Positions 1 to 64,000 of a stretch of DNA of 64,000 bases are shown here, piece after piece; positions within the stretch are counted from its first letter, which is position 1, and each line of letters starts with the position of its first letter. Made by a program: the position numbers and the translations under genes. The notes under the pieces were generated by a model. It was not told where the DNA came from. It made no database searches and saw only the letters and a list, made by a program, of their open reading frames with translations. Source of the stretch: a virus; IMG/VR virus record IMGVR_UViG_3300045988_151707, positions 46,036 through 110,035 of that record; one strand, written 5' to 3'.

Positions 1-741
1 CGGATTGTGCTGTATCAGGGTGTGAAGCAGGGAGAGTTTTTCTTCCTTATCGGGTTTATCGTAATACATATCGGCGTATTTCCGAAAGATGCGGTATGCT
101 GTTTCCTTGTCTATCGACATAAAGAAGCCTGATATATCCATTGTGGCCACAAAGGCTTTCTTTGTGTAACCGTCCGTTACATCACGAATATTCCGCTGTA
201 TCTGCTCGATGGCTGTAGATGCGGAATGCCCGATACGGTTGCCGTGGCTTACATCACCATTGGCTTCGTGGACTTTCTCGCATATCTCGCCAAGCATCGG
301 AGCGACGTAGTGGTGCACGATACGGTCGGTGTAGTTAGCTGCAAACACTTCTCTATATACAGGATAGTCGAGGACAAAACAGATGCTTGTCTGTGGCTGG
401 TAGCCGTTGTCTATTCTGTTTATCAATTCATAAATACGCGACAGGTTGAAATGAAACGATGCTGCTTCGAGCGATGCGTGCTTGTTTTTGTAACAGTCAC
501 TTTCGGCAGCTATCCAGGCGGGCACTTTTTCTGATAAATCGGAGGCCGGCACCACGCTATAGGTGTTGTTCGTGTTGTTGTTGTTCAAGTTGCCATTTCC
601 CATGTTCACATACCAGGCGTTGTTGCCATTGTTGCGGACACAGCTCCAGACGTTGCCGCCCAGGACTTCTGCCCTGTTAATCGAAATAGCTTGCTCACCG
701 CAAGCACAGGGACCTTTATCATTAAACAGTTCTGCCGACAT
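1..741 (-). CDS. DGR reverse transcriptase, N-terminal 247 codons (runs off window edge)
   Basis: Uninterrupted minus-strand frame from ATG 741-739 to position 1. It is absent from the supplied ORF track because it has no stop in the window. The translation ..FVLDYPVYREVFAANYTDRIVHHYV..FVATMDISGFFMSIDKE.. resembles the RT finger/palm motifs of Bordetella phage Brt (..SDFSKFFPSID..). The functional start is uncertain: ATG 741, a Met inside the TR, or GTG 525. Confidence 0.85.
   Translation of the reverse strand, partial: MSAELFNDKGPCACGEQAISINRAEVLGGNVWSCVRNNGNNAWYVNMGNGNLNNNNTNNTYSVVPASDLSEKVPAWIAAESDCYKNKHASLEAASFHFNLSRIYELINRIDNGYQPQTSICFVLDYPVYREVFAANYTDRIVHHYVAPMLGEICEKVHEANGDVSHGNRIGHSASTAIEQIQRNIRDVTDGYTKKAFVATMDISGFFMSIDKETAYRIFRKYADMYYDKPDKEEKLSLLHTLIQHNP
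541..666 (-). repeat. DGR template repeat (TR), 126 bp
   Basis: Aligns without gaps to 1185-1310. All 15 mismatches fall at plus-strand T (coding-strand A) of this copy. The coding strand is AAC-rich (..NNGNN..NLNNNNTNNT..). Confidence 0.92.
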
Positions 742-744
742 AGT

Positions 745-1098
745 TCAAGACTTTTCGGATCTGACATTCTTTATCCTCGCAAGCGAAGATAAAATATTAT
801 CGCACAAAACGTCTATTACAGACGCTTTCTCTTTGCTGCATCCTCCAAGAGCCACTATCAAGTATATCCCGAACTGCAACTCGTATGTCAGTTCTGTAGC
901 TCTTTTATAATAGTCCATTCCACGGACCTGGCGCATAGCGTAGATGAAGAGTAATGCGCCTTGCTTCAGCATAGGATCTATATATGTTCTGCTTATGACC
1001 TTATAAGCTTTGCTGTTGATTTCTATGAGACAATTATTCAGGCGTATCACATCCTGAATAATCGGTGCGTCCAAATGTTTCCTCCCGGATCTGTTCAT
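745..1098 (-). CDS. avd: DGR accessory variability determinant-like protein (small basic helical protein)
   Basis: 117-aa ORF located between the target gene and the TR/RT, which is the canonical avd position. Helical, basic sequence (..YKRATELTYELQFGIYLIVALGG..). The family call rests on position and size. Confidence 0.65.
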   Translation of the reverse strand: MNRSGRKHLDAPIIQDVIRLNNCLIEINSKAYKVISRTYIDPMLKQGALLFIYAMRQVRGMDYYKRATELTYELQFGIYLIVALGGCSKEKASVIDVLCDNILSSLARIKNVRSEKS

Positions 1099-1148
1099 TT
1101 CTATTGTCGCGTATTAAATGTTAATATATTTTAATGCAAAAGTTAATG

Positions 1149-1167
1149 AGCCGTGCTCCGCACGGCT
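1149..1167 (-). promoter_or_regulatory. GC-rich stem-loop just downstream of VR (candidate DGR target-recognition hairpin)
   Basis: agccgtg-ctccg-cacggct: 7-bp stem, 5-nt loop, 17 nt past the GC-rich VR 3' end (GTGGTGCCGGCCTCC). Confidence 0.55.
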
Positions 1168-1175
1168 GAGATAAA

Positions 1176-2594
1176 TCAAAAAGCGGAGGCCGGCACCACG
1201 CTACAGGTGCCGTACGCGTTGCCGTAGTACAAGGTGCCATTACCCATGTGCACATACCAGGCGTAGTTGCCACTGTAGCGGACACAGCTCCAGACGTTGC
1301 CGCCCAGGACGCCAGGTATGCCCCATTTTTCATAACTGTTAAGATAGTTTATCAATCCTGAAATTATGCTTTTGTTTGTCCAGTATGGATATAATTCTTT
1401 CTCTCCTGCCATATACTTCCCTTCAAGTGTTTTGATGTAATACACAGCATGAGAGTCCGCCATATTCCATTCGTAATTTGTACTGGAATTTCCCGGTCTG
1501 CTTATGTATGGGGTAATGATATACCAATAACCGTCAACGGTTATGGCTTCCGCTCCTTTTGCGCCCGGAGAAAGAAGAGGTCGTTCGGCGGAGTTTACTC
1601 CGGTGTCGTTCATGTTTACACCGTTTGTTTTCTGCTGTTCGTACAGCCATTCAGCGTATTCAGGTTTAAAATAATATGCGTTGTTTACTGAATACTTATT
1701 ATTTGTATTGTACATTGCTTTCAAACCTGTGTTCTGGCCGTTTACGAAGAAAAACATATCTTCACCTAACTGAGCCTGTACGCCTGATGAATTTAGGATT
1801 TCCACATCGGTTATTGTGCCTTCTGCTTCAGAAGATGTTATGCCGCTACAGATGGCAAACCTGTGGCGAAGCCATTCATTCTGTACATACATGGATTCAA
1901 GACGTTCGGCGTAATTATCCGCTATCATAGCATTTACATTACCGCAATTCTTTTCCATTATCCAGCGTTGCTTGGTATTACCGCTATAAAGTTCAAGCTT
2001 GTCGTCTTCCGTTACGGTTACGCTCCAGTCGGCTGCGAAGTGACTTCCTGCAGCATGGGTGCCAAGGTTCTCATCTATGGTTCCATGATAGTCTGTTCCT
2101 TCTCCTGTTCCGGTTCTCTGATCGTATTCATAAACGGAATGCTGCATTGCGTTTGATGCTTTGCTTGTAGTACCGGACGTGGCGTAATATTCTCCCTGCC
2201 ACGGCCAATACAATATCGTTCTTATCCCGTTGCACTCCAAAGAGAATCCTACCGGAGGAGCAATGAGTTCGTTGTCGAAGCCGTTGGCCACGCTGCGCTC
2301 GTTCCATTCTTTTACCGTGTAATGCTTCAGGTCTGCATCTACAATCTTGATATGGTCGTTTGTAGCTACGGCTTCCGTCTTGCCTTCTTTTGTTGTGATG
2401 GCAGTGGAGCGTACCGGCAGTATCAGCATTTGCGATTCAAAGGCGTATTCATCCCCTGTCGGAATGGCTGCTATTTTAGCCGGATATTCGGAAAGGATTT
2501 CTCCTACATTTTCTACACCCTTTGCTTCAATGGCTGCCTTTATGGCGGCTTTGCTTTCTTTTAACTTGTTTAGTTTGTCTGCTGTCGTTCCCAT
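1176..2594 (-). CDS. DGR target protein, fibre/receptor-binding-like, VR at C-terminus
   Basis: 472-aa ORF. The N-terminus MGTTADKLNKLKESKAAIKAAIEAKG is fibre-like. C-terminus ..LGGNVWSCVRYSGNYAWYVHMGNGTLYYGNAYGTCSVVPASAF is encoded by the VR. Confidence 0.88.
   Translation of the reverse strand: MGTTADKLNKLKESKAAIKAAIEAKGVENVGEILSEYPAKIAAIPTGDEYAFESQMLILPVRSTAITTKEGKTEAVATNDHIKIVDADLKHYTVKEWNERSVANGFDNELIAPPVGFSLECNGIRTILYWPWQGEYYATSGTTSKASNAMQHSVYEYDQRTGTGEGTDYHGTIDENLGTHAAGSHFAADWSVTVTEDDKLELYSGNTKQRWIMEKNCGNVNAMIADNYAERLESMYVQNEWLRHRFAICSGITSSEAEGTITDVEILNSSGVQAQLGEDMFFFVNGQNTGLKAMYNTNNKYSVNNAYYFKPEYAEWLYEQQKTNGVNMNDTGVNSAERPLLSPGAKGAEAITVDGYWYIITPYISRPGNSSTNYEWNMADSHAVYYIKTLEGKYMAGEKELYPYWTNKSIISGLINYLNSYEKWGIPGVLGGNVWSCVRYSGNYAWYVHMGNGTLYYGNAYGTCSVVPASAF
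1185..1310 (-). repeat. DGR variable repeat (VR), 126 bp
   Basis: Partner of the TR at 541-666. 111/126 identical, and every difference lies opposite a TR adenine. Ends 9 nt before the target gene stop codon. Confidence 0.92.
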
Positions 2595-2845
2595 TATATC
2601 ACCTCCCCGTTTATTTCATCAAGTACTGTGTTTATATCTCCTATAGCATTGCTTAAATCCTGAGAGGTGGCGTACCCTTTCTGCGCAAGAGTTTCTTCTG
2701 TTACATATCCTTCAGGAACTTGCTTTAAAGAAGAATTTACTCCATCAACGAGTTCGTCTATCTTCTTCGTTATAGCGTTCATTTCATCAGACTGCAACAC
2801 CTGCTCTCTGGTGAATGTTTTATTTAATTTCTGAATATCTGCCAT
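2594..2845 (-). CDS. hypothetical coiled-coil protein upstream of DGR target (fibre-associated)
   Basis: 83-aa ORF. Its TAATG stop/start overlaps the target gene. Confidence 0.6.
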   Translation of the reverse strand: MADIQKLNKTFTREQVLQSDEMNAITKKIDELVDGVNSSLKQVPEGYVTEETLAQKGYATSQDLSNAIGDINTVLDEINGEVI

Positions 2846-2851
2846 GGCATA

Positions 2852-2992
2852 TTATTTTAATTTGTTTACATCGAGCTTTCCTTTGTCGAGTACGAGGTAT
2901 TTTTCTTCAGGAGGAGATATATGCTTTTTCTTCTTAATCTCACAGAATCTATACGTCAAAAGCTTAAACGTATTTAGCTTAATAGGTTTCAT
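2852..2992 (-). CDS. small hypothetical protein (46 aa)
   Basis: Read manually: MKPIKLNTFKLL... It has an ATGA overlap with the upstream ORF stop. Below the track size cut-off. Confidence 0.3.
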   Translation of the reverse strand: MKPIKLNTFKLLTYRFCEIKKKKHISPPEEKYLVLDKGKLDVNKLK

Positions 2993-3270
2993 GATCCTGC
3001 CTCCCTTATGGTTGCTTTTGTAACTTTACTTGATACAACAATTTTAATATACTTAGGATAGACCGCATGACAAAAATCTGCATCTATTACGTCCCCCCAC
3101 TTTAGTTCAATATATGAACGCCTATACTTTCCTTCATCACTTCCCCTTTGATAAATCTCCAATGTTCCTCCACTCTCCATTTCGATATGAAGATTATAGT
3201 CTGAGTTTACTTTTGTTTCTGATACAAATGATTTGCCTTCCTCATTAAATAATAATTCTCTCTGTTCCAT
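2989..3270 (-). CDS. hypothetical protein
   Basis: Track ORF trimmed to ATG 3270 (MEQRELLF..). The track start at 3288 is a TTG inside the -7 promoter box. Confidence 0.55.
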   Translation of the reverse strand: MEQRELLFNEEGKSFVSETKVNSDYNLHIEMESGGTLEIYQRGSDEGKYRRSYIELKWGDVIDADFCHAVYPKYIKIVVSSKVTKATIREAGS

Positions 3271-3285
3271 GATATTTGTTTTTAG

Positions 3286-3327
3286 CAAAAATAAGTAACA
3301 TACACAAAAATAAGAAGGACAAAAAAA
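3286..3327 (-). promoter_or_regulatory. conserved promoter architecture, copy 1
   Basis: Minus strand reads TTTTTTTGTCCTTC-N20-TATTTTTG. The -7 box (TAnnTTTG) lies 16 nt upstream of ATG 3270. Confidence 0.6.
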
Positions 3328-3498
3328 CAGCTGTATATATATCGGATAAGACTACTTTTTTAAAAGGGAATCTAATTAAAATTGTCTCACATTTTATATT
3401 TTACACCGTTTTTCAGCACTTTTTCCATTTAATCAGAAATTGTGAAACTCAAACACAACCAAATCAATATTTTTGCAATAAACAAACTACTTATCATT

Positions 3499-4173
3499 AT
3501 GAAAAAAAACTTATTTTTTACATTGACTTTAATTTTAATTATGTGCTTGTTTACTTCTTGCGGAAGTACATATATGGCTGTTTACGATTTAGGTCTTTCT
3601 TCTGTTGAAAGCCCTTCATACTCAAAAGATCCATTTGGTAATTCGGAAATAGTAAAGATTTCTGATGAAGTCCCTTCAAAAAATAAAAAGGCTCAGATTG
3701 TAAACAAATACAGATACACGGATAAATACATTGACATTGTGTGGTGGTACTCTACCACTCAGTTTGAATTTGAGCTGAAAAATGTTTCAGAAAAAACACT
3801 GAAAATAAATTGGGATGATGTAACCTTTATGGACTATACAGGTAATATAAGCCGGATTATGCACAAAGGAGTAAAATACATAGACAAAGATAAAAGTCAG
3901 GGAAGCATAAGCATACCCAAAAACGGAAAGCTAAACGATATTATAGTCCCTACGTCAAATGTATATTTCAGTCAGGGGTTTGGCGTTTATGTTCCTTCTG
4001 AATGGAAACAAAAATCAATCATTCCATGTTTCTACAAGAGTAAGAAAGAAATGCAGAATGATATTGACAATAAAATTTGGATAGGTAAAAAAGTACAAAT
4101 ACTTTTCCCGATAGAGATTGAAGGAAAGAAAAATGACTACAATTTTGAGTTTACAGTTAACGGTACATACTGA
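3499..4173 (+). CDS. lipoprotein, unknown function (opposite strand to neighbours)
   Basis: MKKNLFFTLTLILIMCLFTSCGS: signal peptide plus lipobox Cys. Followed by a strong terminator. Confidence 0.7.
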   Translation: MKKNLFFTLTLILIMCLFTSCGSTYMAVYDLGLSSVESPSYSKDPFGNSEIVKISDEVPSKNKKAQIVNKYRYTDKYIDIVWWYSTTQFEFELKNVSEKTLKINWDDVTFMDYTGNISRIMHKGVKYIDKDKSQGSISIPKNGKLNDIIVPTSNVYFSQGFGVYVPSEWKQKSIIPCFYKSKKEMQNDIDNKIWIGKKVQILFPIEIEGKKNDYNFEFTVNGTY

Positions 4174-4186
4174 TAATAAAAAAACA

Positions 4187-4229
4187 ATGCAGCCGGGGAA
4201 GAAACGACAAAACCCGGCTGCATTTTCAT
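4187..4229. terminator. bidirectional stem-loop terminator
   Basis: atgcagccggg-N15-cccggctgcat: 11-bp stem, then a T-rich stretch. Lies between convergent genes. Confidence 0.7.
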
Positions 4230-4380
4230 TCATATAGGGTGGAAAGACAAACTACATCATCTTTTTCTCATAATTATATCGCCCACCACATTTGCCAGCA
4301 CATTAGAGCCAAATCCTCTTATCCCGTCAAGTTGAGCTACCATACGTATAAGGAGGTCCAGCTTTTCTTCTATGCGGCTG

Positions 4381-4929
4381 TTACATGGCTGCCGGCTCTC
4401 CGTACATGCGCTTCTTGAAGTAACGGCGCACCTGAAAGTTCATATCTTTGTCCTTAAGATAGGAAACGGCCTTTTTGTAACATGAAAGAGCCATCTTTTC
4501 ATTCGGTACTTCCGATGGCTTCTTGAAGCCCATATCCTCTGCAATACTGTAAGCCATGTCGCTGTAAATCATGTTTGCTGTAACACAGAGCGCATACGAA
4601 TTGTAGAACGGTTTTTCTTCAGGAATACCTCCTAGCTGCTTCACCGCAGAAACAAATGTGTCGTGACCCCAGTGGAATCCCTGAACACCGTCTTCATTTA
4701 TCATTGTTTTCCCAATGTTTACGGCTTCACTTTCGTCCAGGTAATTATTCCACTCTGTTGCTTCGAGGTGCGCCAGCCAGTTTCTTGCCATCTCCGGATG
4801 CACCTTTGCCAACTCGCGGAACATGTATTTTTCGGCTTCCCCGAAAATCTTCATATTTTTCACATCCTTGCTTTCTTTCATCAAGGCGTACAGATAATTG
4901 TATCTGTCTATCATTTGTTCGGTTGTCAT
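4381..4929 (-). CDS. hypothetical protein
   Basis: Track ORF trimmed to MTTEQMIDRY.. at 4929. Confidence 0.55.
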   Translation of the reverse strand: MTTEQMIDRYNYLYALMKESKDVKNMKIFGEAEKYMFRELAKVHPEMARNWLAHLEATEWNNYLDESEAVNIGKTMINEDGVQGFHWGHDTFVSAVKQLGGIPEEKPFYNSYALCVTANMIYSDMAYSIAEDMGFKKPSEVPNEKMALSCYKKAVSYLKDKDMNFQVRRYFKKRMYGEPAAM

Positions 4930-5076
4930 GTCTATTTGTTTTAAATTAGTTTCTCCAAAACTTCCCGCCCTCGCGGACGGGAAGCCACTCAAACATTTTT
5001 CCTTTTCCTTCGCTTTTTTACGGGTTCATCGGCGGATGCCAGACTGAAAGCGCTAAACGCGGCTGCCTGAACTTCG

Positions 5077-5493
5077 TTAAGCGGGAAAGGTAGCAGTAAT
5101 CGTGACCGGGACTGCAATCAGTGCGCCGCAAGCAGAGCAACCGCAACCGTTCTCATTGTAAGAGAATACCTGCGGAACTAAAGCTGTAGCTACCACACTG
5201 GTAGGGGCTGTATTTGCCGCACCGATGAAGGTTACTGTAAACTGTTCGGTCCACTGAATAGTCTTTGCTGCACATCCGTTTTTCGGAGTGTAGGTCAGAG
5301 TTACAGCTGCGTTGATAAGCGCAATGTTCTGCGTGTTGTTGTTTGTGACGCTTGCTACACTGAATACGACGGTAGCAGTAGGTTGAACGCCGTTGTTCAC
5401 GCAATAAGCCTGACGCAGTTTCTTAGTGATGTTTACCGTCAGTGGCTGAGCGGTAGCTGTCGGAACTCCAGACAAAGTAATTGACTGAATCAT
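5077..5493 (-). CDS. hypothetical virion-module protein, Cys-rich near C-terminus
   Basis: 138-aa ORF, T/V/A-rich, with ..NGCGCSACG.. near the end. Confidence 0.55.
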   Translation of the reverse strand: MIQSITLSGVPTATAQPLTVNITKKLRQAYCVNNGVQPTATVVFSVASVTNNNTQNIALINAAVTLTYTPKNGCAAKTIQWTEQFTVTFIGAANTAPTSVVATALVPQVFSYNENGCGCSACGALIAVPVTITATFPA

Positions 5494-5554
5494 AGTTGTG
5501 TTGTGTTTGTGTTATATATCTTTTACAGGACACCAGGCCGCCTGTATTCGGCAC

Positions 5555-6052
5555 TTATTTCTCTTCTTTTTCTCGTGTTTCATTCTTTGGTGCAGGCTGC
5601 GGTTGTGGGTGCGACGGCTGTGCGGGCTGCTGCGGAACCTTCACCACATATTCCTCGGGTTTCTGATACGGAAGGTTGCAGTCCAGGTATTTCTTCAGTT
5701 CCACCAGGTCATCGCGGTCAAAAGTGAAGAATCCGTCGATAACAGATAGCTTCCCCTGCTGGATGGCAGAATCTACATAACCATGAGCCAGTTCCGGGAT
5801 CATGTCGTCCGGAATGCGGGACACAAATCGTTCAAGGAACGGACGGATCATTTTTGTCCCTCCTAAAGATGCCAGCGAATTGATTTCATTGGAAATCTGC
5901 CATCCGGGGCCTGCGAGTCCGATTGACTTGAATAACTTCTCCACCGGAAGCATACCGGCAGAAATACCGTTGAGCGTATTGCCCATCATAACCGGAATGA
6001 CCGGCTCACCCCATTTCAGGATGACAGCGGTCAGAATCTGTGCGTTTGTCAT
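5555..6052 (-). CDS. hypothetical protein with P/Q-rich tail
   Basis: 165-aa ORF, co-directional with its neighbours. Confidence 0.55.
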   Translation of the reverse strand: MTNAQILTAVILKWGEPVIPVMMGNTLNGISAGMLPVEKLFKSIGLAGPGWQISNEINSLASLGGTKMIRPFLERFVSRIPDDMIPELAHGYVDSAIQQGKLSVIDGFFTFDRDDLVELKKYLDCNLPYQKPEEYVVKVPQQPAQPSHPQPQPAPKNETREKEEK

Positions 6053-6141
6053 TGTGCTGCGTGTTTGAGTTTTTTCTACAGTGCTTGAAAATCAAAAGGA
6101 AGGGGAAGACCGGACGGTCCTCCCCCGGGGCCAGTTTGGGG

Positions 6142-6654
6142 TTACTGGGCAGACGGACATCCGCAGCATCCATCCTGACATACGTTGCTTGACGGAATGT
6201 ATGTCTTAGTGATAGCCTGCAAAGCGGCGATGCTGTTCTGCATGCACTGCAGAGCAGCGGTGTTGGTACCGTTGTAAACGGCCTGCTGCATGTTGACAGC
6301 TGTCTGAGCGTCTTTGTTGGAACGAACTTCCACTGCAAGTTCCTTGATCTGACCCTGCAAGTCTTTGTAGGCTTCCACAATCTTCTGATCAGTGTACTTG
6401 TCAGCCTTCAGCAAAGCGATTTCTGAATCCTTTGCATTCAGTTGTTCCACCATGTTCAACTCATAACGGCTTACGGGCATGTTGTCTGAGCATACGCCTT
6501 CTGCGTTCCATCCCCAGCCATTGCGACCCAGGATGTTACCACCGTTGATACCCAAAAATGATGCGATGCCTGCTGCTGCACCCACAGTGTTGAAATTACC
6601 TTGTCCCTGGCCGGTTACGTTGTAACTCTGGCCATCCATACCTTTGATTGTCAT
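6142..6654 (-). CDS. hypothetical protein, coiled-coil, Cys-cluster C-terminus
   Basis: Trimmed to MTIKGMDG.. Ends ..CQDGCCGCPSAQ. Confidence 0.55.
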   Translation of the reverse strand: MTIKGMDGQSYNVTGQGQGNFNTVGAAAGIASFLGINGGNILGRNGWGWNAEGVCSDNMPVSRYELNMVEQLNAKDSEIALLKADKYTDQKIVEAYKDLQGQIKELAVEVRSNKDAQTAVNMQQAVYNGTNTAALQCMQNSIAALQAITKTYIPSSNVCQDGCCGCPSAQ

Positions 6655-6718
6655 ACTGTTTTTTGTTTGTGTTGTGCCGTGAACTATTTCCCGACATGAC
6701 AAAGGTACGGACGAAGCA

Positions 6719-7024
6719 TTACTCTGGGAATGAGTTATTTCCTAACCTCTTCCTGATTCTTTCGCAACTTATTCTGAATATTTTCTGTGTGCTGAGACGC
6801 TGGTCGAAATTGGTATGAATCTGGTTGACGGCACGCTCCGTCTTTCCGATTCTTGCAGCGATATACGACGGATTCAATCCGCTCTGAAAAAGGAAATGCA
6901 CCAGCAGATAGCGTGCATCTACCGTCTCTGTGTCCTTCCTTCCGGAAAGAATCTGTGCGGACGGTATTTCCGTTTCCTCCGATACCATGCGGAGGATGGT
7001 GTTAAAAATCTCACTCTTGCTCAT
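6719..7024 (-). CDS. small HTH protein resembling DnaA C-terminal (domain IV) fold
   Basis: ..DARYLLVHFLFQSGLNPSYIAARIGKTERAVNQIHTNF.. resembles the DnaA domain IV helix-turn-helix pattern. Confidence 0.45.
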   Translation of the reverse strand: MSKSEIFNTILRMVSEETEIPSAQILSGRKDTETVDARYLLVHFLFQSGLNPSYIAARIGKTERAVNQIHTNFDQRLSTQKIFRISCERIRKRLGNNSFPE

Positions 7025-7091
7025 CGTTTCTTTGTTTATCTGGACACGTCTGCCCTGTGTTTTCTCTTGTGTTTAACGAAACAACCTGCCG

Positions 7092-7646
7092 CTACCATTG
7101 CAGCAGGTTGTAATTAAGCGTAACGCCCAGAAACGGTTCTGTCTTCCCTGAAAGCCCTATCCCGCATCCGGCGCTCAGTCCTATCCCCCACCTCTTTTTT
7201 TTCGGTGCCGGTGCATTTACCACCCCCGTCTGTGTGCGGCGGTAAAACTCTGCCGACACCAGTTGCGGGCGGTACCCTGAAATGACTATCCGGTAGTCGT
7301 CCGTGCGGTATTCCTTCTCTGTGAGAGGAATAATCACGTCCACGTTGTCTTTCCCTGTAGAAAGCGAATCAGAAACAACCGTAACCGTATCCGCTATGCT
7401 GTCCGGGATGGAAGCTGGTCCGGACGGTTTCTGCGGACGATATACCGGAAGGCGTGCGGTGTCTGTTCCTGCGGGACGCTCTGACACGGGAGGAGCAACT
7501 GCCGTGTCGCGTATCGTATCTACCCTGACGGGAAGCCATACGGTATCACCCTGCCCAGACTGCGGCGACGCGCATCCACGGAAGAAAAGCGAAAAGAGGA
7601 GCGCGGCCGACAGCAAGCCTACCAGTATCCACGGGAGCTGTTTCAT
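7092..7646 (-). CDS. secreted/lipoprotein-like protein overlapping the endolysin gene (lysis accessory candidate)
   Basis: N-terminal signal MKQLPWILVGLLSAALLFSLFFRGCAS. 4-nt overlap with the amidase gene. Confidence 0.5.
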   Translation of the reverse strand: MKQLPWILVGLLSAALLFSLFFRGCASPQSGQGDTVWLPVRVDTIRDTAVAPPVSERPAGTDTARLPVYRPQKPSGPASIPDSIADTVTVVSDSLSTGKDNVDVIIPLTEKEYRTDDYRIVISGYRPQLVSAEFYRRTQTGVVNAPAPKKKRWGIGLSAGCGIGLSGKTEPFLGVTLNYNLLQW

Positions 7647-8215
7647 ACGCCAAGGTATTTACAGATTCCCTGCACATGCAGCGTGACAATCTTCTGTCGG
7701 CCTTCATCCGACAGAAGGAAGTCCACATCTTCGCGATTGTCCTGGAAAAGGTTTTCCGTCAGCACAGCCGGGCAAATGGTATGCTTCAGAATGCAGAAAC
7801 CGCTTTCCTTGTCGCTGTCGCCGTCGGCGGTGTCCTTACGAATCTTCATTCCTTTCAGCACCTGCTCTGCACTCTGATACAGACATTCGGCCAGTTTGTC
7901 GGCCTTGGTCTGACCTACGCTGGTCCATGCCTCCCATCCGCGTGCGGTCATCCACTGCGTGCCGCTTCCGGCAGCGTTGCAATGGACGGATACCAGGATG
8001 CTGTCTTTCACCCGGTTGGCGCGTGCGCACCGTTCCTGAAGCGAAATGTCTTCCTCTTCCGGAACGAGCAGCTGCGCGTCCAGCCCTTTCTTCTTTAGCG
8101 CATCTACCACGCGGCGTGCAATGTCGCGTGCATAGGCATATTCGCGCAACCGTCCGTCGGGCGACTGCTTCCCTTTGGTGTCTGCACCATGACCGTTATC
8201 AATCCAGATTTTCAT
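7643..8215 (-). CDS. N-acetylmuramoyl-L-alanine amidase (endolysin)
   Basis: MKIWIDNGHGADTKGKQSPDG..VSVHCNAAGSG..: Amidase_3-type motifs. Confidence 0.85.
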   Translation of the reverse strand: MKIWIDNGHGADTKGKQSPDGRLREYAYARDIARRVVDALKKKGLDAQLLVPEEEDISLQERCARANRVKDSILVSVHCNAAGSGTQWMTARGWEAWTSVGQTKADKLAECLYQSAEQVLKGMKIRKDTADGDSDKESGFCILKHTICPAVLTENLFQDNREDVDFLLSDEGRQKIVTLHVQGICKYLGV

Positions 8216-8251
8216 GTCGTGTCTAGTTTAGTTTTTGTGTTGTGACTGTGG

Positions 8252-8827
8252 TTATGCAGAAGCTAGAACCCCGGCCTTTTCAAGCTCGTCAATCAGCTTG
8301 TTCAGTACGGTATGTGCATCTGCCGAACCTGTAGCATCTGTTACATGGGCACCCTGTTTTACCAAACCTGGTGTTCCTGATGCGGCATTTGTATAAGTTG
8401 TATCAGTCCAGTTTACTGTTACATAGGCTTTCCCGCTGCCATCTACTTTTACAGCATAATTCTTGCTGTTTTCAGAATAGCCGGTCTGGATTCCTCCCAA
8501 AGCAGAGTCGCTGGCTTTCGGGAGCACATAGCTTTCACCTCCGCCGCCACCACCGGCTGCTGCGGAATCCTTGATAACCAATGCCTTGACTTTTTTCACC
8601 TCCACATCGCTCAGAAGCCGTACCTTCATGCCGGCAGGTACATTGATTTCAATTACTGAATTTGTGAAATTCACCGTATCCATTGCGACGGGTTCCATGG
8701 TGTCAATAAACTGGTAGATTGAAAGCCTTCCGCTTTTCACACCCTGAATCTGCACCATTGTACGTCCTTCGGAAGTATATTCGGCCACATAGCCTTCAGC
8801 TCCCTTCTTAAAACTGATTTCGTCCAT
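8252..8827 (-). CDS. hypothetical structural protein with Gly6 linker and fibre-like C-terminal segment
   Basis: 191 aa, with ..AAAGGGGGGESYVLPKASDSALGGIQ..PGLVKQGAHVTDATG.. Confidence 0.5.
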   Translation of the reverse strand: MDEISFKKGAEGYVAEYTSEGRTMVQIQGVKSGRLSIYQFIDTMEPVAMDTVNFTNSVIEINVPAGMKVRLLSDVEVKKVKALVIKDSAAAGGGGGGESYVLPKASDSALGGIQTGYSENSKNYAVKVDGSGKAYVTVNWTDTTYTNAASGTPGLVKQGAHVTDATGSADAHTVLNKLIDELEKAGVLASA

Positions 8828-8856
8828 TGTTTGTGTTGTGTTTTTGGTTTGTAACT

Positions 8857-9489
8857 CTATTTATAGGGATTCTCCCGGTATTCCGGAAGAATGAACTGTA
8901 TGTTCACCGCTGCATCGTGCAGCACCTTATGGGCTTGTTCCTCACTTACCTCCATTTCGTCGGTAAACTCGCAGAAGATGTTTCCTACCCAGTCGGAAGC
9001 GCTGTTCAGCCTCTTTATGGCTACGCCGCGACAGCCATTGGTTATAAACAGGGATTTGGCCATCTTGTCCTTCACTTGAGAGTCTATATCCGTATAGCAG
9101 AGAAAAAGGTTTTCGGCCAGCCCTCTGCTGAATACTGCCATTTCGCTCATAGGGAGCCGCTGCACGTTGTCCTTCATGCCCGACACCCCCTTGCGTTTCA
9201 CTTCGAAATAGATGGAAAGGAAGGCTGCGTTACCCAGCGGGTGCGGCTGTACGATGTACACCCTGTCGGCCTTTGTCTCGTAGAGCACCTTCCACAGTTC
9301 GCCGAATACCTTTGCCGTGTTCTCGCTTCGCTTGAAGCTAAGACGTTCGGTTTCCTGCTTGTACCGTTCCAACTTCATATCGTTCATCTTGTCACGATAC
9401 TTCTGCGTCATTTTGTTGTACTGAGTAAAAATCAAGGTACCCACGGAAACTACAGCTGCGCTTATGGCCGTCACCATTTCTGCGTCCAT
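8857..9489 (-). CDS. hypothetical protein with N-terminal TM helix
   Basis: 210-aa ORF. MDAEMVTAISAAVVSVGTLIFTQ is hydrophobic. Confidence 0.55.
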   Translation of the reverse strand: MDAEMVTAISAAVVSVGTLIFTQYNKMTQKYRDKMNDMKLERYKQETERLSFKRSENTAKVFGELWKVLYETKADRVYIVQPHPLGNAAFLSIYFEVKRKGVSGMKDNVQRLPMSEMAVFSRGLAENLFLCYTDIDSQVKDKMAKSLFITNGCRGVAIKRLNSASDWVGNIFCEFTDEMEVSEEQAHKVLHDAAVNIQFILPEYRENPYK

Positions 9490-9513
9490 TCCGTGCCTCC
9501 TTCCGATTTCCCA

Positions 9514-9912
9514 TTATTCCATTTCAGGCGTATTTTTTTCAAAAAGAGCGGCAATAGCTTTTACCACATCGTAGAAACCGCATCCACTAAGGCCGGCAGC
9601 CAGTCCGTAAATAAGCGTTCCCCACCATTGGTATCCTTCGAGCAGAGGAGTAAGCTGAAGCGCCCATGCCAGCACGCAAACCACCATACCTACCGCCACG
9701 CTCACACCGATTTTTGCGAGCTTGCTTCCTGAAATGGCAGGAATTACTTTCAGGATTTGCGTCACGATAGCCGAGATAAGTGCTACGATTCCGGTAAACG
9801 TGCCTAGGTCGATTACGAATCCGGCAGTAGAAGGTTCAGAGGTTACAACGCCCTGTGCGAAAACGGTCACTGCAGAGATCAGCATTGCAAACATTAAAAT
9901 CATCTTTTTCAT
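9514..9912 (-). CDS. multi-TM membrane protein (holin candidate)
   Basis: 132 aa with several hydrophobic segments, in the lysis neighbourhood. Confidence 0.5.
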   Translation of the reverse strand: MKKMILMFAMLISAVTVFAQGVVTSEPSTAGFVIDLGTFTGIVALISAIVTQILKVIPAISGSKLAKIGVSVAVGMVVCVLAWALQLTPLLEGYQWWGTLIYGLAAGLSGCGFYDVVKAIAALFEKNTPEME

Positions 9913-9955
9913 TTTGTCGTCGTTTTTAGTTAAACATTTGGTTTTTGATGCAATA

Positions 9956-9997
9956 CAAAGTTACGAAGAGCACATTGGAGAATGAAGGACAAAAAAA
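9956..9997 (-). promoter_or_regulatory. conserved promoter architecture, copy 2
   Basis: Minus strand reads TTTTTTTGTCCTTC-N20-TAACTTTG, 44 nt upstream of ATG 9912. Confidence 0.6.
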
Positions 9998-10348
9998 CGA
10001 CGGTTTCTCGGAGGACAAAAACAAAAAAGGAGACAATCGCTTGTCTCCTTTCTGTGTGTGTTGATAAAACTCTCATCGAAGAAGGGAATCCCTGTTTTCC
10101 CTATCACGCCGCTAAATTACAAAAAATATTTATATCCGAATAAAACGGATATGTTTTTTTGACAATTGAATGCTTATTTGCACTTTAAAACAATAAAAAG
10201 GGGAATATACCTCTCTTGGAAATATCCCCCTTTATGCATCTAATAATTCATTAAGAATTATAGCTGCAAATATAGCTTTTTATTATGATTGACATCTTGT
10301 TTATGCTTAATTTTTAATATATTTATAGTGTATCTAATAATAATCATT

Positions 10349-11493
10349 ATGAATAAAATTAAGTATGAGCTTGTAACGCATCGTGTACACGGAGGAATGC
10401 TAGCTGTTTTTGTGAAATGTTCACAGTATGGTTCTGTAATAGAACTAGATACTAATGTCAGAGTGTTTAATGACGAATGGAGCAAAGAATTCGGACTTAT
10501 TTCTAAAAATCCAAATGCCGCTAATCTTAACCTGCTAATCAGAAAACTTGTGTATAACCTGGAAGAGATTGAACTAACTTATTCTGGAGAAATTACATTG
10601 TCTAAATTGCATGACATCTATTCAAAACGTGGAGCTTCTGCAGACTGGTATGTAATGTGGGAAAAATCCATGAATGAAAGAGGGTTAAAACCTCGTACTA
10701 TAGAAATACATGAAAATGTTTTGAAGACTATAAAAAAATTCAGAGATTCTTGTCCTGTCACATCATTGACAGAGGATTTCTTCCGCGGATTCATGGGATT
10801 TTTAATTAATTCCGGACTTAAATATTCAACCGTATGTAAGGAAATGCATGTTGTTAAGGCATATTATAATATCGCACGTAAATTGTATGGGAATAAGGTT
10901 CCATCGGATGCATTCGCTTTTTACCATGATCCAAAAGACCTGAACAATACTTATAAACTGAAGTCGTTAAGTGATGATGATATACGTAAGATTGAGAATT
11001 ATGTAGCATCTGGGACGTTATCAGAAAGTAAAAAGCTAACTATCAATCAATTCTTATTCATGAGCTATTCTGGAACTAGGATAAGTGATTTTGCTTCTCT
11101 CAACGAAAAAAACTTCAAGTTGGAAGATGGTCGGATTTGGCTTGAATATAATTCCGTAAAAACAAATACACATGTCAGAATACCTCTTTTTGCTCTGTTT
11201 GATGGAAGAGGTGAGCAAATATATAGCCAGTATCAGAATAGACTTTCAGAGTTTTTTATGTGGGGAACAATTGCAGGTTCAATTCAAGGTTGTCTTCCGC
11301 TCTTAAAGGAAGTGGCCTTAACAAGCATGTAACCGCTCACGTTGCAAGACATACTTGCGCAAGCAGATTAATTAATAGGAATGTTCCTATAACTACAATA
11401 CAGCAAGTAATCGGTCATAGACAAATAAAGACTACGATGATATATGCAAAGATTGACGACAATTCGTTTGTAAGACAATTGAAAGGATTATAA
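10349..11493 (+). pseudogene. tyrosine recombinase (integrase/invertase family) interrupted by a frameshift in a T6 tract
   Basis: Two track ORFs (10289-11332 and 11260-11493). The second carries ..HVTAHVARHTCASRL..GHRQIKTTMIYAKI (HxxR..Y catalytic region). Adding one T to the T-run at 11252-11257 fuses the two frames (..SEFFYVGNNCRFNSRL..). Confidence 0.8.
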
Positions 11494-11516
11494 AAAGCCT
11501 CTTTACGAGGCTTTTT
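11494..11516 (+). terminator. intrinsic terminator after recombinase
   Basis: aaagcctc-tttac-gaggcttt followed by a T-run. Confidence 0.7.
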
Positions 11517-11519
11517 ACA

Positions 11520-12034
11520 AGTTCTGGCGGAACTGATGGGTGGATTTATAAGGAGAAGCCCAGTTTCAGAATCTTTCGACTCCTGTATAAATCAGGGCGT
11601 TTATAATATCAATAAGACCACTTATCCATCCGCAGTAAACTATCCTCCAAGTATTGTCTATGGGCTTCTATTTGTATTCAGTTCATCGAATGGATGGGTT
11701 TCACAATTATCTCATAATTTGGAAAATAATACAATACACACAAGAATAAGAAATGAAAATGGTATTTGGAATGAGTGGAAACAGTTATAATTCTTTCCAT
11801 TCAGTCCATTCTCCATTACTTATTTTTGCCCTTTGATAAGTCGTTCCAGTAAATATCTCTACTAGTATCTGAAATGCACTTTGATCAGATTTCGCAGAAA
11901 GCAGAAAACCAAAATATCCATTTGTGTTTGTTGAGCCATTCTCTGCATAATAATATCCATCTTCAATGTTGTTCGCGTCAACCACTTTGCGTCCACGATA
12001 GGCGAAGGGGAATTGTATTAGTCCCGCCAGGACT
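11520..12034. other. candidate invertible DNA segment (knob-domain switch)
   Basis: Bounded by an imperfect 18-bp inverted repeat: agttctggcggaactgat (11520-11537) and the reverse complement of 12017-12034, agtcctggcgggactaat (15/18 identical). The segment contains two convergent knob-like coding cassettes. Confidence 0.5.
11521..11790 (+). CDS. promoterless alternative knob-domain cassette (silent in this orientation)
   Basis: The frame is open from 11494. It encodes VLAELMGGFIRR...NENGIWNEWKQL, which parallels the C-terminus of the convergent ORF (..ISNGEWTEWKEL). It sits directly after a terminator and has no promoter. Confidence 0.5.
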   Translation, partial: VLAELMGGFIRRSPVSESFDSCINQGVYNINKTTYPSAVNYPPSIVYGLLFVFSSSNGWVSQLSHNLENNTIHTRIRNENGIWNEWKQL

Positions 12035-12369
12035 GATGAAAACTGTTCTTTGCCAATATATATAGGATTCCCATTAGAGTCAATTCCTCTTATAAAAGGA
12101 ATATCTTCTGAAGGCTCATTCAATTTCTCTGATTTTGAAATTTCTCTAGATGCATCTCCTATACTGATTATTCCAGTTTCCATATCGCTCGGATTTGAAA
12201 CTATAAAATTTTTAGGAGAATTTATTTGTAAAAATGATGACATTAATTCAGAGATTACTTTTTTCATGGAATCTTTTGACATCTTTTGTACATCCCCATT
12301 ACTCTTTACACCAAGAAAATAATCAAAATCTTCAACGGATGTAACGTCTGATAATTTTTTATCTGCCAT
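11785..12369 (-). CDS. fibre-tip protein with C-terminal knob-like domain
   Basis: 194 aa. MADKKLSDVTSVEDFDYFLGV.. is a fibre-like N-terminus. The C-terminal 78 aa lie inside the invertible segment. Confidence 0.65.
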   Translation of the reverse strand: MADKKLSDVTSVEDFDYFLGVKSNGDVQKMSKDSMKKVISELMSSFLQINSPKNFIVSNPSDMETGIISIGDASREISKSEKLNEPSEDIPFIRGIDSNGNPIYIGKEQFSSVLAGLIQFPFAYRGRKVVDANNIEDGYYYAENGSTNTNGYFGFLLSAKSDQSAFQILVEIFTGTTYQRAKISNGEWTEWKEL

Positions 12370-12412
12370 AATTATATGTTTTAATCGTTTGTGTTTTGTT
12401 ATATAATACTCA

Positions 12413-12934
12413 TTAAACAGTTTCCTTATTATCCGGAAGAACCGGTCTGTAATAAATTACTTTTTCAGATTCATCAGGAGAAAGTGAAAGAAGCATAGGA
12501 TTCTGGTCTGGCATAGTATCCTCTGATAAAGTATGTGGAGTCACTACCTCAAGAAGCACATCATCAAAATTAAACTTAAAACCAGAAGGAGCTTCTGTGC
12601 CGATTACCTCATTAAAACTTGGATATAAACGCTTTAGTTCCAATGCCTGATTGTTTGTAAGGCTAATGTTATTAATATCTGATGATACTTTTCCCAATAA
12701 AGATACGAGCTTGTTAAGAAAATTATAATCCAGATTATCCGGATAGAACAGATTTCCTTCTTCAATCATAGAATCTTTTTCTGATTCTGGTATTTCTTTC
12801 CACAATGCCGCTTCTTCCATGGATGAAACAATCATTGATTTTTCAAAACGTCTTTCACTAATTGGAACTTCCTCACTCTGAGTAAGAAGACATCCGTTAC
12901 TTGCTTGTAGTATCATTTTTCCTTGCTTTTTCAA
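12413..12934 (-). CDS. hypothetical protein (fibre module)
   Basis: 173-aa ORF, AT-rich module. Confidence 0.55.
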   Translation of the reverse strand: MKKQGKMILQASNGCLLTQSEEVPISERRFEKSMIVSSMEEAALWKEIPESEKDSMIEEGNLFYPDNLDYNFLNKLVSLLGKVSSDINNISLTNNQALELKRLYPSFNEVIGTEAPSGFKFNFDDVLLEVVTPHTLSEDTMPDQNPMLLSLSPDESEKVIYYRPVLPDNKETV

Positions 12935-13184
12935 TCATGTTGTCAATAGCATCAATAAAACGTGGGTTCCCGAACCTGGAATATTCCTTAATCAGTTCCA
13001 CTTCTTTCTCATCATATTCTTCTTCACCATCTGAATTGTATATCTTACGGCACAATTCAAGCGAAGCAACTCCCCTGCCCGATGCGTAGATAGCATCGGC
13101 AAACATTTCTCTTACATCTTCCACTGCTTCCGTGACGCGTGAAAGACCGTTGAAAACGTGTAATTCCTTAAAATTCAGTTTCAT
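12897..13184 (-). CDS. hypothetical protein (fibre module)
   Basis: 95-aa ORF directly after the large fibre gene. Confidence 0.55.
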   Translation of the reverse strand: MKLNFKELHVFNGLSRVTEAVEDVREMFADAIYASGRGVASLELCRKIYNSDGEEEYDEKEVELIKEYSRFGNPRFIDAIDNMIEKARKNDTTSK

Positions 13185-13186
13185 TA

Positions 13187-16100
13187 TTATCCTATTTTAT
13201 AACAAATTCCATTTTTAAAATAAAGGGTTTTTGAATACCCGTTTGGGGGCACATATTCTGCGGTACCTGTAAATCCAGTAACTGAATTACCTCCTTCTGT
13301 CATTGATATTTGAGTAGGATTTATAATCATACTAGAATCTCCCATCTTTAATCTTATATCTCCGTTTGTTATCTGAGTGCTCTTGTCACCGCTGTTCATT
13401 CTTATGTCAAACGGGTATAGGTAAAGCGTTTCCCCTTCAATATTTTTCAATGATATTGCAGCTGATTCATATCCTGAATTGTCGTAGAAAAACCAGCTAG
13501 AAAGCACATTCCCTGTACTTGAAACTAAAGCCATTTGTCTTGAATCAGGGTCTAATATAATTCTGTTTCCATCTGAATTAGTAACAACACCTCCAGTGAA
13601 AGTACCTGTAGCAGATTTCAACTCACCGGAAAAAGATCCGCTCGTAGCTACGACTTCACCTTGTATATGTGCTTTTGTAGCATACATCTCACCAGATTCC
13701 GTCACACGGAAGGGAGCAGAAGCACGGTTCTCGTAAGTGCTTCCTGCAAAAATACGCACAAGGCTGCCTGAATTGCTTCCTGTCATACCTGCAGTAACAG
13801 TACCATCATCTTTCTGTATAAGCAGGTCGTTTCCCTGAAACAACTGTATTTTTGCATTCTTGGCTATAATCAGTGATGTAAAAATAGAACCTACATTCGC
13901 GCCAAACCTTTTCCAAAATTCAGTGTTTGCGTATGTAATGCTGCTGCTCGATACATGCGTTTTCAAACACTGGTATGCGTCCCATCCGGTTTCAACAGCA
14001 TTGTTTCTTACCAATACTACATCTATATAACGAACAGGAAGGCTTCCGTCTTTCACATCGCTGTCATTACGGTATTCCGTGTTCAATGCCCATTCAGAAT
14101 CGCGGATTACACATCCCTGAAGACCGTCTGCCCCTTTCTCGCCAAGCTGTGCAAATACAGCAGGAGTAGAGAATAACCCCCATTCTCCATCTGTTGATTT
14201 CCTTCTTTTAGAGACCCATTCGTATGGATAAGAAACAGAAATACCTGAAGGTGAGCGTGTCCATCCACTTGGTATGTAATCATCTATCTGTGCTGTTGTT
14301 GGAGTTGAAGGGGTTGAATTTATTGTTGTTCGTGTGTAAATTTCTTCAGTATAAGGTCCGTCTTCGCCTTTTTGAGCAATTATTTCGTATTCTAAAGAGT
14401 TTTGTTCTCCCGTTAGTATATATCCTCCATCTTCAAATATAAATCTATTCCCATCATTATCTGTCCAACACCATAAAGGAGGATTGTTAGTTGCATTTTT
14501 TGCAGAAAATGAAGAACCACACATTGTTACAACACCCATTTCAGGAACTTCCATGCCAGACTCCCACCTTCCAATATAAGTTAACCCAGCTCCATCTTCA
14601 CCCTTATCTACTTGTAGAAGCCAATCAGCATTTTCCTTGGAAGGTTCTGTATCTGTCCCGTCTTCTGCTACGCATAGCCACAATATACCATCATGGCTTA
14701 CACGGTCATAAAATTCATATTTTGTGCCACTTTCCCATTGACCTCTGTCATTTGCCACAAGAACCGGCGTTCCATCTGGTCTTACTTGATTTATTGTACC
14801 AGTAAAATACACAGAATTAAGGTACATGGAGTAACCAGACATGTTCAGCCCGAATATGTTCAAATTCGTCAGGTCGCCATACTGCATGGCAATATTCCCA
14901 ACCGTAAATTCCCAGTCATTCTGTTTCCAGAGAAGTCGGGTATATGATCGTGTTTCGTATGCGGAGCTTTGTCTTGCTTCATCAGTAAAGTTTCCGTAGC
15001 ATGAAAAACTCATCTGTGGCTGTGGATGAATAGTATATCCGGGACGAAGTGCATAACGGAATGTCTCATTATTATCTCCCGACACCTCCGTCACGCGAAA
15101 ATAGGTGGTTGCAAATCCGGAAAATTTGAAGTTACCTTTGCTGTCGTCAGAATCCTCGGTAGCATCCCTTTCATCGCCAAAATGGAAGATACCAAGTGCA
15201 ATGTCATCCTTAGATACCGCACCAAACTCTCCTTTTTCCAGCTTTAGTGTACAAGTTCCAGTTGTAAGCTGATTACCTTCCGAATCCGTATCAGGTGTGC
15301 ATGACAGAATAATTCCAGCACCAGGTACACGCCATTTAATCCCCAGGAAAATCTCTACACGGTTGTACCGGAGTTCAGGAACCTCCAGAAATTCCCACAA
15401 GCGAAGTCCGCGCATTTCTCCGTATCCTTTTTTATCTATCTTTGCGCCAAAACCGGTTAAACCTTCGGCAAAACCTTTCTCTCCCACCACAATTCCTGCC
15501 ATCATCGTAAGCAAGAATTTTGTGGAGTCTTCACGGTCTTTATTGATAAGGTATTGTCTGAGAAGGTCTAAATATTTTCCAGTAAGCAACTTGGTTGTGG
15601 GCACGGATTCGTCGCTTTGAAGGAATTCTCCCTCATCTCCCTGGCGTGCCACATCAGAAATCTGCTTGTCGTTGATAACCAGCTTGCCGATAATGGAAAG
15701 CGTGCCTTGAACTATGTAGGAAGTGAAGCGTTTCAGCGGACGGATAAGGTCATCGGCTGTCACTTCAAACAGTTCTTTCCATCCGGCTGTATCCTGCGTT
15801 TGTCCTTCAGGAGTAGAAAGCTTACCGTAGTCCAGTGTAATTTCACGGTCGAGGGTGGCAGCTTCCAGACTGTCGGTGGCGGTAATGCTTCCGATACGTA
15901 TGTAATAGAAATCTTCGCTGGGATTCTCTCCGCCGATGCTTCCGTCAGTAGCATAGTCGTTCACGGAAAACAGCACCATGGCATCGTCAGAACCACGTTC
16001 CAGACGGGCATAGATGTAGTGTGCCTCCGTGCGGTTCAGACGGGTGTTGTATCCCGTCAGCGTCCAGCTTCGGTATTCTCCGTTGGGCAGATAATCTATG

Positions 16101-16246
16101 CCGTAGCTTTTCTGCGGAGCCACCATGATGGTACAGCCCGGAACCACCCCCACCTGAATCAGGTTGGGGTTTTCCAGTGCATTTTCTATCATGGACACGC
16201 CCTGGTAAGAAATTCGGTATGCGTTACTCTGGTAATCGGTTATCAT
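13187..16246 (-). CDS. large tail fibre / host-specificity protein
   Basis: 1019 aa. Contains a CBM5/12-like segment ..QWESGTKYEFYDRVSHDGILWLCVAEDGTDTEPSKENADWL.. Confidence 0.7.
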   Translation of the reverse strand: MITDYQSNAYRISYQGVSMIENALENPNLIQVGVVPGCTIMVAPQKSYGIDYLPNGEYRSWTLTGYNTRLNRTEAHYIYARLERGSDDAMVLFSVNDYATDGSIGGENPSEDFYYIRIGSITATDSLEAATLDREITLDYGKLSTPEGQTQDTAGWKELFEVTADDLIRPLKRFTSYIVQGTLSIIGKLVINDKQISDVARQGDEGEFLQSDESVPTTKLLTGKYLDLLRQYLINKDREDSTKFLLTMMAGIVVGEKGFAEGLTGFGAKIDKKGYGEMRGLRLWEFLEVPELRYNRVEIFLGIKWRVPGAGIILSCTPDTDSEGNQLTTGTCTLKLEKGEFGAVSKDDIALGIFHFGDERDATEDSDDSKGNFKFSGFATTYFRVTEVSGDNNETFRYALRPGYTIHPQPQMSFSCYGNFTDEARQSSAYETRSYTRLLWKQNDWEFTVGNIAMQYGDLTNLNIFGLNMSGYSMYLNSVYFTGTINQVRPDGTPVLVANDRGQWESGTKYEFYDRVSHDGILWLCVAEDGTDTEPSKENADWLLQVDKGEDGAGLTYIGRWESGMEVPEMGVVTMCGSSFSAKNATNNPPLWCWTDNDGNRFIFEDGGYILTGEQNSLEYEIIAQKGEDGPYTEEIYTRTTINSTPSTPTTAQIDDYIPSGWTRSPSGISVSYPYEWVSKRRKSTDGEWGLFSTPAVFAQLGEKGADGLQGCVIRDSEWALNTEYRNDSDVKDGSLPVRYIDVVLVRNNAVETGWDAYQCLKTHVSSSSITYANTEFWKRFGANVGSIFTSLIIAKNAKIQLFQGNDLLIQKDDGTVTAGMTGSNSGSLVRIFAGSTYENRASAPFRVTESGEMYATKAHIQGEVVATSGSFSGELKSATGTFTGGVVTNSDGNRIILDPDSRQMALVSSTGNVLSSWFFYDNSGYESAAISLKNIEGETLYLYPFDIRMNSGDKSTQITNGDIRLKMGDSSMIINPTQISMTEGGNSVTGFTGTAEYVPPNGYSKTLYFKNGICYKIG

Positions 16247-17244
16247 TTCCCTTTTCTGTATTTCTGATTCATTTTCTCAATTTCCTTGGCTTCCTTGGCC
16301 ATGGCATTCATAATTCCCAGGATGCGGACCGCCTCGCTGTCGTACACTGCGTCGTAGTCACTGAATCCCTGATACTTCATGATGTTGTTAATCATTTCCA
16401 CCTCTATCTTGATGGGGTTCTGCCGTCCGTTCTTTTTCCCGTTAGGCGTGAACAGCTCCGGATACATGCGTGCGTAGGCTTCCTGCACGCTCTGAAAATA
16501 CTGCACCATGACGGGGAACATGCGGGCTTCTACCATGCTAAACCAGCGGGCGTTTTTCTGTATCTGTCCGGAGTTGAACGACCACACGCGGCGCTTACAC
16601 TTGCGCAGGTAGCGCCCTTCGCGTATCTCTCCCGTCTCGCGCACGGATTCGTTGAACAGCGTGGCCAAAAACCGGCAGCGTGCCTGCTTCATGCGGCGCA
16701 ACTGCATCCGGATGGCGGCATGGGTCGATTTTCGCCTTACAAGCGTCTGTAGAACCTTCTGTGCGTCCCAGTACATGATAAGCAGATTCTGTGCGGACTG
16801 GTACTGCGCAAAGCTGACATCGGACATCACATCTTTCGGTGCTTTCAGACGAAGGGTCCCCATACGAAGCCGGATAATTCCGTATGGAGTGACGGTGCGT
16901 GCAAAAGGATTGTCCAGAAAACCGAGCTTCTGGTCTATCCACTGGTCCACCTGCCATGCCCGCATGGGAATGCGCTCAAACAGGTGTCGAATCCCTTTGC
17001 GCCGGAAGAGAAACACCGTCTCACCATTTTCATCGGTCACGGTGCGCCGCACGATTTTCAGTCCGAGAAAAAGCATGAAGCACTTCAGCTTGAAAAGTCG
17101 GTCGGCACGTTCCTCGTCGCCTGCCGCAGCCATAGCCTCCTTACGCTTGTAAAGTCTGTTCACCTCTTCCAGTTCTTCGGTCGACAGCCAGTTCCAGCTG
17201 TCGGGAAGTTCCGGAAGATGTATCTGGTAGTTTGTCGTATCCAT
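16243..17244 (-). CDS. hypothetical virion-module protein
   Basis: 333 aa. 4-nt overlap with the fibre gene. Confidence 0.6.
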   Translation of the reverse strand: MDTTNYQIHLPELPDSWNWLSTEELEEVNRLYKRKEAMAAAGDEERADRLFKLKCFMLFLGLKIVRRTVTDENGETVFLFRRKGIRHLFERIPMRAWQVDQWIDQKLGFLDNPFARTVTPYGIIRLRMGTLRLKAPKDVMSDVSFAQYQSAQNLLIMYWDAQKVLQTLVRRKSTHAAIRMQLRRMKQARCRFLATLFNESVRETGEIREGRYLRKCKRRVWSFNSGQIQKNARWFSMVEARMFPVMVQYFQSVQEAYARMYPELFTPNGKKNGRQNPIKIEVEMINNIMKYQGFSDYDAVYDSEAVRILGIMNAMAKEAKEIEKMNQKYRKGK

Positions 17245-17263
17245 TTGTCGTTTCTTTATACTC

Positions 17264-17304
17264 CAAAGTTAGGTATATGACAACTGGGGATGAAGGACAA
17301 AAAA
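17264..17304 (-). promoter_or_regulatory. conserved promoter architecture, copy 3
   Basis: Minus strand reads TTTTTTGTCCTTC-N20-TAACTTTG, 20 nt upstream of ATG 17244. Confidence 0.6.
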
Positions 17305-18330
17305 TCAGTGCCGGGTAAAGGCTTGCGGACGCATGACGAAGATGGCGTTGTCCTGGTTGTCGTAATCGAATATGGGCTGTTTGTCCGGTCCGGTTATTTC
17401 AGTGAGCGGCGGCACATACAGCGGAGAATCCTTGATAAACTCTCCGAAAGAATCCTGATGGTTGGAAATAAATTTGCGTGCCTTTGTCATGGAATAAGCT
17501 GCCTCGTTTTCGCTGTACTTTCGCTGTTTTTCCGGACGGCGCGACTCGATGTAGAGTGCCAGCGCCATGCGCAGACAGTCCACCGCCTTCTGCCACACCG
17601 CATTTATGGCATCCTTGTCTTCGCCCGTGAAAAGGTCAGACTTTAGCGAGCGCGTGCACCATTTCACCAGCGCATCGGTCAGCTCCTCCCCTATCTCCGG
17701 CTCTATGTAGGCGCTCTGGCAATAGCGGATGTCAGGCAACATGGCGATGAACTTCTCCCGGCTTTCGTTAATATCCAGAAAACGGTTCATCTCGATGGCG
17801 GTAGTAAACAGCAAGTCGCCCTGAAGGTAGAAGTAACGGCTTTCGCGCCACAAATCGGCAAACACGGGGGCCTGACTGCACGCATCCTCTTCCAGGAATA
17901 CCAGCAGACGGTCTACTCCGCGACGTCCCTTGAAATACGCATCGCGTTCAAACCGGCTCACGGATTTCTCGTCGGCCTTGTCGTACCCGTCGGTGTACAC
18001 CTGATTCAGTCCACCTCCGTCGTTCAGACTCACCGTGAGAATGCCGGTGCTGTTGGCCAGCGACAAGTAGACCACCGGAAGCTGACAGGCACGTATCAGA
18101 CGGATTTCGGGTGTAAGGTTTTCTTTTTCCACGTAGGCCGCCGTCACTCCGCCATACTCTTCCATGGCCTTATCGTATTCTTCGCATACCTTTTCGTAGA
18201 GTTTCCGCCCAAGTATCGGCACAAGAATGTTCTCTTCTGTCTCTTCCATGATTGTGAGAAGTGACTGGTCGCCGCTGTACACGCTGGTGGGCACGTATGC
18301 CCTGATTTCTTCGGTTTTCGTTACTAGCAT
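17305..18330 (-). CDS. hypothetical protein
   Basis: Track ORF trimmed to ATG 18330 (MLVTKTEE..). The track start at 18351 is a TTG inside the -7 box. Confidence 0.6.
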   Translation of the reverse strand: MLVTKTEEIRAYVPTSVYSGDQSLLTIMEETEENILVPILGRKLYEKVCEEYDKAMEEYGGVTAAYVEKENLTPEIRLIRACQLPVVYLSLANSTGILTVSLNDGGGLNQVYTDGYDKADEKSVSRFERDAYFKGRRGVDRLLVFLEEDACSQAPVFADLWRESRYFYLQGDLLFTTAIEMNRFLDINESREKFIAMLPDIRYCQSAYIEPEIGEELTDALVKWCTRSLKSDLFTGEDKDAINAVWQKAVDCLRMALALYIESRRPEKQRKYSENEAAYSMTKARKFISNHQDSFGEFIKDSPLYVPPLTEITGPDKQPIFDYDNQDNAIFVMRPQAFTRH

Positions 18331-18348
18331 AGTCTTTGTGTTTTTCTT

Positions 18349-18389
18349 CAAAGTTAGCGGTCTGATTCGGTAGTTTGAAGGACAAAAAA
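18349..18389 (-). promoter_or_regulatory. conserved promoter architecture, copy 4
   Basis: Minus strand reads TTTTTTGTCCTTC-N20-TAACTTTG, 19 nt upstream of ATG 18330. Confidence 0.6.
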
Positions 18390-18395
18390 CGAAAA

Positions 18396-18466
18396 ATTGG
18401 AGGTTTTATGAAATTTAGAAACAATTTTAATGCGATTTCGGTTTAAAATTGTTATTTTTGCGGTAG
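18396..18466 (+). promoter_or_regulatory. ~70-bp promoter-operator module, copy a (faces plus-strand operon)
   Basis: aacaattttaa-N12-ttaaaattgtt is an 11-bp perfect inverted repeat that overlaps a TAttTTTG -7 box (18453-18460). Near-identical to the reverse complement of 47398-47468. Confidence 0.6.
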
Positions 18467-18484
18467 GTAAAATGTAATAAAACG

Positions 18485-18967
18485 ATGAACATGAAATCTA
18501 AAAAAGTTATGAAAAAGACTTACGTGCTCATGCTTTCGCAATCTTTCCCGACCAAACATCCCCGGTCTGGGAGCCCTACCGGATTCCGTGAGAAATTCCT
18601 TTCCGGAGAAAAACGCCACACCATCCGGACCAACTTCCCGCTTTGGGAAAAACGCATACACGAGGTGCAGCAAGGTGAAGCGGTTATCTCCGTCCGTCAG
18701 TGGGAAGGCCGTCCGTATTTCAGCAGGCAAATAACAATAGGCTGTCTGACCGCAGAATCCGGAACAGGTATTCAGAAACTTACCTTCCAGCTGGATCGCG
18801 ACGGATGTGCCTCTTTCAATTTCTTTGACATCGACGGTAAATATCCGGAACTGAAAGAACTTGCGGCCAACGATGGTCTGTCGGTAGACGACTGGAAAGA
18901 GTGGTTCCGGGGTTATGACTTCAGTCAGCCGATGGCAGTAATTCAATTCGGTAAATTCAGGTATTAA
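18485..18967 (+). CDS. ASCH-like domain protein
   Basis: 160 aa. The ..GEKRHTIRTNFPLW.. pattern resembles ASCH. The family call is weak. Confidence 0.45.
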   Translation: MNMKSKKVMKKTYVLMLSQSFPTKHPRSGSPTGFREKFLSGEKRHTIRTNFPLWEKRIHEVQQGEAVISVRQWEGRPYFSRQITIGCLTAESGTGIQKLTFQLDRDGCASFNFFDIDGKYPELKELAANDGLSVDDWKEWFRGYDFSQPMAVIQFGKFRY

Positions 18968-19140
18968 TGATGAAAGAGTATTTTATTGCTACTGCAATTT
19001 TTGTAGGTCTTGTGGCTTTCGTTATGGCAATGAGCTATTTCTCCGGTTTGGATTACGACATTCTTTTTATAGAATTTATGCTTACATACCTAGTGATTAA
19101 TAAATTATCTGAAATACAAAACGATAAAAAAGAAGAATAA
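18967..19140 (+). CDS. small membrane protein (57 aa)
   Basis: Read manually: MMKEYFIATAIFVGLVAFVMAMSYF.. TAATG overlap with the previous stop. Confidence 0.45.
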   Translation: MMKEYFIATAIFVGLVAFVMAMSYFSGLDYDILFIEFMLTYLVINKLSEIQNDKKEE

Positions 19141-19141
19141 T

Positions 19142-19342
19142 ATGGCAGCGTATGACGTAAACGGGCGGTGCGAAGACTGCACATTTGCTGACGCATTTGG
19201 AAGAAGTTGCCAGCATGGGATGCTATTCCCTGTCATGGTACTAATTGCGTTTGGAGATGTATATCAGTGTCCGAACTTTCAGAAAAAGAATGCTGAACAG
19301 CTTCAGGAACAAATTCGATTAAAGAACAAAGAAAATAAATAG
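19142..19342 (+). CDS. hypothetical Cys-containing small protein
   Basis: 66-aa ORF, tightly packed in the operon. Confidence 0.5.
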   Translation: MAAYDVNGRCEDCTFADAFGRSCQHGMLFPVMVLIAFGDVYQCPNFQKKNAEQLQEQIRLKNKENK

Positions 19343-19345
19343 GAT

Positions 19346-19597
19346 ATGGATTTTAAGAAATTAAAATTACTCACAGAACTGATTGATGGATATGAATGGC
19401 AAATGGGCCATGGTCTTGCGGTATGGATAGAATATTCTAATTGCACGACTGTTTTTGATAAGATATTGGAAATAGATACTGAACTATTCCCTAATTGTTT
19501 AGCAGAAAGAACAGGTATTTACATTGATCATTTTGAAGATATACTGAGCTTGTATACCAACGATATTGAGAAGTTGTTCCCTAAAGACGAAGATTGA
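19346..19597 (+). CDS. hypothetical protein
   Basis: 83-aa ORF, 3-nt spacing from its neighbour. Confidence 0.55.
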   Translation: MDFKKLKLLTELIDGYEWQMGHGLAVWIEYSNCTTVFDKILEIDTELFPNCLAERTGIYIDHFEDILSLYTNDIEKLFPKDED

Positions 19598-19600
19598 AAT

Positions 19601-19810
19601 ATGGCGAAGAAAGAATTTAAAGTTGGAGAAACATTCCAGTGCGGGCTGGTAAAGCTGAGAGTAGTTAAATCCGAAAAGGCTGGAACATGTACAGGATGCG
19701 ACCTACTTGGGCTAGAATATTGCACAGCTGTTCAAGAATTTATCGGAAGTTGTTACCGTGGTGATAGAGAAGATAAAACCGATGTAATCTTTGTAAAAGT
19801 GGAGGAATAA
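19601..19810 (+). CDS. hypothetical protein
   Basis: 69-aa ORF, tightly packed. Confidence 0.5.
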   Translation: MAKKEFKVGETFQCGLVKLRVVKSEKAGTCTGCDLLGLEYCTAVQEFIGSCYRGDREDKTDVIFVKVEE

Positions 19811-19813
19811 AAT

Positions 19814-20335
19814 ATGGATTTCAAATCACAAATAGCAACCACACGCGACCAGTCGAAAATACTTCTTTCGCTGGGCCTGAAACCGGAAACGGCCGACATG
19901 GTGTATCACCACACCAACAGCCGGGTAAAATCATTGGAATGGGAACTTCAGACAAAACCTCCCACATTGAGAGGGAAGTATTGGACACCGGAAAGAATCG
20001 CAAAACTGGAAAGCCCTTTCCATAAGCACCCGGACGGAACCCTGATGACCGGAGAGGAAATTTTCGACGCTCTCTGGGGAAAAGATGTTCCTGCATGGAG
20101 TCTTGACCGGCTTCTGGAAATTATGCCTAAGTCAATCACTCAAAGTAACCGCCAAAATGCTGATTTTGCAATGAATAGTGACGGTACCTTCTGGTTTATT
20201 TCATACGAAGAACTTGGATATGATATGAAGCACCAGGAAATGAACATTGGTTCTTTTGACACCGCTATTTGCATGATTAGATGGCTTATACATAATAATC
20301 ACCTGAACCCGGAATACTTAAAAGACAAACCATGA
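19814..20335 (+). CDS. hypothetical protein (distant paralogue of 21683-22111)
   Basis: 173 aa. It shares ..AWSLDRLLEIMP.. and a C-terminal ..WLIHNNHLN pattern with ..LDDVLSLLP..WCAENGYLN in the other ORF. Confidence 0.55.
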   Translation: MDFKSQIATTRDQSKILLSLGLKPETADMVYHHTNSRVKSLEWELQTKPPTLRGKYWTPERIAKLESPFHKHPDGTLMTGEEIFDALWGKDVPAWSLDRLLEIMPKSITQSNRQNADFAMNSDGTFWFISYEELGYDMKHQEMNIGSFDTAICMIRWLIHNNHLNPEYLKDKP

Positions 20336-20670
20336 AAAGAGAGGATATAGAAAAGAAATACAATGAACTTGTAAAGTCTATCGAAACAAAGATAATGTAC
20401 GATGGGCGTGGAACGGTGGACAGATATACCTGCGATACGTGCGGACATATCATATACACCACGTATAGGGACAAAGGTGTAACCCCATTCACAATAAGAT
20501 GCACACGATGTGGAGGTACAAAGTATCATGACAAAACTTATGATAAAAAAACTGTCCCTGGTTATGTGAATGTAATGGATTGGTATCGCCCTACATTAGA
20601 GCAAACATTAAAAATGCCTGACAGAGTGATTGAACATATTCTTAACGGAGGACTTGTTTTGGAGGATTGA
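20332..20670 (+). CDS. zinc-ribbon protein
   Basis: CDTCGH..N22..CTRCGG. ATGA overlap with its neighbour. Confidence 0.55.
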   Translation: MKREDIEKKYNELVKSIETKIMYDGRGTVDRYTCDTCGHIIYTTYRDKGVTPFTIRCTRCGGTKYHDKTYDKKTVPGYVNVMDWYRPTLEQTLKMPDRVIEHILNGGLVLED

Positions 20671-21323
20671 TTATGAAAACAATAGAAATATACGAAACAA
20701 ATGATGGTAGCCGATTCGACAAAAAAGAAGGAGCTATTAAATATGAAGGACTTTGCGATAAATGCAATTCGATAAATCTAAAACTCGGAATATTAGGACG
20801 TGACTTAGAATCAAATGAGTATATACAGCATGATCCGGAAGTCATAAAAAACACATTTAAAGAGTTTATGGGTATTGTAGCAGATTCAATACCTGATTAT
20901 TCCAACATGGCTATTGAATGTGGTAACGGGGAAAGACACATGAGTCATATATATCGAGTCATCTCTGATTATAACATTAAATGCCTTAGCTATTTAATGT
21001 TTAGATTTTACTGTATCGACTTTAAAAATGGGAAAGAGTTTCAGCAACCTTACTTCACTTCACATCAAGAAAAAGTGACAGTCAGAGTGAAATTAGACAA
21101 CTGCGAAAACTTCTCCCCCACCTGCGCAACATGCAACAGTTATAACGACGGGAAATGTACCAATTTCGGGAAGGAAGGAAAAGCGGAAGATTCCTGCAAA
21201 TACTATCAGTCGGACGTGATTGAATATACCTGCCAGCAGTGCGGACGTAAATACGAAATCATAGACTCTGATGCAGGTGATCGTGAGAAGTTTTGCTGCA
21301 AAGCATGTGAAAACGGATATTAA
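20667..21323 (+). CDS. hypothetical protein with Cys-rich C-terminal region
   Basis: 218 aa, with CATCNSYNDGKCTNF..CQQCGRKY..CCKACENGY. Confidence 0.55.
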   Translation: MIMKTIEIYETNDGSRFDKKEGAIKYEGLCDKCNSINLKLGILGRDLESNEYIQHDPEVIKNTFKEFMGIVADSIPDYSNMAIECGNGERHMSHIYRVISDYNIKCLSYLMFRFYCIDFKNGKEFQQPYFTSHQEKVTVRVKLDNCENFSPTCATCNSYNDGKCTNFGKEGKAEDSCKYYQSDVIEYTCQQCGRKYEIIDSDAGDREKFCCKACENGY

Positions 21324-21339
21324 TCAAAACTAAGTAACC

Positions 21340-21690
21340 ATGGAAATAGAAATTACACCTGAAGAAATGCTGGAGCGCTTCAAGCTCTACGGAGAAATTT
21401 ATCTGCTTCTGGCTCCCGTCTGTGAATATGATGACATGGACGATTTCAGAATAGAAAGTTATGAGATTATCGACGAGCTGGATTTAGAAGATGAAATATT
21501 TTTCCAGGCAGATGGCGTGGAAGTCAGATTTAAAGGCGTGGAATTTAAAGAAGATATGCTGTACATCCTATATACAAACGAAGATGAATGCGAAGAATAT
21601 TTACATCCCGTCATCCACCTGGAAACAGAGTCCATCCGAAAAGTGAAATCAATTCTCGAACAATATGTCAAAGCAATCAGCCATGAGTAA
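21340..21690 (+). CDS. acidic hypothetical protein
   Basis: 116-aa ORF. Confidence 0.55.
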   Translation: MEIEITPEEMLERFKLYGEIYLLLAPVCEYDDMDDFRIESYEIIDELDLEDEIFFQADGVEVRFKGVEFKEDMLYILYTNEDECEEYLHPVIHLETESIRKVKSILEQYVKAISHE

Positions 21691-22111
21691 ACAGGTATTG
21701 GATGTTGAGCAAATGATGCATCTTAAAGAGTTGGGTGTTGATACAAGCAAAGCGAGCGCTAAAGAATATATTATCTCCGAGACTGAAAATTATTGTGGAT
21801 ATTCGAGAAATATTGTTGTTATTGACGGATATATCGAAAACTTCATAGAACAAAGGAAGGCTTTTACCTTAGATGATGTTTTGAGTCTGCTACCAGATTG
21901 TATAGATAAAGAAGAAGCCAAGCTCAATGTTGGTAAAAAATCTGTATCATACGAAAAAATGGTAGGTTATAGTTATGATGGTGACTTGATTTTATTTCAT
22001 AATGATATTCTTTTAGAAGCTGCATACGAAATGCTTTGCTGGTGCGCAGAAAACGGATATCTAAACCATAGACAGTATGATGAACAAACATCAAAAGAAG
22101 CTGATAGATGA
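21683..22111 (+). CDS. hypothetical protein
   Basis: Track ORF trimmed to the second Met, which gives an ATGAGTAA overlap with the upstream stop. Confidence 0.5.
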   Translation: MSKQVLDVEQMMHLKELGVDTSKASAKEYIISETENYCGYSRNIVVIDGYIENFIEQRKAFTLDDVLSLLPDCIDKEEAKLNVGKKSVSYEKMVGYSYDGDLILFHNDILLEAAYEMLCWCAENGYLNHRQYDEQTSKEADR

Positions 22112-22430
22112 AGTAGAAGCAATTATCGGCCATGAGGTAGAAGCCACCAGAAGACTAAAAGAGCTGGATAAACACATAGAAATGATGAAAAACATGCGGT
22201 ACATAAAACTTAATCATAGAATTGATTACAGCGATATCACTCTGACTGGGAATGGTAGGAATGGACTATGCTTAAACATTGATGTTGACGACCGGATTTA
22301 CGAACGTATAATTGATGCATACGTCCAAGAATTTTATGAACAAGTCAGAACCGTTGCCAAGCTCTTATCATATTTAAGAAACAAAGAACTATTAAAAGAA
22401 CTTATTTATGACTCCCGAAGAATACCTTGA
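22077..22430 (+). CDS. hypothetical protein
   Basis: 117-aa ORF that overlaps its neighbours. Confidence 0.45.
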   Translation: MMNKHQKKLIDEVEAIIGHEVEATRRLKELDKHIEMMKNMRYIKLNHRIDYSDITLTGNGRNGLCLNIDVDDRIYERIIDAYVQEFYEQVRTVAKLLSYLRNKELLKELIYDSRRIP

Positions 22431-22683
22431 CAAGAAGAAAGCGGAGCAATTCAATGGAAGAGAATCCTACTACACCGTCTCACTGGACGATGCAGTGAAA
22501 GCCGTTGAAATGGCCCGCAGTGAAAACAAACCTGCTGACAACATACCGGTATCAGCGCTATACGGATGGATTTGCCCGAAATGCGGACGTGTCTACTCCC
22601 CTACCGTACCCACATGTATGAGATGCATAAACTTTGAAATAGGCCGTACAACATGCGCGGAACAGTCGGAACGTATGAAATAA
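22408..22683 (+). CDS. zinc-ribbon protein
   Basis: CPKCGRVYSPTVPTCMRC. Confidence 0.5.
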   Translation: MTPEEYLDKKKAEQFNGRESYYTVSLDDAVKAVEMARSENKPADNIPVSALYGWICPKCGRVYSPTVPTCMRCINFEIGRTTCAEQSERMK

Positions 22684-22705
22684 CAAACCATTAAACAACA
22701 TTTCT

Positions 22706-23221
22706 ATGGAATTTAAACATCAGAAAGACCTCGGTCCTGACGCCATTCAGAAATGGTGTGAGGAACTGGACCGGAAACCCAAAAGAGAATTAACACCGGA
22801 AGAAGGAAAAACTTTGTTTATGTGTATGATAAACGAACCCCATTACAGAACAGACAAAAATTTTGAATCCTTGCTAGGTAAATGGAACGGAGTCGCCATC
22901 CTTCACGACCGGATAAAAGAAAACCACACCTACACTATTGAGAACGCAGTCCTGCTTTTCCTCGGATCTGTGATTGACCGACCGGGAATAGCTGTCCAAT
23001 ATGCAAACTTCATGCAGTACAAATGCTGGCAGTACCATATCAAGCATGTAGATATGAAATCCTTCACCAGACGTATTTTACCGGCAGGACTTCTCACCGA
23101 AGATGCCTTATATGAAATGTGGAACAAACAAAAGTATATCAGTGAAAAAGAAAGAGGACTTCTCAACATGCTGGATAATGCTTATTTCATGCAGTCAATC
23201 AGAGAAATAGAAGAAAAATAG
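22706..23221 (+). CDS. hypothetical protein
   Basis: 171-aa ORF. Confidence 0.55.
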   Translation: MEFKHQKDLGPDAIQKWCEELDRKPKRELTPEEGKTLFMCMINEPHYRTDKNFESLLGKWNGVAILHDRIKENHTYTIENAVLLFLGSVIDRPGIAVQYANFMQYKCWQYHIKHVDMKSFTRRILPAGLLTEDALYEMWNKQKYISEKERGLLNMLDNAYFMQSIREIEEK

Positions 23222-23225
23222 CCCT

Positions 23226-23831
23226 ATGACCGCAAACGATTATTCAATAGAAAAATATCTGTCTGAATACCTGAAGCCGCTGGAAGAGAAAGGAATTATT
23301 ACAGACTTGCGGGTTATTCCATGCAGATGCCGCATCATGTTCAGACTGAATGAACCCTCACGAGAAAACTCAATGAAAGTCATTATCGAAACAGAGGCGG
23401 ATGAAGACCATATCACATTTTTCAAGTCCGATGTGTCGGTGGAGGAAACATTTAGATCACCTGAACGAATGTTTATTTATCAAAGACTCATGGATGCAAA
23501 TAAAACCCTTAATGATGAACTAAACAAGAAGTCAGTAAACACCGATTTATACATTACGAAATACCTGAAGCCGCTGGAAGAAATCGGAATTATCCAAAAC
23601 ATTCAAATAGAGAATAATGGGAACGTCTGGTTCTACATGAAAGCGAAAATAAAAGGCATGACTGTTTCTGGTCGTATTATTCCAGGTACAGAGTTTGATC
23701 TAGTCACTCTTCAGACGAATAGTTGTCGAACTGTATGTAAGATATTCTCATTTGTAAAAAATGAATCCTATACAAATGATTTGAAAGTATGCCTAGTAAA
23801 TTTAATGGATAATCTTGATGAATTACTTTAA
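23226..23831 (+). CDS. hypothetical protein with internal duplication
   Basis: KYLSEYLKPLEEKGIITDLRV and KYLKPLEEIGIIQNIQI lie about 100 aa apart. Confidence 0.55.
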   Translation: MTANDYSIEKYLSEYLKPLEEKGIITDLRVIPCRCRIMFRLNEPSRENSMKVIIETEADEDHITFFKSDVSVEETFRSPERMFIYQRLMDANKTLNDELNKKSVNTDLYITKYLKPLEEIGIIQNIQIENNGNVWFYMKAKIKGMTVSGRIIPGTEFDLVTLQTNSCRTVCKIFSFVKNESYTNDLKVCLVNLMDNLDELL

Positions 23832-23843
23832 ATCAATCAAATA

Positions 23844-24254
23844 ATGGAATCAAAATCAGAAGGTGCAAAAAGACTGGAAGAAGAAGTTCTTTTCATAAAG
23901 CAAGAAATGGAAACCGAGCTCGCTCCATACAGAATGAAACTCCTGGAGATACATAACGAAATGAACAGGATCTCGCAACCATACGAGAAAAGAATCAAGC
24001 AGAAAGAACAGGAATATCTCGATAAATTCCTTGTAGACTGTAACGGGAACATCATTCACACGGGAGACGTTCTTATAAACAACGTAACCAGTGATTCATT
24101 TAAAGTGGTAAACCGGTTCCAGCAAAAGCTGATTCATTACCTCGGTAATCCTCGTGTGGTAGTAGTAAAACTGAATAAGAAAGGAGAGGCCGGGAAGAAA
24201 GAATTTTCTATTTTCCCGAATGAGCTACAAACCTATTATACTCTCAAAAAATAA
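23844..24254 (+). CDS. hypothetical protein
   Basis: 136-aa ORF. Confidence 0.55.
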   Translation: MESKSEGAKRLEEEVLFIKQEMETELAPYRMKLLEIHNEMNRISQPYEKRIKQKEQEYLDKFLVDCNGNIIHTGDVLINNVTSDSFKVVNRFQQKLIHYLGNPRVVVVKLNKKGEAGKKEFSIFPNELQTYYTLKK

Positions 24255-24259
24255 GTAGT

Positions 24260-24562
24260 ATGGACAATAAAGTCAAACCCAGAATAAGCGCAGTCATTAC
24301 CGACTGTCTGAAGTGTCCGCACTCAAAAAGGTACGACTCTTCTCAAGGCTCAACCGGTTCAGTGCTTGTATGCAAAGAAAAAGAACAAATAATCATTAGT
24401 GATGATTATATTTATCACACAGATAAGATAAATATGAGTAACTTTATCCTGGAATGGTGCCCGCTGGATTGCTACACCGGAGAGAATGAAATTTACGGGC
24501 TTAAAGAAAAAAACCTACGTGATTCACAATGTGAAGTACCTATGGTGAGATATAATAACTAG
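24260..24562 (+). CDS. CxxC protein, tandem paralogue 1
   Basis: ISAVITDCLKCPHSKRY...WCPLDCYTGEN. Confidence 0.55.
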   Translation: MDNKVKPRISAVITDCLKCPHSKRYDSSQGSTGSVLVCKEKEQIIISDDYIYHTDKINMSNFILEWCPLDCYTGENEIYGLKEKNLRDSQCEVPMVRYNN

Positions 24563-24567
24563 AACCT

Positions 24568-24819
24568 ATGGCAGAAAAAAAGAAAATCAGCACAATTGTT
24601 TCGCATTGCGAAGAATGCGTTTTCCACCGGAAATACAACCAGGAAGGCGCTAGTTTTGGATATATCATTCTATGTTCACCCACAAATAGGGTGGTAAAGC
24701 GGAATGACGTAAATAAAATTATTGATGCACCAATAGAAATCCCAGACTGGTGTCCGCTAGATGACTATCAGGGGGATAATAAAACCTATGAAATTTTAGA
24801 TACAGAACAAAACGAATAA
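24568..24819 (+). CDS. CxxC protein, tandem paralogue 2
   Basis: ISTIVSHCEECVFHRKY...WCPLDDYQGDN. Confidence 0.55.
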   Translation: MAEKKKISTIVSHCEECVFHRKYNQEGASFGYIILCSPTNRVVKRNDVNKIIDAPIEIPDWCPLDDYQGDNKTYEILDTEQNE

Positions 24820-24822
24820 ACC

Positions 24823-25305
24823 ATGAAAAAAGAATTTACCGAGGACCAGCTTGTATATATACGAGACGTTTTCGCTCATGAATGTGACAGATATATTGAT
24901 TCAGGCGAAAGGGATATGGCGCATGAAGCACTGGATATTGTAAACGTAGTACAGTCAAAATACGACTGTGACGAATACGCCGACCTGGAATCCTTTATGC
25001 TGGATGAAAGCTGGACTTATGGCTACATAGAAAAACGTGAATTGGAAGAAAGTGAAGAAGAAGCTGTCAGACTGATGATTCAATTTTCCAAATCTTCGGA
25101 ACAGGACCCATCGGAAGAACTGAAAGAAGCGGTAAATGAGCATTTGTATTTAAACGATGCAAATCGAGGAAAAACGAAGCTGGATGTAGTAATGAATAGA
25201 AAAGTAAAGATAAACAGACTCATTATTCTTTGCATAAATTCATGCGAGGAAAGCGAATTGATAAGACTTGATGACATAGCAGACTTGCTGGCCGAAAACA
25301 TTTAA
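24823..25305 (+). CDS. acidic hypothetical protein
   Basis: 160-aa ORF. Confidence 0.55.
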   Translation: MKKEFTEDQLVYIRDVFAHECDRYIDSGERDMAHEALDIVNVVQSKYDCDEYADLESFMLDESWTYGYIEKRELEESEEEAVRLMIQFSKSSEQDPSEELKEAVNEHLYLNDANRGKTKLDVVMNRKVKINRLIILCINSCEESELIRLDDIADLLAENI

Positions 25306-25317
25306 AACGAATAAACC

Positions 25318-26070
25318 ATGGAAGAAAGAAAAATAAACTTTAAAAAGAACGATGATAATACTCCAGTTCTTGATCCGGACGGAATGCTTTACGAAAAGCT
25401 GACAGAGAAACAGAAGAAAATAAACGAAAGAATCTCTTTATTGCTTTACATGCTAAAAGAAGGGAGCCTGAAAGAGGGTACAAAAGAAGCATTGCTTGAA
25501 TTGTTTCATAAGAATGCAATAGACATCCTGAACGAACTTGGATATGAAGACAGCCTGAATAAAAAGTACAATGAATACATCCAGGAAATACGCTCACTCA
25601 ACCATGAGAACCGGGAACTAAGAAAACAGCTTGGCATGAAGGTATCGAACGAGGATGCAAGGGAAAGGTTGAAACTTATCACTGAATCCTTTGGTGAATG
25701 GTGGCACAACGAAGGAACCGGGAATATAGATGATATTATTTTCGACCGGTACAAAATGACAGCCACATTGAGAGGGAGTATATTCCCTTCCAGTCGCGAA
25801 AAGGAAATAAAAAATCAGGTGGAAATGTTGAAGAAAAAAGGATTCGATGTATCGTCTGTCACAAACTACGGGCACCACCTTACAGCCTCTGAAAAAAACT
25901 TCAATATTCTGAAAGAACTTTTCAAAAGCGCTTTCCCGCATTCGGACATTGACGAAATAAATACAGCCACCTATCTGGGAGGTGAAAGCAGAGAAGAATA
26001 TGTGTACGTTATTACAAAGATCATCGTTAATTTCAATAACCTTGACGACATTAAAATCACAGAGCCATGA
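25318..26070 (+). CDS. hypothetical protein
   Basis: 250-aa ORF. Confidence 0.6.
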   Translation: MEERKINFKKNDDNTPVLDPDGMLYEKLTEKQKKINERISLLLYMLKEGSLKEGTKEALLELFHKNAIDILNELGYEDSLNKKYNEYIQEIRSLNHENRELRKQLGMKVSNEDARERLKLITESFGEWWHNEGTGNIDDIIFDRYKMTATLRGSIFPSSREKEIKNQVEMLKKKGFDVSSVTNYGHHLTASEKNFNILKELFKSAFPHSDIDEINTATYLGGESREEYVYVITKIIVNFNNLDDIKITEP

Positions 26071-26486
26071 CCGAACTGAATACTGAAAATGTGGACCGAA
26101 TTTTCGCCGACTGCATGTTTCGCAGCCACGAAGAATACGAAGAATGTAAGAAAGAAGGACTTCATTTTTTTGTGCGTTCTATTCAGAATACCAATGTAAA
26201 TGTAGGATTCCATACGGAACGTATCGAAAAGCACCGGCAGGAAATCAGAGAAATGTTGTTGCAATTACCTGACGGATTCTTTAAAGATAAAGGTGGCGGA
26301 GCTTCTTTCCTGCAAGCTGCTTGCGCAAAAGATGGAGAATTATGGACAGGATTCCATACAGAAGTAGAAAAGCTTTGCCTGCTTGGACTCGCTTCAAAAC
26401 AGATGCGGATGCTTACACCAGACGCGGAGATATGCCCAATGCTACCAGGCGGAATGCCCTATCTGCGTGTGGAAATAGAACAGTAA
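26067..26486 (+). CDS. hypothetical protein
   Basis: 139 aa, ATGA overlap with its neighbour. Confidence 0.55.
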   Translation: MTELNTENVDRIFADCMFRSHEEYEECKKEGLHFFVRSIQNTNVNVGFHTERIEKHRQEIREMLLQLPDGFFKDKGGGASFLQAACAKDGELWTGFHTEVEKLCLLGLASKQMRMLTPDAEICPMLPGGMPYLRVEIEQ

Positions 26487-26525
26487 TTTTATACATTCAT
26501 TTATACATAAAAATACAAACAGATT

Positions 26526-26840
26526 ATGAAAGATAAAATCTTAAAAGCAATCAACTTTATTTTCCCTATTTTCGTATGTGCTCAAATAGCCTTTTCTGTT
26601 TTTTCATATTTTAACGGGACTGAAACAAGGGACTTGTTGTACAATTTTTTCATCTCTATTATATTGATGCTTTCTTTCATCATTGCACAGATAGCCAAGA
26701 CATGCACCCAGTTCCTGATGATAAAGCGGATTGAACACAGATTGATTATCAATCTTTTAAACGCCATTCAAGGGAACACGAGCCATGAAAAACAGCCGGA
26801 AAATAAAGATTCAAAAAGCAAAGATGAAGAAAAATCGTAG
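26526..26840 (+). CDS. membrane protein (2 TM) with Lys/Asp-rich tail
   Basis: 104-aa ORF, last gene of the plus-strand operon. Confidence 0.5.
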   Translation: MKDKILKAINFIFPIFVCAQIAFSVFSYFNGTETRDLLYNFFISIILMLSFIIAQIAKTCTQFLMIKRIEHRLIINLLNAIQGNTSHEKQPENKDSKSKDEEKS

Positions 26841-26852
26841 TTACGCCAGTTT

Positions 26853-26930
26853 AGTGGCGTAGTATCGCCACCAAAAAATCTATTAAGCGCGACTGAAGTG
26901 GCGTAGTATCGCCACTAAAAAATCTATTAA
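26853..26930. repeat. two 34-bp direct repeats, each with a gtggcg-N6-cgccac hairpin
   Basis: agtggcgtagtatcgccacNaaaaaatctattaa at 26853-26886 and 26897-26930, 33/34 identical. Confidence 0.8.
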
Positions 26931-26954
26931 TAAACACTTTAGCCAAGATCAACA

Positions 26955-26993
26955 AAAATCCCGACAAATCAGAAGTTTTGCCGGGATTTTTTC
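26955..26993. terminator. stem-loop terminator between convergent operons
   Basis: aaaatcccg-N18-cgggatttt followed by a T-run. Confidence 0.65.
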
Positions 26994-27031
26994 TGTGAAT
27001 AAAACCAAAAAAAGAAGAAGAAAAATGTATG

Positions 27032-28765
27032 TTATAGCGTGGATTCTGTCTCTTCTGTGCCTGTTGCGCTGCGGTCGAGCGTGGTAAATGTCTGCTGACG
27101 GATGACTATTTCTCCATGCTTGTCCCATTTATTGAATGTATAGATATTCTTCAGGAACCGCAGATAAATGCGCTGCCGGGTAGAAAGCTGGTTTTGCTTG
27201 AGCAACTGCAATTCGCGCTGGTAAGTTCCCCCACTGCTACCGCTTTTACCGGGAACCGCACCAATAAGGGCCGGATGCACACCGATGGCAAAGAATATAA
27301 TGCTGGATATTTCCTCCAACTCGTTTTTCAATTCTATTGAGTTTGCTACCTGCGGCACATCCACAATCTCGACCGCATGCTGCATCGTCTTCCCGTCAGG
27401 GCCTACAAACGAGTCCAGACAAATAGTTTTCCCGTTGTTCTCACGGCGTTGAAGGAACTCATTCACCTTCTTATAGATACTGTCACGTACAGCTTGTTTC
27501 GCTTCGGTAGTATCCGCTCCCATTTCATCGAACATCGCACGAAGGTATTCGTTGTTGATGAAAATCATTTTACCCCACATGGTCGCATTCTGGCGGGCCA
27601 TGTGCTTATCAGCCATCAGAGTCGTGGCATAATCGAAGGTCATCGACGGGAAGATACTCCACCAGGCCGGCTGAGGGTAATAAGGTTTCAGCATAGACGC
27701 ATAGTAGCTGGGACAGCAGAACCAGGTGGTACGTTTCTTTGGAGGACGGTTCTTACTCTTTTCCACCTGACGGCGAAGCTCCGTAAGCATATTTTCAGGC
27801 ATCAGTGTGGGATAAGCCACCACATCCTTTCTTTCCAGCTTTGGCGTGGCATCCTTTCGCCACTTCTCCGCATAATACACGTAGTTTATGCGCATCCGTT
27901 CGTCCATTTCCTCCATACGGCAGCACACCGCCGGAATGTTTCCTAACTTGACGATTTTCGGGTCCCACTCTTCGTCCTTCCGTCCGATGCTTAGCCCGAT
28001 AGTCGGGAAATAAATGTCCATGTGCGCGTCGTCTGTCATGCACTTCAGGTAGTGAAGTTCCAGATTGTTATTTTCGCAGAACTTGTCCCATTCCTTGTCG
28101 GTCTCTTCCCAGGTGCGATAATCTTCACGAAGCTGCTTCAGCTCGTATTCAGGTGTTCCAACCTGTGCGGAATCTTTCTTCTCCTCTCCGGAGATGGCCT
28201 GCGACCAGGTGATTGTACCTCCCCCACCCTGCTCTTCGCCGCTTTCTGCTTTCTGCTGGTCAATCTGTGCCTGAATCTCCATGATGCGGTTGCGAATCAG
28301 TAGTCCGGCATCCTTGAAGGGAATCAGTTCAGTCTTTACCGTACCGTTTACGTAGCGTGACCAGCGGTACATAAGCTGCGGCCCGAGCCCTACGGCCAGG
28401 TCAATAATATATTTGATGGCGGCCGCCGTGTATGGAAGACTGCCTACCAGCTTGTAGATGGTATTCGGCAGCATGTTGCCAGGTCCCCATGGAATGTAAC
28501 CAAGACCGGGTGTCCCGGCATTGCTGACCGGCACCGGGTTTGACTGCCGGCTGTCGAAAATATCAAACGTGCCCTGAATGGGCAGCCCGCCGATAGCCCC
28601 TCCCCCTTTCATCATTTCCGAGGAAGATACAGACGGGATTTCCGACACGAGGGCCGTGCCGATACACTGGTATCCACGGTCTAAGAGTGAAGTCACTTTT
28701 CCTCTGAACTCCTTTATTCCCGGGTTGGACTTCTTACGGTTTGTATTTTTTGTGTTTGTCGCCAT
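27032..28765 (-). CDS. portal-like protein
   Basis: 577 aa. The call is based on size and general sequence character (..GVHPALIGAVPGKSGSSGGTYQRELQ..). I did not recognise a diagnostic motif with certainty. Confidence 0.4.
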   Translation of the reverse strand: MATNTKNTNRKKSNPGIKEFRGKVTSLLDRGYQCIGTALVSEIPSVSSSEMMKGGGAIGGLPIQGTFDIFDSRQSNPVPVSNAGTPGLGYIPWGPGNMLPNTIYKLVGSLPYTAAAIKYIIDLAVGLGPQLMYRWSRYVNGTVKTELIPFKDAGLLIRNRIMEIQAQIDQQKAESGEEQGGGGTITWSQAISGEEKKDSAQVGTPEYELKQLREDYRTWEETDKEWDKFCENNNLELHYLKCMTDDAHMDIYFPTIGLSIGRKDEEWDPKIVKLGNIPAVCCRMEEMDERMRINYVYYAEKWRKDATPKLERKDVVAYPTLMPENMLTELRRQVEKSKNRPPKKRTTWFCCPSYYASMLKPYYPQPAWWSIFPSMTFDYATTLMADKHMARQNATMWGKMIFINNEYLRAMFDEMGADTTEAKQAVRDSIYKKVNEFLQRRENNGKTICLDSFVGPDGKTMQHAVEIVDVPQVANSIELKNELEEISSIIFFAIGVHPALIGAVPGKSGSSGGTYQRELQLLKQNQLSTRQRIYLRFLKNIYTFNKWDKHGEIVIRQQTFTTLDRSATGTEETESTL

Positions 28766-28769
28766 ATAA

Positions 28770-29033
28770 CTACTTAACCAATATCTTTGTGTCGTTAATC
28801 TGCAGAATAAGTACGTCGTACACGTAACGGAAATCTCCGTTTGGCATTACCAGTTTACGGTATCCCTTTTCTCGGTTGTACGAAACGGCACGCTGCACGT
28901 TGTAACATTCGCTTATCGTTCCGTCCTTACACACAAAACGTATGTCGAACGGCTTGTTTTTCCCGTCCGGAGTGCGGGCGTTCATCAGCTTGTACGCCTC
29001 CGTCCAGAGCAGACGTTTGGTCGGTTTCTTCAT
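28770..29033 (-). CDS. small basic hypothetical protein
   Basis: Trimmed to MKKPTKRLLW. The track start is a TTG in the -7 box. Confidence 0.5.
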   Translation of the reverse strand: MKKPTKRLLWTEAYKLMNARTPDGKNKPFDIRFVCKDGTISECYNVQRAVSYNREKGYRKLVMPNGDFRYVYDVLILQINDTKILVK

Positions 29034-29051
29034 CTTTCGTTTGTTTTGGTA

Positions 29052-29093
29052 CAAAGATATACAAGGTTAATATGGTAATGAAGGACAAAAAAA
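29052..29093 (-). promoter_or_regulatory. conserved promoter architecture, copy 5
   Basis: Minus strand reads TTTTTTTGTCCTTC-N20-TATCTTTG, 19 nt upstream of ATG 29033. Confidence 0.6.
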
Positions 29094-29464
29094 CGCACCT
29101 CCCTTCACAGGGAAGCGCGGTAAACATAACACTGATAATGATTGTATCAAACAACATTACTTTGTGCGATTATCCTTCCATCTTCCTTCACAGGAAAATA
29201 GGACTTTGTGTAAGCTTAATTCTGTCAAAATAAAGAATAAAGTGCACACCACCGTGTGCAATAACATGGTTACTATTTTTCTCATGATGATGCAAATATA
29301 TCCTATTTCTCTGAATATCAAAAAGAAAAAGGATGAAGAACCACTGTTCCCCATCCAGGTGTAATAAAACAAAGAACATTTTCATGCTCAATTCTTTGCA
29401 AATATAATGTTTTTACCGCACATAAGCAAACTTTGAAACTAATTGATTATCTGATTTATAATAA

Positions 29465-29855
29465 ATACTTTTATTCAAACATACTTTTATTCTTTTATAT
29501 AAAAATACTTTTACTCTTTTATTATTTCATACTTTTATATTTTCATTCAGTTGTATTAAAACATTATTATTCTTTTGCATATCTGTATATTTGAATGTAA
29601 ATACTTTTACTCTTTCATACTTTTATACTTTTATGTTTTTATACTTTTACTCAATTATTCTTTTATACGTTCATACTTCTATGATTTTGTACTAAAATAT
29701 CTTTCCATCACCCATTTTGTATTTTCACACAAAAGTATGTTTATATAAAAATACTTTTGTGTTTTTACGTTTCTATGCTTTTATTCATTTATACTATTAT
29801 TATTTTATGTATCCGCACAAAAATGCTTTTATATTTTTATTCAAAAATACTTTTA
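29465..29855. repeat. ATACTTTTA 9-mer repeat field upstream of parA (centromere-like or iteron site)
   Basis: At least 10 direct copies: 29465, 29481, 29505, 29529, 29601, 29617, 29625, 29641, 29751, 29847. One 12-bp perfect palindrome: acacaaaagtat-N12-atacttttgtgt (29727-29762). Degenerate copies at 29673, 29774 and 29823. Confidence 0.75.
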
Positions 29856-29967
29856 TGCGTTTGCACATTTGAATATTTACATTTTTGCATAAAAATATTT
29901 CTGTATTTATGGAGGAAATGAAAAAAAACGACTATCTTTGCAGTGTAATAAAACAAAAACATTTGAT

Positions 29968-30750
29968 ATGGCAATTACAATTTCTTCATTCAACTTTAAG
30001 GGTGGAGTAGGGAAGACCACTACCACCGTCAATCTGGCAAAAGCCTTACATTCTCTTGGTAAACGTGTGCTGGTAATAGATGCCGACGCACAGGGTAACG
30101 CATCTAAAATGATGGGATTCCGTCTGGCCACGGAAAAGGATGGTAAAACCCTTTACGAAGCCATGTCTGGAAATGCCAGCATCATGGAATGTGTGTTCTG
30201 TGAAAATGAAAACGAAGAAAGCTTCGACTTCATTCCTTCACGCCCGAACTTATACCAGTGCGAACAGGAACTGGTTAGCCGTACCGGACGCGAATACATC
30301 CTTCGCATGATGCTGAACAATCTGGAAGACCATTATGATTTTATCCTGATTGACTGCCCTCCGAACTACGGACTGGTTTCTATCAATGCAATGGTGGCTT
30401 CTGACTACCTGCTGATTCCTATCAACTGCGAAGTATTTGCCCTTGACGGAATGGGCCTGATTACCGCAAAATATGAGGAAATCAAAAAGCTGGTGAACCC
30501 GAAACTTGAAATTCTGGGTTACATCATGTCACGCTACGACAAGCGTCTGTCGCTTCACCGTCAGGCATACGAACAGATGAATCAGAATTTCCCTGGGAAG
30601 GTGTTCAATACCACCATCCGCACGAACATTCAGCTGGCCGAATCGCCTGCGCAGCGCATGAACGTGTTCGATTTTGCGCCCAACTGCACGGGAGCTGCCG
30701 ACTACATGGAGCTGGCCAAAGAGATTCTATCACGATTAGATAACCGGTAA
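29968..30750 (+). CDS. parA: ParA/Soj-family partition ATPase
   Basis: MAITISSFNFKGGVGKTTTTVNLA..VLVIDADAQGNAS: deviant Walker A motif. Confidence 0.88.
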   Translation: MAITISSFNFKGGVGKTTTTVNLAKALHSLGKRVLVIDADAQGNASKMMGFRLATEKDGKTLYEAMSGNASIMECVFCENENEESFDFIPSRPNLYQCEQELVSRTGREYILRMMLNNLEDHYDFILIDCPPNYGLVSINAMVASDYLLIPINCEVFALDGMGLITAKYEEIKKLVNPKLEILGYIMSRYDKRLSLHRQAYEQMNQNFPGKVFNTTIRTNIQLAESPAQRMNVFDFAPNCTGAADYMELAKEILSRLDNR

Positions 30751-30761
30751 AACCCACGATT

Positions 30762-31262
30762 ATGGCTAAACAACGATTCAACCTGAATGAAACAATGCTC
30801 GATGCCCGGCAGGGCATTGAGGAAGCACGCGCCAACGCGGAGAAGGCAGGGGAGGAGAGTGCTGTGACTCAGGAAAAGGCAGAAGAAAAGACGGAAGAAT
30901 CTCCTGCTACCTTCACTGCTGAAAACTCATGCGTTGAAGCAAATAACCAGAAAGAGGAAAACATCTGTCCGGAACAAGAGGCTGCGCCCGATAAAGAATC
31001 CGTTAAAAGTGAATCACCCGCAGTAGAACGGAAAATAAACGGCATACGAAAAAGAATTAGAAAAGATGAAAAAGAGGGACGCATCATGCGGAATGTCTAT
31101 CTGGAAGAAGACATGCTCGAGAAGCTGGAAGACATTAAGAAAAGCATGAACAAAGGCCGTAACAAGGAAAAGAAAGATACCTTGGTGTTTGTCATCGACT
31201 TGCTGAACGTAGCCGCGCAGGAGTTCATTGACAAATACTACAAAGACATCGTGGGGAAATAA
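30762..31262 (+). CDS. partition adaptor candidate (ParG/ParB-like, possible RHH C-terminus)
   Basis: 166 aa immediately after parA. Acidic N-terminus. The C-terminus ..RNVYLEEDMLEKLEDIKKSM.. is RHH-like. The call rests mainly on position. Confidence 0.45.
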   Translation: MAKQRFNLNETMLDARQGIEEARANAEKAGEESAVTQEKAEEKTEESPATFTAENSCVEANNQKEENICPEQEAAPDKESVKSESPAVERKINGIRKRIRKDEKEGRIMRNVYLEEDMLEKLEDIKKSMNKGRNKEKKDTLVFVIDLLNVAAQEFIDKYYKDIVGK

Positions 31263-31282
31263 TTCCGCACAATTCATACACC

Positions 31283-31325
31283 GAAAGGGCAGGGGAGCAC
31301 ACGCTTCTCTGCCCTTCGCTTTTTG
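31283..31325. terminator. stem-loop terminator between convergent genes
   Basis: aagggcag-N16-ctgccctt followed by cgcttttt. Confidence 0.65.
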
Positions 31326-31332
31326 AATGATG

Positions 31333-32205
31333 TCACATTTCTATCTCGATGGCCGGATTCCATTCGTCCGGATCAGAAAAAGTGATTCCCGTATTTCCAC
31401 TGAACAGACGGCAGATGGCGTTTGTGCACCGGTTCCTCAGAAGCGGAACGCCGGAAGCCTGTGCACCGTAAAGCATTTTCCCGTCGGCTCCCAGAGCCTC
31501 TATTTTCAGCGTCACGTCAAATTCTTCCGACTCGGTAGGAGTGAAGGTAAACACGGAGAAATAAAGCCCGCTACGGCCCGCATACTCGTCGCCTATCTCC
31601 CAGGTAATCGCATAGTCGGATGCGGAATCTGCGTCACCGTTACCGGTAGTCACATCCAGCGTGCGAAGATGACCGCCTACCGTCATTCGTACCGATTTCA
31701 CCGAGGCTGGAAACGCATCTTTCACGGTAATCATGGCACGGCTTACTACGCGCTTCATTTGCAGTTCCTGACTCGAAGCCATATTCTCGTCCACTTGAAG
31801 AGAAAAGTCCTGCCAGAAAGTCTCTGTTACTTTCTCAGGAGTATATTTCATGCCTTCCATACTTCCTCCGGTACTGCTGTGAGCCAGGAAGTACACATGA
31901 TGCGCTCCATACTTCATGTTCAGTGTAAGGGGAGAAGGAAGCGAAACGGTGTCCGCCTGCATCTGCTCGCCGTCCATGTAATCCCAATAGGAGAGGGTAG
32001 TGGCCAGCTCGGCCAGCGTGCCGGCACGTGAATTATTCCACTGGTTGATGTCTCCCTGTCCGATTTCCATAAACACCGGAAGGAAAGACACCCTGCACGT
32101 TTTCTCACTCGTCTGCCCTATATCCGTCGGACGGACGATGTTTTCCTTGCTGCAAGACGCCATAATCAGGATAGCAGCCATGCAAATGCTTTTCGACAAA
32201 TTCAT
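31333..32205 (-). CDS. lipoprotein resembling FimB/Mfa2-type fimbrillin family
   Basis: MNLSKSICMAAILIMASCSKEN has a lipobox. About 290 aa with a ..VPLLRNRCTN..LF.. C-terminal pattern. The family call is tentative. Confidence 0.45.
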   Translation of the reverse strand: MNLSKSICMAAILIMASCSKENIVRPTDIGQTSEKTCRVSFLPVFMEIGQGDINQWNNSRAGTLAELATTLSYWDYMDGEQMQADTVSLPSPLTLNMKYGAHHVYFLAHSSTGGSMEGMKYTPEKVTETFWQDFSLQVDENMASSQELQMKRVVSRAMITVKDAFPASVKSVRMTVGGHLRTLDVTTGNGDADSASDYAITWEIGDEYAGRSGLYFSVFTFTPTESEEFDVTLKIEALGADGKMLYGAQASGVPLLRNRCTNAICRLFSGNTGITFSDPDEWNPAIEIEM

Positions 32206-32287
32206 GTTGTTTAGTTTTAAGTTTATACCATAATTAACGCACGTCCGGAGTTTCGTTTCCGGTTTTGATGGATTTTTATTGTAAAGT

Positions 32288-32722
32288 TCGGAAAGTTTGC
32301 ACATTTATATAGTTCGGAATCTTTGCACCTTTACACGAAATAATTTCCCTTACTGACGGAATCTTTTCACCTATTGACGGAATCATTGCACCTACATGCT
32401 TTTAAAAACCTAATAATCAATGATTTTCAGAATTTATATAATTATCTATATGTTATAATATAAAGAAACGATAGTTTCTTAAATAAGGGATAAAAGAAAA
32501 AATATATCGGTCTGCTTTTATTAATGATATTATGATATAAGATATATAGTAAAGCGTAATTTGCTATAAAACAAATAGTTATATTAATAAAGGTGCAAAC
32601 TTTCCGTTTTTAGGGGTAAACTTTCCGTCAATATGTACTAAGTTTCCGTGTGTATGGGTAAAGATTCCGTCATATAGGGGAAAATTTCCGAACATATATA
32701 GATTAAAGGTGCAAACTTTCCG
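32288..32722. other. candidate replication origin: opposed iteron arrays flanking an AT-rich core
   Basis: Left array: cggaaNNtttgcacc-type repeats at 32288, 32313, 32355, 32376. Right array: the reverse-complement form ggtRNaaNNttccg at 32592, 32614, 32636, 32656, 32678, 32708, with ~21-22 bp periodicity. AT-rich core at 32393-32591. Confidence 0.7.
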
Positions 32723-32737
32723 AACTATTTTCATTCA

Positions 32738-32803
32738 ATATTTTCCGTTTTTGGAAAATATTGTCATTTTATTTTCCGTTTTTGGAAAATATATCTATAT
32801 TTG
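32738..32803 (+). promoter_or_regulatory. two palindromic operators plus -7 box upstream of HTH/rep operon
   Basis: atattttcc-gttttt-ggaaaatat at 32738-32761, repeated at 32770-32793. TAtaTTTG at 32796-32803, 18 nt upstream of ATG 32821. Confidence 0.6.
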
Positions 32804-32820
32804 TGCCAAATAACGAACCA

Positions 32821-33075
32821 ATGAAGATTTATTTAGAAGAAAGATTAAAAGAGTCAGGTATAAGCAAGGATGAACTGGCAAAGAGACTGGGTATTTCCAA
32901 TTCAAGTCTGACAAAGAAATTAAACGGTCCGTCACGTACTAACCTGCAATTTCTGGAAAGTGTGGCCGATGCGTTGGGAATATCTGTTTTCTCTCTTATT
33001 GATGATGAAAAATACGTGAAGGTAGGTACATTCCAGTCCGATGGGAATACTTACGAAATACGAAAAATAAACTGA
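32821..33075 (+). CDS. XRE-family HTH regulator
   Basis: MKIYLEERLKESGISKDELAKRLGISNSSLTKKLNG.. Confidence 0.7.
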   Translation: MKIYLEERLKESGISKDELAKRLGISNSSLTKKLNGPSRTNLQFLESVADALGISVFSLIDDEKYVKVGTFQSDGNTYEIRKIN

Positions 33076-33081
33076 TAGCCT

Positions 33082-34545
33082 ATGCGACGGAAGAAAAGCA
33101 CCACCGAATCAAGCAACTCACTGATTAAAGAGCTTAGCTCAGTAGAGTTTATTAAACAACCCTATCTGTATGCCATGGTAGGGGCAGATTTTTCACTCTA
33201 CCAGCGAAGTATTATGATAGAAATCATGAAGTCCATGCAAGACCGCTTCAATGAATTTCTGAAAAACAGACGTGCAGACGGACAAATGTCACTTTTCCCT
33301 GATGATCTGGACGACAATCAGATTCTCACATTCCGAATCAGCGCTTCCTCTCTTGGAGTAAGTCCTCGTGACTATATGTATCTTAGTGAGGCATGCGATA
33401 ATCTGATGAAGATGAACTGTTCTTTTTACAGATATGATGAAGTGGGAAGACCTATTCGTACATACGCACATCTGTTTTCTACGATTGAAATGCCGATGAT
33501 TCCGGTTTCAGGCTCGAAAGAAAAAGAAAGGAGGATGAACTACGTGGAAGCGCGTATGGATGCAAAGGTCTTGAAAGAACTGTGCGATTTAGGTAACGGG
33601 AAAGGTTATCTTGACCACATTTACCGAATAGCCCGTATCTGCAAACGCAAACGTACACCAAGCATTTATATTTATCTTTCCAGATGGAAAGACTTCCCAA
33701 AGAAATCGGTGGAATATGTGGAGCTCAAGAAATTCCTGGGAGTGATAACATTGGAAAATGTGGAGGTGAACGGGGTAGTTACTAAGACTTACGAAAAAGA
33801 CCGATACCCGAAATTCAGTAAATTTTGTAAGGAAGTGATGGACCCGATACGTGAAGACCTCGACCGTATGGCCAGCGAAAATCAGGTGGACTTTACTTTT
33901 GATTATGAACCTGTATATAAGGGTTCAACGAAGAGAGGAAACCCTGACGAGATATTATTTAAAATCAAGCTGAGTGAACTTGGGGAGGAAATGTCGCGTA
34001 AACGAAGACAGCAAAAACTTCCCGCAGATATTTGGGACTTGCTTCGCTCTGAATATAAACTGACGGAAACAGATGTGCGTATGCTGACCGATATGCTTCC
34101 TGACGAACTGATGAACGATTTCCGGGCCGAAGTGCTGGCACTTCGTGACCGAATGAACCGGTATAAGGTAAACAATCCGAAAAGTTATGTGGTGACTTCA
34201 CTCAAGAATTTTATTATCCAGCACACTCCGGAGGCAAAAGAAACAAAAGAAGATAATAGGGTAGAGGAGAAGAAAACCGTCAAGCATAAAACAATAAGCG
34301 AAGAAGATAAAAGCCGATGGATGGCATTTATGGAACTTCTTCAAGGTTCTGTAAGTCCGGTTGAATTTAGCACCTGGCTGTCGTCGCTTGAATTTGTTTC
34401 GCTTAATGGTGAGGAAGTGACACTATCTGTACCGGCTGCATACGTAGCGACTTATATTGACGAAAAGCTGAGTGCACCATTTAAACAAGCGCTTAATGCA
34501 GTGTATGGCGAAGATGTAAAACTACTTTATGAAGTAAGAAAATAA
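33082..34545 (+). CDS. plasmid-type replication initiator with DnaA domain-I-like C-terminus
   Basis: The N-terminal region is Rep-initiator-like (..FIKQPYLYAMVGADFSLYQRSIMIEIM..). The C-terminal ..WMAFMELLQGSVSPVEFSTWLSSLEFVSLNGEEVTLSVPAAYVATYIDEKL.. matches the DnaA N-terminal domain pattern. Confidence 0.6.
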   Translation: MRRKKSTTESSNSLIKELSSVEFIKQPYLYAMVGADFSLYQRSIMIEIMKSMQDRFNEFLKNRRADGQMSLFPDDLDDNQILTFRISASSLGVSPRDYMYLSEACDNLMKMNCSFYRYDEVGRPIRTYAHLFSTIEMPMIPVSGSKEKERRMNYVEARMDAKVLKELCDLGNGKGYLDHIYRIARICKRKRTPSIYIYLSRWKDFPKKSVEYVELKKFLGVITLENVEVNGVVTKTYEKDRYPKFSKFCKEVMDPIREDLDRMASENQVDFTFDYEPVYKGSTKRGNPDEILFKIKLSELGEEMSRKRRQQKLPADIWDLLRSEYKLTETDVRMLTDMLPDELMNDFRAEVLALRDRMNRYKVNNPKSYVVTSLKNFIIQHTPEAKETKEDNRVEEKKTVKHKTISEEDKSRWMAFMELLQGSVSPVEFSTWLSSLEFVSLNGEEVTLSVPAAYVATYIDEKLSAPFKQALNAVYGEDVKLLYEVRK

Positions 34546-34550
34546 CGAAT

Positions 34551-34589
34551 AAATCCCGGAACGGAAAGCACCGTCCCGGGATTTTATTT
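34551..34589. terminator. stem-loop terminator
   Basis: aaatcccggaacgg-aaagca-ccgtcccgggattt followed by tatttt. Lies between convergent genes. Confidence 0.7.
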
Positions 34590-35093
34590 TCACTCCACAT
34601 AGTCCTTCGTGTCGACGCAAAGCTCTACTTTTTGTACATCGGTCAGTTCAAGAAAAACTGCATACCAGTTGTTCAGGAAAGGGCCGTAGGTAGAATAGTG
34701 AAGCTCCTCCGTTTCAAGGTTTATGTTCCGGAAAATCTTCCGTTTCTCCTGCTGCTCACGTAGCCAGGCAAGAAACTTCTGCATGTGCATCTTCGCTTCT
34801 TGAATGGCTTCGTATGACTGCTGCTTGTCGGTCGGCTTCATATTATCCGTTTTAACGAGGAAATAAATCACGTGCATAGGTTTGTCCATACCGCCTTTAA
34901 TCGTCCCGTCCTGGGCAAATTCGTAGCCCACACAAGGCGATTTCACGTCGGGCAGCTTGCTCATGAACGAGGGAATAGCTACAATGTTGTCGAAAAGGAA
35001 AAACCGTTTGTTCTTTCCGGTTTCTCCGGGCGTATGAAGCATGGGCTTGTACTTTGTGGCCCATTCTTCGATGATTTCTTTTAATTCTGTCAT
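34590..35093 (-). CDS. hypothetical protein
   Basis: 167-aa ORF. Confidence 0.55.
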   Translation of the reverse strand: MTELKEIIEEWATKYKPMLHTPGETGKNKRFFLFDNIVAIPSFMSKLPDVKSPCVGYEFAQDGTIKGGMDKPMHVIYFLVKTDNMKPTDKQQSYEAIQEAKMHMQKFLAWLREQQEKRKIFRNINLETEELHYSTYGPFLNNWYAVFLELTDVQKVELCVDTKDYVE

Positions 35094-35095
35094 AA

Positions 35096-35386
35096 TTAAA
35101 ATTTTGTTGGTTTTCTTAATTCTTTATCAAATGCCATTATAAATCCGATAAAAGTAAAAGACAGTAATGAAAGCCATATTCCCAGTTTACCTAATTCAGC
35201 ATAAAGTAGCATGACTATCATGGCTGCTGTGATAATCCCTCCCAGAAGATTAGTCAGTTCCGATTCTTTTTGGAACATGAGGAAGACACCTAGCAGAAGG
35301 ACAGCCAGTTCTATTCTTATCTGCTGGAGAAAATACATACCTACCAGCAAGAACGTGTTCGACAATATTCTGATTATCGTTTTCAT
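35096..35386 (-). CDS. membrane protein (3 TM)
   Basis: 96 aa, hydrophobic. Confidence 0.5.
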   Translation of the reverse strand: MKTIIRILSNTFLLVGMYFLQQIRIELAVLLLGVFLMFQKESELTNLLGGIITAAMIVMLLYAELGKLGIWLSLLSFTFIGFIMAFDKELRKPTKF

Positions 35387-35919
35387 TTCATCCGGAATTT
35401 ATAATCACTTCTTTTAAACTCGTCCTGGAAAGAAACCAGTACGCCGTTTTCGATGAAGTCCTGATAATAGGAAGACACGAGCACTTGCAGTCGCTTTAGT
35501 TGATAACGCACTTCCATGGCGATTACAGGTCGTGACTGACGGTCTCCTTCTTCCTTCCATTTTTTATACAATTTCTTGTAATGGGCAAATTCGTCTCTAT
35601 CCACATCTTCAATGGGCTGTCCGGCACCGACACCCATATCTACGAAATACAGGTAATAGTTGAAGAAGAAGGAAATCTTCTTTGTGTCACCTCCGGCACC
35701 GTTGAATATCTTGGCATACATGCGCCGGTAAGCCTGTCCGGTACTCCGCTTGGCGGCCGGTGTATTTCGGTACCCGATGTACGGGCCGGGGTATCCTCCC
35801 GGCCATACATGCTGTGTCTCGAAGTTGGTCTGAAGCTGCCGGATCATGTTGTTTGCCCAGCGCGTCAAGTCCAGGAACTCATCCTTTACCGCCTGACTGA
35901 TGGTTTTCTGTTCTGACAT
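35383..35919 (-). CDS. hypothetical protein
   Basis: 178 aa, 4-nt overlap with its neighbour. Confidence 0.55.
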   Translation of the reverse strand: MSEQKTISQAVKDEFLDLTRWANNMIRQLQTNFETQHVWPGGYPGPYIGYRNTPAAKRSTGQAYRRMYAKIFNGAGGDTKKISFFFNYYLYFVDMGVGAGQPIEDVDRDEFAHYKKLYKKWKEEGDRQSRPVIAMEVRYQLKRLQVLVSSYYQDFIENGVLVSFQDEFKRSDYKFRMK

Positions 35920-35922
35920 GGC

Positions 35923-36084
35923 TTATACATAGTTTAATGGATTTTCAAAAATATCTTTTATCATTTCCTGTTTGCATCCTTTGAACCATTTGAAAGGTTC
36001 TTTGCAGTAACTGATACCGATTGTTCCGGTTGTAGCATAGAACGAAACTTTGGCGTAACCGTTTTTATTTGATTTCTTTTTCAT
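35923..36084 (-). CDS. small basic protein (53 aa)
   Basis: Read manually: MKKKSNKNGYAKVSFYATTG.. Confidence 0.35.
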   Translation of the reverse strand: MKKKSNKNGYAKVSFYATTGTIGISYCKEPFKWFKGCKQEMIKDIFENPLNYV

Positions 36085-36091
36085 ACATTCA

Positions 36092-36117
36092 TACTTTTAT
36101 GTTTTTATGTAAAAGTA
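36092..36117. promoter_or_regulatory. isolated palindromic copy of the par-region 9-mer
   Basis: tactttta-N10-taaaagta. Same core as the repeats at 29465-29855. Confidence 0.5.
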
Positions 36118-36122
36118 GTTTT

Positions 36123-36746
36123 CTAAATTACTCCCTTTTCTTTTAGTTTTTTGTTCACTTCTTCATACACAGAGTAAAACATATATTTTTTCCCTCCGCA
36201 CCTGGTACCTCTTCTTAAAGAAGCAAATAACGCTGACAGTCCAACTCCGTTCTTTCTCGCACATTCAGCTACCGAATAATACACTTCTCCTGTTTCTAAT
36301 GCAATTACTTTTTTGCAGATTCCAGGAGGTGATTTGCGGTGTGGGCCAAAATTACTATCAGGGTTGTTTATAAGCCTTAAACAGTTTTCTCTCGAAAGCT
36401 GTCTTCGTCTTTCCTGACGTTCTTTTGACCATTTATGGAAACCATTGTTTAATTTATGTCCCTTACGGAAATGGCCTGTTCCTATTTCATGGTTAGGATC
36501 AGGAGTAAACTTCAGTTCATCCATTCTCTGCTCCTCATATATTTTCCTGAAGTCTTCTTCATAATACCATCTGAATCCTTTACATGCAGTTCCTCTCCGA
36601 CAACTGAAACTAATGGAATGCCGACTTACACCGGATTTTATTGCTGCGTCTCTGATAAAGTCAAAATATCCGGCAACTGTACCGTCTGGATTTACCGCAA
36701 CTACCGGGTGATTGCTTCCTATTTTATATTGACTGTTCGATGGCAT
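36123..36746 (-). CDS. NUMOD-type DNA-binding protein (homing-endonuclease-associated modules, no nuclease motif seen)
   Basis: ..VVAVNPDGTVAGYFDFIRDAAIKSGVSRHSIS.. and ..VIALETGEVYYSVAECARKNGVGLSAL.. are NUMOD1-like. ..GHKLNNGFHKWSKERQ.. is NUMOD3-like. Confidence 0.5.
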   Translation of the reverse strand: MPSNSQYKIGSNHPVVAVNPDGTVAGYFDFIRDAAIKSGVSRHSISFSCRRGTACKGFRWYYEEDFRKIYEEQRMDELKFTPDPNHEIGTGHFRKGHKLNNGFHKWSKERQERRRQLSRENCLRLINNPDSNFGPHRKSPPGICKKVIALETGEVYYSVAECARKNGVGLSALFASLRRGTRCGGKKYMFYSVYEEVNKKLKEKGVI

Positions 36747-36838
36747 ATTTTTGTCATAATGTTTAATTTGACAAATTTGTCAAATTAAACATAATTCAGT
36801 TTATATCAAATCTGTAAACATGAATACCAATATGCGTA

Positions 36839-37795
36839 TCATTCCTTGTCACTGATTAATGCGTTTCCGCAGGTGATTCTATCGGAGTCTTCTTCTTTTG
36901 ACGGGACAAATACGATGACATCCCATCCTTCTTCAAGTAACGGCTGCTCGAACTTGCGGTACACATTGTAATCGGAATATCCGGTTACTTCAAAACCGTT
37001 TTCTATGGCCGAGCTGGTTTCATGAATCGGCGTAATTTTTACGATAAACTTCTTTTTGTCAAACAGCGCAGAAAGTTCCTTCGCATCAAGAATGGTCTGT
37101 GCCGTAACAGGGAAATTCAGGGTGTATTTCCTTCCTTTCGGCATAGGAAGTTCTTTGGCCAATGCGGAAATTTCCTGAAGCGAAAGGCTCTTTCCGTCAA
37201 ACAATTCGTTTCGCTGTGCTTCGTCGGTAGAATTGATGGAAAACTGCAGTCCGGCTTCTCCGTGGTAGAACTCGTTCTTGATGTCGCACCAGGTAAGAAT
37301 AAAATCTTTCAGCCGTTTGTTGGCTCTTGGCAGCATGGTCGATACAACCGGATGAACGGTGTCTGCCATTAGTCCGCATCTCTTTACGAGACTTTTCAGC
37401 TGCAGAGTAAAGGAAGGCACGTTTTCATTCCAGGTAGGCTCTCCCATCCGGGCGAAATGTACGTTGAATCTTTCTGTGTGGAATACATATTCATTTTCAA
37501 TGATGGTTCTAATCTGATAGGCCAGTTCTTCCAGCGAAGCGTTACCATGGAATCCGAAACGGGGTACGTCGCAGAACTTACATTTCATCGGGCATCCTTT
37601 CTGCGTAGAGATGGTTGCCACCCATTTCTTGCTCAAGTCAACTTCTGTGTTGGCCACACCGTTTATTTCTTTGGTCAGGCCCAAGAAATCGGCCTTGATA
37701 TTGTTTTCTTTTCCGTAGTCTCCCACGGTAAGAAATTCCAGCTTCTTTTCTGTATCAACATAAATCTTTCCTGTGTGTGTCTTGATTGTTTTCAT
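36839..37795 (-). CDS. radical SAM enzyme, RlmN/Cfr-like
   Basis: ..ISTQKGCPMKCKFCDVPRFGFHGNASLEELAYQI.. (CxxxCxxC), ..FARMGEPTWN.., and a C-terminal ..ITCGNAL that parallels the RlmN/Cfr ..ACGQL. Confidence 0.65.
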   Translation of the reverse strand: MKTIKTHTGKIYVDTEKKLEFLTVGDYGKENNIKADFLGLTKEINGVANTEVDLSKKWVATISTQKGCPMKCKFCDVPRFGFHGNASLEELAYQIRTIIENEYVFHTERFNVHFARMGEPTWNENVPSFTLQLKSLVKRCGLMADTVHPVVSTMLPRANKRLKDFILTWCDIKNEFYHGEAGLQFSINSTDEAQRNELFDGKSLSLQEISALAKELPMPKGRKYTLNFPVTAQTILDAKELSALFDKKKFIVKITPIHETSSAIENGFEVTGYSDYNVYRKFEQPLLEEGWDVIVFVPSKEEDSDRITCGNALISDKE

Positions 37796-37843
37796 TTTTC
37801 TTCTTTTTGGGGTTTTGGTTTGGTTTATTTGTAAAATTTGAAA

Positions 37844-39559
37844 TCAAAAAATAGATAATTGCGCATCTTCGCACGAATTATCGACAAACATTTTCTTGAA
37901 GATGTAATAAAGAACATCCACCACAATGCTGTTGCCGGCCATTTTGTATTGCTGCGTCTTGCTGATTCCTGACTTCTGAATATTATCAATATCTTTTTCG
38001 GAAACCCCCATAAGGCGGAAGCATTCGCGAGGTGTGAGTTTACGGATTCGGTAATTTGCAAAGTATTCAATTATTTTAGGTTGTAAATTACCTCCTGACA
38101 TGGTGTTAATATTTGGACTTATACCTATCGGGTTGTACACTCTACCTCTTTGAGGGTTCTTAAAACCTTTCTCATCAGCCAAATTACCTACTTGAATAAT
38201 TTTAGATTCTACTACGAAATTATTATCCTGCCATCGGCTTGACGTTATAGCCGAACAATTATCTAATATTGCACCTTTATTAAATCCGCGCGGAGATTGA
38301 AAGATTTTTGCTTCTATTCCCTCATAAAGACATGGAGGCTCTCCGCCTGCTGTCAACGTAGGAGAAACTTTGCCGTTATCTTGTACCCTACCTCTTCTCG
38401 TTAAGCTTTCAGGATAAGAAGCATCGAATACCCCACCTGGCGGGATTTCTATATATCCTTTTTTAGTTGCTTGTTTTATAATTAGTGCTTGATTTATAGG
38501 TTCTGAAATAAAACTTAAACAAGAAGAATCCACAGTCGTCTTAATTGTTCCACATATATCAGATACTGTTTGATTATAAGCATCAAGAAATTGAACTTCA
38601 TGACCACTGATTTTTCCACTATCAACCAATGATTGTACTCTTTTATTCCCATATTTTTTTTCTTTTGAGCTAAAACCTGTTGGCACTGATTCCAAAATTC
38701 TTGGACCTTCACCTTTGTTTGTTGTCAAAGTAGGGCACAAGCCGTTTGAATCGAACACGTTTCCATTCATTCCGTGACCTGAAGGGTTTGTGTTTCCTAC
38801 TACATAAACGTAATTATCGCAATCCCTTGAACCAGCATTAGTCAAAATACTCGATGCAATCACATCACCCATTGTAGGCTCAAACTTAAATCCGTTCCCT
38901 TTAGCCTTGTTCTTCTCGTTTCTTGCAAGAAATGTCTTTACAATCTTCTCGCTCAAATAAAAACTTTCATCCACATCTTTTTCAAGAACATCTTTCAGCC
39001 TTTTCTCCAGAGTGAAAGGTTTCGGAAAATGAAACGAAGCCTCGCCCAATATCGACACCATAAAGACACGTTCCCTGTTTTGCGGTACTCCGAAGTCCTT
39101 TGCATTGAGAACTTTCGTATAATTGCTGTAGCCCTGTCCTTCAAGAAATCTGAGCCATTCTTTCAGGTACGGGGTAAACTTCTTCGATACGAGGTTCTTC
39201 ACGTTCTCCATAAGCAGATACTTCGGACGTTTCGCCTCTATAGCCTTACGGCATTCCCAAAGCAGGCTGCTTCGTGTACCGCTACCCTCTGCAAGCCCTT
39301 TCTGCTGTCCGGCTGTGCTTATATCGGTACAAGGAAATGAGTATGTCAGAAAATCGAAGTCAGGAACACTGCTCCAGTCTATCTTTGATATGTCGCCATA
39401 ATTAGGAGTGTCTCCATGTACGGCCATATATGCCTGAATGGCGTACTTGTCAATTTCACTTATTCCAACAACCTCAAAGTCTATTCCCAGTCTGCTTAAA
39501 GCCATAGACTGCGAACCATATCCTGCAAATGCTTCAAAGACTCGTATTTTATTCTTCAT
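37844..39559 (-). CDS. DNA (cytosine-5) methyltransferase with ~300-aa variable region
   Basis: FEAFAGYGS (motif I), FPCTDIS (motif IV), ENVKNL, QNRERVF, and C-terminal ..RECFRLMG..AGNSIVV. Confidence 0.88.
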   Translation of the reverse strand: MKNKIRVFEAFAGYGSQSMALSRLGIDFEVVGISEIDKYAIQAYMAVHGDTPNYGDISKIDWSSVPDFDFLTYSFPCTDISTAGQQKGLAEGSGTRSSLLWECRKAIEAKRPKYLLMENVKNLVSKKFTPYLKEWLRFLEGQGYSNYTKVLNAKDFGVPQNRERVFMVSILGEASFHFPKPFTLEKRLKDVLEKDVDESFYLSEKIVKTFLARNEKNKAKGNGFKFEPTMGDVIASSILTNAGSRDCDNYVYVVGNTNPSGHGMNGNVFDSNGLCPTLTTNKGEGPRILESVPTGFSSKEKKYGNKRVQSLVDSGKISGHEVQFLDAYNQTVSDICGTIKTTVDSSCLSFISEPINQALIIKQATKKGYIEIPPGGVFDASYPESLTRRGRVQDNGKVSPTLTAGGEPPCLYEGIEAKIFQSPRGFNKGAILDNCSAITSSRWQDNNFVVESKIIQVGNLADEKGFKNPQRGRVYNPIGISPNINTMSGGNLQPKIIEYFANYRIRKLTPRECFRLMGVSEKDIDNIQKSGISKTQQYKMAGNSIVVDVLYYIFKKMFVDNSCEDAQLSIF

Positions 39560-39574
39560 CCTTATTGTGTTTGG

Positions 39575-40291
39575 TTATTTGTATAACTTAAAATGTGAGT
39601 GTGTACCCTTCGGACGCACATTTCGGTTAAACTTTGTATGGTACTTCTTACCGTCATTTCGGGGTACGTGACGGTTCTGACCGACAATACTGAAATAGAA
39701 CGGCACATGGCGTGAGGTGTGGCGGTTTCGGTTGGCTATCTCATGCTGGCTCTCAATCCTATCCCAATTGCTTCCGTTTACATTGCAGGGACTTTGTACT
39801 AGAATGAGTTGTCTGAGATGTTCCACAGCATCTGAGTTCAAAGTCATTTCTCCGCAATTATCCATTCCACGAGAGTAACTTGTTGGGGATTCTTCCACTA
39901 TATTTTTGAGAGGATACATTCTAATTACAGCTTCAGAAGCTGTAAATGCTGCATCTCGCAAAAGCTTTGCAGACTTCCTAAACTCGTTTATTGCATCAAC
40001 AAATCTCTCGTAAAATATTTGCTTATTGATAAGCTCTATAATAGCTTCCTTTATTTTTTCTTCCGGAAGTTTACTGTAAATAGAAATAGTATGAATTGCT
40101 TTCAAAACTTCGGCTTCATCAAGTTCTGGATGTTTCTCTTCCTTATAGGTGAGCATACCTTCCTTATACTTTCCTCCTAATCTTTCACGAAGTTTGTCAA
40201 ATAATTCTTTATCACTGTTCCACATAGGCTCCGATTTTAAGCGATTTCTCCATTTCATCCTGAAGCTTATCAAGTAGGCCACATTCTCCAT
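39575..40291 (-). CDS. hypothetical protein with basic C-terminus
   Basis: 238-aa track ORF. The true start may be the Met at 40225. Confidence 0.5.
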   Translation of the reverse strand: MENVAYLISFRMKWRNRLKSEPMWNSDKELFDKLRERLGGKYKEGMLTYKEEKHPELDEAEVLKAIHTISIYSKLPEEKIKEAIIELINKQIFYERFVDAINEFRKSAKLLRDAAFTASEAVIRMYPLKNIVEESPTSYSRGMDNCGEMTLNSDAVEHLRQLILVQSPCNVNGSNWDRIESQHEIANRNRHTSRHVPFYFSIVGQNRHVPRNDGKKYHTKFNRNVRPKGTHSHFKLYK

Positions 40292-40940
40292 GGCAGAAGA
40301 AACGGAACTCCTTCTGCTGCTTTTCGCAGAAGAATTTCACTTGATCTATCTCTTTGTGATACGGGCAAAGCAGACGAATTTTTTGCAAGGCTACATCTAC
40401 TGCAATCATGGCTCCCATCTTGTATCCCTTCCGGAATGGCTTATGAAGATCCTTTACTTCACGACGGGCCTGTGCGCATTCTGTCTTTGCCTTTACCATG
40501 TGGTGATAGAATTTGTCGGCCAGTCCCAGACCTTCTTCTCTGATTTTTTCTTTGTGCAGTCTTGGAGCTTTCTTGATAACTTCCGGACGCGAGCGGTGCA
40601 TGTAAATCAGACCGGCAAACGATGGTACTTCGTCGGGAGAAATCATTCCTTCCGGCACAGCATAGTAGAAATAGTTCGGTTTGTTAGATGTATCTTCGTC
40701 GGCCATGAAATTAAACTTCTGCAATTTATGCTTCTGGTCGTTATGGAAGTCGGCACGCGAAATCTTGATTTCTATCTCGTACCAGTAACCGGAGTTCGTG
40801 AGGATCAACACATCGCTCTCCCACCCGAACACGTACATGTTGCGCAGAAAGAACTTTGGTGAGCTCATGAAGCTGCGAAGCCCGTCCTGTATGCTTGTTT
40901 CCGTATATTCAAATCTTTCCAGCTTTCCCATATTACCCAC
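40212..40940 (-). CDS. PD-(D/E)xK-like nuclease-fold protein (MmcB-like)
   Basis: ..GWESDVLILTNSGYWYEIEIKISRADF.. fits the D..ExK pattern. Confidence 0.45.
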   Translation of the reverse strand: MGNMGKLERFEYTETSIQDGLRSFMSSPKFFLRNMYVFGWESDVLILTNSGYWYEIEIKISRADFHNDQKHKLQKFNFMADEDTSNKPNYFYYAVPEGMISPDEVPSFAGLIYMHRSRPEVIKKAPRLHKEKIREEGLGLADKFYHHMVKAKTECAQARREVKDLHKPFRKGYKMGAMIAVDVALQKIRLLCPYHKEIDQVKFFCEKQQKEFRFFCHGECGLLDKLQDEMEKSLKIGAYVEQ

Positions 40941-41208
40941 CTATTTCACCTTTCAAGCGCTTAATGGCAAGGTTTCTTGCCTTAATGGTTTCTTCCTGCT
41001 CTCGGACTTTTGTTTTGAGCGATGAAACCCGGCGTTGCAATTTCTCCACCGTGGGCGTGTTATTCCGCTCATAGTTTAGCTCTGCCTGAAGCTTTTCCAC
41101 CTTCTTCTCCAGTTCCGCCGTGCGTGCCTGTTCGCGCCGGTAGTCCCGGCAGAGGTACTTAAAAAGTATCTCTACCGGAATGTCCAGTGCCTTATTCCAC
41201 TTTTCCAT
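40933..41208 (-). CDS. coiled-coil protein
   Basis: 91-aa ORF. Confidence 0.5.
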   Translation of the reverse strand: MEKWNKALDIPVEILFKYLCRDYRREQARTAELEKKVEKLQAELNYERNNTPTVEKLQRRVSSLKTKVREQEETIKARNLAIKRLKGEIGG

Positions 41209-41923
41209 CGTCTTCCTTCTTTTTGATGTACCAGTCGAACTCTTCCAGCGGCTTGTCTACCACAGAAATGTAGTCTCCATCACGTTTCAGAACGCCTTTG
41301 TTGATAAGTTGCCGAATAAGCTTCAGACCGCTTCCGTAACCGTAATGAATATTCAGCACGTTTATCGGGTCAGTATTGATACATTTTTTTCCGCCCTTTT
41401 CTGTGATTCCTAAGTTGTGGCATACACGAGCGGCCGCAGACAATTTCTCATAGTCGTATTCCTCGAACTCAGGCTGTACTTCAGCTTCGGCCTGATACGG
41501 ATATACGTCCATGATGGCGGTCTCTGCGATGGATGCAATGACATAATCGGCCATCGTACCTTTCATTCCTTCGTCCAGCTTCTTCACCGCATCTCGAAGG
41601 TCGGCAGCCTGTACCAGAATGTTGGTGGCTGTCTTCTTTTCTGCACCGCTTTTCTCGTCGATGGTGATAAAGTACAGCTTGCATTTGTACCACTTGTCGG
41701 CAGCTTCCTCGTCGGACGGGAATATCTCGCTGTAGTTGGCCCGCTTGATGTCGATCACTGTGAACTCTCCTGTAATAAACGGCGTGACTTCTTCAATGAG
41801 ACGTGCTTCGGCTTCGGTGAAACTCAGGGCATCTACCAGATAGGGCTCTGTCACTTTCTTGTTCATCCCGTTTTCCGCTACCTTTTCGTAGCGGATTTTT
41901 CCTTCAAACCATGTGTGCATCAT
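41192..41923 (-). CDS. DUF4494-like protein with C-terminal extension
   Basis: MMHTWFEGKIRYEKVAENGMNKKVTEPYLVDALSFTEAEARLIEE..KWYKCKLYFITIDEKSGAEKK.. Confidence 0.55.
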   Translation of the reverse strand: MMHTWFEGKIRYEKVAENGMNKKVTEPYLVDALSFTEAEARLIEEVTPFITGEFTVIDIKRANYSEIFPSDEEAADKWYKCKLYFITIDEKSGAEKKTATNILVQAADLRDAVKKLDEGMKGTMADYVIASIAETAIMDVYPYQAEAEVQPEFEEYDYEKLSAAARVCHNLGITEKGGKKCINTDPINVLNIHYGYGSGLKLIRQLINKGVLKRDGDYISVVDKPLEEFDWYIKKKEDDGKVE

Positions 41924-42150
41924 AATTTGTCCTCCATTATTTTTTCGCGTTGTGCAATCATGGCATCGGCAAAATCATAGGCCATCTTAGCCAACCATTC
42001 CTCGTCGTATGCTATCACTGATTTATATTCCAAACCAAATAATTTTTTAATCTTATTTTTAAAAGTCATGTATTCTGATACATTTTTCTGCATCAATACC
42101 TTCATCGCTTCCATAGCGATGTGGTCTCTACTGATATTACTTTCTGCCAT
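41920..42150 (-). CDS. hypothetical protein
   Basis: 76 aa, 4-nt overlap with its neighbour. Confidence 0.5.
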   Translation of the reverse strand: MAESNISRDHIAMEAMKVLMQKNVSEYMTFKNKIKKLFGLEYKSVIAYDEEWLAKMAYDFADAMIAQREKIMEDKL

Positions 42151-42165
42151 AGTTATTTTATTGAA

Positions 42166-42696
42166 TTAGATAATAATTGTCATTATTGCGTAAGTAGCTA
42201 AATCGAGAAAAGCATTTTCCACTTTTTCTGATTGTGATTCTGCTTCTTCTTTATCCAGCAAAAAATATATTTCTTTAATCTTTGATTTCAGAATTATTCC
42301 AGCTATCGGTGTACCTCGTAGAGCAATCATACGATAAAACTGAACATTAGCCTGATATATTTCTCTTTTACATCTTTCTTCTATCTCTTTTTCTACAATC
42401 ATCTTTTCATGATGATATTTTTTGTAAAAAAACAGCAGGAAGTATATGGAGTGATTGTAAATTTTAATCATAGAGGCACCAATATCACCATCTTCCTCAA
42501 AAGAATTACATTCTTCATAAAGAAACTTCAGGAAGTTTGGCATACCAGGGTGAACTACTTCCTTCGGGAATCTTATTTCATCGGATTCCATCTTTTTTTT
42601 AAAAGATATTTCCCATGAATTATCGGAACATTCCCATACTCCACAAAAAGGATTCTGGTAACTTGTATGACCTTGATAAACAAAACCTTTTCCCAT
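42166..42696 (-). CDS. DUF1599-like (MazG-like all-alpha) domain protein, paralogue 1
   Basis: The C-terminus ..VENAFLDLATYAIMTIII parallels that of the next gene. Confidence 0.4.
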   Translation of the reverse strand: MGKGFVYQGHTSYQNPFCGVWECSDNSWEISFKKKMESDEIRFPKEVVHPGMPNFLKFLYEECNSFEEDGDIGASMIKIYNHSIYFLLFFYKKYHHEKMIVEKEIEERCKREIYQANVQFYRMIALRGTPIAGIILKSKIKEIYFLLDKEEAESQSEKVENAFLDLATYAIMTIII

Positions 42697-42699
42697 ATT

Positions 42700-43770
42700 T
42701 TACTTTTGTTTCCTGATCCAAATAATTGTCATCACGCAGTAGTTGGCCAGGTCCAGATAAGTATCTTCCAGCCTTTCGTCCTTCACCTGCCCTTCACCAT
42801 TATTTTTAATCAGGGAATTTATTCTTCGAATTTTGTCACCGATTCGGATTTTGGCTACCAGGAGTCCGTCTTCGTCCATTGACTTTTCAAAGGCGTTTCC
42901 ATAGTCGGCGTTCTTTTTTCGGTAAGTGTAAAGCTGTTCTTGACTGATTTCGGCCATAGAAAGCGTAACTTCCGCATAGTGTTGATATGCAGCACGGGCT
43001 ATGCTTGTAATATGAAGCAAGCCTTCTATCCGGTCTGAATAGGTAATATCATCCTTGAAACATGGCTTGAACAAATTTCCTATTCTGATATGATAAAGAT
43101 TAGGATCTCCACCTGCCATTTTATCGTAAGGTACCAGCTCGTGCAGCACCTCTTCAAACTTCTCAACCATTTCATCCATAGTTTCTTCTACAGGATTCTC
43201 CGGTTGTTTCTCTCCTTCTTCGTTATCATCAGGTATATTTACCGGTTCAGGCAGTTCTTCCAAAAAATCTTCCGGAACGTCGACTATGTTCCGACCCCAC
43301 TGACCTACCTCATACCAGAATACAGGTTCACCATCTTTACGAATTTGTCTTGTTCCAAGCACTTTGTAGATTGCAACCTGAGCATTTGAGATATGTTTTA
43401 AATCAAATTCCCCCATCTGATACGTCAGGGTCTCATTTGCCAATTTAAGCGAGTCGCAGTCTTTCAGCTTTACTACCTGCCCGACACTGAATTTTGATAC
43501 GTTAATTTTACCTTCCATATATGTTGCTATTTTAGTTCCTGATGGCTGTTCTTTGCTTATGATCTTTCTGAAATCAAGCTGTGGAACTTTAGTTCTATCT
43601 CGGATGTTTAAAATATCCTGTTCTTTTTTCTCAATTAATGGCCAGAAACCTCCGAATAGCTCCATCATATTTCCCGCACCCGATTCCATATCAAGGAAAT
43701 CGCATAGTATACTTTTATTTATTTTAAGCGGATTTATTTGTTTTTTATTCCTTTTTTTCTTCTTTTCCAT
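42700..43770 (-). CDS. DUF1599-like C-terminal domain protein, paralogue 2
   Basis: ..YRKKNADYGNAFEKS..IRIGDKIRRINSLI..ERLEDTYLDLANYCVMTIIWI. Start trimmed to MEKKKK. Confidence 0.45.
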   Translation of the reverse strand: MEKKKKRNKKQINPLKINKSILCDFLDMESGAGNMMELFGGFWPLIEKKEQDILNIRDRTKVPQLDFRKIISKEQPSGTKIATYMEGKINVSKFSVGQVVKLKDCDSLKLANETLTYQMGEFDLKHISNAQVAIYKVLGTRQIRKDGEPVFWYEVGQWGRNIVDVPEDFLEELPEPVNIPDDNEEGEKQPENPVEETMDEMVEKFEEVLHELVPYDKMAGGDPNLYHIRIGNLFKPCFKDDITYSDRIEGLLHITSIARAAYQHYAEVTLSMAEISQEQLYTYRKKNADYGNAFEKSMDEDGLLVAKIRIGDKIRRINSLIKNNGEGQVKDERLEDTYLDLANYCVMTIIWIRKQK

Positions 43771-45460
43771 CTTCTTCTGATTTATCGTTGTTATCGTTAT
43801 ATACTTTCTCCATTTCGCGGAAAAGGCGTTTATAAACCTCCGGGAGTGTGCCTTTCTCTTTTGTCTCACGTAAAGAAGCAAACAGCACGTAACGGGGGTC
43901 TGCACCCAGCATCTTACCCACGTCCATTACCAACGGACCGACGGCTTTCTCTGCATTGGGATAGCGTGCAATGTCGCCCATGGCCTCCAGTTCCAGCAAT
44001 CGGTTGATACCTACACCGGTCATGGACGCAAACTTTTCGCGGGTATAACCGTGCATCTCATACATGGCACGCACGCCCTGACCGAGGTTGAGTTCGTAGC
44101 GGCATCCGTCTTTCAGTGCAAGCTGACTCACTTTGACCGTTTTCAGCATACGGAGTGTACGCGCCATTACGTCGGCATCCGCACGCGCTATGTATTCTGC
44201 CATAGCCTTCTTTGTGCCAAACACGTTGTACAGATAGCGTAGGGTAAGCATACTCAGTGTGCCGTGATTGCGGTAGACTTCCTGACGAAGCTTTCTGAGA
44301 GTAATGGATTCGTTTGTTTCAGGTACTGTGCGGATATGGTCTTCCAGACAGAGGTGACGGAACTTGTCAATCACGCTTTCGCCTTCTGCCTTTGCATCGG
44401 GCAGCATTTCCATGACATCGTACACCTCATATTCTTCCGATTCAGGAAGAGGGAGCGAAGCGATTTCATTCAGCAGCATACGCACGTTGTTCTTAGTTCC
44501 CATGCGTGCCATCAGTGTGCGGTAGTCCTGAAAGCAGAGCCCGTCTCCGGCCATCTTCATGCGCAGACTGGCGATGACGTATTCTATAAACTCTACCTGT
44601 AGCGAAACGATTCCGCTCTCCACCAGTTTCAGCAGGTCGTCTTTCACCAGCTCCATCTGGAACTGTGCAGTCAAGGTGCGCACATCCGTTCCCTCCTTAT
44701 CGGGTATTTCAATGTTTCCCACCATCTCACGCAGCATATCTTTCACCGCAGCCATCATCTTTTCGTTGTGCTGGCTTTTCTGCCGGTTCACCTTCCCTAC
44801 TCCGTTGAGCAGTCCGTCCACCTTCCGGCACATGCAGTCGTAGAACTCGATTCCAGTGGTACACATCATGGCCACCATCTCCATGTTCGATACAAGGTCG
44901 CTCTGGCGCACGTTGCACTTGTCGAGCGCATTCTTGGTCGCAAAATAAATGAGGTTTATTTTTTCTCCGTAGGTCTTCCAGAAGATGTTCTGAAGCTTCT
45001 GTGTCAGTGTGCCGCCCCCCCTAATAAAACTTCCGGACAGCCCGGGGTGGATGGTTTCTGTAAAGGTACGCACCTGCATGGCATCGTGCGCATTGCATCG
45101 CTTCATAAGGTCACTAGACAGATTTACCAGTTCGTTGGCCCTGCGCTTCATGTTGTGGCGCGTCAGTCCGCGTTCCTTCAGGCAGGAAACCACTTCGTAG
45201 ATGTATTTCTGAGTGATATTGGTCATCATGATTTCCACCATGAGCAGGTGGGCGTTCAAAATGTCGGCACTGGCCATTCGCTGCTGTGCAGTGTATCGGT
45301 CAAACCGGTTTCGTGTGACGGGAATCATGGATTTCGGACGGCTGATAGAAGCCGCAAGCCCTGTTTCAGAGCTTTTCCCCTTCATGGGTAAAATGGTGGA
45401 GGGAGCCTGCAAGAAAGGATTGTTTCCCAGATTCCCTGCCGGGTTTGTAAATTCGTTCAT
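43745..45460 (-). CDS. large hypothetical protein with C-terminal HTH-like segment
   Basis: 571 aa, with ..GYTREKFASMTGVGINRLLELE.. Confidence 0.6.
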   Translation of the reverse strand: MNEFTNPAGNLGNNPFLQAPSTILPMKGKSSETGLAASISRPKSMIPVTRNRFDRYTAQQRMASADILNAHLLMVEIMMTNITQKYIYEVVSCLKERGLTRHNMKRRANELVNLSSDLMKRCNAHDAMQVRTFTETIHPGLSGSFIRGGGTLTQKLQNIFWKTYGEKINLIYFATKNALDKCNVRQSDLVSNMEMVAMMCTTGIEFYDCMCRKVDGLLNGVGKVNRQKSQHNEKMMAAVKDMLREMVGNIEIPDKEGTDVRTLTAQFQMELVKDDLLKLVESGIVSLQVEFIEYVIASLRMKMAGDGLCFQDYRTLMARMGTKNNVRMLLNEIASLPLPESEEYEVYDVMEMLPDAKAEGESVIDKFRHLCLEDHIRTVPETNESITLRKLRQEVYRNHGTLSMLTLRYLYNVFGTKKAMAEYIARADADVMARTLRMLKTVKVSQLALKDGCRYELNLGQGVRAMYEMHGYTREKFASMTGVGINRLLELEAMGDIARYPNAEKAVGPLVMDVGKMLGADPRYVLFASLRETKEKGTLPEVYKRLFREMEKVYNDNNDKSEEDGKEEKKE

Positions 45461-45486
45461 ATCGCTAAATGATTAATCTGTTCGTA

Positions 45487-45981
45487 TTAAAAAGGAAGAT
45501 CATCCTTTTCGTCAGTCATATTAAGCGTTCCCTGCGTAGGCTGCTGTGGGGCCGCTTGTGCCGGCTGAGCGGGTGAAGGAACAGAAGCCGGTGCAGGCTG
45601 GCTGCCGAAATCGTCGGGCGAAGTAGGAAGCGGAGCAGACGATGATTCTGCCTTCCGCCCTAGCAGACGAAAATCGCGTGCCCATATTTCGGACACATAG
45701 CGTTTTTCTCCGGTTCCTTCTGCCTCGTAGCTTCGTGTGCGGAACTCTCCTTCCACATACACCTGCGAACCTTTGCGGGCAAGCTGGCTGATTATTTCGG
45801 CCAGATTGTCCCAGGCCACAATGGGAATCCATTCCGTATATTCCTTTGTCTCTCCATTTTCCTTGTTTTTCACTTTACGGCTGCAGGCGATGGAGAAACT
45901 TGCTACCTTATGCCCGCTTTCCAGCACTTTATAATCGGGGTCTTTCCCCAGATTACCGATGAATGTACATTTGTTAATCAT
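45487..45981 (-). CDS. ssb: single-stranded DNA-binding protein
   Basis: OB-fold N-terminus (MINKCTFIGNLGKDPDYK..), P/Q/A-rich linker, acidic tip ..DDLPF. Confidence 0.9.
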   Translation of the reverse strand: MINKCTFIGNLGKDPDYKVLESGHKVASFSIACSRKVKNKENGETKEYTEWIPIVAWDNLAEIISQLARKGSQVYVEGEFRTRSYEAEGTGEKRYVSEIWARDFRLLGRKAESSSAPLPTSPDDFGSQPAPASVPSPAQPAQAAPQQPTQGTLNMTDEKDDLPF

Positions 45982-45991
45982 ATCGTTTCTT

Positions 45992-46840
45992 TTAATCTTT
46001 AAACTCTAATTTCTGTTGCATCACTTCGTCTGCATAAAATTCTTTGAAAGACTTCTTGCTTATCCACCATTTCAGGGCCATATCAGGATCTTGCAAAAGC
46101 GGTTTGTCCTTCCATTTGTTTTCGATCAACCATTCAATTGTTTTCCTCCAGTTTTTACCTACGTGCGGGAAATCTTTCATTTCTCGCACATTCTGTTTGT
46201 AGTTCGACATGGGACACATGATACATCCTATCCGTTTATACCCCTTGTCATACAACGAGCAATATTGAATGTGCATTCGTTTCAAGTAGTCCCATACATC
46301 CTTTTCAGTCCAGTAAAGGATAGGAGAAACCAGAATTTTGTCTTTTCCTCCGACGCATGTCACCATCTTTTCCTGATGTTCACTCCACTGATCAAATGTT
46401 CCGGAGAATTTACGGTCTCCCGTTTCAATTTCATTTCTTTTCTTCCGGTTCGTACTCTCCGATTTGCGTATTCCAATCAGGGTAACTTTCCCTGCGCCTG
46501 ACATTTCCTTAAACTCTTCGCAGCACCATCTCACAAGCCGGGTCGGAAGACATCCTTTCTTCTTTGCCATATCATATATGCTCATTTTTGGTTTTATCAG
46601 TTCCACATCGGGATAGTTCTTTTTTGCGAAACGTATAACTTCAGGTGGGTCCACGCTTGTAAGGTTCATGTGAGCCTTGAATTTTACCCCCCCCTGTACG
46701 GCAAGGTGATAGAGGACCTGAGAGTCTTTCCCACCAGAAAACGCCAGATAAAATCCGTTCTCAGGGTCCATTCTCAGTGCCATCTCTTCACTTTTGCGAA
46801 GAAGGTTAATGGAGTATTCTATTTTTTCATCTAGTGTCAT
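45992..46840 (-). CDS. PAPS-reductase/PP-loop family protein
   Basis: ..FYLAFSGGKDSQVLYHL.. (SGGKDS PP-loop), plus ..CIMCP.. Cys motifs. Confidence 0.8.
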   Translation of the reverse strand: MTLDEKIEYSINLLRKSEEMALRMDPENGFYLAFSGGKDSQVLYHLAVQGGVKFKAHMNLTSVDPPEVIRFAKKNYPDVELIKPKMSIYDMAKKKGCLPTRLVRWCCEEFKEMSGAGKVTLIGIRKSESTNRKKRNEIETGDRKFSGTFDQWSEHQEKMVTCVGGKDKILVSPILYWTEKDVWDYLKRMHIQYCSLYDKGYKRIGCIMCPMSNYKQNVREMKDFPHVGKNWRKTIEWLIENKWKDKPLLQDPDMALKWWISKKSFKEFYADEVMQQKLEFKD

Positions 46841-46856
46841 TTCTTTTAAGATTTAG

Positions 46857-46951
46857 TCCCGCGCGGGGGAGTCGAACCCCTGAAATGTGAATTTGTCAAA
46901 ACTTTTAAACTAAACATTATGGAAAACGTGCGCCGACGCACTTCACGCGGG
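46857..46951 (-). other. tRNA-like element (acceptor stem plus canonical T-arm, aberrant core)
   Basis: Minus strand reads CCCGCGT...AGGGG-TTCGACT-CCCCC-GCGCGGG-A. 7-bp acceptor pairing and a TTCGANY T-loop. The D-arm region is a 5-bp/4-nt hairpin, and about 45 nt replace the anticodon arm. Confidence 0.35.
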
Positions 46952-46971
46952 AGCCATTTTATTCAACTTGG

Positions 46972-47310
46972 CTATTTAGAACTAATTACTTTTTCTTCAC
47001 CAGGATTTCCCTGAAACCATATCTGAATACCCAGAAATTTCGCCACCCTGAACTCGATTCTTGCTCCACGGCTTGACTTCCAGTTCTGCTGCAGGTAGAT
47101 GTGACCGCAACGGGAAAGCAGCAGAATGTCCCACACCATGTGCATCCAGTACGGGCGCGATGGTTTCAGTCCGAGAATGATAGGATTTACGGGAGTGAAA
47201 CCCATCGCGGAAATCTCCTGATCTGCATTCTCAAAGTTCTTGTATGCATACAGGTAGGAAAGACCGCCTATTTTACCGGAGTTATAGCATTTTATGTTTT
47301 TCTTTGCCAT
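46972..47310 (-). CDS. DUF4406-like (nucleoside 2-deoxyribosyltransferase-like fold) protein
   Basis: ..SGKIGGLSY..NPI..YWMHMVWDILLLSRCGHIYLQQNWKSSRGARIEFRVAKFLG.. Confidence 0.5.
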   Translation of the reverse strand: MAKKNIKCYNSGKIGGLSYLYAYKNFENADQEISAMGFTPVNPIILGLKPSRPYWMHMVWDILLLSRCGHIYLQQNWKSSRGARIEFRVAKFLGIQIWFQGNPGEEKVISSK

Positions 47311-47397
47311 GTATTTCAGGTTTTACAAAGGGCTCCGCACGGATGCGGAACCCTGAATTTACAAATACCTTTTATCACCCAACATGTCATTGTATGA

Positions 47398-47468
47398 CAT
47401 GGCAAATGTAACAATTTTCAACCGAAATCGCATTAAAATTGTTGCTAAATTTCATAAAACCTCCGATT
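47398..47468 (-). promoter_or_regulatory. ~70-bp promoter-operator module, copy b
   Basis: catggcaaatgtaacaattttcaaccgaaatcgcattaaaattgttgctaaatttcataaaacctccgatt. The minus strand gives a TAcaTTTG -7 box. Confidence 0.55.
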
Positions 47469-47694
47469 TTATATGGATTCTTGCTGATGTAACAGATGCA
47501 ATACGCTGAATAAGTGATAGATAAATGCCATCTTTGTCTTTTATGGTAAAAACGACGCTTCGTTCTACTCCTTTTTTGGCATTCCGGATAGATATTTCGG
47601 GCTCTTTACCTGCTTCAATCCACTCCATGAGTGCAGCTGCTGTGTACGACTGTTCGAAGCATAGAACGTAGGTCCGGTTGGCGAGTGTGAGCAT
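47452..47694 (-). CDS. hypothetical protein
   Basis: 80-aa ORF. Its last codons overlap module b. Confidence 0.45.
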   Translation of the reverse strand: MLTLANRTYVLCFEQSYTAAALMEWIEAGKEPEISIRNAKKGVERSVVFTIKDKDGIYLSLIQRIASVTSARIHIKSEVL

Positions 47695-47704
47695 AGAGTA
47701 AGGT

Positions 47705-48142
47705 TTACCAGTTCAATAATGAAAAACGTCTGGAATGTTTGGGATGCAGCATTTCCATTTTCCGCAGTCGTTCGTCGTCAATCACCACATTCGGCACATC
47801 GCACGAGTCGCAGGATGGTTTCATCACACGCACAATACCGAGCGCGACGGCCATCACCAGCAGGCGCTCGGCTGAATCGAGCGTGGCCCCTTCGTATCGG
47901 CTTCCGTTACCGCGTGCCAGAATCCATGGAGCGCCTTCCGGACGATTGCTGTAACGCATCACGCGAGGAAGTCCCTTCACAGCCGAAAGCACAAACATAT
48001 ATTTTTCTTCCAGCCGGCTACGGCAAAAGGTATGCGCACCTTCCGTAAGTCCCGGAACGGTTACGGTTTCTCCGCAACGCTCGTTTGTGCGGTAGGTGGC
48101 ATACTGGTATATGTGGTTTATTGTGTCGGTGGTGACGTTCAT
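47705..48142 (-). CDS. hypothetical protein
   Basis: 145 aa, 4-nt overlap with the MTase gene. Confidence 0.55.
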   Translation of the reverse strand: MNVTTDTINHIYQYATYRTNERCGETVTVPGLTEGAHTFCRSRLEEKYMFVLSAVKGLPRVMRYSNRPEGAPWILARGNGSRYEGATLDSAERLLVMAVALGIVRVMKPSCDSCDVPNVVIDDERLRKMEMLHPKHSRRFSLLNW

Positions 48143-48804
48143 GGCTTAAATAAATCTCCTTGTATTAGTTTACCGTTTGCGGTATTAATCTCATTCATGC
48201 ACTCCTCACGGAATCTATTTTCTTGCGCATCGAAATAATCTTTGTCTATTTCTGTGGCATAGAAATCAAATCCCATTTTGTAAGCAGCTATTCTGCTACT
48301 TCCGCTTCCAAGGTGAGTGTCCAGAATCTTATCACCTGGCTTAGCAAAAGTACGTAAAAGATAAGCATACAGGTCGATTGGCTTTTGCGTGGGATGAAAT
48401 TTACCCTTGTCTGCTTTACCTCCCTTATTTGATATGCTTATATGCTTTGCTGGTTTATTAAACGATGTCCATGCAAATTCGCATTGAGAGAAGTTTTCCC
48501 AAACTTGTTTTTTGTCCCAACATACAAAACATCTTGTTGGAGGAAGAGGAAAGTAATTACCTCCCCAAATAATCTGATTCTGGCTTACGCGAAACAATTC
48601 ATCAAAGTATTCCTTTGTAGGACGGATGTCCCATCGCTGGATATTTCCCCTGTTTAGACACCTGTTTTTAAGTTTACCTCTTCCATGGGTACTTTTTTTG
48701 TCTAATCCGTATGGAGGGTCCACGATGGCCAGTTCAAAAAACTTGTCGGGTATGGAGCGCATGTATTCCATGCAGTCCATGTTATATGTTTCGCTTATTG
48801 GCAT
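48139..48804 (-). CDS. DNA N6-adenine/N4-cytosine methyltransferase (DPPY type)
   Basis: ..ELAIVDPPYG.. and ..HPTQKP..ILDTHLGSGSS.. Confidence 0.85.
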   Translation of the reverse strand: MPISETYNMDCMEYMRSIPDKFFELAIVDPPYGLDKKSTHGRGKLKNRCLNRGNIQRWDIRPTKEYFDELFRVSQNQIIWGGNYFPLPPTRCFVCWDKKQVWENFSQCEFAWTSFNKPAKHISISNKGGKADKGKFHPTQKPIDLYAYLLRTFAKPGDKILDTHLGSGSSRIAAYKMGFDFYATEIDKDYFDAQENRFREECMNEINTANGKLIQGDLFKP

Positions 48805-48808
48805 ACCA

Positions 48809-49393
48809 CTATCTTACTACAAGATTATTCTTTTCAACCAGATGCACACAGTTTATTTGAGCCAGGCAGTCGGCCAGCGGAGTGTGTCTGTCCGCCACCT
48901 TCGGAGGAAGAAGACCTGCATTATCCAGAGCATCCATATACGGACGCACATCGCGCACTTTCCGGAAGTTCCACGGAAGCACTTCTTCGTCGCATCTGTA
49001 CACGTTCAAGTTATACCATGAATACATGGAACGAAGCATAGCCACGTCGAAATCCAGCTGAAGACACCATAACGTGAAGTCGTTCCCTTCGTCCGTAGCA
49101 GCTATAAACTGCATGAAATCCTCCAGGAAATCCTCCAGTGGTGTTTCTGCTCCTTCCACAAATTCGCGTCGTGCTTCGTCCGACTGCATCATCCACCATT
49201 TAAGTGTGGATGCTTCTACCTTAAAACTGTATCGGATAGAATCGGTAAGGTCTATTTTCCAAACCTTCTGTCGTCCGGTTTCACCCGTTTGCGGGTCAAA
49301 CTCTACGGCAGCCACCGAACGGACCACGCTTCCAGGTGTCCTTCCCAGCGTTTCCGTATCTATCATTACATGCTTGAATTTCTTCTCTCCCAT
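48809..49393 (-). CDS. DEDD-type 3'-5' exonuclease
   Basis: ..HVMIDTETLG.. is an Exo I motif. 194 aa. Confidence 0.6.
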   Translation of the reverse strand: MGEKKFKHVMIDTETLGRTPGSVVRSVAAVEFDPQTGETGRQKVWKIDLTDSIRYSFKVEASTLKWWMMQSDEARREFVEGAETPLEDFLEDFMQFIAATDEGNDFTLWCLQLDFDVAMLRSMYSWYNLNVYRCDEEVLPWNFRKVRDVRPYMDALDNAGLLPPKVADRHTPLADCLAQINCVHLVEKNNLVVR

Positions 49394-49399
49394 AATCTT

Positions 49400-49684
49400 T
49401 CATTTATGTTGAATCAGTCCGTCTTTACCCACACGGCGTTTCTGGTCTTCCGTAGCTTTTTCTTTCGGAAATCTTCCGTGCCATTTTCCTGGAATATATC
49501 TTGCGTGATTTCCGGTTTCGTCAAACTCTATTTTACAGCATTCCGAACAAAGCGGTTTCCATTTGTACGGCAGAAGACTTTCGTCCCATTCTGCATCTGG
49601 CGCAAGTCTTGTCACAATGCTCCAGTATTCCGAAGTGGCGGTGTTGTCCACGCACCCGCATTTTGCACAAATAAAACATCCCAT
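49400..49684 (-). CDS. Cys-rich (zinc-binding?) small protein
   Basis: MGCFICAKCGC..CSECC.. Confidence 0.5.
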   Translation of the reverse strand: MGCFICAKCGCVDNTATSEYWSIVTRLAPDAEWDESLLPYKWKPLCSECCKIEFDETGNHARYIPGKWHGRFPKEKATEDQKRRVGKDGLIQHK

Positions 49685-49685
49685 G

Positions 49686-49820
49686 TCAATCCTCCATCAT
49701 TTGTTTTATCATTTTCAATAGTTCTTTAAATGCAGAAACAGTTATTCCTATTGCAAAAAGAATACTCCATCCAAAAGCTACACTTAACATAGCAACCAGA
49801 AAAATATTAAACGGATTCAT
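49686..49820 (-). CDS. small TM protein (44 aa)
   Basis: MNPFNIFLVAMLSVAFGWSILFAIGITV.. The upstream part of the track ORF looks non-coding. Confidence 0.4.
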   Translation of the reverse strand: MNPFNIFLVAMLSVAFGWSILFAIGITVSAFKELLKMIKQMMED

Positions 49821-50013
49821 TATTTCTTTTGTATATAGGTTTTTCACGAAGCACATCCAGCGCCATGTCGGCCTTTCGCACCATGGCCAGCGTTTCCGAC
49901 GCATAGAGGTCGCCGGCAGCCATGCGTGCCAGAAGTATCTCGCGGTATTCCGCACGCGAAACTACTTCACCAATTACCGGAGGCTTGCGGAAAAGATTCA
50001 CCTGGTAGCTCAT
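49807..50013 (-). CDS. hypothetical protein
   Basis: 68-aa ORF. Confidence 0.45.
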   Translation of the reverse strand: MSYQVNLFRKPPVIGEVVSRAEYREILLARMAAGDLYASETLAMVRKADMALDVLREKPIYKRNNESV

Positions 50014-50489
50014 ACTTTCTTCCGTTTTGATTCAAACTCCTGCTGGAGGATGGTTTCGTATTCCTCGCCCAGCGGATAGCGGCTGCACAGGTACGCCTTT
50101 CCGTTGTAGATAAACCACTGAGGAGTGTGCTGGCGGTTTATGGGAATGCCAAACGCTACCCGGAAATCGTCGGAGGTCACGTCAGGCAGGTCCATGATTT
50201 TACGTGCTATCTCCTGCCCTTTCTCGTTCTGCATATTCGGGATATATTCTCCCTTACCGATAAACTGGTAGGCAAAAAGGTTGGGAACTCTATGGAACTT
50301 CAGGCTTCCGATTCCTACTCCCGGGAACAGTCGTCCCGGACGGTCCGTCCGCGATTCAGCACCCAGACTGGCAGCCAGTTCGTTGGCCGCTTCCACCGCT
50401 CTATTCCCTTTCTCAATCAGTTCCTGAATGCAGCGTCCGCGATGCGTGTTCGATAGCGACACCTTGTAGTAATATCTTTTTTCTTCCAT
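50010..50489 (-). CDS. hypothetical protein
   Basis: 159 aa, 4-nt overlap with its neighbour. Confidence 0.55.
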   Translation of the reverse strand: MEEKRYYYKVSLSNTHRGRCIQELIEKGNRAVEAANELAASLGAESRTDRPGRLFPGVGIGSLKFHRVPNLFAYQFIGKGEYIPNMQNEKGQEIARKIMDLPDVTSDDFRVAFGIPINRQHTPQWFIYNGKAYLCSRYPLGEEYETILQQEFESKRKKV

Positions 50490-50496
50490 GCCGTTT

Positions 50497-50610
50497 TCAG
50501 ATAAATTGTTTTACAAGACAAATGATTCCATACAGGCAGAATCCTACTACCATTACCAGGCCAATCAGGATAAGGCATCCCTGCATGGCCATCTTCTTAA
50601 ATTCATTCAT
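50497..50610 (-). CDS. small TM protein (37 aa)
   Basis: Read manually: MNEFKKMAMQGCLILIGLVMVVGFCLYGIICLVKQFI. ATGAATGA overlap with the upstream stop. Confidence 0.35.
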   Translation of the reverse strand: MNEFKKMAMQGCLILIGLVMVVGFCLYGIICLVKQFI

Positions 50611-51010
50611 AATCCACTCCTTTCTCCAGCGTCATGCCGGGAATGTAATACATTCCGCAGGTGTTCAGTTTTTCGAGTGCCGTCTGTATGCTCTTCTGTG
50701 AATTGTTCACGTAGTTCACCAGATATGCTTTCTTCCCGTTGTACATAGCAGGAATGAATACCGGCATTACCTGGTTCCACGGCAGCACACCTCGCGGCAC
50801 ATTACGCATCAGGCAGTCGTCTGTGGGAATTTCCTCGGCATCCTTTGGCAGATGTTCAAGAAAAATGTGTGAGTCGCCTTCCTCGGCGAGCGTAGTAATA
50901 AGGGGATTTTGCAGTTTAGAAAACAGAGCTTTGTTAAGCTCTCTGCGTCGTTGGTTAGTATAGATCATTTGCCCTGCTTTAATGGTTAATTCATTGTTTT
51001 TCTTTCGCAT
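50603..51010 (-). CDS. hypothetical protein
   Basis: Trimmed to MRKKNNELT. The ATG abuts the -7 box, so the true start may be the downstream Met. Confidence 0.5.
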   Translation of the reverse strand: MRKKNNELTIKAGQMIYTNQRRRELNKALFSKLQNPLITTLAEEGDSHIFLEHLPKDAEEIPTDDCLMRNVPRGVLPWNQVMPVFIPAMYNGKKAYLVNYVNNSQKSIQTALEKLNTCGMYYIPGMTLEKGVDYE

Positions 51011-51078
51011 GGCAAATGTAACAATTTTAAACAAGAATCGCATTAAAATTGTACCTAAAATTCAAAAAACCACCGATT
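51008..51078 (-). promoter_or_regulatory. ~70-bp promoter-operator module, copy c
   Basis: catggcaaatgtaacaattttaaacaagaatcgcattaaaattgtacctaaaattcaaaaaaccaccgatt. About 85% identical to copy b. Confidence 0.55.
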
Positions 51079-51110
51079 CACACCTGAACCGGTGCTGAAT
51101 ATCAAGTGAG

Positions 51111-52361
51111 CTACTCACGCCTAAAGGCATGAGCTTCGGAGATACCAATACCTCCTCTCTTTTCCTGCTTCTTCCTATCATTGCTTTTTAGGACACGAGG
51201 TCGGTCATCCACAAGAGGACAGTCCACAGGCTTGACTTTCCCACGCTCCGTGGGTAGGGCTTTCAAGCCAAATTCCTTGATGTTGCAAGCGGCATTGAAG
51301 TCCCGGTCGTGATGTGTACCACATTCCGGGCATGTCCAACTGCGCTCGCTAAGATTCAATTCTTTGTACACATAGCCGCATTTGCCGCAGGTCTTCGAAC
51401 TTGGGGCAAAGCGGTCTATCTTAATGAGGTTCACGCCATACCAACTGCACTTGTATTCAAGCAAAGTTAGGAACATACCGAAAGAAGCATCTCCTACGGC
51501 TTGTGCCAAATGGTGGTTACGCTGCATACCTTTCACGTTCAAATCTTCCATGCAGATAGTGCGCACTTGGCTGTCGTGCGTGAGTGCATGGGTGATTTTG
51601 TGAAGGCTGTCCTTACGGCTGTTAGCTATGTGTTCCTGTAGCCGGGCTACACGGATGCGTGCCTTGTTGCGGTTGGCAGAACCTTTCTGTTTGCGGCTCA
51701 ACCGCTTTTGTAGCAACTTCAAGCGGTCTAAGCTTCTCTGCAAGTTCTTAGGATTGTCAAACGTGCGTCCGTCAGAACATACGGCAAGCGACTTGATACC
51801 TAAATCAATACCTAAAGCCGTATCTCCCTGTATCGCTGAAGCCGGAAGTTCCTGGATGGTCGTATCAACCAACACGGAAGCAAAGTATCTACCCGAAGGT
51901 GTCATGCTGACGGTAACGGTCTTCACGGTACCTTTGAACCTGCGGTGCAGCACGGCAGGAATGTCTTTCGCCTTGGGGATTGTGATTGTTCCTTTCACAA
52001 AGTCCACGTTGCAATGCTGCGGACACTGGAAACTCTGCTTGCTTTTCCGGCTCTTGAATTTCGGAAAACCGACCGCATGAGTGTCACGGAAGAAGTTTTT
52101 GTAGGCGGTATCAAGGTTGCGGATGGAATTCAGGAGGGCTTGTGAATTTACCTCTGTCAGCCATTGGTTTTCCTTCTTCAGTTCGTTCACCATCCGGTCT
52201 TGAACTTCCTTGTAAGCTACAGACTTCTTATCCTGCTTGTAGGCTTCAATCTTCAGGTTGAGTGCCCAGTTATAGACAAAGCGGCAGCAGCCGAAGGTCT
52301 TGGCAAATAAGACCTTCTGTTCTTCTGTCGGATAGATTCTATATTTGTAGGCTCTCAGCAT
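51111..52361 (-). CDS. tnpB: TnpB (OrfB) RuvC-like RNA-guided nuclease family
   Basis: MLRAYKYRIYPTEEQKVLFAKTFGCCRFVYNWAL..GIDLGIK..CGKCG..CPECGTHHDRDFNAACNI. Confidence 0.9.
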   Translation of the reverse strand: MLRAYKYRIYPTEEQKVLFAKTFGCCRFVYNWALNLKIEAYKQDKKSVAYKEVQDRMVNELKKENQWLTEVNSQALLNSIRNLDTAYKNFFRDTHAVGFPKFKSRKSKQSFQCPQHCNVDFVKGTITIPKAKDIPAVLHRRFKGTVKTVTVSMTPSGRYFASVLVDTTIQELPASAIQGDTALGIDLGIKSLAVCSDGRTFDNPKNLQRSLDRLKLLQKRLSRKQKGSANRNKARIRVARLQEHIANSRKDSLHKITHALTHDSQVRTICMEDLNVKGMQRNHHLAQAVGDASFGMFLTLLEYKCSWYGVNLIKIDRFAPSSKTCGKCGYVYKELNLSERSWTCPECGTHHDRDFNAACNIKEFGLKALPTERGKVKPVDCPLVDDRPRVLKSNDRKKQEKRGGIGISEAHAFRRE

Positions 52362-52438
52362 AGATAATTATTGGCTAGATATATTGCAAATATATAACTT
52401 TATACTTATATTTGCAAATATGTAATACGTTATTTATT

Positions 52439-52843
52439 ATGACATTAGCAAAAAGATATACATCAAATTCCCATTGCGTTTTCAATTTGGGTTATCACAT
52501 TGTATTTTGTCCGAAGTATAGGCGAAAAGTACTGGTAAACGGAGTGGATGAACGATTGAAAATTCTGTTGCAGCAGAAAGCAGACGAACTTGGAATCACC
52601 CTGGAAAACATGGAAGTCATGCCCGATCATGTCCATCTCTTTATCCGAAGCAAGCCTATATATGCCATCCATTTTGTAATCAATCAGTTGAAGGGTTATT
52701 CTTCTGTTTGCTTACGAAAGGAGTTTCCATGGCTACGTAGCCGATTACCATCACTTTGGACCCGTTCCTATTTTGTAGAGTCCGTTGGTCATATATCCGA
52801 GGAAACGGTAAGAAAATATATAGAAAACCAAAAGAATGTCTGA
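52439..52843 (+). CDS. tnpA: IS200/IS605 Y1 (HUH) transposase
   Basis: ..LGYHIVFCPKYRRKVL..MPDHVHLFI..YSSVCLRKEF.. Confidence 0.9.
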   Translation: MTLAKRYTSNSHCVFNLGYHIVFCPKYRRKVLVNGVDERLKILLQQKADELGITLENMEVMPDHVHLFIRSKPIYAIHFVINQLKGYSSVCLRKEFPWLRSRLPSLWTRSYFVESVGHISEETVRKYIENQKNV

Positions 52844-52915
52844 ACAAAAGCGCTATCATCCCCTGCCTAAAGACAGGGGAATTCCCGCTTAATTCTTAAT
52901 TGAAGTGTATGTTTT

Positions 52916-53335
52916 TTACCGTCTGTTTTCCTCTTCAATGTTGGAAATCATTTCTTCATACACTTGCGGAGTTGTTGCTGGGTCCTCTGTGTCTGTCGTA
53001 CCTATTTGCCGTATCACCACTTCACATCCCAGGAAGTGAGCCATGCGCAGGAAGTTCACTATGTGTGTGTCTTTTCCCCGAGAAATGTCGCGGATAGCTT
53101 CGTAGGAAACGCCCGTATCTTTGTCGGCCGTCATGAAATTTACTCCGCAAATCTTAGCACGGTTGAAAAGAAACAATCCGATTTCGCGTGCTGATTTCAT
53201 TGCGCTGTCCGGATAACGCGGAGGATTTTTCGGCAGATTCAGTGCACGATGAATGTTGTAACGGCGGTATCTTACCACCAGATAGCCTGCGAAAAGCAGG
53301 ACGCAGATAACTGAGAAAATTGTTGTTCCGTCCAT
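52916..53335 (-). CDS. membrane-anchored HTH protein
   Basis: N-terminal TM helix (TIFSVICVLLFAGYLVV) plus an XRE-like segment ..TGVSYEAIRDISRGKDTHIVNFLRMAHFLG.. Confidence 0.5.
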   Translation of the reverse strand: MDGTTIFSVICVLLFAGYLVVRYRRYNIHRALNLPKNPPRYPDSAMKSAREIGLFLFNRAKICGVNFMTADKDTGVSYEAIRDISRGKDTHIVNFLRMAHFLGCEVVIRQIGTTDTEDPATTPQVYEEMISNIEEENRR

Positions 53336-53339
53336 AATT

Positions 53340-53567
53340 TTACTCTATTTCGTTTAAACTTTCAATTGATTCTTCAATGCTTGAGAGGGCTTCTTCCATG
53401 TATTCTATGTACTCTTGCATCCGCTCTCCTTTTTCGGATTCCTGGAAAGACTCAGGTAGATTGTCAAAGGCTTCCTGTTCTTCGTCTTTGAGTTCTTCAA
53501 GTTCCTCATATACTTTTCTTAACGACTCTCTTACGTCTTCGATTTCTTTTCTTCTTTTCTTATTCAT
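53340..53567 (-). CDS. acidic coiled-coil small protein
   Basis: 75 aa, with ..EQEAFDNLPESFQESEKGERMQE.. Confidence 0.5.
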   Translation of the reverse strand: MNKKRRKEIEDVRESLRKVYEELEELKDEEQEAFDNLPESFQESEKGERMQEYIEYMEEALSSIEESIESLNEIE

Positions 53568-53592
53568 ACGTTTATAATTTAAAAATGAAGAA

Positions 53593-53666
53593 GGCCGGCG
53601 GGGTATTACTCTCCGTCGGCCTTTGCTCTAACTTAAAACTTCGCTTCGCAGCGGCAGGAAATTATG
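53593..53666 (+). repeat. intergenic unit I1 (inverted orientation)
   Basis: Stem ggccggcgggg/ctccgtcggcc, box CTCTAAC at 53626-53632, then ggaaattatg. Confidence 0.7.
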
Positions 53667-53673
53667 ATTATTA

Positions 53674-53913
53674 TCATTTCAGAAAACATAATCCGCAACG
53701 GTATTCTTTCTTATCTTCCGGAACTTCATATTCAAGCAGGTATTCCGCAAAGAAATCTTTCGCTTCCTGTTCAGTTCCGTTTACATCTTCACAAGCGCTG
53801 TCGTCAAAAATTATTTTCCCATCACATACAAGACGGTAGTATCCGCTTATGGACTGTTCGCATTCAAAATTCTTTCCTGTTGCTTTTACTACATCCTCAA
53901 AACTAGCTTTCAT
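53674..53913 (-). CDS. hypothetical acidic protein
   Basis: 79 aa. Preferred over the antisense track ORF 53664-53906, which is low-complexity. Confidence 0.5.
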   Translation of the reverse strand: MKASFEDVVKATGKNFECEQSISGYYRLVCDGKIIFDDSACEDVNGTEQEAKDFFAEYLLEYEVPEDKKEYRCGLCFLK

Positions 53914-53964
53914 GACTCTAAACAGTTTTTCCCGTGTGCCTCACGATTTGATTAAACATTTGTA

Positions 53965-54025
53965 GTCCGAAAGAGTATCACCTCCGCCGGACTTGTTCTA
54001 ACTTAAAACTAACTTGTGGAATTAT
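53965..54025 (+). repeat. intergenic unit I2 (inverted, start codon lost: GGAATTATT)
   Basis: Loop gagtatcac, box TTCTAAC at 53996-54002. Confidence 0.65.
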
Positions 54026-54099
54026 TTTGTAAACTGTTTATATGTATTTCCCATAATTCTAAAAGTTTGACGTTGTAAATATAGTTATTTTTCACAAGT

Positions 54100-54179
54100 A
54101 GCCGAAGGAAAATCACTTTTCCTACGGCTGATTTACTAACTTAAAAACTAACGCTTCACAGCGTGACCGATGGAATTAT
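54100..54179 (+). repeat. intergenic unit I3 (inverted, GGAATTATA)
   Basis: Stem agccgaagg/cctacggct, box TACTAAC at 54134-54140. Confidence 0.65.
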
Positions 54180-54388
54180 AGTATCCAATCAATTTTTTCT
54201 AATTCTTCTTTCTCTTTTGGAGTTAATGAACACAGAAAATCACAATTACTATAGTATTCACCATTTTCTTCCGGATCTGAAAATGCACTTTCAGAAGCAC
54301 TAACTATTTTCTGTATGGCATAATATAATTCTAAACTTATACCAGTTATGCTTACCGTCCCGTTCTTATTAAATCTTGTTCTGCTCAT
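54176..54388 (-). CDS. hypothetical protein (cassette gene)
   Basis: Trimmed to MSRTRFNKNG, whose ATG sits in the conserved AGAATTATG context. Confidence 0.5.
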   Translation of the reverse strand: MSRTRFNKNGTVSITGISLELYYAIQKIVSASESAFSDPEENGEYYSNCDFLCSLTPKEKEELEKIDWIL

Positions 54389-54455
54389 AATTCTTTTTAT
54401 TTTATAGTTACACATCTGTTCCGGACCAGGATGCAAACCTGAATCCGGAAGTAGG
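54389..54455 (-). repeat. intergenic unit U3
   Basis: Plus-strand box GTTACAC at 54407-54413. Stem ttccgga/tccggaa. Confidence 0.65.
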
Positions 54456-54917
54456 TTAGATGCGCATCATGTCAAGACATTGTTTTTCGGTGATACGACC
54501 TTTTGCAAAGCAGTAATGAAGTGCTGTATAAGATATTCGATATAGTTTACGATCATGTTTTATGCAAAACTCTTTTCCGTTTAGCATATCAATAAACTGC
54601 ATGTAATCTGTCATTGTATTGAATAGCTTTTTCAGACAATTCTCTATAGTCATGGACTTTACAATAAGTTTACCTGATGGATTTATTCTATCTGGAACTC
54701 CATTTATTACTATTTCTGTCCCATGTGACTTGAAATCCAGCAAGCAGTCTTGAATGTCATATATCTCGTTTCCATTCCCATGATAATAGAAAGCGAACTG
54801 ATTAAATTTGCTTTGCAGACCCTTTTCTATAATATAATTTGCTATTCTTACAGCTTCACCTTTAAGTATTGTTTCACCATTAGCTACTTTCTCGATTAAA
54901 TTCTTTTCTACTTTCAT
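54456..54917 (-). CDS. hypothetical protein (cassette gene)
   Basis: 153-aa ORF. Confidence 0.6.
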   Translation of the reverse strand: MKVEKNLIEKVANGETILKGEAVRIANYIIEKGLQSKFNQFAFYYHGNGNEIYDIQDCLLDFKSHGTEIVINGVPDRINPSGKLIVKSMTIENCLKKLFNTMTDYMQFIDMLNGKEFCIKHDRKLYRISYTALHYCFAKGRITEKQCLDMMRI

Positions 54918-54981
54918 AATTCCAAAATTTTAGTTAGACAATGGTTCCCGTACCAATCTTTTAAATCGGTACGAAATTTAC
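54918..54981 (-). repeat. intergenic unit U4
   Basis: Box GTTAGAC at 54933-54939. Stem cgtacc/ggtacg. Confidence 0.75.
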
Positions 54982-55281
54982 TTAGCGGACTCTTTTTATT
55001 TCTTGATTATATTTGCTCTGTAGAAAATACAAGTCTTCTTTGTAAAGGGTATTCAGATATTCCAGTATTTTACTTTTACTCCTTACTTTTTTTAGCTTTG
55101 AAATACTACCCATTCCGCTACTGTCAGTCCTTACATCGCCATTTTTAAATATTAAAAGAATACATCCTGTATATCCTTCCCAGTCTGTTATGATTTCTCC
55201 TACCTGGAATTTACCATACTCTTTTACTTCACCTTTATTCGCATAATGACGAAAATAGTGATGCTCAATGTTTATTACCAT
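54982..55281 (-). CDS. hypothetical protein (cassette gene)
   Basis: 99-aa ORF. Confidence 0.55.
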   Translation of the reverse strand: MVINIEHHYFRHYANKGEVKEYGKFQVGEIITDWEGYTGCILLIFKNGDVRTDSSGMGSISKLKKVRSKSKILEYLNTLYKEDLYFLQSKYNQEIKRVR

Positions 55282-55346
55282 AATTCAAATGTTTTAAAAG
55301 TTAGACAATTGATCCCGATGTGCCGACAATAGCACACCGGAATTAA
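55282..55346 (-). repeat. intergenic unit U5
   Basis: Box GTTAGAC at 55300-55306, followed by a stem-loop. Confidence 0.75.
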
Positions 55347-55592
55347 TCAGCTTACTCCTGCCATACTGAGAAATTCTTTCTCTGTAAGAATAAACAGATC
55401 CAACTTATAAGCTTTTTCTAATTTACCGGTATCACGAGTGTATGCGTCATCGCCAACAATCACAAAGTTGACTGCGTTTGATACGTTTTTCTTAAACACA
55501 CCACCAAGGCTCTCTATCATTTTGATGTAATATTTACGACCTTTGGACAAAGTTCCTGTAATAGAGAATGATTTTCCTGCTAATGTTTCCAT
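55347..55592 (-). CDS. stand-alone BRCT-domain protein
   Basis: ..LAGKSFSITGTLSKGRKYYIKMIESLGGVFKKNVSNAVNFVIVGDD..KLEKAYKLDLFILTEKEFLSM parallels the NAD-ligase BRCT pattern. Confidence 0.65.
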   Translation of the reverse strand: METLAGKSFSITGTLSKGRKYYIKMIESLGGVFKKNVSNAVNFVIVGDDAYTRDTGKLEKAYKLDLFILTEKEFLSMAGVS

Positions 55593-55664
55593 AATTCATT
55601 TATTTTAAAAGTTAGACATTGCAGCCGGACTAAGTTTACAGACTTAGACCGGTTTCAATTACTT
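55593..55664 (-). repeat. intergenic unit U6
   Basis: Box GTTAGAC at 55611-55617. Stem ccggactaagt/acttagaccgg. Confidence 0.75.
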
Positions 55665-55925
55665 TTATTTGCAAGCTTTCATCTTTCTAAACTTACCTTC
55701 ATAATCAGCATTTACATGTCCTGATTGATAAAGGGTTATATTCCTACTTCTTCGATACATTTTATATTCTCCCCACCAATATGCGTTATATTTCTTACGC
55801 ATATACTTGAGAAGATTTATAACTTCGTCTGGCTTTTCCATTGAATATTCAAACCATTCTGAAATGCCACCTTTCCCATCATTATTAAATACAACTACTA
55901 ATAGACCTGATTTTTGATTTCTCAT
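55665..55925 (-). CDS. hypothetical protein (cassette gene)
   Basis: 86-aa ORF. Confidence 0.55.
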   Translation of the reverse strand: MRNQKSGLLVVVFNNDGKGGISEWFEYSMEKPDEVINLLKYMRKKYNAYWWGEYKMYRRSRNITLYQSGHVNADYEGKFRKMKACK

Positions 55926-55994
55926 AATTCTTTATTTTAAGTTAGGCAATGTAACCGGATGGAGTATCACTTTCCATCCGGATATTCTGTTAAT
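55926..55994 (-). repeat. intergenic unit U7
   Basis: Box GTTAGGC at 55941-55947. Stem ccggatgga/tccatccgg, loop gtatcac. Confidence 0.75.
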
Positions 55995-56312
55995 TTAAGA
56001 AATCTCTTTTTTTGTCTTACTGGTTAATTTACCAATAGGATGACAAAAGTCTGCCGATAATACAGATAAAACTCCCATATATTCTTTTTTTACTTTTTCT
56101 TTTGATAATAACTTACATACTTTTATTCTGTTTCTAATTGTTTCCAGAAAATAATCTGCTTCTGTTAAAGGAATATATATTTTATAATCATGATTACGCA
56201 GCCATTCAAAATACTTATATTCATCCTTGTAATTCCCTGACTTATCACACCATATTCTTTTTTTAGCTATTATTTCTGATATATGAATTTCTTTTAATTG
56301 ATTTTTACCCAT
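55995..56312 (-). CDS. hypothetical protein (cassette gene)
   Basis: 105-aa ORF. Confidence 0.55.
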   Translation of the reverse strand: MGKNQLKEIHISEIIAKKRIWCDKSGNYKDEYKYFEWLRNHDYKIYIPLTEADYFLETIRNRIKVCKLLSKEKVKKEYMGVLSVLSADFCHPIGKLTSKTKKEIS

Positions 56313-56376
56313 AATTCCATTATTTTTAGTTAGACAATGTAGACAGATAGAGTATTAATCTCCATCCGTCTATGAA
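56313..56376 (-). repeat. intergenic unit U8
   Basis: Box GTTAGAC at 56329-56335, followed by a stem-loop. Confidence 0.75.
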
Positions 56377-56562
56377 TCAAAAGTTATCAGAAATTTTCTT
56401 TTCTACTTTTTTCTTGAATTTTTCTATCATTTCTTCAATCTCATACCGTAGCTCTTCATTTTCCAGATAGGAACAATATGTTCTGCTGTTATCAATAGAC
56501 TGTAAAATGTTTGTTACAGCATATTGATTTTTCTCTGATAAACTAAGTTTCTTTATATTCAT
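56377..56562 (-). CDS. hypothetical protein (cassette gene)
   Basis: 61-aa ORF. Confidence 0.5.
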   Translation of the reverse strand: MNIKKLSLSEKNQYAVTNILQSIDNSRTYCSYLENEELRYEIEEMIEKFKKKVEKKISDNF

Positions 56563-56627
56563 AATTCCAATAATTTTAGTTAGACAATAGCACCGGAGGG
56601 AGCCTCACTCTCCCATCCGGCATGTGA
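56563..56627 (-). repeat. intergenic unit U9
   Basis: Box GTTAGAC at 56579-56585. Stem ccggagggag/ctcccatccgg. Confidence 0.75.
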
Positions 56628-57023
56628 TTAGTCTTTGTTTTCCCGAGCAAAATCTTCAATGCGTTTTATCTCTTCAGGAGTAAGTAGGTGCTTATACTCT
56701 TCTTCGTATTTTACTTCATGTCTAAAGATTCGAGCATATTCTCTGTAGTCTCCATGCTCTTCCATTAATGAATCACAGCATATCCAGCAACCTCCCGGGA
56801 ATACAAAGCATAGTTTTTTAGCTTCAGGGTTTTTATTTATGACTACCAGATCATTATACATTGGGCTTTCAATTTCAAAATCCCAATATCCAAGAAAATC
56901 ACCAAACCAATTTACCTTAATGTTTGTAGTGATTAAATTGTCCTTTATTGAAGTAACCATAAATTTTTTGCGGTCTTTTCTGATATAGCTTTCACCTACT
57001 TTAAAGAAGCAATCTTGTGTCAT
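56628..57023 (-). CDS. hypothetical protein (cassette gene)
   Basis: 131-aa ORF. Confidence 0.6.
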   Translation of the reverse strand: MTQDCFFKVGESYIRKDRKKFMVTSIKDNLITTNIKVNWFGDFLGYWDFEIESPMYNDLVVINKNPEAKKLCFVFPGGCWICCDSLMEEHGDYREYARIFRHEVKYEEEYKHLLTPEEIKRIEDFARENKD

Positions 57024-57088
57024 AATTCCAATATTTAAAAGTTAGACAATAGCAGCCGGAGGAGTATCACTCTCCGTCCGGCATTCGG
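57024..57088 (-). repeat. intergenic unit U10
   Basis: Box GTTAGAC at 57041-57047. Stem gccggaggag/ctccgtccggc, loop tatcac. Confidence 0.75.
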
Positions 57089-57901
57089 TTAACTCATGGG
57101 AATGTAAACGTCTTTTGCATTTGGATTCGGGCGATAGATAGTGAGTGTTTCCCCGTCGTTATGAGCGAAACATCTTACCTTGCTGCCGTTGCTCCTGTCT
57201 TCCAACGGCTTGCATCCTTCAGGTAGTTCTTCAAGCTTCCAGAAATATTTGCTCCTCAGAAACTGATTTGTGTAATACTGACCGGAATCGTCTTTCCTGT
57301 AAGTCAGTCCCACATAACCTGCCCATTCTTTAAAGGCCTTGATAGTATAGAACTCTTTAAATATGTACATGAAATCCTGCATGATTACTACCTTTGAACG
57401 TCGTTCTCTCATGTAGTGAGGACTGTTGAAGTATATTTCATGCATAGGTATTATCTTCATGTCTTTTTGGCGGAACTTTTTCACTTTTATAGTGAAGTAA
57501 ATACCTTGTTGGGCTCCTGCTCCATAACAACCCCAGGTCCAGAATACGCGGTCTTCATATCCAACAAACTCAAAGTTTGAAGAATGAATATGAGTAAATG
57601 CGCCACCTGAAGTTGAGAATGATTTACCGTTTGTCCATGAGCTTCCGCTTTCACATACATACATCAATCCGAATTTATCTACACTCTCAACCAGCGCATG
57701 ATTGTAAAAGCTATTGTAATTTACAAACTCTATCATATCTCCTTTCTGCGGCTGCATAAGTGATTTGTCATAGTGGGTAAAAAACTCTTTTTCCACATCA
57801 TTTGCTATCTGATAGTTGCTGTTCCATTCTTTTTCGGTAGTGTAATATCCGTTACCATTCCAACACATGTTTGACTTTTTAAAATCTTCTAATGTCATCA
57901 T
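57089..57901 (-). CDS. hypothetical protein (cassette gene)
   Basis: 270-aa ORF. Confidence 0.65.
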   Translation of the reverse strand: MMTLEDFKKSNMCWNGNGYYTTEKEWNSNYQIANDVEKEFFTHYDKSLMQPQKGDMIEFVNYNSFYNHALVESVDKFGLMYVCESGSSWTNGKSFSTSGGAFTHIHSSNFEFVGYEDRVFWTWGCYGAGAQQGIYFTIKVKKFRQKDMKIIPMHEIYFNSPHYMRERRSKVVIMQDFMYIFKEFYTIKAFKEWAGYVGLTYRKDDSGQYYTNQFLRSKYFWKLEELPEGCKPLEDRSNGSKVRCFAHNDGETLTIYRPNPNAKDVYIPMS

Positions 57902-57966
57902 AATTCCAATAGTTTAAGTTAGACAATAAGTAAGGCAGTCGGAATCACTTCCGGCTGCCCTCTACA
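57902..57966 (-). repeat. intergenic unit U11
   Basis: Box GTTAGAC at 57918-57924. Stem ggcagtcggaa/ttccggctgcc. Confidence 0.75.
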
Positions 57967-59091
57967 TTACAGATAGAAAGCTTCTCTCAGCTCTGGTTCG
58001 CGTTTCTTTGAGAAAACCCAACCGGCACCGCATTTCAGTTTACCGTTGAATCGTCCGCCAAGCTCCTTGAGCTTCGCTACATAGTCGCGGGTGTTACCGA
58101 TGATAGCCACAGCCTTTTCGCTATAATCTACAATCTGCAAATCAGATTTATTTTCTACGGCTTTTGCTGTAGAACTTACAGGTTTTTCCTCCGGTTTCTG
58201 ATAAAGGTCTATATCACTCAGATAACCTCGTAAACAACTTGAAGCAGAAGTGTACTGGTTAGATTCCACAAACTCTGAATAAGACTTTGGGAGAAACTGA
58301 TTTGTTTCAGTTATTCCGATAGCCTCTGGATGTTTCGCATAGAATTTTTCTTTTGTCTCATTCCAGATTTTATCAGAATAGCTGCGTTCCAAATCCGGCA
58401 TATAACCGATTCCACCATATAAGGAAGTAAACTCGCTTTTGATGTGTTCTTCAATGTCTTCGTATCCGTTAAATGTCGTATCTACAAACTTAGAACAGAT
58501 TTTAGCAACCATCTTTTCGGTCGGACCGTCCGTCCATCTTATGTTGTAGCTTTTTGAACCATTCTTTTTGGAATAGAATTTTACACCTGGGAAAGCACGC
58601 TTCAGAAGCACAAGCATGTTTTGTTTGGCCGTCTTGTCGTCATAGCTATTACACTCAGTCAGTATCGAGCCATACTCTTTTCGGAGCTGATCGGTACGAT
58701 TTTGGCTGGCTATACGTTTGTTTTTCTCCAGACGCTCGTTCCATGCCTGCTGTACTTCGCACTGGTGAACCAGTTTGGCTATTTCCTGCTCGGGCATACG
58801 GTAGTCGGGCTCTTTGTCGTCCCAATAGTAACCAATACCGAACTTCTTTGATAACGGCTGGTCGTCCTGCCCTACTCTCCAGTATGCGAAACGGTGCGGT
58901 CTACCGATTTCTGCCATTTTCTGCCGTCCGTGAATGTCTGGTGCAGAAGTCACGATAAACTTACCGCTTTCGCTTCCTCCATAACCTAAGAACCCATAAA
59001 CGCGCTGGCCTACTTCGAGAACCTTTTTACCGATTTCTACCATCTGAAAACCATTTGACCAATCCATTCTGTACATTTTTCCTGATTCCAT
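57967..59091 (-). CDS. hypothetical protein (largest cassette gene)
   Basis: 374-aa ORF. The C-terminal motif ..DYSEKAVAIIGNTRDYVAKLKELGGRFN..GAGWVFSKK.. is seen in other mobile-element proteins, but I cannot name the family. Confidence 0.65.
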   Translation of the reverse strand: MESGKMYRMDWSNGFQMVEIGKKVLEVGQRVYGFLGYGGSESGKFIVTSAPDIHGRQKMAEIGRPHRFAYWRVGQDDQPLSKKFGIGYYWDDKEPDYRMPEQEIAKLVHQCEVQQAWNERLEKNKRIASQNRTDQLRKEYGSILTECNSYDDKTAKQNMLVLLKRAFPGVKFYSKKNGSKSYNIRWTDGPTEKMVAKICSKFVDTTFNGYEDIEEHIKSEFTSLYGGIGYMPDLERSYSDKIWNETKEKFYAKHPEAIGITETNQFLPKSYSEFVESNQYTSASSCLRGYLSDIDLYQKPEEKPVSSTAKAVENKSDLQIVDYSEKAVAIIGNTRDYVAKLKELGGRFNGKLKCGAGWVFSKKREPELREAFYL

Positions 59092-59154
59092 AATTCTATA
59101 AATTTTAAGTTAGACAATAGGCCCCGGCAGATTCTCAAAAACCTGCCGGAATGT
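59092..59154 (-). repeat. intergenic unit U12
   Basis: Box GTTAGAC at 59109-59115. Stem ccggcag/ctgccgg. Confidence 0.75.
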
Positions 59155-59697
59155 TTAAGCTACACAGAAGTAGAAATCACCCTGATGGCGGTATCCGCTG
59201 GTAAGCAATGTCCTGGAGTATGCTTCGTAGTCGAAATACTGACCAAACTCAGTTTGAAGTTCTTCAGGCCATTTCATTTCCGCCATATAGGTGGCAAACG
59301 CTTCTTCAGAATCAAATTGCCCTGCGTATTTATCTCTGAACTTTTCTACGAGCTCTTCACCGTCTTTGATATAGGAATAATCCACAAAGTACATATCAAG
59401 AAACGTAAAGAATGCTTCTGTCTCTGTGTCATCCATATCTTTTGCACACTGAATGATACCAAATATTCGCGGGTCGATATAGCTTTCGTTTATCATACCA
59501 TCCGGTATGTTTGAGTAGTCCTGATACATAAATTCCGGTTCGTCTTCGTCACTGTGTAAATCTTTACAGGAATCCAGAAATTCTTCCTTAGATTGATAGT
59601 CTGCCAGATTCATCCATTGTCCGAACAATGAACCGCTGTTATATTCCTTGTATGTTCCTACATAAACACGTGCTTTCAACAATTTTGATTTTTCCAT
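59155..59697 (-). CDS. ardA: ArdA-family antirestriction protein
   Basis: ..ARVYVGTYKEYNSGSLFGQWMNLADY..EPEFMYQDY.. and C-terminal ..YFDYEAYSRTLLTSGYRHQGDFYF.. parallel Tn916 ArdA (VYIANLGKYNEGELVGAWF..; YIDYQAYGRDLDLSGTF..). Confidence 0.8.
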   Translation of the reverse strand: MEKSKLLKARVYVGTYKEYNSGSLFGQWMNLADYQSKEEFLDSCKDLHSDEDEPEFMYQDYSNIPDGMINESYIDPRIFGIIQCAKDMDDTETEAFFTFLDMYFVDYSYIKDGEELVEKFRDKYAGQFDSEEAFATYMAEMKWPEELQTEFGQYFDYEAYSRTLLTSGYRHQGDFYFCVA

Positions 59698-59759
59698 AAT
59701 TCCTTTGTTTTTAGTTAGACATGGCAGCCGATACAGTTATAACACCGTATCGGCTAATA
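59698..59759 (-). repeat. intergenic unit U13
   Basis: Box GTTAGAC at 59714-59720. Stem agccgatac/gtatcggct. Confidence 0.75.
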
Positions 59760-60128
59760 CTATGCAGCTTTGTAGCCATCCTCTGTCTCAATTATCACAC
59801 CCTGACTGATTGCATAGCTTACAGCCTGCGATGTAACAATGTTGAAAACATCTGATTCTCTTTTGATGTCATCCATGTACATGTCATTCCAATCTACCTG
59901 AACGTCATCATCTTTCACCCATACGTCAATCCATTCGCCCCACCAACCGTCAGGAAGCTGTACATACACCGCGCAACTGCCCGGACCGTCTATCTCAATT
60001 TTTGTGGCTACGGTTTCATGCTTGCATATTCTTCTTACTATTTTCTTATGATCGGGACGATGATTCATTTGTGAATACATAGCTTTTGTAAGTCTTTCCC
60101 AATCCTGAGCTGTCAATGATTTTGTCAT
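59760..60128 (-). CDS. hypothetical protein (cassette gene)
   Basis: 122-aa ORF. Confidence 0.6.
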   Translation of the reverse strand: MTKSLTAQDWERLTKAMYSQMNHRPDHKKIVRRICKHETVATKIEIDGPGSCAVYVQLPDGWWGEWIDVWVKDDDVQVDWNDMYMDDIKRESDVFNIVTSQAVSYAISQGVIIETEDGYKAA

Positions 60129-60200
60129 AATTCCTTGGTTTTAGTTAGACATAAAAGAAGCCGGAAGCAATGATAAATCGCTTTCGGCTTGCATCTGATT
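60129..60200 (-). repeat. intergenic unit U14
   Basis: Box GTTAGAC at 60144-60150. Stem aagccggaagc/gctttcggctt. Confidence 0.75.
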
Positions 60201-60272
60201 TATAGGTCTTTATTCACCTCAATCTCTTCAATAATATAATTGTCATCGGCATTTTCACGACATTGGGTTTGG

Positions 60273-60428
60273 TTATAGTTTTTCTAAACTCCATATATCA
60301 TCATCAGTAAGCTTTGTCTTACCCTTTATTCTTTTCATCGCTTTTTTACGTGTAGAATAAATTCCTAATAAATCACGGCTTGCATGACTTAGCCATGCAT
60401 CAGCCTGAAAAACTGCAAATACTATCAT
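60273..60428 (-). CDS. small hypothetical protein (51 aa, cassette gene)
   Basis: Read manually: MIVFAVFQADAWLSHASRDLLG.. The ATG lies in the TGAATTATG context and is preceded by unit U15. Confidence 0.45.
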   Translation of the reverse strand: MIVFAVFQADAWLSHASRDLLGIYSTRKKAMKRIKGKTKLTDDDIWSLEKL

Positions 60429-60493
60429 AATTCAATCAATTTTAAGTTAGTAATAAGAAAGCCCATGCAGTTACATACCGCACAGGCTTTTTG
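60429..60493 (-). repeat. intergenic unit U15
   Basis: Box GTTAGTA at 60446-60452, followed by a stem-loop. Confidence 0.7.
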
Positions 60494-60859
60494 TTACGAT
60501 GCTATACGCAAAGGATAGATAGTATATACATACCCCTGTCCTCCTCGATAGGCTATGGAATTGTGTGTGTCAAAATATTGCCATGACTGCATATCCTCCC
60601 AATATTCTTTGTTCAGGCGCTTCTCATAGAATGCAATCAGTATTTTATCTATACACTCTTTGTATTCTTCAAACCAATACCAGATAGTATCGTTATAATG
60701 AAAAAAATATCCTGTTTTGCCGTTTACACGTATCATGTCAGGATCTCCTTCAAACATAGCCAACTCATCAAAATCTTCTTCAGATTCATCCGTCCAGCCC
60801 TCTTTTACACATAAATCGTAAAATTCACCAGGGTTTTCAAGAATGTTTATAGCTCTCAT
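60494..60859 (-). CDS. hypothetical protein (cassette gene)
   Basis: 121-aa ORF. Confidence 0.6.
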   Translation of the reverse strand: MRAINILENPGEFYDLCVKEGWTDESEEDFDELAMFEGDPDMIRVNGKTGYFFHYNDTIWYWFEEYKECIDKILIAFYEKRLNKEYWEDMQSWQYFDTHNSIAYRGGQGYVYTIYPLRIAS

Positions 60860-60923
60860 AATTCAAAAGTTTATAGTTAGACAATAGAGGCCGTACCATA
60901 GTCAAATATGGTACAGCCTTACA
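60860..60923 (-). repeat. intergenic unit U16
   Basis: Box GTTAGAC at 60876-60882. Stem aggccgtaccata/tatggtacagcct. Confidence 0.75.
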
Positions 60924-61520
60924 TCATACAGCTATTGAAGATACGCTATGACATACCTTGCCGTCTTCAAAGAATGTGTACTGATTGCAGTCGCATTCGT
61001 CCTGAGCCTGTTCGTCTGTTATCTCATAGAAATAACTGTAGCCCCATTCCTCATACTTTCCGCAAACATCCAGATACCAGGAAGCTATATTTTCCCTTAC
61101 TTTTTCAACTATAGCGTTTTCCTTGTCGGTATAGGCTTCTTCTTCCAACTCTACATCATTACTGCTTGCATAGCAATAGCGGTGTCCACGTGTGAATACC
61201 ACTTTGTTTATAAGTTTTTCGGCTATACCACGTTGGAATCCTCTAAGGCCGTCCATAGCTATCTTTTTAAGCTCATTGTTCTTTATAAAGTCTGAGAAAT
61301 AAACCTCTCCATAAAGAGAGAATCCGTCACCCTGACAATAATTCAGTCTATATTGCGGAGTCAGCTCGAAGCCATACTGACATCTGAAGTCTTCTTTTAC
61401 GCCAGACGAGAATATATACGGCTCACGTCCTTCCAACAGGAAGTTTTTAGCTTCTTCTTTTGCCTGTTCGCTTAATTCGCTATACTCATACACATTTTTC
61501 TCGATAGTAATTGTCTTCAT
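60924..61520 (-). CDS. hypothetical protein (cassette gene)
   Basis: 198-aa ORF. Confidence 0.65.
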   Translation of the reverse strand: MKTITIEKNVYEYSELSEQAKEEAKNFLLEGREPYIFSSGVKEDFRCQYGFELTPQYRLNYCQGDGFSLYGEVYFSDFIKNNELKKIAMDGLRGFQRGIAEKLINKVVFTRGHRYCYASSNDVELEEEAYTDKENAIVEKVRENIASWYLDVCGKYEEWGYSYFYEITDEQAQDECDCNQYTFFEDGKVCHSVSSIAV

Positions 61521-61584
61521 AATTCCTATAGTTTTAAGTTAGTAATCGTGTCTGGAAGTACCGTAAAGCACCTCCAGCATGTAA
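61521..61584 (-). repeat. intergenic unit U17
   Basis: Box GTTAGTA at 61538-61544, followed by a stem-loop. Confidence 0.7.
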
Positions 61585-61788
61585 TTAATACCCCATAGCG
61601 TCGTAGTACGATTTATTTTTTACGTACTCTTTTGCTATTTCGTAGTCACTGCAATCTTCGCCGAGCTTTGCGCTAATACTTTCGTATGCGCTTTTGGGCA
61701 TAACATAGATAACCTGTTCGCTCCAGTCGGAACGACCGGCGAAATACAAAGCCACGAATAAAAACACGCAGCACAGAATGACTTTCAT
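61585..61788 (-). CDS. small secreted/membrane protein
   Basis: MKVILCCVFLFVALYFAG.. is a signal-like N-terminus. Confidence 0.5.
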   Translation of the reverse strand: MKVILCCVFLFVALYFAGRSDWSEQVIYVMPKSAYESISAKLGEDCSDYEIAKEYVKNKSYYDAMGY

Positions 61789-61861
61789 TTTCTTTTTGAT
61801 AACTCAAACTATTTAAGAAGTTTGCAGGCCGTACACCGGTAAAGGTGAACGGCCTGATAGG

Positions 61862-62062
61862 TCATAGTCTGATAGCATTCTGGCAAGCCATATCTGTAGA
61901 TAGAATATGTAAAGCTTCTATATCCGAAATTTGCTTGTATTTTGCTCCCCGGTCTGAATATTCCATACATACCTTTTTTGCATGATTCAGCATGTTTGTT
62001 ACGCATAGATTCCCTATTTTACCTTTGAATGTAGTATAGGTTATCAAATAAAATTTTTCCAT
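61862..62062 (-). CDS. hypothetical protein
   Basis: 66-aa ORF. The upstream sequence is a degenerate copy of the unit box. Confidence 0.45.
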   Translation of the reverse strand: MEKFYLITYTTFKGKIGNLCVTNMLNHAKKVCMEYSDRGAKYKQISDIEALHILSTDMACQNAIRL

Positions 62063-62771
62063 AATCCAAATTTTACATAGTTATACATACAAGAAGTGCC
62101 ATGCACCCAAAGGCGCATAGCACTACATAGGTAGGGGTTTTCCGTACCACCCCCGAAGCTGGTTATCGGTACGTTGACGCATACCAGCCTATATGCACCA
62201 TGATACACTATTTGCATAGGTTCACGGATACACTTTTCGCATAGACTACCTTTGCAGGCGCACCGCCATACAGACACACGTGTCCGCATGGTACGTTGAT
62301 TCCATAGGCCCGGATAACTCCCAGCCCGTTCCATACATACGCTAAAACAGTATGGATCTTTTCCGGTTAACTACTCCGGCATACACCCAAGATTGAACAG
62401 GGCATAGCACACCCGTACATGAATCCATACGGACACGGTGCACCCTGACTGATCGTTCAACACGTTGCAGGACACACCACACCCATACGGGTACAGTTAT
62501 GCCATAGAATTATGAATTATGATTTTCGCGGCCCTGGATACCTTCAGACTCTTGGCCTGGATGACTATAGGCGCATGGACACACCTATCCGCACAACACA
62601 TAGTAAACCCGTGTTGTGTTTCAAGACGGCCCACAGTGCAGCCTTATGCAGCTGGAGTGTATAGTCCCAAATACTACATATAGATACCCTTTTCGCCGGC
62701 CGTATGATATAGAATATATTTTTGTGGGTGTCCGGGAATCGGACCCGGACGAATACCATACACCCTAGAGA
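62063..62771. other. ORF-free ~0.7-kb CA-rich region (candidate structured RNA or cis-acting site)
   Basis: No plausible ORF on either strand. GC content is visibly higher than in the flanking genes. More than 13 CATAG/CATAC/CATGG motifs. Local hairpins at 62592-62618 and 62730-62750. Confidence 0.5.
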
Positions 62772-63311
62772 TTAAGCCGCGTCTACAATACGTTCTGCAA
62801 TTTGTAGCAACATATCTTCAGAAGCGTCTAAAAATTCTACTTTTAAAGCTTGCAATGTAGCGTTTATCTTAGATTCACGTTTTTCTGCTTTTTTAGTTTC
62901 TATCTTTGCTGCTTTCTCCTTTGCTGCTTTTTCCCGTTTTTCCTTTTCCTGATTTATTTGTAGCAAACTTTCTAAGCTTGCAAAAAAATCGTCTTCATCG
63001 AATCTTATTGGAACGTATTCGAAATATTTTTTCCCTATCTGGACTACTTTTAATTCGTTCCCGTCCAATGTTTCAATATCTGATAATCTTTTTAATTTAC
63101 AGAAAACAGGCAAACCGTCTCCAAGCTCGAAGCTCAACAACATAGAAAGATCAACTTTCTTTATACCGTAAAAATCTAAGTATCTTTTGATTTTTTCCTG
63201 ATCACGGTTTTTGTTTATTGTATTCATAACGCCAAACGGTGATCTATTAAGCTTTTTAGTTTCTTTTTTAGCTTCGCGTCTCAATACTGATTTAGATACA
63301 TTTGTTTTCAT
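62772..63311 (-). CDS. Lys/Glu-rich hypothetical protein
   Basis: 179-aa ORF preceded by unit U18. Confidence 0.6.
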   Translation of the reverse strand: MKTNVSKSVLRREAKKETKKLNRSPFGVMNTINKNRDQEKIKRYLDFYGIKKVDLSMLLSFELGDGLPVFCKLKRLSDIETLDGNELKVVQIGKKYFEYVPIRFDEDDFFASLESLLQINQEKEKREKAAKEKAAKIETKKAEKRESKINATLQALKVEFLDASEDMLLQIAERIVDAA

Positions 63312-63345
63312 AAGTCCATAATTTTAAGTTAGTATATAGTAACGG
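63312..63345 (-). repeat. intergenic unit U18
   Basis: cataagtccataattttaaGTTAGTA. Box at 63328-63334. Confidence 0.65.
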
Positions 63346-63641
63346 GTATCGACTATGCACGACCCGGGAGAACATAGTTCACCCGTTAGGCTACCTTTCG
63401 GCTCCTTTCCCGCTATCAATATATTACTATCTCATACGGATTTTTTGTTACAGACTAACCGCGCCGCGTGTACTTTGTTCCGTTTGCTTTCGTGTGTAGC
63501 TGTCAAACTATGACAGCCGGGAAAGTATCAAACTATGATAGTGAACAGGATCACCAGCCGGAACGCAGCTTACGTTTATACGGTTTTTTTTCAAAGAACA
63601 TTTTTTCTTTCTGGATAATTTCAGGAGCGGAAAGAAAAACG

Positions 63642-63722
63642 TATCTTTGTTTTGCAACAAACAGAAGAAAGTTTTATCTTTCTTTTTCCCGGGCGGGTAT
63701 TCCTGTAATACCCGCTTTTTTT
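63642..63722 (+). ncRNA. candidate small RNA (-7 box to intrinsic terminator)
   Basis: TAtcTTTG at 63642-63649. Hairpin agaaag/ctttct, then the terminator gcgggtat-tcctgta-atacccgc plus T7 (63693-63722). There is no credible ORF here. Confidence 0.3.
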
Positions 63723-63915
63723 ATACCTGGAAAGAACGTTGTATCAGTTTTGGCAAGCCTGATTTACTTGTGTAACCTTTTGTTTTTCGATTACACTACG
63801 AAGGTACTCAAATTTCTCTATTGCGCAATAGGTATACACATTTTTCTCTATTATTTTAACCGTTATTTAATATTCAGTCCAAAATGAAAGGTTTATTCAC
63901 ATTTTCGCGCGCTTT

Positions 63916-63951
63916 CTGGTGGCGTTCCTACATGGTGAGGAACGCCACCAG
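63916..63951. repeat. perfect 13-bp inverted repeat (hairpin)
   Basis: ctggtggcgttcc-tacatggtga-ggaacgccaccag. Confidence 0.85.
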
Positions 63952-64000
63952 CGGACACCAGCGGACACCAGCGGACACCAGCGGACACCAGCGGACACCA
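63952..64000. repeat. tandem decamer repeat cggacaccag, at least 4.9 copies, truncated by the window
   Basis: Read directly. It continues to the last base of the window. Confidence 0.9.

What the first reader, a model, noticed from the sequence alone, without database searches (positions are those of the whole stretch)
53593..63345. Array of ~17 small genes, each framed by a conserved unit of stem-loop, ATTGTCTAAC box and GAATTATG start
Sixteen intergenic spacers of 62-72 nt share the same layout. Read on the coding (minus) strand: stop codon; a GC-rich stem-loop of 7-13 bp whose arm sequences differ between units while pairing is kept (loop often GTGATAC); then (A)TTGTCTAAC-T(A/T)AAA; then the start codon 15-18 nt later, in an almost invariant (G/A/T)GAATTATG context (GAATTATG in 15/16 units). 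The genes between units range from 51 to 374 codons and are mostly unrelated. They include ArdA and a BRCT protein. No such unit occurs elsewhere in the window. The pattern resembles terminator-promoter modules that delimit shufflable genes (the promoter-early stem-loops of T4-type phages), or hairpin-dependent promoters for a phage-specific RNA polymerase (N4-like), or RNA-processing sites. I know of no described equivalent in Bacteroidales elements, so I rank this the most promising novel structure in the window.
Basis: partly seen in the sequence, partly recalled or inferred. Interest (0 to 1): 0.85.

Follow-up and report, generated by a model that had tools for sequence, protein, structure and literature searches.

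The report
Shufflable gene cassettes with standard leaders
At one end of a gut Bacteroidales phage genome, about 16 small accessory genes (including anti-restriction ArdA) each carry the same short upstream leader and their own RNA hairpin, and related phages swap, gain and lose genes exactly at these units, much like the promoter-stem-loop cassettes (PeSLs) of T4-type phages.

Summary
The window has 16 minus-strand units of stop, GC hairpin, (A)TTGTCTAAC box, A-run and GGAATTATG. About 350 more occur in roughly 35 related viral contigs.

Shown here:
- The A-run and GGAATT keep a fixed register to the ATG, matching the Bacteroidetes translation-initiation pattern.
- Each hairpin travels with the upstream gene and is more stable on the mRNA strand.
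- Related phages differ cassette by cassette, and homology breakpoints pile up at the units.
- The array lies next to a probable genome end, behind a conserved canonical host-type promoter.

Not shown: that the box is a promoter. It does not match the host sigma-A consensus, no phage polymerase or sigma was found, and the hairpins lack proper U-tracts.

I favour (about 0.5) one long early transcript punctuated by standard intercistronic modules. A PeSL-like terminator-plus-promoter module is the main rival (about 0.3). N4-like hairpin promoters and integron-type sites are disfavoured.

This is a new variant of a known kind, of moderate interest.

The parts
63312..63387 (-). Unit 1: long imperfect hairpin, ACTAACTTAAAA box, GGACTTATG. 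It precedes the 179-codon gene 62772-63311. No gene lies upstream.
   Evidence: 17.9 bits
62063..62125 (-). Degenerate unit: hairpin 62095-62124, TGTATAACTATGTAAAA, GGATTATG. It precedes the 66-codon ORF 61862-62062.
   Evidence: below the matrix threshold
61521..61584 (-). Unit 2, before gene 60924-61520 (198 codons)
60860..60923 (-). Unit 3, before gene 60494-60859 (121 codons)
60429..60493 (-). Unit 4, before gene 60273-60428 (51 codons; a truncated copy of a 75-codon family)
60129..60200 (-). Unit 5, before gene 59760-60128 (122 codons)
59698..59759 (-). Unit 6, before ArdA
59155..59697 (-). ArdA anti-restriction gene (180 codons)
   Evidence: PF07275, E 6e-23
59092..59154 (-). Unit 7, before the LPD29-domain gene
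57967..59091 (-). 374-codon gene with an LPD29 domain (polyvalent-protein-associated)
57902..57966 (-). Unit 8, before the DUF4121 gene
57089..57901 (-). DUF4121 gene (270 codons)
57024..57088 (-). Unit 9, before gene 56628-57023
56563..56627 (-). Unit 10, before gene 56377-56562
56313..56376 (-). Unit 11, before gene 55995-56312
55926..55994 (-). Unit 12, before gene 55665-55925
55593..55664 (-). Unit 13, before the BRCT gene 55347-55592
55282..55346 (-). Unit 14, before gene 54982-55281
54918..54981 (-). Unit 15, before gene 54456-54917
54389..54455 (-). Unit 16 (box ATGTGTAAC), before gene 54176-54388
54100..54179 (+). Inverted unit 1. On the + strand it reads hairpin, ACTAACTTAAAAA, small hairpin ACGCTTCACAGCGT, GGAATTAT. 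It overlaps the stop codon of the minus-strand gene 54176-54388.
53966..54029 (+). Inverted unit 2: hairpin, TTCTAACTTAAAA, GGAATTAT
53593..53666 (+). Inverted unit 3: hairpin, CTCTAACTTAAAA, small hairpin CGCTTCGCAGCG, GGAAATTATG. On the minus strand the hairpin is followed by TTCTTCATTTTT. The same variant is conserved in relatives.
62063..62771 (-). 709-nt conserved non-coding, structure-rich block inside the array
63799..63828 (-). Candidate host sigma-A promoter in the leader: TTG-N19-TACCTTCG here, TACCTTTG in 12 of 15 relatives. It points into the array and is followed by two covarying hairpins.
   Evidence: consensus
63936..64000 (.). 10-bp tandem repeat (TGGTGTCCGC on the minus strand). 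The window and about 8 related contigs stop here, so it is a probable genome terminus or assembly break.

Best explanation
This is the accessory (probably early, anti-defence) gene array at one end of a temperate Bacteroidales phage.

Each small gene is a cassette with three parts:
- a standard leader: TTGTCTAAC core, one to four T, AAAA at -14 to -11, about five free bases, then GGAATT and ATG;
- the ORF;
- a private GC-rich hairpin just after the stop codon.

Shown:
- The hairpin belongs to the gene it follows and is selected on the mRNA strand.
- The A-run and A-3 sit where Bacteroidetes ribosomes need them.
- Related phages differ by whole cassettes, with breakpoints at the units.

Inferred:
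- The shared leader of about 35 nt is the patch of homology on which ordinary recombination inserts, deletes and swaps cassettes, as with T4-type PeSLs.
- The array is most likely read as one long early transcript from the conserved sigma-A-type promoter in the 0.5-kb leader.
- The hairpins then act as leaky attenuators and/or 3'-end protectors. The box plus GGAATT acts as an RNA-level signal: a weak U-rich tail, a processing or standby site, and a translation start region. On this reading there are not 16 separate promoters.
- The three inverted units at the far end would supply RNA complementary to both conserved blocks of the shared leader. That could damp all cassettes at once. This last step is speculative.
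For: - Unit statistics: 329 of 371 boxes have the ATG 15-18 nt after TAAC. Among 189 unique units the modal bases G-5, A-4, A-3, T-2 and T-1 are each present in 180-188 units, A-13 in 189 and A-12 in 186.
- This matches the A(-14..-11) and A-3 determinants measured in Flavobacterium (PMC6847099).
- Hairpins: 96% of units fold at or below -8 kcal/mol, mean -17.4 against -9.3 for shuffles.
- Hairpin identity is 0.78 (median 0.92) when the upstream gene is the same and the downstream gene differs. It is 0.36 in the reverse case, against a background of 0.31.
- The sense strand is the more stable in 98 hairpins against 60 (p = 7e-6). G-U pairs are 10.9% against 6.2%.
- Orthologous hairpins show 8 compensatory and 22 one-sided changes, and 96% of cells are canonical pairs.
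- Shuffling.
- No TAnnTTTG lies in any spacer, whereas canonical boxes sit before other genes.
- A conserved TTG-N19-TACCTTTG promoter lies in the leader.
- Hairpin tails average 3.7 T in 8 nt, while terminators elsewhere in the genome have runs of 5-8 T.
- Distant homologues sit in tightly packed operons with AAC..AAAA leaders and no hairpins.
- The inverted units can pair with both blocks of the leader: -16 to -19 kcal/mol against -7 to -9 for shuffles.
Against: - No transcript ends were mapped.
- The TTGTCTAAC core carries more information than any known Bacteroidetes translation signal, and nothing is known that would read it in RNA.
- Sixteen hairpins of about -18 kcal/mol in one transcript would cost much read-through unless termination is weak.
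- The inverted units are equally well explained as outward-facing promoters.
- The phage is only partly in the window (64 kb of about 100 kb), so a phage sigma or polymerase could lie in the unseen part.
- The strong sequence uniformity could be partly concerted evolution rather than function at every base.
Confidence: 0.5

Rival explanations
1. True PeSL-type modules. Each hairpin terminates the upstream gene and each TTGTCTAAC box is a promoter, so every cassette is its own transcription unit. The box would be read by host polymerase with a phage-supplied or alternative sigma, or by a phage polymerase encoded outside the window. The inverted units would be convergent promoters making antisense RNAs.
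For: - A strong hairpin follows every gene.
- The box has high information content and is strictly oriented.
- The spacers have no other promoter.
- Inverted units without a conserved ORF are conserved in relatives.
- There is a proven precedent in T4-type phages (PMC2839356, PMC4122927).
Against: - The box does not match the -33/-7 consensus found at 70-81% of Bacteroides and Segatella primary start sites.
- There is no conserved upstream element.
- No sigma or polymerase was detected in about 70 ORFs of the window or in 9.4 kb of the other genome end.
- The hairpins lack U-tracts.
- A canonical promoter already stands upstream of the array.
Confidence: 0.3
2. The box is an operator for a phage repressor or other DNA-binding regulator that silences every cassette in the lysogen. 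This would resemble the many asymmetric C1 operators of phage P1, and the sites would overlap whatever promoter is used.
For: - The phage looks temperate or plasmid-like: integrase, ParA, a DnaA_N-domain protein, and a KilA-N/ANT protein in a relative (L032).
- The site is an asymmetric motif of about 17 bp repeated many times.
- From memory only, it resembles the P1 operator consensus ATTGCTCTAATAAATTT.
Against: - A promoter is still needed and none is recognisable.
- The fixed register of the A-run and GGAATT to the ATG is not explained.
- No repressor was identified.
Confidence: 0.07
3. Hairpin-dependent promoters of the N4 virion-polymerase type. The hairpin would be part of the promoter of the downstream gene.
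For: There is a hairpin next to a conserved sequence upstream of each gene.
Against: - Hairpin sequence follows the upstream gene.
- Stems are 7-19 bp with variable loops, whereas N4 promoters (from memory) have 5-7 bp stems with 3-nt loops.
- The hairpins show a sense-RNA stability bias.
- No giant polymerase gene is in the window; the largest ORF is 1019 codons and tail-like.
Confidence: 0.03
4. Site-specific recombination sites of the integron attC type, with cassettes moved by a dedicated recombinase.
For: - GTCTAAC fits the RYYYAAC core.
- The region is an array of unrelated small cassettes.
- A tyrosine recombinase gene is present at 10289-11332.
Against: - There is no partner GTTRRRY on the other side of the hairpin in forward units.
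- The core sits 3' of the hairpin, opposite to attC order.
- The recombinase is 44 kb away and hits only generic phage integrase families; the IntI-specific insert was not examined.
- The box is locked to the start codon.
Confidence: 0.03

Closest known systems
PeSLs (promoter-early stem-loops) of T4-type phages (Arbiol et al. 2010, PMC2839356; Comeau et al. 2014, PMC4122927)
   Same: - Conserved composite intergenic motifs with a stem-loop plus expression signals and a start codon.
- They flank small, mostly orphan genes in hyperplastic regions.
- Close relatives differ by insertion, deletion or replacement of single genes at the motifs.
   Different: - PeSLs contain a consensus host sigma-70 promoter, and both promoter and terminator activity were shown by reporters. 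Here the box matches no known host promoter and nothing is tested.
- Here the stem-loop always sits 5' of the box and belongs to the upstream gene.
- The host phylum lacks Shine-Dalgarno use, so the leader is an A-run/GGAATT type.
- Inverted units lie at the array end.
T7 early operon with intercistronic RNase III sites (established knowledge; includes the anti-restriction gene 0.3)
   Same: - A leading-end early region transcribed from host-type promoters.
- Hairpins lie between cistrons and stay at the 3' end of the upstream message.
- An anti-restriction gene is among the first expressed.
   Different: - T7 sites are long irregular RNase III hairpins of related sequence. Here the stems are short (about 10-14 bp), perfect and unrelated in sequence, followed by a conserved single-stranded box.
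- Cassette shuffling is not a T7 feature.
SPO1 host-takeover module and phage 'morons' (established knowledge)
   Same: Dense runs of small early or accessory genes with their own expression signals near a genome end.
   Different: Those use recognisable host-type promoters and terminators. They have no single repeated unit that serves as a recombination linker.
Bacteroidetes translation initiation region (Baez et al. 2019, PMC6847099)
   Same: Adenines at -14 to -11 and at -3, and no Shine-Dalgarno sequence. The 3' half of the unit fits this exactly.
   Different: The general signal is loose in composition. Here GGAATT and TTGTCTAAC are almost invariant and specific to the array: GAATTATG starts no other gene in the window.
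Halovirus HF2 intergenic repeats that carry promoters (PMC8707807, seen)
   Same: Repeated intergenic sequence classes in a virus genome that serve gene expression.
   Different: Archaeal promoters, no hairpin-plus-leader layout, and no cassette shuffling shown. Only the abstract was read.

Membership tests
PeSL-type mobile regulatory cassette | Repeated composite intergenic motif with a stable stem-loop, next to small variable genes | tested here: met
PeSL-type mobile regulatory cassette | Indels and replacements between close relatives coincide with the motifs | tested here: met
   - 46 gene families and 53 junction types.
- 53% of left and 50% of right homology ends fall in unit-sized windows that make up about 13% of the region.
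PeSL-type mobile regulatory cassette | Motif contains a consensus host early promoter | tested here: not met
   No TTTG/TAnnTTTG in any spacer. Consensus taken.
PeSL-type mobile regulatory cassette | Promoter and terminator activity; mini-circle formation | not testable with these tools
   Needs reporters and inverse PCR.
Bacteroidetes sigma-A promoter | -7 box TAnnTTTG (TAnnTTTCA in Segatella) with -33 TTTG about 19 nt upstream | tested here: not met
   The box has TAACTT(A/T)A at best and no -33 element. By contrast the leader has TTG-N19-TACCTT(T/C)G.
Intrinsic (Rho-independent) terminator | GC-rich RNA hairpin | tested here: met
Intrinsic (Rho-independent) terminator | U-tract directly after the stem | tested here: inconclusive
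   - Mean 3.7 T in 8 nt, and only 19% of units have 5 or more.
- 4 of 16 window units pass the scan.
- Canonical terminators in the same genome have runs of 5-8 T.
N4-type hairpin promoter | Hairpin is part of the downstream gene's promoter, with a small conserved stem and a 3-nt loop | tested here: not met
N4-type hairpin promoter | Virion-packaged giant RNA polymerase | tested here: inconclusive
   None in the 64-kb window or in 9.4 kb of the other end. About 30-40 kb of the genome was not seen.
Integron attC cassette array | Inverted core sites RYYYAAC ... GTTRRRY flanking an imperfect palindrome | tested here: not met
   Only the RYYYAAC-like half is present, and it sits on the 3' side of the hairpin.
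Integron attC cassette array | Adjacent IntI integrase and attI with a common promoter | tested here: not met
   The only tyrosine recombinase is at 10289-11332, 44 kb away.
Bacteroidetes translation initiation region | A-rich at -14 to -11, A at -3, no Shine-Dalgarno sequence | tested here: met
   one search compared
Rfam RNA families | Match to any curated covariance model | tested here: not met
   only two sub-threshold hits, in the leader

The most novel reading that the evidence does not exclude
The phage runs a 'plug-and-play' expression system. Every accessory or anti-defence cassette carries one standard leader, and the array ends with conserved inverted copies that give an RNA complementary to both conserved blocks of that leader, with a small hairpin bridging the variable spacer. 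One antisense element could then switch all cassettes off together, whatever genes have been swapped in. A variant of this reading is that TTGTCTAAC is the promoter for an undescribed phage-directed transcription specificity in Bacteroidales.
Probability: 0.15. Interest if true: 0.8.

Novelty: new variant of a known kind. Interest (0 to 1): 0.55.

Why it matters
- It would extend the PeSL idea from T4-type coliphages to gut Bacteroidales phages. The idea is that short conserved expression modules double as recombination linkers for accessory genes. Bacteroidales promoters and ribosome binding work differently from those of E. coli.
- The units give a simple sequence tag for finding the variable, probably anti-defence, gene pool of this phage lineage in metagenomes. 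Here 46 families were found, most with no known function.
- The standard leader is a candidate strong, portable expression signal for Bacteroides or Prevotella engineering.
- If the inverted units prove to be a common antisense switch, that would be a new way of regulating a shuffling gene set.

Tried and rejected
- Megablast of the array and of 1-25 kb against GenBank phages found nothing.
- A literal search of papers for the box gave only noise.
- The crAss-like early-promoter idea fails. Phage phi14:2 early transcripts share no motif, and the window has no giant polymerase.
- The sequence of Bacteroides 'promoter motif 2' is not given in any text I could read, so it was not compared.
- The scan of bacterial genomes for the unit gave 21 single hits, about 13 before real Bacteroidota genes. 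My estimate of chance matches is of the same order, so I draw nothing from them. In two of them a canonical -7 box lies upstream, which puts the motif in the 5' UTR.
- A single perfect unit sits in a tail operon of an unrelated phage group (L002 type). It may also be chance, as about 5 chance hits are expected in the viral collection.
- The ArdA-based search of genomes found only two Chryseobacterium loci. Their ArdA has a hairpin and TTCTAAC..TTAAAA upstream, but that is one event.
- I could not settle by substitution pattern which of the two fully overlapping ORFs at 53664-53913 is real. The minus ORF stays intact in all relatives while the plus ORF is cut in one.
- E. coli-type -35/-10 readings of TTGTCT..AATTAT were rejected because they would start RNA inside the ORFs.
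- No Rfam family matches and there are no tRNAs.

Full report

Yes. Read on the minus strand, 16 genes between 54176 and 63311 are each preceded by three elements: a GC-rich hairpin, the box (A)TTGTCTAAC-T(1-4)-AAA(A), and 15-18 nt after TAAC the start codon. The start codon sits in GAATTATG in 15 of 16 units.

Fourteen spacers are 62-72 nt. One is 144 nt because the 51-codon gene is a truncated copy of a 75-codon family. A strict pattern occurs 5 times against 0 in 100 shuffles. A 17-nt weight matrix scores the 16 units at 16-26 bits. Outside the forward units it finds four weaker copies:
- one at 9940(-);
- three inverted copies on the + strand, at the distal end of the array.

**2. It is a family feature.**

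The pattern TGTCTAACTNAAA-N6-14-GAATTATG pulled 58 stretches from about 35 IMG/VR contigs of 50-122 kb. With the matrix these hold about 350 further boxes, strongly strand-biased per locus. Of all 371 boxes, 329 have an ATG 15-18 nt after TAAC.

**3. Anatomy of the unit.**

Anchored on the ATG, 189 unique units show the following:
- the modal bases G-5, A-4, A-3, T-2 and T-1 are each present in 180-188 units;
- A-13 is present in 189 and A-12 in 186;
- positions -11 to -7 vary freely.

The length variation lies between TAAC and the A-run, as one to four T. So the A-run and GGAATT are tied to the start codon. [quoted passage not shown] GAATTATG starts no other gene in the window. Upstream of the box nothing is conserved except the CCGG end of many stems.

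**4. The hairpins.**

- 96% of units fold at or below -8 kcal/mol, with a mean of -17.4 against -9.3 for shuffles.
- Arms differ completely between cassettes. Within orthologous sets there are 8 compensatory and 22 one-sided changes, and 96% of cells are canonical pairs.
- When two units share the upstream gene but not the downstream one, hairpin identity is 0.78 (median 0.92). In the opposite case it is 0.36, against a background of 0.31. The hairpin is therefore the 3' element of the preceding gene.
- Hairpins are more stable on the mRNA strand than on its complement (98 against 60; p = 7e-6). They also have more G-U pairs (10.9% against 6.2%). This points to function in RNA.
- Their tails are only weakly U-rich: mean 3.7 T in 8, and 19% have 5 or more. 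Terminator-like hairpins elsewhere in this genome carry runs of 5-8 T.

**5. Cassette-wise variation.**

The 320 ORFs that follow units fall into 46 families. Relatives keep a backbone order: first gene, then ArdA, LPD29 and DUF4121, then two terminal genes. They differ by presence, absence or replacement of single genes, giving 53 junction types.

In blastn of the window array against all loci:
- 164 of 311 left homology ends lie within 60 nt upstream of TAAC;
- 155 of 310 right ends lie 20-40 nt downstream of it.

The units make up only about 13% of the sequence.

**6. Context.**

- The window is an uncultured phage. It has an endolysin, a tail-like 1019-codon gene, an integrase, ParA, a DnaA_N-domain protein, SSB, two DNA methylases and TnpB.
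- The TnpB element is 84-87% identical in DNA to copies on Bacteroides plasmids (77% on an Alistipes plasmid). Several domains are Bacteroidetes-specific. The host is therefore Bacteroidales.
- Array proteins include ArdA, LPD29, DUF4121 and BRCT. Distant DUF4121 homologues lie in similar runs of small genes with RadC, PcfJ/K and ArdC. This fits an anti-defence or host-takeover role.
- The window and about 8 related contigs stop 650-890 nt upstream of the first unit, in a variable 10-bp tandem repeat. This is a probable genome end or assembly break.
- The 0.5-kb leader holds a conserved TTG-N19-TACCTT(T/C)G. This is the canonical Bacteroidetes -33/-7 promoter, and it points into the array. Two hairpins that covary between relatives follow it.

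**7. What reads the box?**

- It is not the sigma-A consensus. No TAnnTTTG lies in any spacer, while such boxes precede other genes of the window.
- No sigma or RNA polymerase was found in about 70 ORFs or in 9.4 kb of the other genome end. Part of the genome is unseen.
- crAss-like early promoters have no common motif.
- Single matches in bacterial genomes and in an unrelated phage are at about the number expected by chance.
- In distant arrays (L082, L084) genes are packed 10-15 nt apart with AAC(C/T)..AAAA leaders and no hairpins.
- A second lineage (L083) has hairpin, ATTAACC, TTAAAA and ACAATTATG units. That is the same layout with a variant box.

**8. The inverted units.**

On the + strand each reads hairpin, box, then GGAATTAT (two of the three also carry a small hairpin between box and GGAATTAT), and each abuts the stop codon of a minus-strand ORF. 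The variant with the small hairpin CCGCTTCRCAGCGG is conserved in relatives. No + strand ORF is convincingly conserved.

There are two readings:
- outward-facing promoters that make antisense RNA;
- on the array's own RNA, an element complementary to both conserved blocks of the shared leader. The calculated bipartite duplexes are -16 to -19 kcal/mol against -7 to -9 for shuffles. That complementarity follows by construction from their being inverted copies.

This point remains unexplained.

**9. Mechanism.**

I commit, at about 0.5, to a long early transcript from the leader promoter, punctuated by standard intercistronic modules. In this model the private hairpin is an attenuator or 3' protector, and the shared leader is an RNA-level and translation signal. 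The shared leader also serves as the homology for recombinational shuffling.

The terminator-plus-promoter reading (true PeSL) stands at about 0.3. The remaining alternatives stand at about 0.07 (repressor operator), 0.03 (N4-type hairpin promoters) and 0.03 (integron-type sites).

**10. Novelty.**

The closest known system is the PeSL of T4-type phages. Two of its defining features are met: the repeated stem-loop motif, and indels at the motifs. One is tested and not met: the host consensus promoter. I therefore call this a new variant of a known kind, not a member. I found no description of it in the searchable literature.

**11. In passing.**

A 709-nt conserved, non-coding, structure-rich block with 18-19 (C/G)TATG motifs lies inside the array.

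Noticed in passing
window 62063-62771 (minus strand): A conserved non-coding block of about 709 nt between the first array gene and the next cassette.
- It is present in about 30 related loci at 79-98% identity.
- Substitutions show no 3-nt periodicity, and no ORF is conserved.
- GC is 48%.
- The consensus fold is -223 kcal/mol with 196 pairs, 8 of them compensatory. Long helices are rich in G-U pairs, which work only on the minus-strand RNA.
- The motif (C/G)TATG occurs 18-19 times against about 4 expected.
- Whole hairpin modules are inserted or deleted between relatives.
- There is no Rfam match.
It is a candidate early structured RNA or a protein-binding array.
   Followed up: partly
window 63388-64000 (minus strand): A conserved leader of about 0.6 kb upstream of the array. 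It contains:
- a variable 10-bp tandem repeat at the contig end;
- a hairpin GGCGTTCCT..AGGAACGCC whose loop is inverted in some relatives;
- a canonical -33/-7 promoter followed by two hairpins with clear compensatory changes;
- a repeated CATAGTTTGA(T/C)A element;
- a + strand terminator-like hairpin with a T-run (63691-63725).
   Followed up: partly
window 53664-53913: Two ORFs overlap almost completely on opposite strands: + 80 codons, starting at the GGAAATTATG of inverted unit 3, and - 79 codons, acidic and Cys-rich. The minus ORF is intact in all relatives and the plus ORF is cut in one. Substitution phases only weakly favour the minus ORF.
   Followed up: partly
window 60129-60428: The 51-codon gene is a truncated copy of a 75-codon family found in relatives. 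This explains the odd 144-nt spacer.
   Followed up: yes
window 51111-52361: A TnpB (IS605 OrfB) gene with its own full TTTG-N-TAnnTTTG promoter. It is 84-87% identical in DNA to copies on Bacteroides plasmids (77% on an Alistipes plasmid). A relative (L032) carries a different TnpB with a serine-resolvase partner at the other genome end.
   Followed up: partly
window 29938-30750, 33082-34545, 10289-11332: ParA, a protein with a DnaA N-terminal domain, and a tyrosine integrase sit in one phage genome. This suggests a temperate phage that may also persist as a plasmid.
   Followed up: no
L083 230-1000: In a second phage lineage the spacers hold GGTTAAGTCA 5' of the hairpin and ATTAACC 3' of it. 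The two can pair, so there the box could be sequestered in an extended stem. This feature is not seen in the window's forward units.
   Followed up: no
L080 5900-5970 and L081 2560-2625 (Chryseobacterium): The only ArdA relatives found in reference genomes also have a hairpin followed by TTCTAAC..TTAAAA upstream of the start codon. The two loci are orthologous, so this is a single observation.
   Followed up: no
window 9913-10288: A divergent intergenic region with two canonical terminators (hairpin plus T5-6), a TAACTTTG -7 box, and a weak copy of the array box (AATGTTTAACTAAAAA) in the predicted 5' UTR of gene 9514-9912.
   Followed up: partly

What the first reader, a model, noticed from the sequence alone, without database searches (positions are those of the whole stretch)
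62063..62771. 709-bp ORF-free, CA-rich island inside a tightly packed gene array
Elsewhere in the window intergenic gaps are under 100 nt. Here about 0.7 kb has no credible ORF on either strand; the two track ORFs are W/C/R-rich and overlap real features. The base composition shifts to clearly higher GC, with CA-rich runs on the plus strand. A short motif S-CAT-A/G-S recurs at least 13 times (CATAG, CATAC or CATGG; on the minus strand YATG-S). Several local hairpins are visible: 62592-62618 with an 8-bp stem, 62730-62750 with a 7-bp stem, and 62143-62173. The region could be a large structured non-coding RNA (phage-associated classes such as GOLLD or ROOL are of this size), a packaging or replication site, or a protein-binding array.
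Basis: seen in the sequence. Interest (0 to 1): 0.62.

Follow-up and report, generated by a model that had tools for sequence, protein, structure and literature searches.

The report
Large structured RNA in gut phage
The gene-free island most likely encodes a folded non-coding RNA of about 675 nt, kept almost unchanged in a clade of ~100-kb human-gut phages while the gene beside it diverges, and its most invariant, exposed stretch is the exact complement of the start-codon box shared by the phage's early genes, so it may switch those genes off.

Summary
Window 62063-62771 has no conserved ORF, has higher GC (0.48 against 0.42), and carries CATA[GC] 18 times where about 2 are expected.

The sense strand is the minus strand, the same strand as the genes. 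The element runs from 62765 to 62091. It lies directly after a 179-aa gene and ends in a 13-bp hairpin.

It is present in every related contig found: 35 IMG/VR contigs and 28 human-gut metagenome contigs. Where the flanking protein is only 43-55% identical, the island is still 87-95% identical.

Across 36 distinct copies, 159 predicted pairs are 99.2% canonical. Fifty-two pairs show changes on both sides, against 2-17 in shifted controls. G-U pairs make up 18% of cells, so the fold fits one strand only.

The "motif" is UAUG, a G-U wobble palindrome that sits inside the helices.

The longest invariant run (26 nt) is predicted single-stranded. It contains UCAUAAUUC twice, the complement of the GAAUUAUGA box at about 17 early-gene starts.

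The 5' end is tRNA-like and forms a full cloverleaf in some variants.

No Rfam family matches; it is not ROOL or GOLLD.

The parts
62091..62765 (-). Whole conserved non-coding element (about 675 nt), read as RNA on the gene strand
   Evidence: Conserved block in all relatives. 159 consensus pairs are 99.2% canonical, and 52 pairs show double changes. SCI is 0.81 on the sense strand and 0.59 on the antisense strand.
62726..62765 (-). 5' tRNA-like module. It consists of an acceptor-like stem, GGGUG (62765-62761) with CACCC (62730-62726), and a T-arm-like hairpin CCGGG-UCCGAUU-CCCGG (62748-62732).
   Evidence: This fold is the MFE. The hairpin matches the tmRNA T-arm consensus with one loop mismatch and its stem covaries. 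Variants L116 and L120 have a complete cloverleaf at this position, scoring tRNA-Sec 26.9 bits and mascRNA 26.5 bits, E about 0.03, both below the gathering scores.
62580..62690 (-). Variable expansion segment. The window carries the long form; most relatives carry a short form.
   Evidence: Alignments.
62545..62586 (-). Two short covarying hairpins (62586-62569 and 62559-62545), enclosed by longer-range stems 62698-62683 / 62542-62529.
   Evidence: Stem variants GGCGCAC/GUGCGCC, GGUGCAC/GUGCACC, GGUGUAC/GUACACC and GGUACAC/GUGUACC, and CAGGC/GUCUG, CGGUC/GGCCG and CCGGC/GCCGG.
62500..62525 (-). Longest invariant run, AAAUCAUAAUUCAUAAUUCUAUGGCA. Positions 62522-62507 hold two overlapping copies of UCAUAAUUC, the complement of the early-gene start box GAAUUAUGA.
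   Evidence: 26 nt are invariant in 36 copies; the next longest run is 10 nt. Unpaired probability is 0.74-0.89 against a mean of 0.35. TCATAATTC occurs only twice on this strand in 110 kb, and predicted duplexes with the 17 array starts are -9.8 to -14.8 kcal/mol.
62403..62506 (-). Long, nearly continuous hairpin of about 37 bp, rich in G-U pairs. It includes UAUG:UAUG wobble-palindrome pairings.
   Evidence: helices 10-12. 21 of 37 pairs vary and 9 show double changes.
62363..62379 (-). Hairpin CCGG-AGUAGUUAA-CCGG with a nearly invariant 9-nt loop
   Evidence: helix 13.
62266..62356 (-). Three covarying hairpins: 62356-62330, 62326-62307 and 62291-62266. In relatives the tops are often the palindrome ACGUGU/CGUG.
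   Evidence: Helix 62356-62330 changes GUAUGG to GCACGG or GCGCGG with a compensating partner. There are 3, 4 and 3 double-change pairs respectively.
62178..62256 (-). Composite long hairpin capped by a GNRA tetraloop (GCAA at 62215-62212; GUAA in L055)
   Evidence: 10 of the 17 apical pairs show double changes.
62133..62154 (-). Hairpin with a covarying stem (GGGGG/CCCC, GGCGG/CCGCC, GGAGG/CCUCU) and a conserved loop UGGUWCGGAAAA
62095..62124 (-). 3' terminal 13-bp hairpin (UUCG or UUUG loop). It is equivalent to the hairpin that closes every cassette of the gene array, and is the likely transcript end.
   Evidence: Terminator-like site. 9 of 13 pairs vary and 5 show double changes.
62063..62094 (-). 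Box plus start (TTGTATGTATAAC..GGATTATG) of the next gene, 61862-62062. This stretch is not part of the RNA.
   Evidence: Same unit as 16 other array genes. Homology to relatives ends at about 62052-62056.
62772..63311 (-). 179-aa gene (P0001) immediately upstream. It is always found with the RNA but diverges fast.
   Evidence: The same 35 IMG/VR contigs hold both the protein and the RNA core. Protein identity is 43-55% where the RNA is 87-95% identical. It has no Pfam or PHROG match and no PDB fold match.

Best explanation
**What it is.** The island is the gene for a highly structured non-coding RNA of about 675 nt, on the minus strand from 62765 to 62091. It is specific to one clade of ~100-120-kb human-gut phages. 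Their gene content (DUF5053, HU-HIG) suggests Bacteroidales hosts.

**How it is probably made (inferred).** It is transcribed with, or directly behind, the first gene of the early cassette array. A tRNA-like module at its 5' end, probably an RNase P-type processing signal, would free it from that mRNA. The 13-bp terminal hairpin would end it.

**Shape (shown by comparison).** The body consists of about 20 helices, including a ~37-bp hairpin and GNRA- and UUCG-capped hairpins. UAUG pairs with UAUG, CAUG or CAUA inside these helices.

**How it probably acts (inferred).** Between two folded domains, the scaffold exposes an invariant single strand with two overlapping copies of UCAUAAUUC. This pairs with the GAAUUAUGA start box shared by about 17 early genes, including the ArdA gene. 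Pairing would cover their start codons and shut off or tune early-gene translation together, in trans or on read-through transcripts.

**Probabilities.**
- Structured functional RNA on this strand: about 0.9.
- 5' tRNA-like processing signal: about 0.5.
- Action through anti-start-box pairing: about 0.35-0.4.
For: **Conservation**
- The island is present in all 23 + 12 IMG/VR relatives and in 28 gut metagenome contigs.
- It is 87-95% identical where the upstream gene is 65-72% identical at the nucleotide level and 43-55% at the protein level.
- The upstream CDS cannot be aligned by blastn in most distant loci, while the island can.

**Structure**
- A3 alignment (32 sequences): 99.6% of cells are paired. 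14 pairs have double changes, against 5.3 +/- 1.4 in shuffles (0 of 500 shuffles reach the observed value). Slid controls are 26-52% paired.
- 36 sequences: 52 of 159 pairs have double changes, against 2-17 in shifted controls. There are 116 extra canonical pair types and 32 non-canonical types.

**Strand**
- 17.8% of cells are G-U. The same helices are only 81.6% canonical on the other strand.
- SCI is 0.81 against 0.59.
- MFE is -253.6 against -194.7 kcal/mol.
- All neighbouring genes are on this strand.

**Not coding:**

**Anti-start box**
- It is the longest invariant run, 26 nt.
- It is among the most accessible 16-mers in 7 homologues.
- TCATAATTC occurs only twice on this strand in 110 kb, both times here. 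GAATTATG occurs 19 times on this strand, 16 of them within the 54-62-kb array region, 15 at starts of real array genes. Duplex energies are -9.8 to -14.8 kcal/mol, against a background mean of -5.2.

**tRNA-like 5' end:**
Against: - There is no transcript evidence.
- The anti-start box and the start box are both invariant, so their pairing cannot be tested by covariation.
- A duplex of 9-12 bp that is mostly A-U is modest. The segment could instead bind a protein or the ribosome.
- The tRNA-like hits are below Rfam gathering scores. ARAGORN finds no tRNA. The window's own copy has only the acceptor-like and T-arm-like parts, and the alifold consensus pairs CACCC with a distant GGGUGU instead.
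- The consensus structure was derived from the same sequences on which pairs were counted, which inflates the percentage paired. Many copies are closely related.
- A scaffold of 675 nt is far larger than a simple antisense function needs.
Confidence: 0.5

Rival explanations
1. It is a structured RNA, but its role is architectural or a decoy rather than antisense. It could be an ornate RNA that self-assembles, or that forms an RNP with the co-inherited 179-aa protein. Alternatively it could soak up a host factor, for example a defence nuclease, an RNA-binding protein or a tRNA-recognising enzyme, early in infection. The invariant single strand would then be a protein- or RNA-docking site.
For: - It has the size and complexity of ROOL or GOLLD: GNRA and UUCG caps, conserved loops (AGUAGUUAA, UGGUWCGGAAAA), and recurrent palindromic hairpin tops ACGUGU/CGUG that could form kissing contacts.
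- It sits first in an array that contains ArdA and many small orphan genes.
- It co-occurs strictly with the 179-aa protein.
- It has a tRNA-like module.
Against: - The protein diverges to 43% identity while the RNA stays about 90% identical, so a tight co-evolving RNP is not evident.
- L116 and L120 carry a different upstream protein with the same RNA core.
- This reading does not explain why the most conserved stretch is the exact complement of the array's start box.
- No oligomerisation or binding data exist.
Confidence: 0.25
2. It is a cis-acting leader of one long early transcript. The folded RNA would stay with the transcription or processing machinery. It would act as a processive antiterminator that lets RNA polymerase read through the ~17 hairpins of the array. 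Alternatively it would act as an attenuator or translation gate for the next gene, by pairing its anti-start box with that gene's start in cis.
For: - There is no cassette-type box between the 179-aa gene and the island, so co-transcription is likely.
- Every cassette ends in a terminator-like hairpin.
- When the downstream start was included, RNAalifold paired UUCAUAAUUC with the next gene's GRAUUAUGRR (helix 9).
Against: - Known antiterminator RNAs are much smaller than this element (HK022 put is about 70 nt, EAR about 120 nt; sizes from memory).
- The downstream cassette is swapped between relatives while the RNA is kept.
- The RNA's own strong 3' hairpin lies between the seed and the next gene.
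Confidence: 0.15
3. It is a DNA-level element: a replication origin, a packaging site or a protein-binding array. The CATA[GC] repeats would be binding sites, or the element would form hairpins in single-stranded DNA.
For: - There are 18 copies of a short motif in direct orientation.
- It lies about 1.2 kb from a decamer tandem-repeat tract at which assemblies break.
- The neighbouring non-coding DNA 63312-64000 is also conserved.
- G-T wobble pairs are tolerated in ssDNA hairpins.
Against: - Motif spacing is irregular, from 4 to 72 nt.
- The motif itself can be replaced when its helix partner compensates.
- 52 pairs covary, with strand-specific wobble.
- GNRA and UUCG caps and a tRNA-like module are RNA features.
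- Contig ends of relatives lie in the decamer repeat, not in the island.
Confidence: 0.06
4. It is a decayed or recoded protein gene.
For: Short ORFs of 45-96 aa exist on both strands.
Against: - No ORF is shared by all copies.
- Frame-breaking indels of 1, 2, 4 and 11 nt dominate.
- One copy has no ORF above 37 aa.
- Conservation is higher than in the real genes alongside.
Confidence: 0.01

Closest known systems
ROOL and GOLLD large ornate RNAs (Rfam families; cryo-EM multimers reported in bioRxiv 10.1101/2024.12.08.627333)
   Same: - Length of 500-800 nt.
- Carried by phages or prophages.
- Many conserved helices with tetraloop caps.
- No known protein product.
   Different: - There is no covariance-model match at gathering scores or at E <= 10.
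- The hosts differ: Bacteroidales-type gut phages rather than Firmicutes.
- It is not next to tRNA arrays; the window has no tRNA.
- It carries an exposed anti-start-box and a 5' tRNA-like module.
- Oligomerisation was not tested.
C4 antisense RNA of phages P1/P7 (immI operon; biology recalled from memory)
   Same: - It is encoded upstream of its targets in the same operon.
- Its 5' end is made by RNase P from a longer transcript (inferred here from the tRNA-like module).
- It uses short complementary boxes to mask the translation start of downstream genes.
   Different: - C4 is about 77 nt and has one target region. This RNA is about 675 nt, and its box matches about 17 gene starts.
- There is no Rfam match.
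- Neither processing nor repression has been shown here.
mascRNA/MALAT1-type tRNA-like processing modules
   Same: Both are tRNA-like cloverleaves embedded in a long transcript that mark an RNase P cleavage site. The L116 variant aligns end to end with the mascRNA-menRNA and tRNA-Sec models.
   Different: - Scores of 26.5 and 26.9 bits are below gathering (42.5 and 47).
- The module is at the 5' end, not the 3' end, of the long RNA.
- The context is bacterial phage.
- The window's copy is reduced to an acceptor-like stem and a T-arm.
Multi-target bacterial sRNAs and sponges with a conserved single-stranded seed
   Same: The most conserved part is a short unpaired stretch flanked by stable helices.
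   Different: - It is about ten times larger than typical sRNAs.
- The targets are defined by a phage-specific start box rather than by diverse mRNA sites.

Membership tests
ROOL / GOLLD / other Rfam large RNAs (OLE, HEARO, raiA, 6S, tmRNA, RNase P) | Match to the family's covariance model | tested here: not met
   The whole window gives 0 matches at gathering scores. At E <= 10, region 61700-63700 gives only chance-level hits to unrelated families.
ROOL / GOLLD | Large (over 500 nt), phage-borne, multi-helix conserved fold | tested here: met
   The element is 675 nt with 159 conserved pairs and lies in ~100-kb phage contigs. This is a resemblance in kind only.
tRNA / tRNA-like structure | Cloverleaf with an acceptor stem and a GGUUCGAUUCC T-arm that reaches a tRNA model's threshold | tested here: inconclusive
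   L116 scores 26.9 bits on tRNA-Sec (gathering 47) and 26.5 bits on mascRNA (gathering 42.5), both full-length alignments, and its MFE is a cloverleaf. The window has only a T-arm-like hairpin and a 5-bp acceptor-like stem. ARAGORN finds none.
P1/P7 C4-type antisense RNA | Sequence complementarity to the translation start of downstream genes in the same operon | tested here: met
   UCAUAAUUC occurs twice and is complementary to GAAUUAUGA at the array starts. All 17 starts give duplexes of -9.8 to -14.8 kcal/mol.
P1/P7 C4-type antisense RNA | Homology to the C4 family; processing by RNase P; repression shown | tested here: not met
   There is no Rfam match to any family, so homology is not met. 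Processing and repression cannot be tested with these tools.
Replication origin / iteron array / pac site | Regularly spaced double-stranded repeat units, or a mapped terminus | tested here: not met
   Spacing is 4-72 nt and the motif is only 5-7 nt. The motif is replaceable when its helix partner compensates.
Protein-coding gene | An open frame conserved among relatives | tested here: not met

The most novel reading that the evidence does not exclude
This is a new class of ornate phage RNA. A tRNA-like module releases it from the first early mRNA. One exposed seed then pairs with the identical 5' start boxes of about 17 early (anti-defence-type) mRNAs at once. That would make it a single RNA molecule acting as a global off-switch or timer for a whole early-gene array, possibly as a multimer or an RNP.
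Probability: 0.3. Interest if true: 0.85.

Novelty: new variant of a known kind. Interest (0 to 1): 0.74.

Why it matters
Few large structured RNAs are known in bacteria and phages, and most still have no known function. This one comes with an unusually clear comparative signal: 52 covarying pairs, and conservation well above that of the adjacent genes. It also offers a concrete, testable handle on function, namely an invariant exposed seed complementary to a start box shared by an entire early-gene array that includes ArdA.

If the pairing model is right, it would show how a gut phage coordinates or shuts off its early and anti-defence programme with one RNA. If it is wrong, the element is still a new candidate for the ROOL/GOLLD type of RNA architecture, in the very abundant Bacteroidales phage-host system.

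Tried and rejected
- **Rfam.** Searches at gathering scores and at E <= 10 found no family.
- **tRNA/tmRNA.** ARAGORN found none.
- **GenBank phage collection.** There was no match with blastn of the locus, or with tblastn of the 179-aa protein and of a ~418-aa protein from the structural-gene block that I read as the major capsid protein (not checked against any family library). No cultured relative was found.
- **Species genomes.** The core 27-mer is absent from 185,579 species genomes, so no host or prophage was identified.
- **179-aa protein.** It has no Pfam or PHROG match. A PDB profile search gave nothing. The AlphaFold model (pLDDT 81.5) has no Foldseek match below E 0.1.
- **Coding reading.** Rejected.
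- **Inverted promoter unit on the plus strand.** Rejected. Only the GAATTATG part is present, not the TTGTCTAAC/TTAAAA boxes.
- **UAUG as an obligatory protein-binding word.** Weakened. In helix 62356-62330 it is replaced by GCACGG or GCGCGG with compensating changes.
- **More divergent homologues.** Profile protein search plus context look-ups reached 77% RNA identity. The metagenome scan added nothing more distant.
- **Relatives search.** The genome search 'relatives' is not available for a virus record.
- **Literature.** Two searches found no description of this RNA.

Full report
**Setting**

The window is the last 64 kb of a 110,035-bp IMG/VR virus record. The record's 'direct terminal repeat' lies inside a decamer tandem repeat, (CCAGCGGACA)n, so the record is probably a circular assembly cut within that repeat.

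Nearly all genes near the finding are on the minus strand. The island sits inside an array of about 17 small genes. Each gene is preceded by the same unit: a hairpin, an ATTGTCTAAC-type box, a TTAAAA-type box, and a GGAATT-ATG start. An earlier first-reader note pointed me to this unit. One array gene is ArdA.

Other genes in the record:
- By sequence motifs only: a terminase-like protein, a protein I read as the major capsid protein, a primase-helicase, a 2,206-aa protein I read as the tape-measure protein, and a DGR-type reverse transcriptase.
- By PHROG matches: a DNA methyltransferase and an integrase-like gene.
- I saw no phage RNA polymerase.

Relatives carry DUF5053 and HU-HIG genes, which suggests Bacteroidales hosts. 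All metagenome hits come from human gut.

**The observation**

The stretch has no credible ORF. Its GC is 0.48 against 0.42 for the window. Its plus strand is A+C-rich (A 198, C 194, G 147, T 170).

CATA[GC] occurs 18 times, about eight times the window density. The 500-nt bin 62001-62500 holds 16 copies, against a genome mean of 1.35 (sd 1.63).

Two corrections apply. The last 32 nt (62063-62094) are the box and start of the next gene. The conserved element starts at 62765, seven bases after the stop codon of the 179-aa gene 62772-63311.

**Conservation**

All 23 IMG/VR loci that encode a close relative of the 179-aa protein carry the island directly behind it. Homology stops at the next gene's start, where different cassettes follow.

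A 35-nt core is found in 35 IMG/VR contigs. Those are the same 35 contigs that hold a homologue of the protein. A 26-nt core is found in 28 further human-gut contigs. No copy exists in 185,579 species genomes.

In the loci where the upstream gene has diverged to 65-72% nucleotide identity (43-55% protein identity), the island is still 87-95% identical to the window. In most distant loci the CDS cannot be aligned by blastn at all, while the island can. The most divergent copies found, L101 and L104, are 77% and 80% identical.

No ORF is shared among the copies, and indels are mostly 1, 2, 4 or 11 nt. The element is therefore under strong selection at the nucleotide level and does not code for protein.

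**Structure and strand**

- **Energies.** The minus strand folds to -253.6 kcal/mol (z -3.3). The plus strand folds to -194.7 kcal/mol (z -2.5).
- **32 distinct copies.** 166 consensus pairs are canonical in 99.6% of cells. 14 pairs show changes on both sides, against 5.3 +/- 1.4 in column shuffles (0 of 500 shuffles reach the observed value). Sliding the partners by 1-3 columns drops pairing to 26-52%.
- **36 copies, including the more divergent ones.** 52 of 159 pairs show double changes, against 2-17 in shifted controls. There are 116 additional canonical pair types and 32 non-canonical types.
- **Strand specificity.** 17.8% of cells are G-U, and the same helices would be only 81.6% canonical on the other strand. 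The structure conservation index is 0.81 on the sense strand and 0.59 on the antisense strand.

Examples of covarying stems:
- GGCGCAC/GUGCGCC, GGUGCAC/GUGCACC, GGUGUAC/GUACACC, GGUACAC/GUGUACC.
- CAGGC/GUCUG, CGGUC/GGCCG, CCGGC/GCCGG.
- GGGGG/CCCC, GGCGG/CCGCC.

Caveats: the consensus fold was derived from these same sequences, and many copies are close relatives. The per-helix compensatory changes in L055, L101 and L104 are the most informative part.

**What the motif is**

On the RNA strand the motif reads [CG]UAUG[CG]. UAUG pairs with itself through two G-U wobbles, and GUAUGG pairs with CUAUGC. The RNA has nine GUAUG and nine CUAUG.

In the consensus fold most copies lie in helices, paired with UAUG, CAUG or CAUA. 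In helix 62356-62330, relatives replace GUAUGG by GCACGG or GCGCGG with compensating partners. Pairing, not the word itself, is what is kept there.

The CA-richness of the plus strand is the mirror image of a G+U-rich, wobble-rich RNA.

**Architecture (window coordinates, minus strand)**

- **5' module.** An acceptor-like stem, GGGUG (62765-62761) with CACCC (62730-62726), encloses a hairpin of 5 bp with the 7-nt loop UCCGAUU (62748-62732). This hairpin matches the T-arm consensus of tmRNA models with one loop mismatch.
- **Full cloverleaf in some variants.** In L116 and L120, which have a different upstream protein and a different 5' domain, the first 64 nt fold as a four-way cloverleaf. They align end to end with the tRNA-Sec model (26.9 bits, E 0.028) and the mascRNA-menRNA model (26.5 bits, E 0.027). 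Both scores are below gathering. ARAGORN calls no tRNA.
- **Variable segment** (62690-62580), present in long and short forms.
- **Two small covarying hairpins.**
- **Single-stranded stretch** (62527-62507).
- **A hairpin of about 37 bp** (62506-62403).
- **Further hairpins.** One has an invariant AGUAGUUAA loop, one is capped by a GNRA loop (GCAA, or GUAA in L055), and one has the conserved loop UGGUWCGGAAAA.
- **A terminal 13-bp hairpin** (62124-62095), like the one that closes each cassette.

**The exposed seed**

The longest invariant run in 36 copies is 26 nt: AAAUCAUAAUUCAUAAUUCUAUGGCA (62525-62500). The next longest is 10 nt.

Its first 19 nt are unpaired in the consensus. The 16-nt box inside it has an unpaired probability of 0.74-0.89, against a mean of 0.35. 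It ranks 1st to 14th among more than 600 windows in seven homologues.

The run contains two overlapping copies of UCAUAAUUC, the exact complement of GAAUUAUGA. On the gene strand of the whole genome:
- TCATAATTC occurs only at these two places.
- GAATTATG occurs 19 times on this strand, 16 of them within the 54-62-kb array region, 15 at starts of real array genes.

Predicted duplexes with all 17 array starts are -9.8 to -14.8 kcal/mol. Other gene starts average -5.2 kcal/mol, with a 5th percentile of -9.2. Because both partners are invariant, covariation cannot test this pairing.

**Interpretation**

Shown by comparison: a strand-specific, highly structured, strongly conserved non-coding element.

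Inferred:
1. It is an RNA made from the early transcript that starts at the 179-aa gene. No cassette box lies between that gene and the element.
2. The tRNA-like 5' module is a processing signal of the RNase P type, as in P1 C4 RNA or MALAT1/mascRNA (both recalled from memory).
3. The exposed seed masks the shared start box of the early genes and so tunes or ends their translation.

Rival readings, in order of weight:
- A scaffold or decoy RNA or RNP of the ROOL/GOLLD kind.
- A cis-acting leader or antiterminator.
- A DNA-level site (unlikely).

The 179-aa protein gave no functional clue.

**Limits**

No host genome or cultured relative was found. Two literature searches found no description of this RNA. 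The scan's earlier notes hold nothing on this element from other DNA.

Noticed in passing
window 63940-64000 and genome 1-402 (G000:C1): A decamer tandem repeat, (CCAGCGGACA)n with variants, runs across the record's ends. The 'direct terminal repeat' of 23-53 nt lies inside it. Contigs of many relatives also begin or end about 690 nt upstream of the 179-aa gene, so assemblies break here.
   Followed up: partly
window 63312-64000: The non-coding DNA upstream of the 179-aa gene is also conserved (70-89% identity) in relatives whose 179-aa CDS cannot be aligned by blastn. The fast-evolving gene therefore sits between two conserved non-coding blocks.
   Followed up: partly
window 62772-63311 (-): The 179-aa first gene of the array has no Pfam, PHROG or PDB-fold match. 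Its AlphaFold model (pLDDT 81.5) shows an N-terminal alpha/beta domain and a 54-residue Lys/Glu-rich helix. The motif SPFxVxNxINKNR is invariant, while the rest of the protein diverges to about 37% identity.
   Followed up: partly
window 1-741 (-), genome 45304-46776: This 490-aa protein has reverse-transcriptase motifs of the diversity-generating retroelement type (LPIGNFYSQ, RFVDDI). I recognised it by eye only and did not look for template or variable repeats.
   Followed up: no
window 54388-63311 (-): Seventeen genes share the unit of hairpin, ATTGTCTAAC-type box, TTAAAA-type box and GGAATT-ATG. GAATTATG occurs 19 times on this strand, against about 1.7 expected. Whether the unit is a promoter, a processing site or a translation signal is open.
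   Followed up: partly
L116:1036-1099 and the matching stretch of L120: A sub-lineage has a different protein upstream and a different 5' domain in the RNA. That domain starts with a complete tRNA-like cloverleaf, including a canonical GGUUCGAUUCC T-arm. The RNA core from the anti-start box onward is about 90% identical to the window.
   Followed up: partly
L010 and L046 (alignment A3 columns 570-593); L020, L027, L047 (A3 columns 15-37): Inserted pieces of 24 nt and 21 nt each bring additional GUAUGG/CUAUGC-type hairpins. The RNA thus appears to grow by adding small hairpin modules.
   Followed up: no
L029:1266-2564: In one relative, an IS605-type TnpB (OrfB) gene is inserted in the conserved non-coding region just upstream of the 179-aa gene homologue. 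In the window, the 416-aa ORF at 51111-52361 was called a TnpB in an earlier first-reader note; I did not check it.
   Followed up: no
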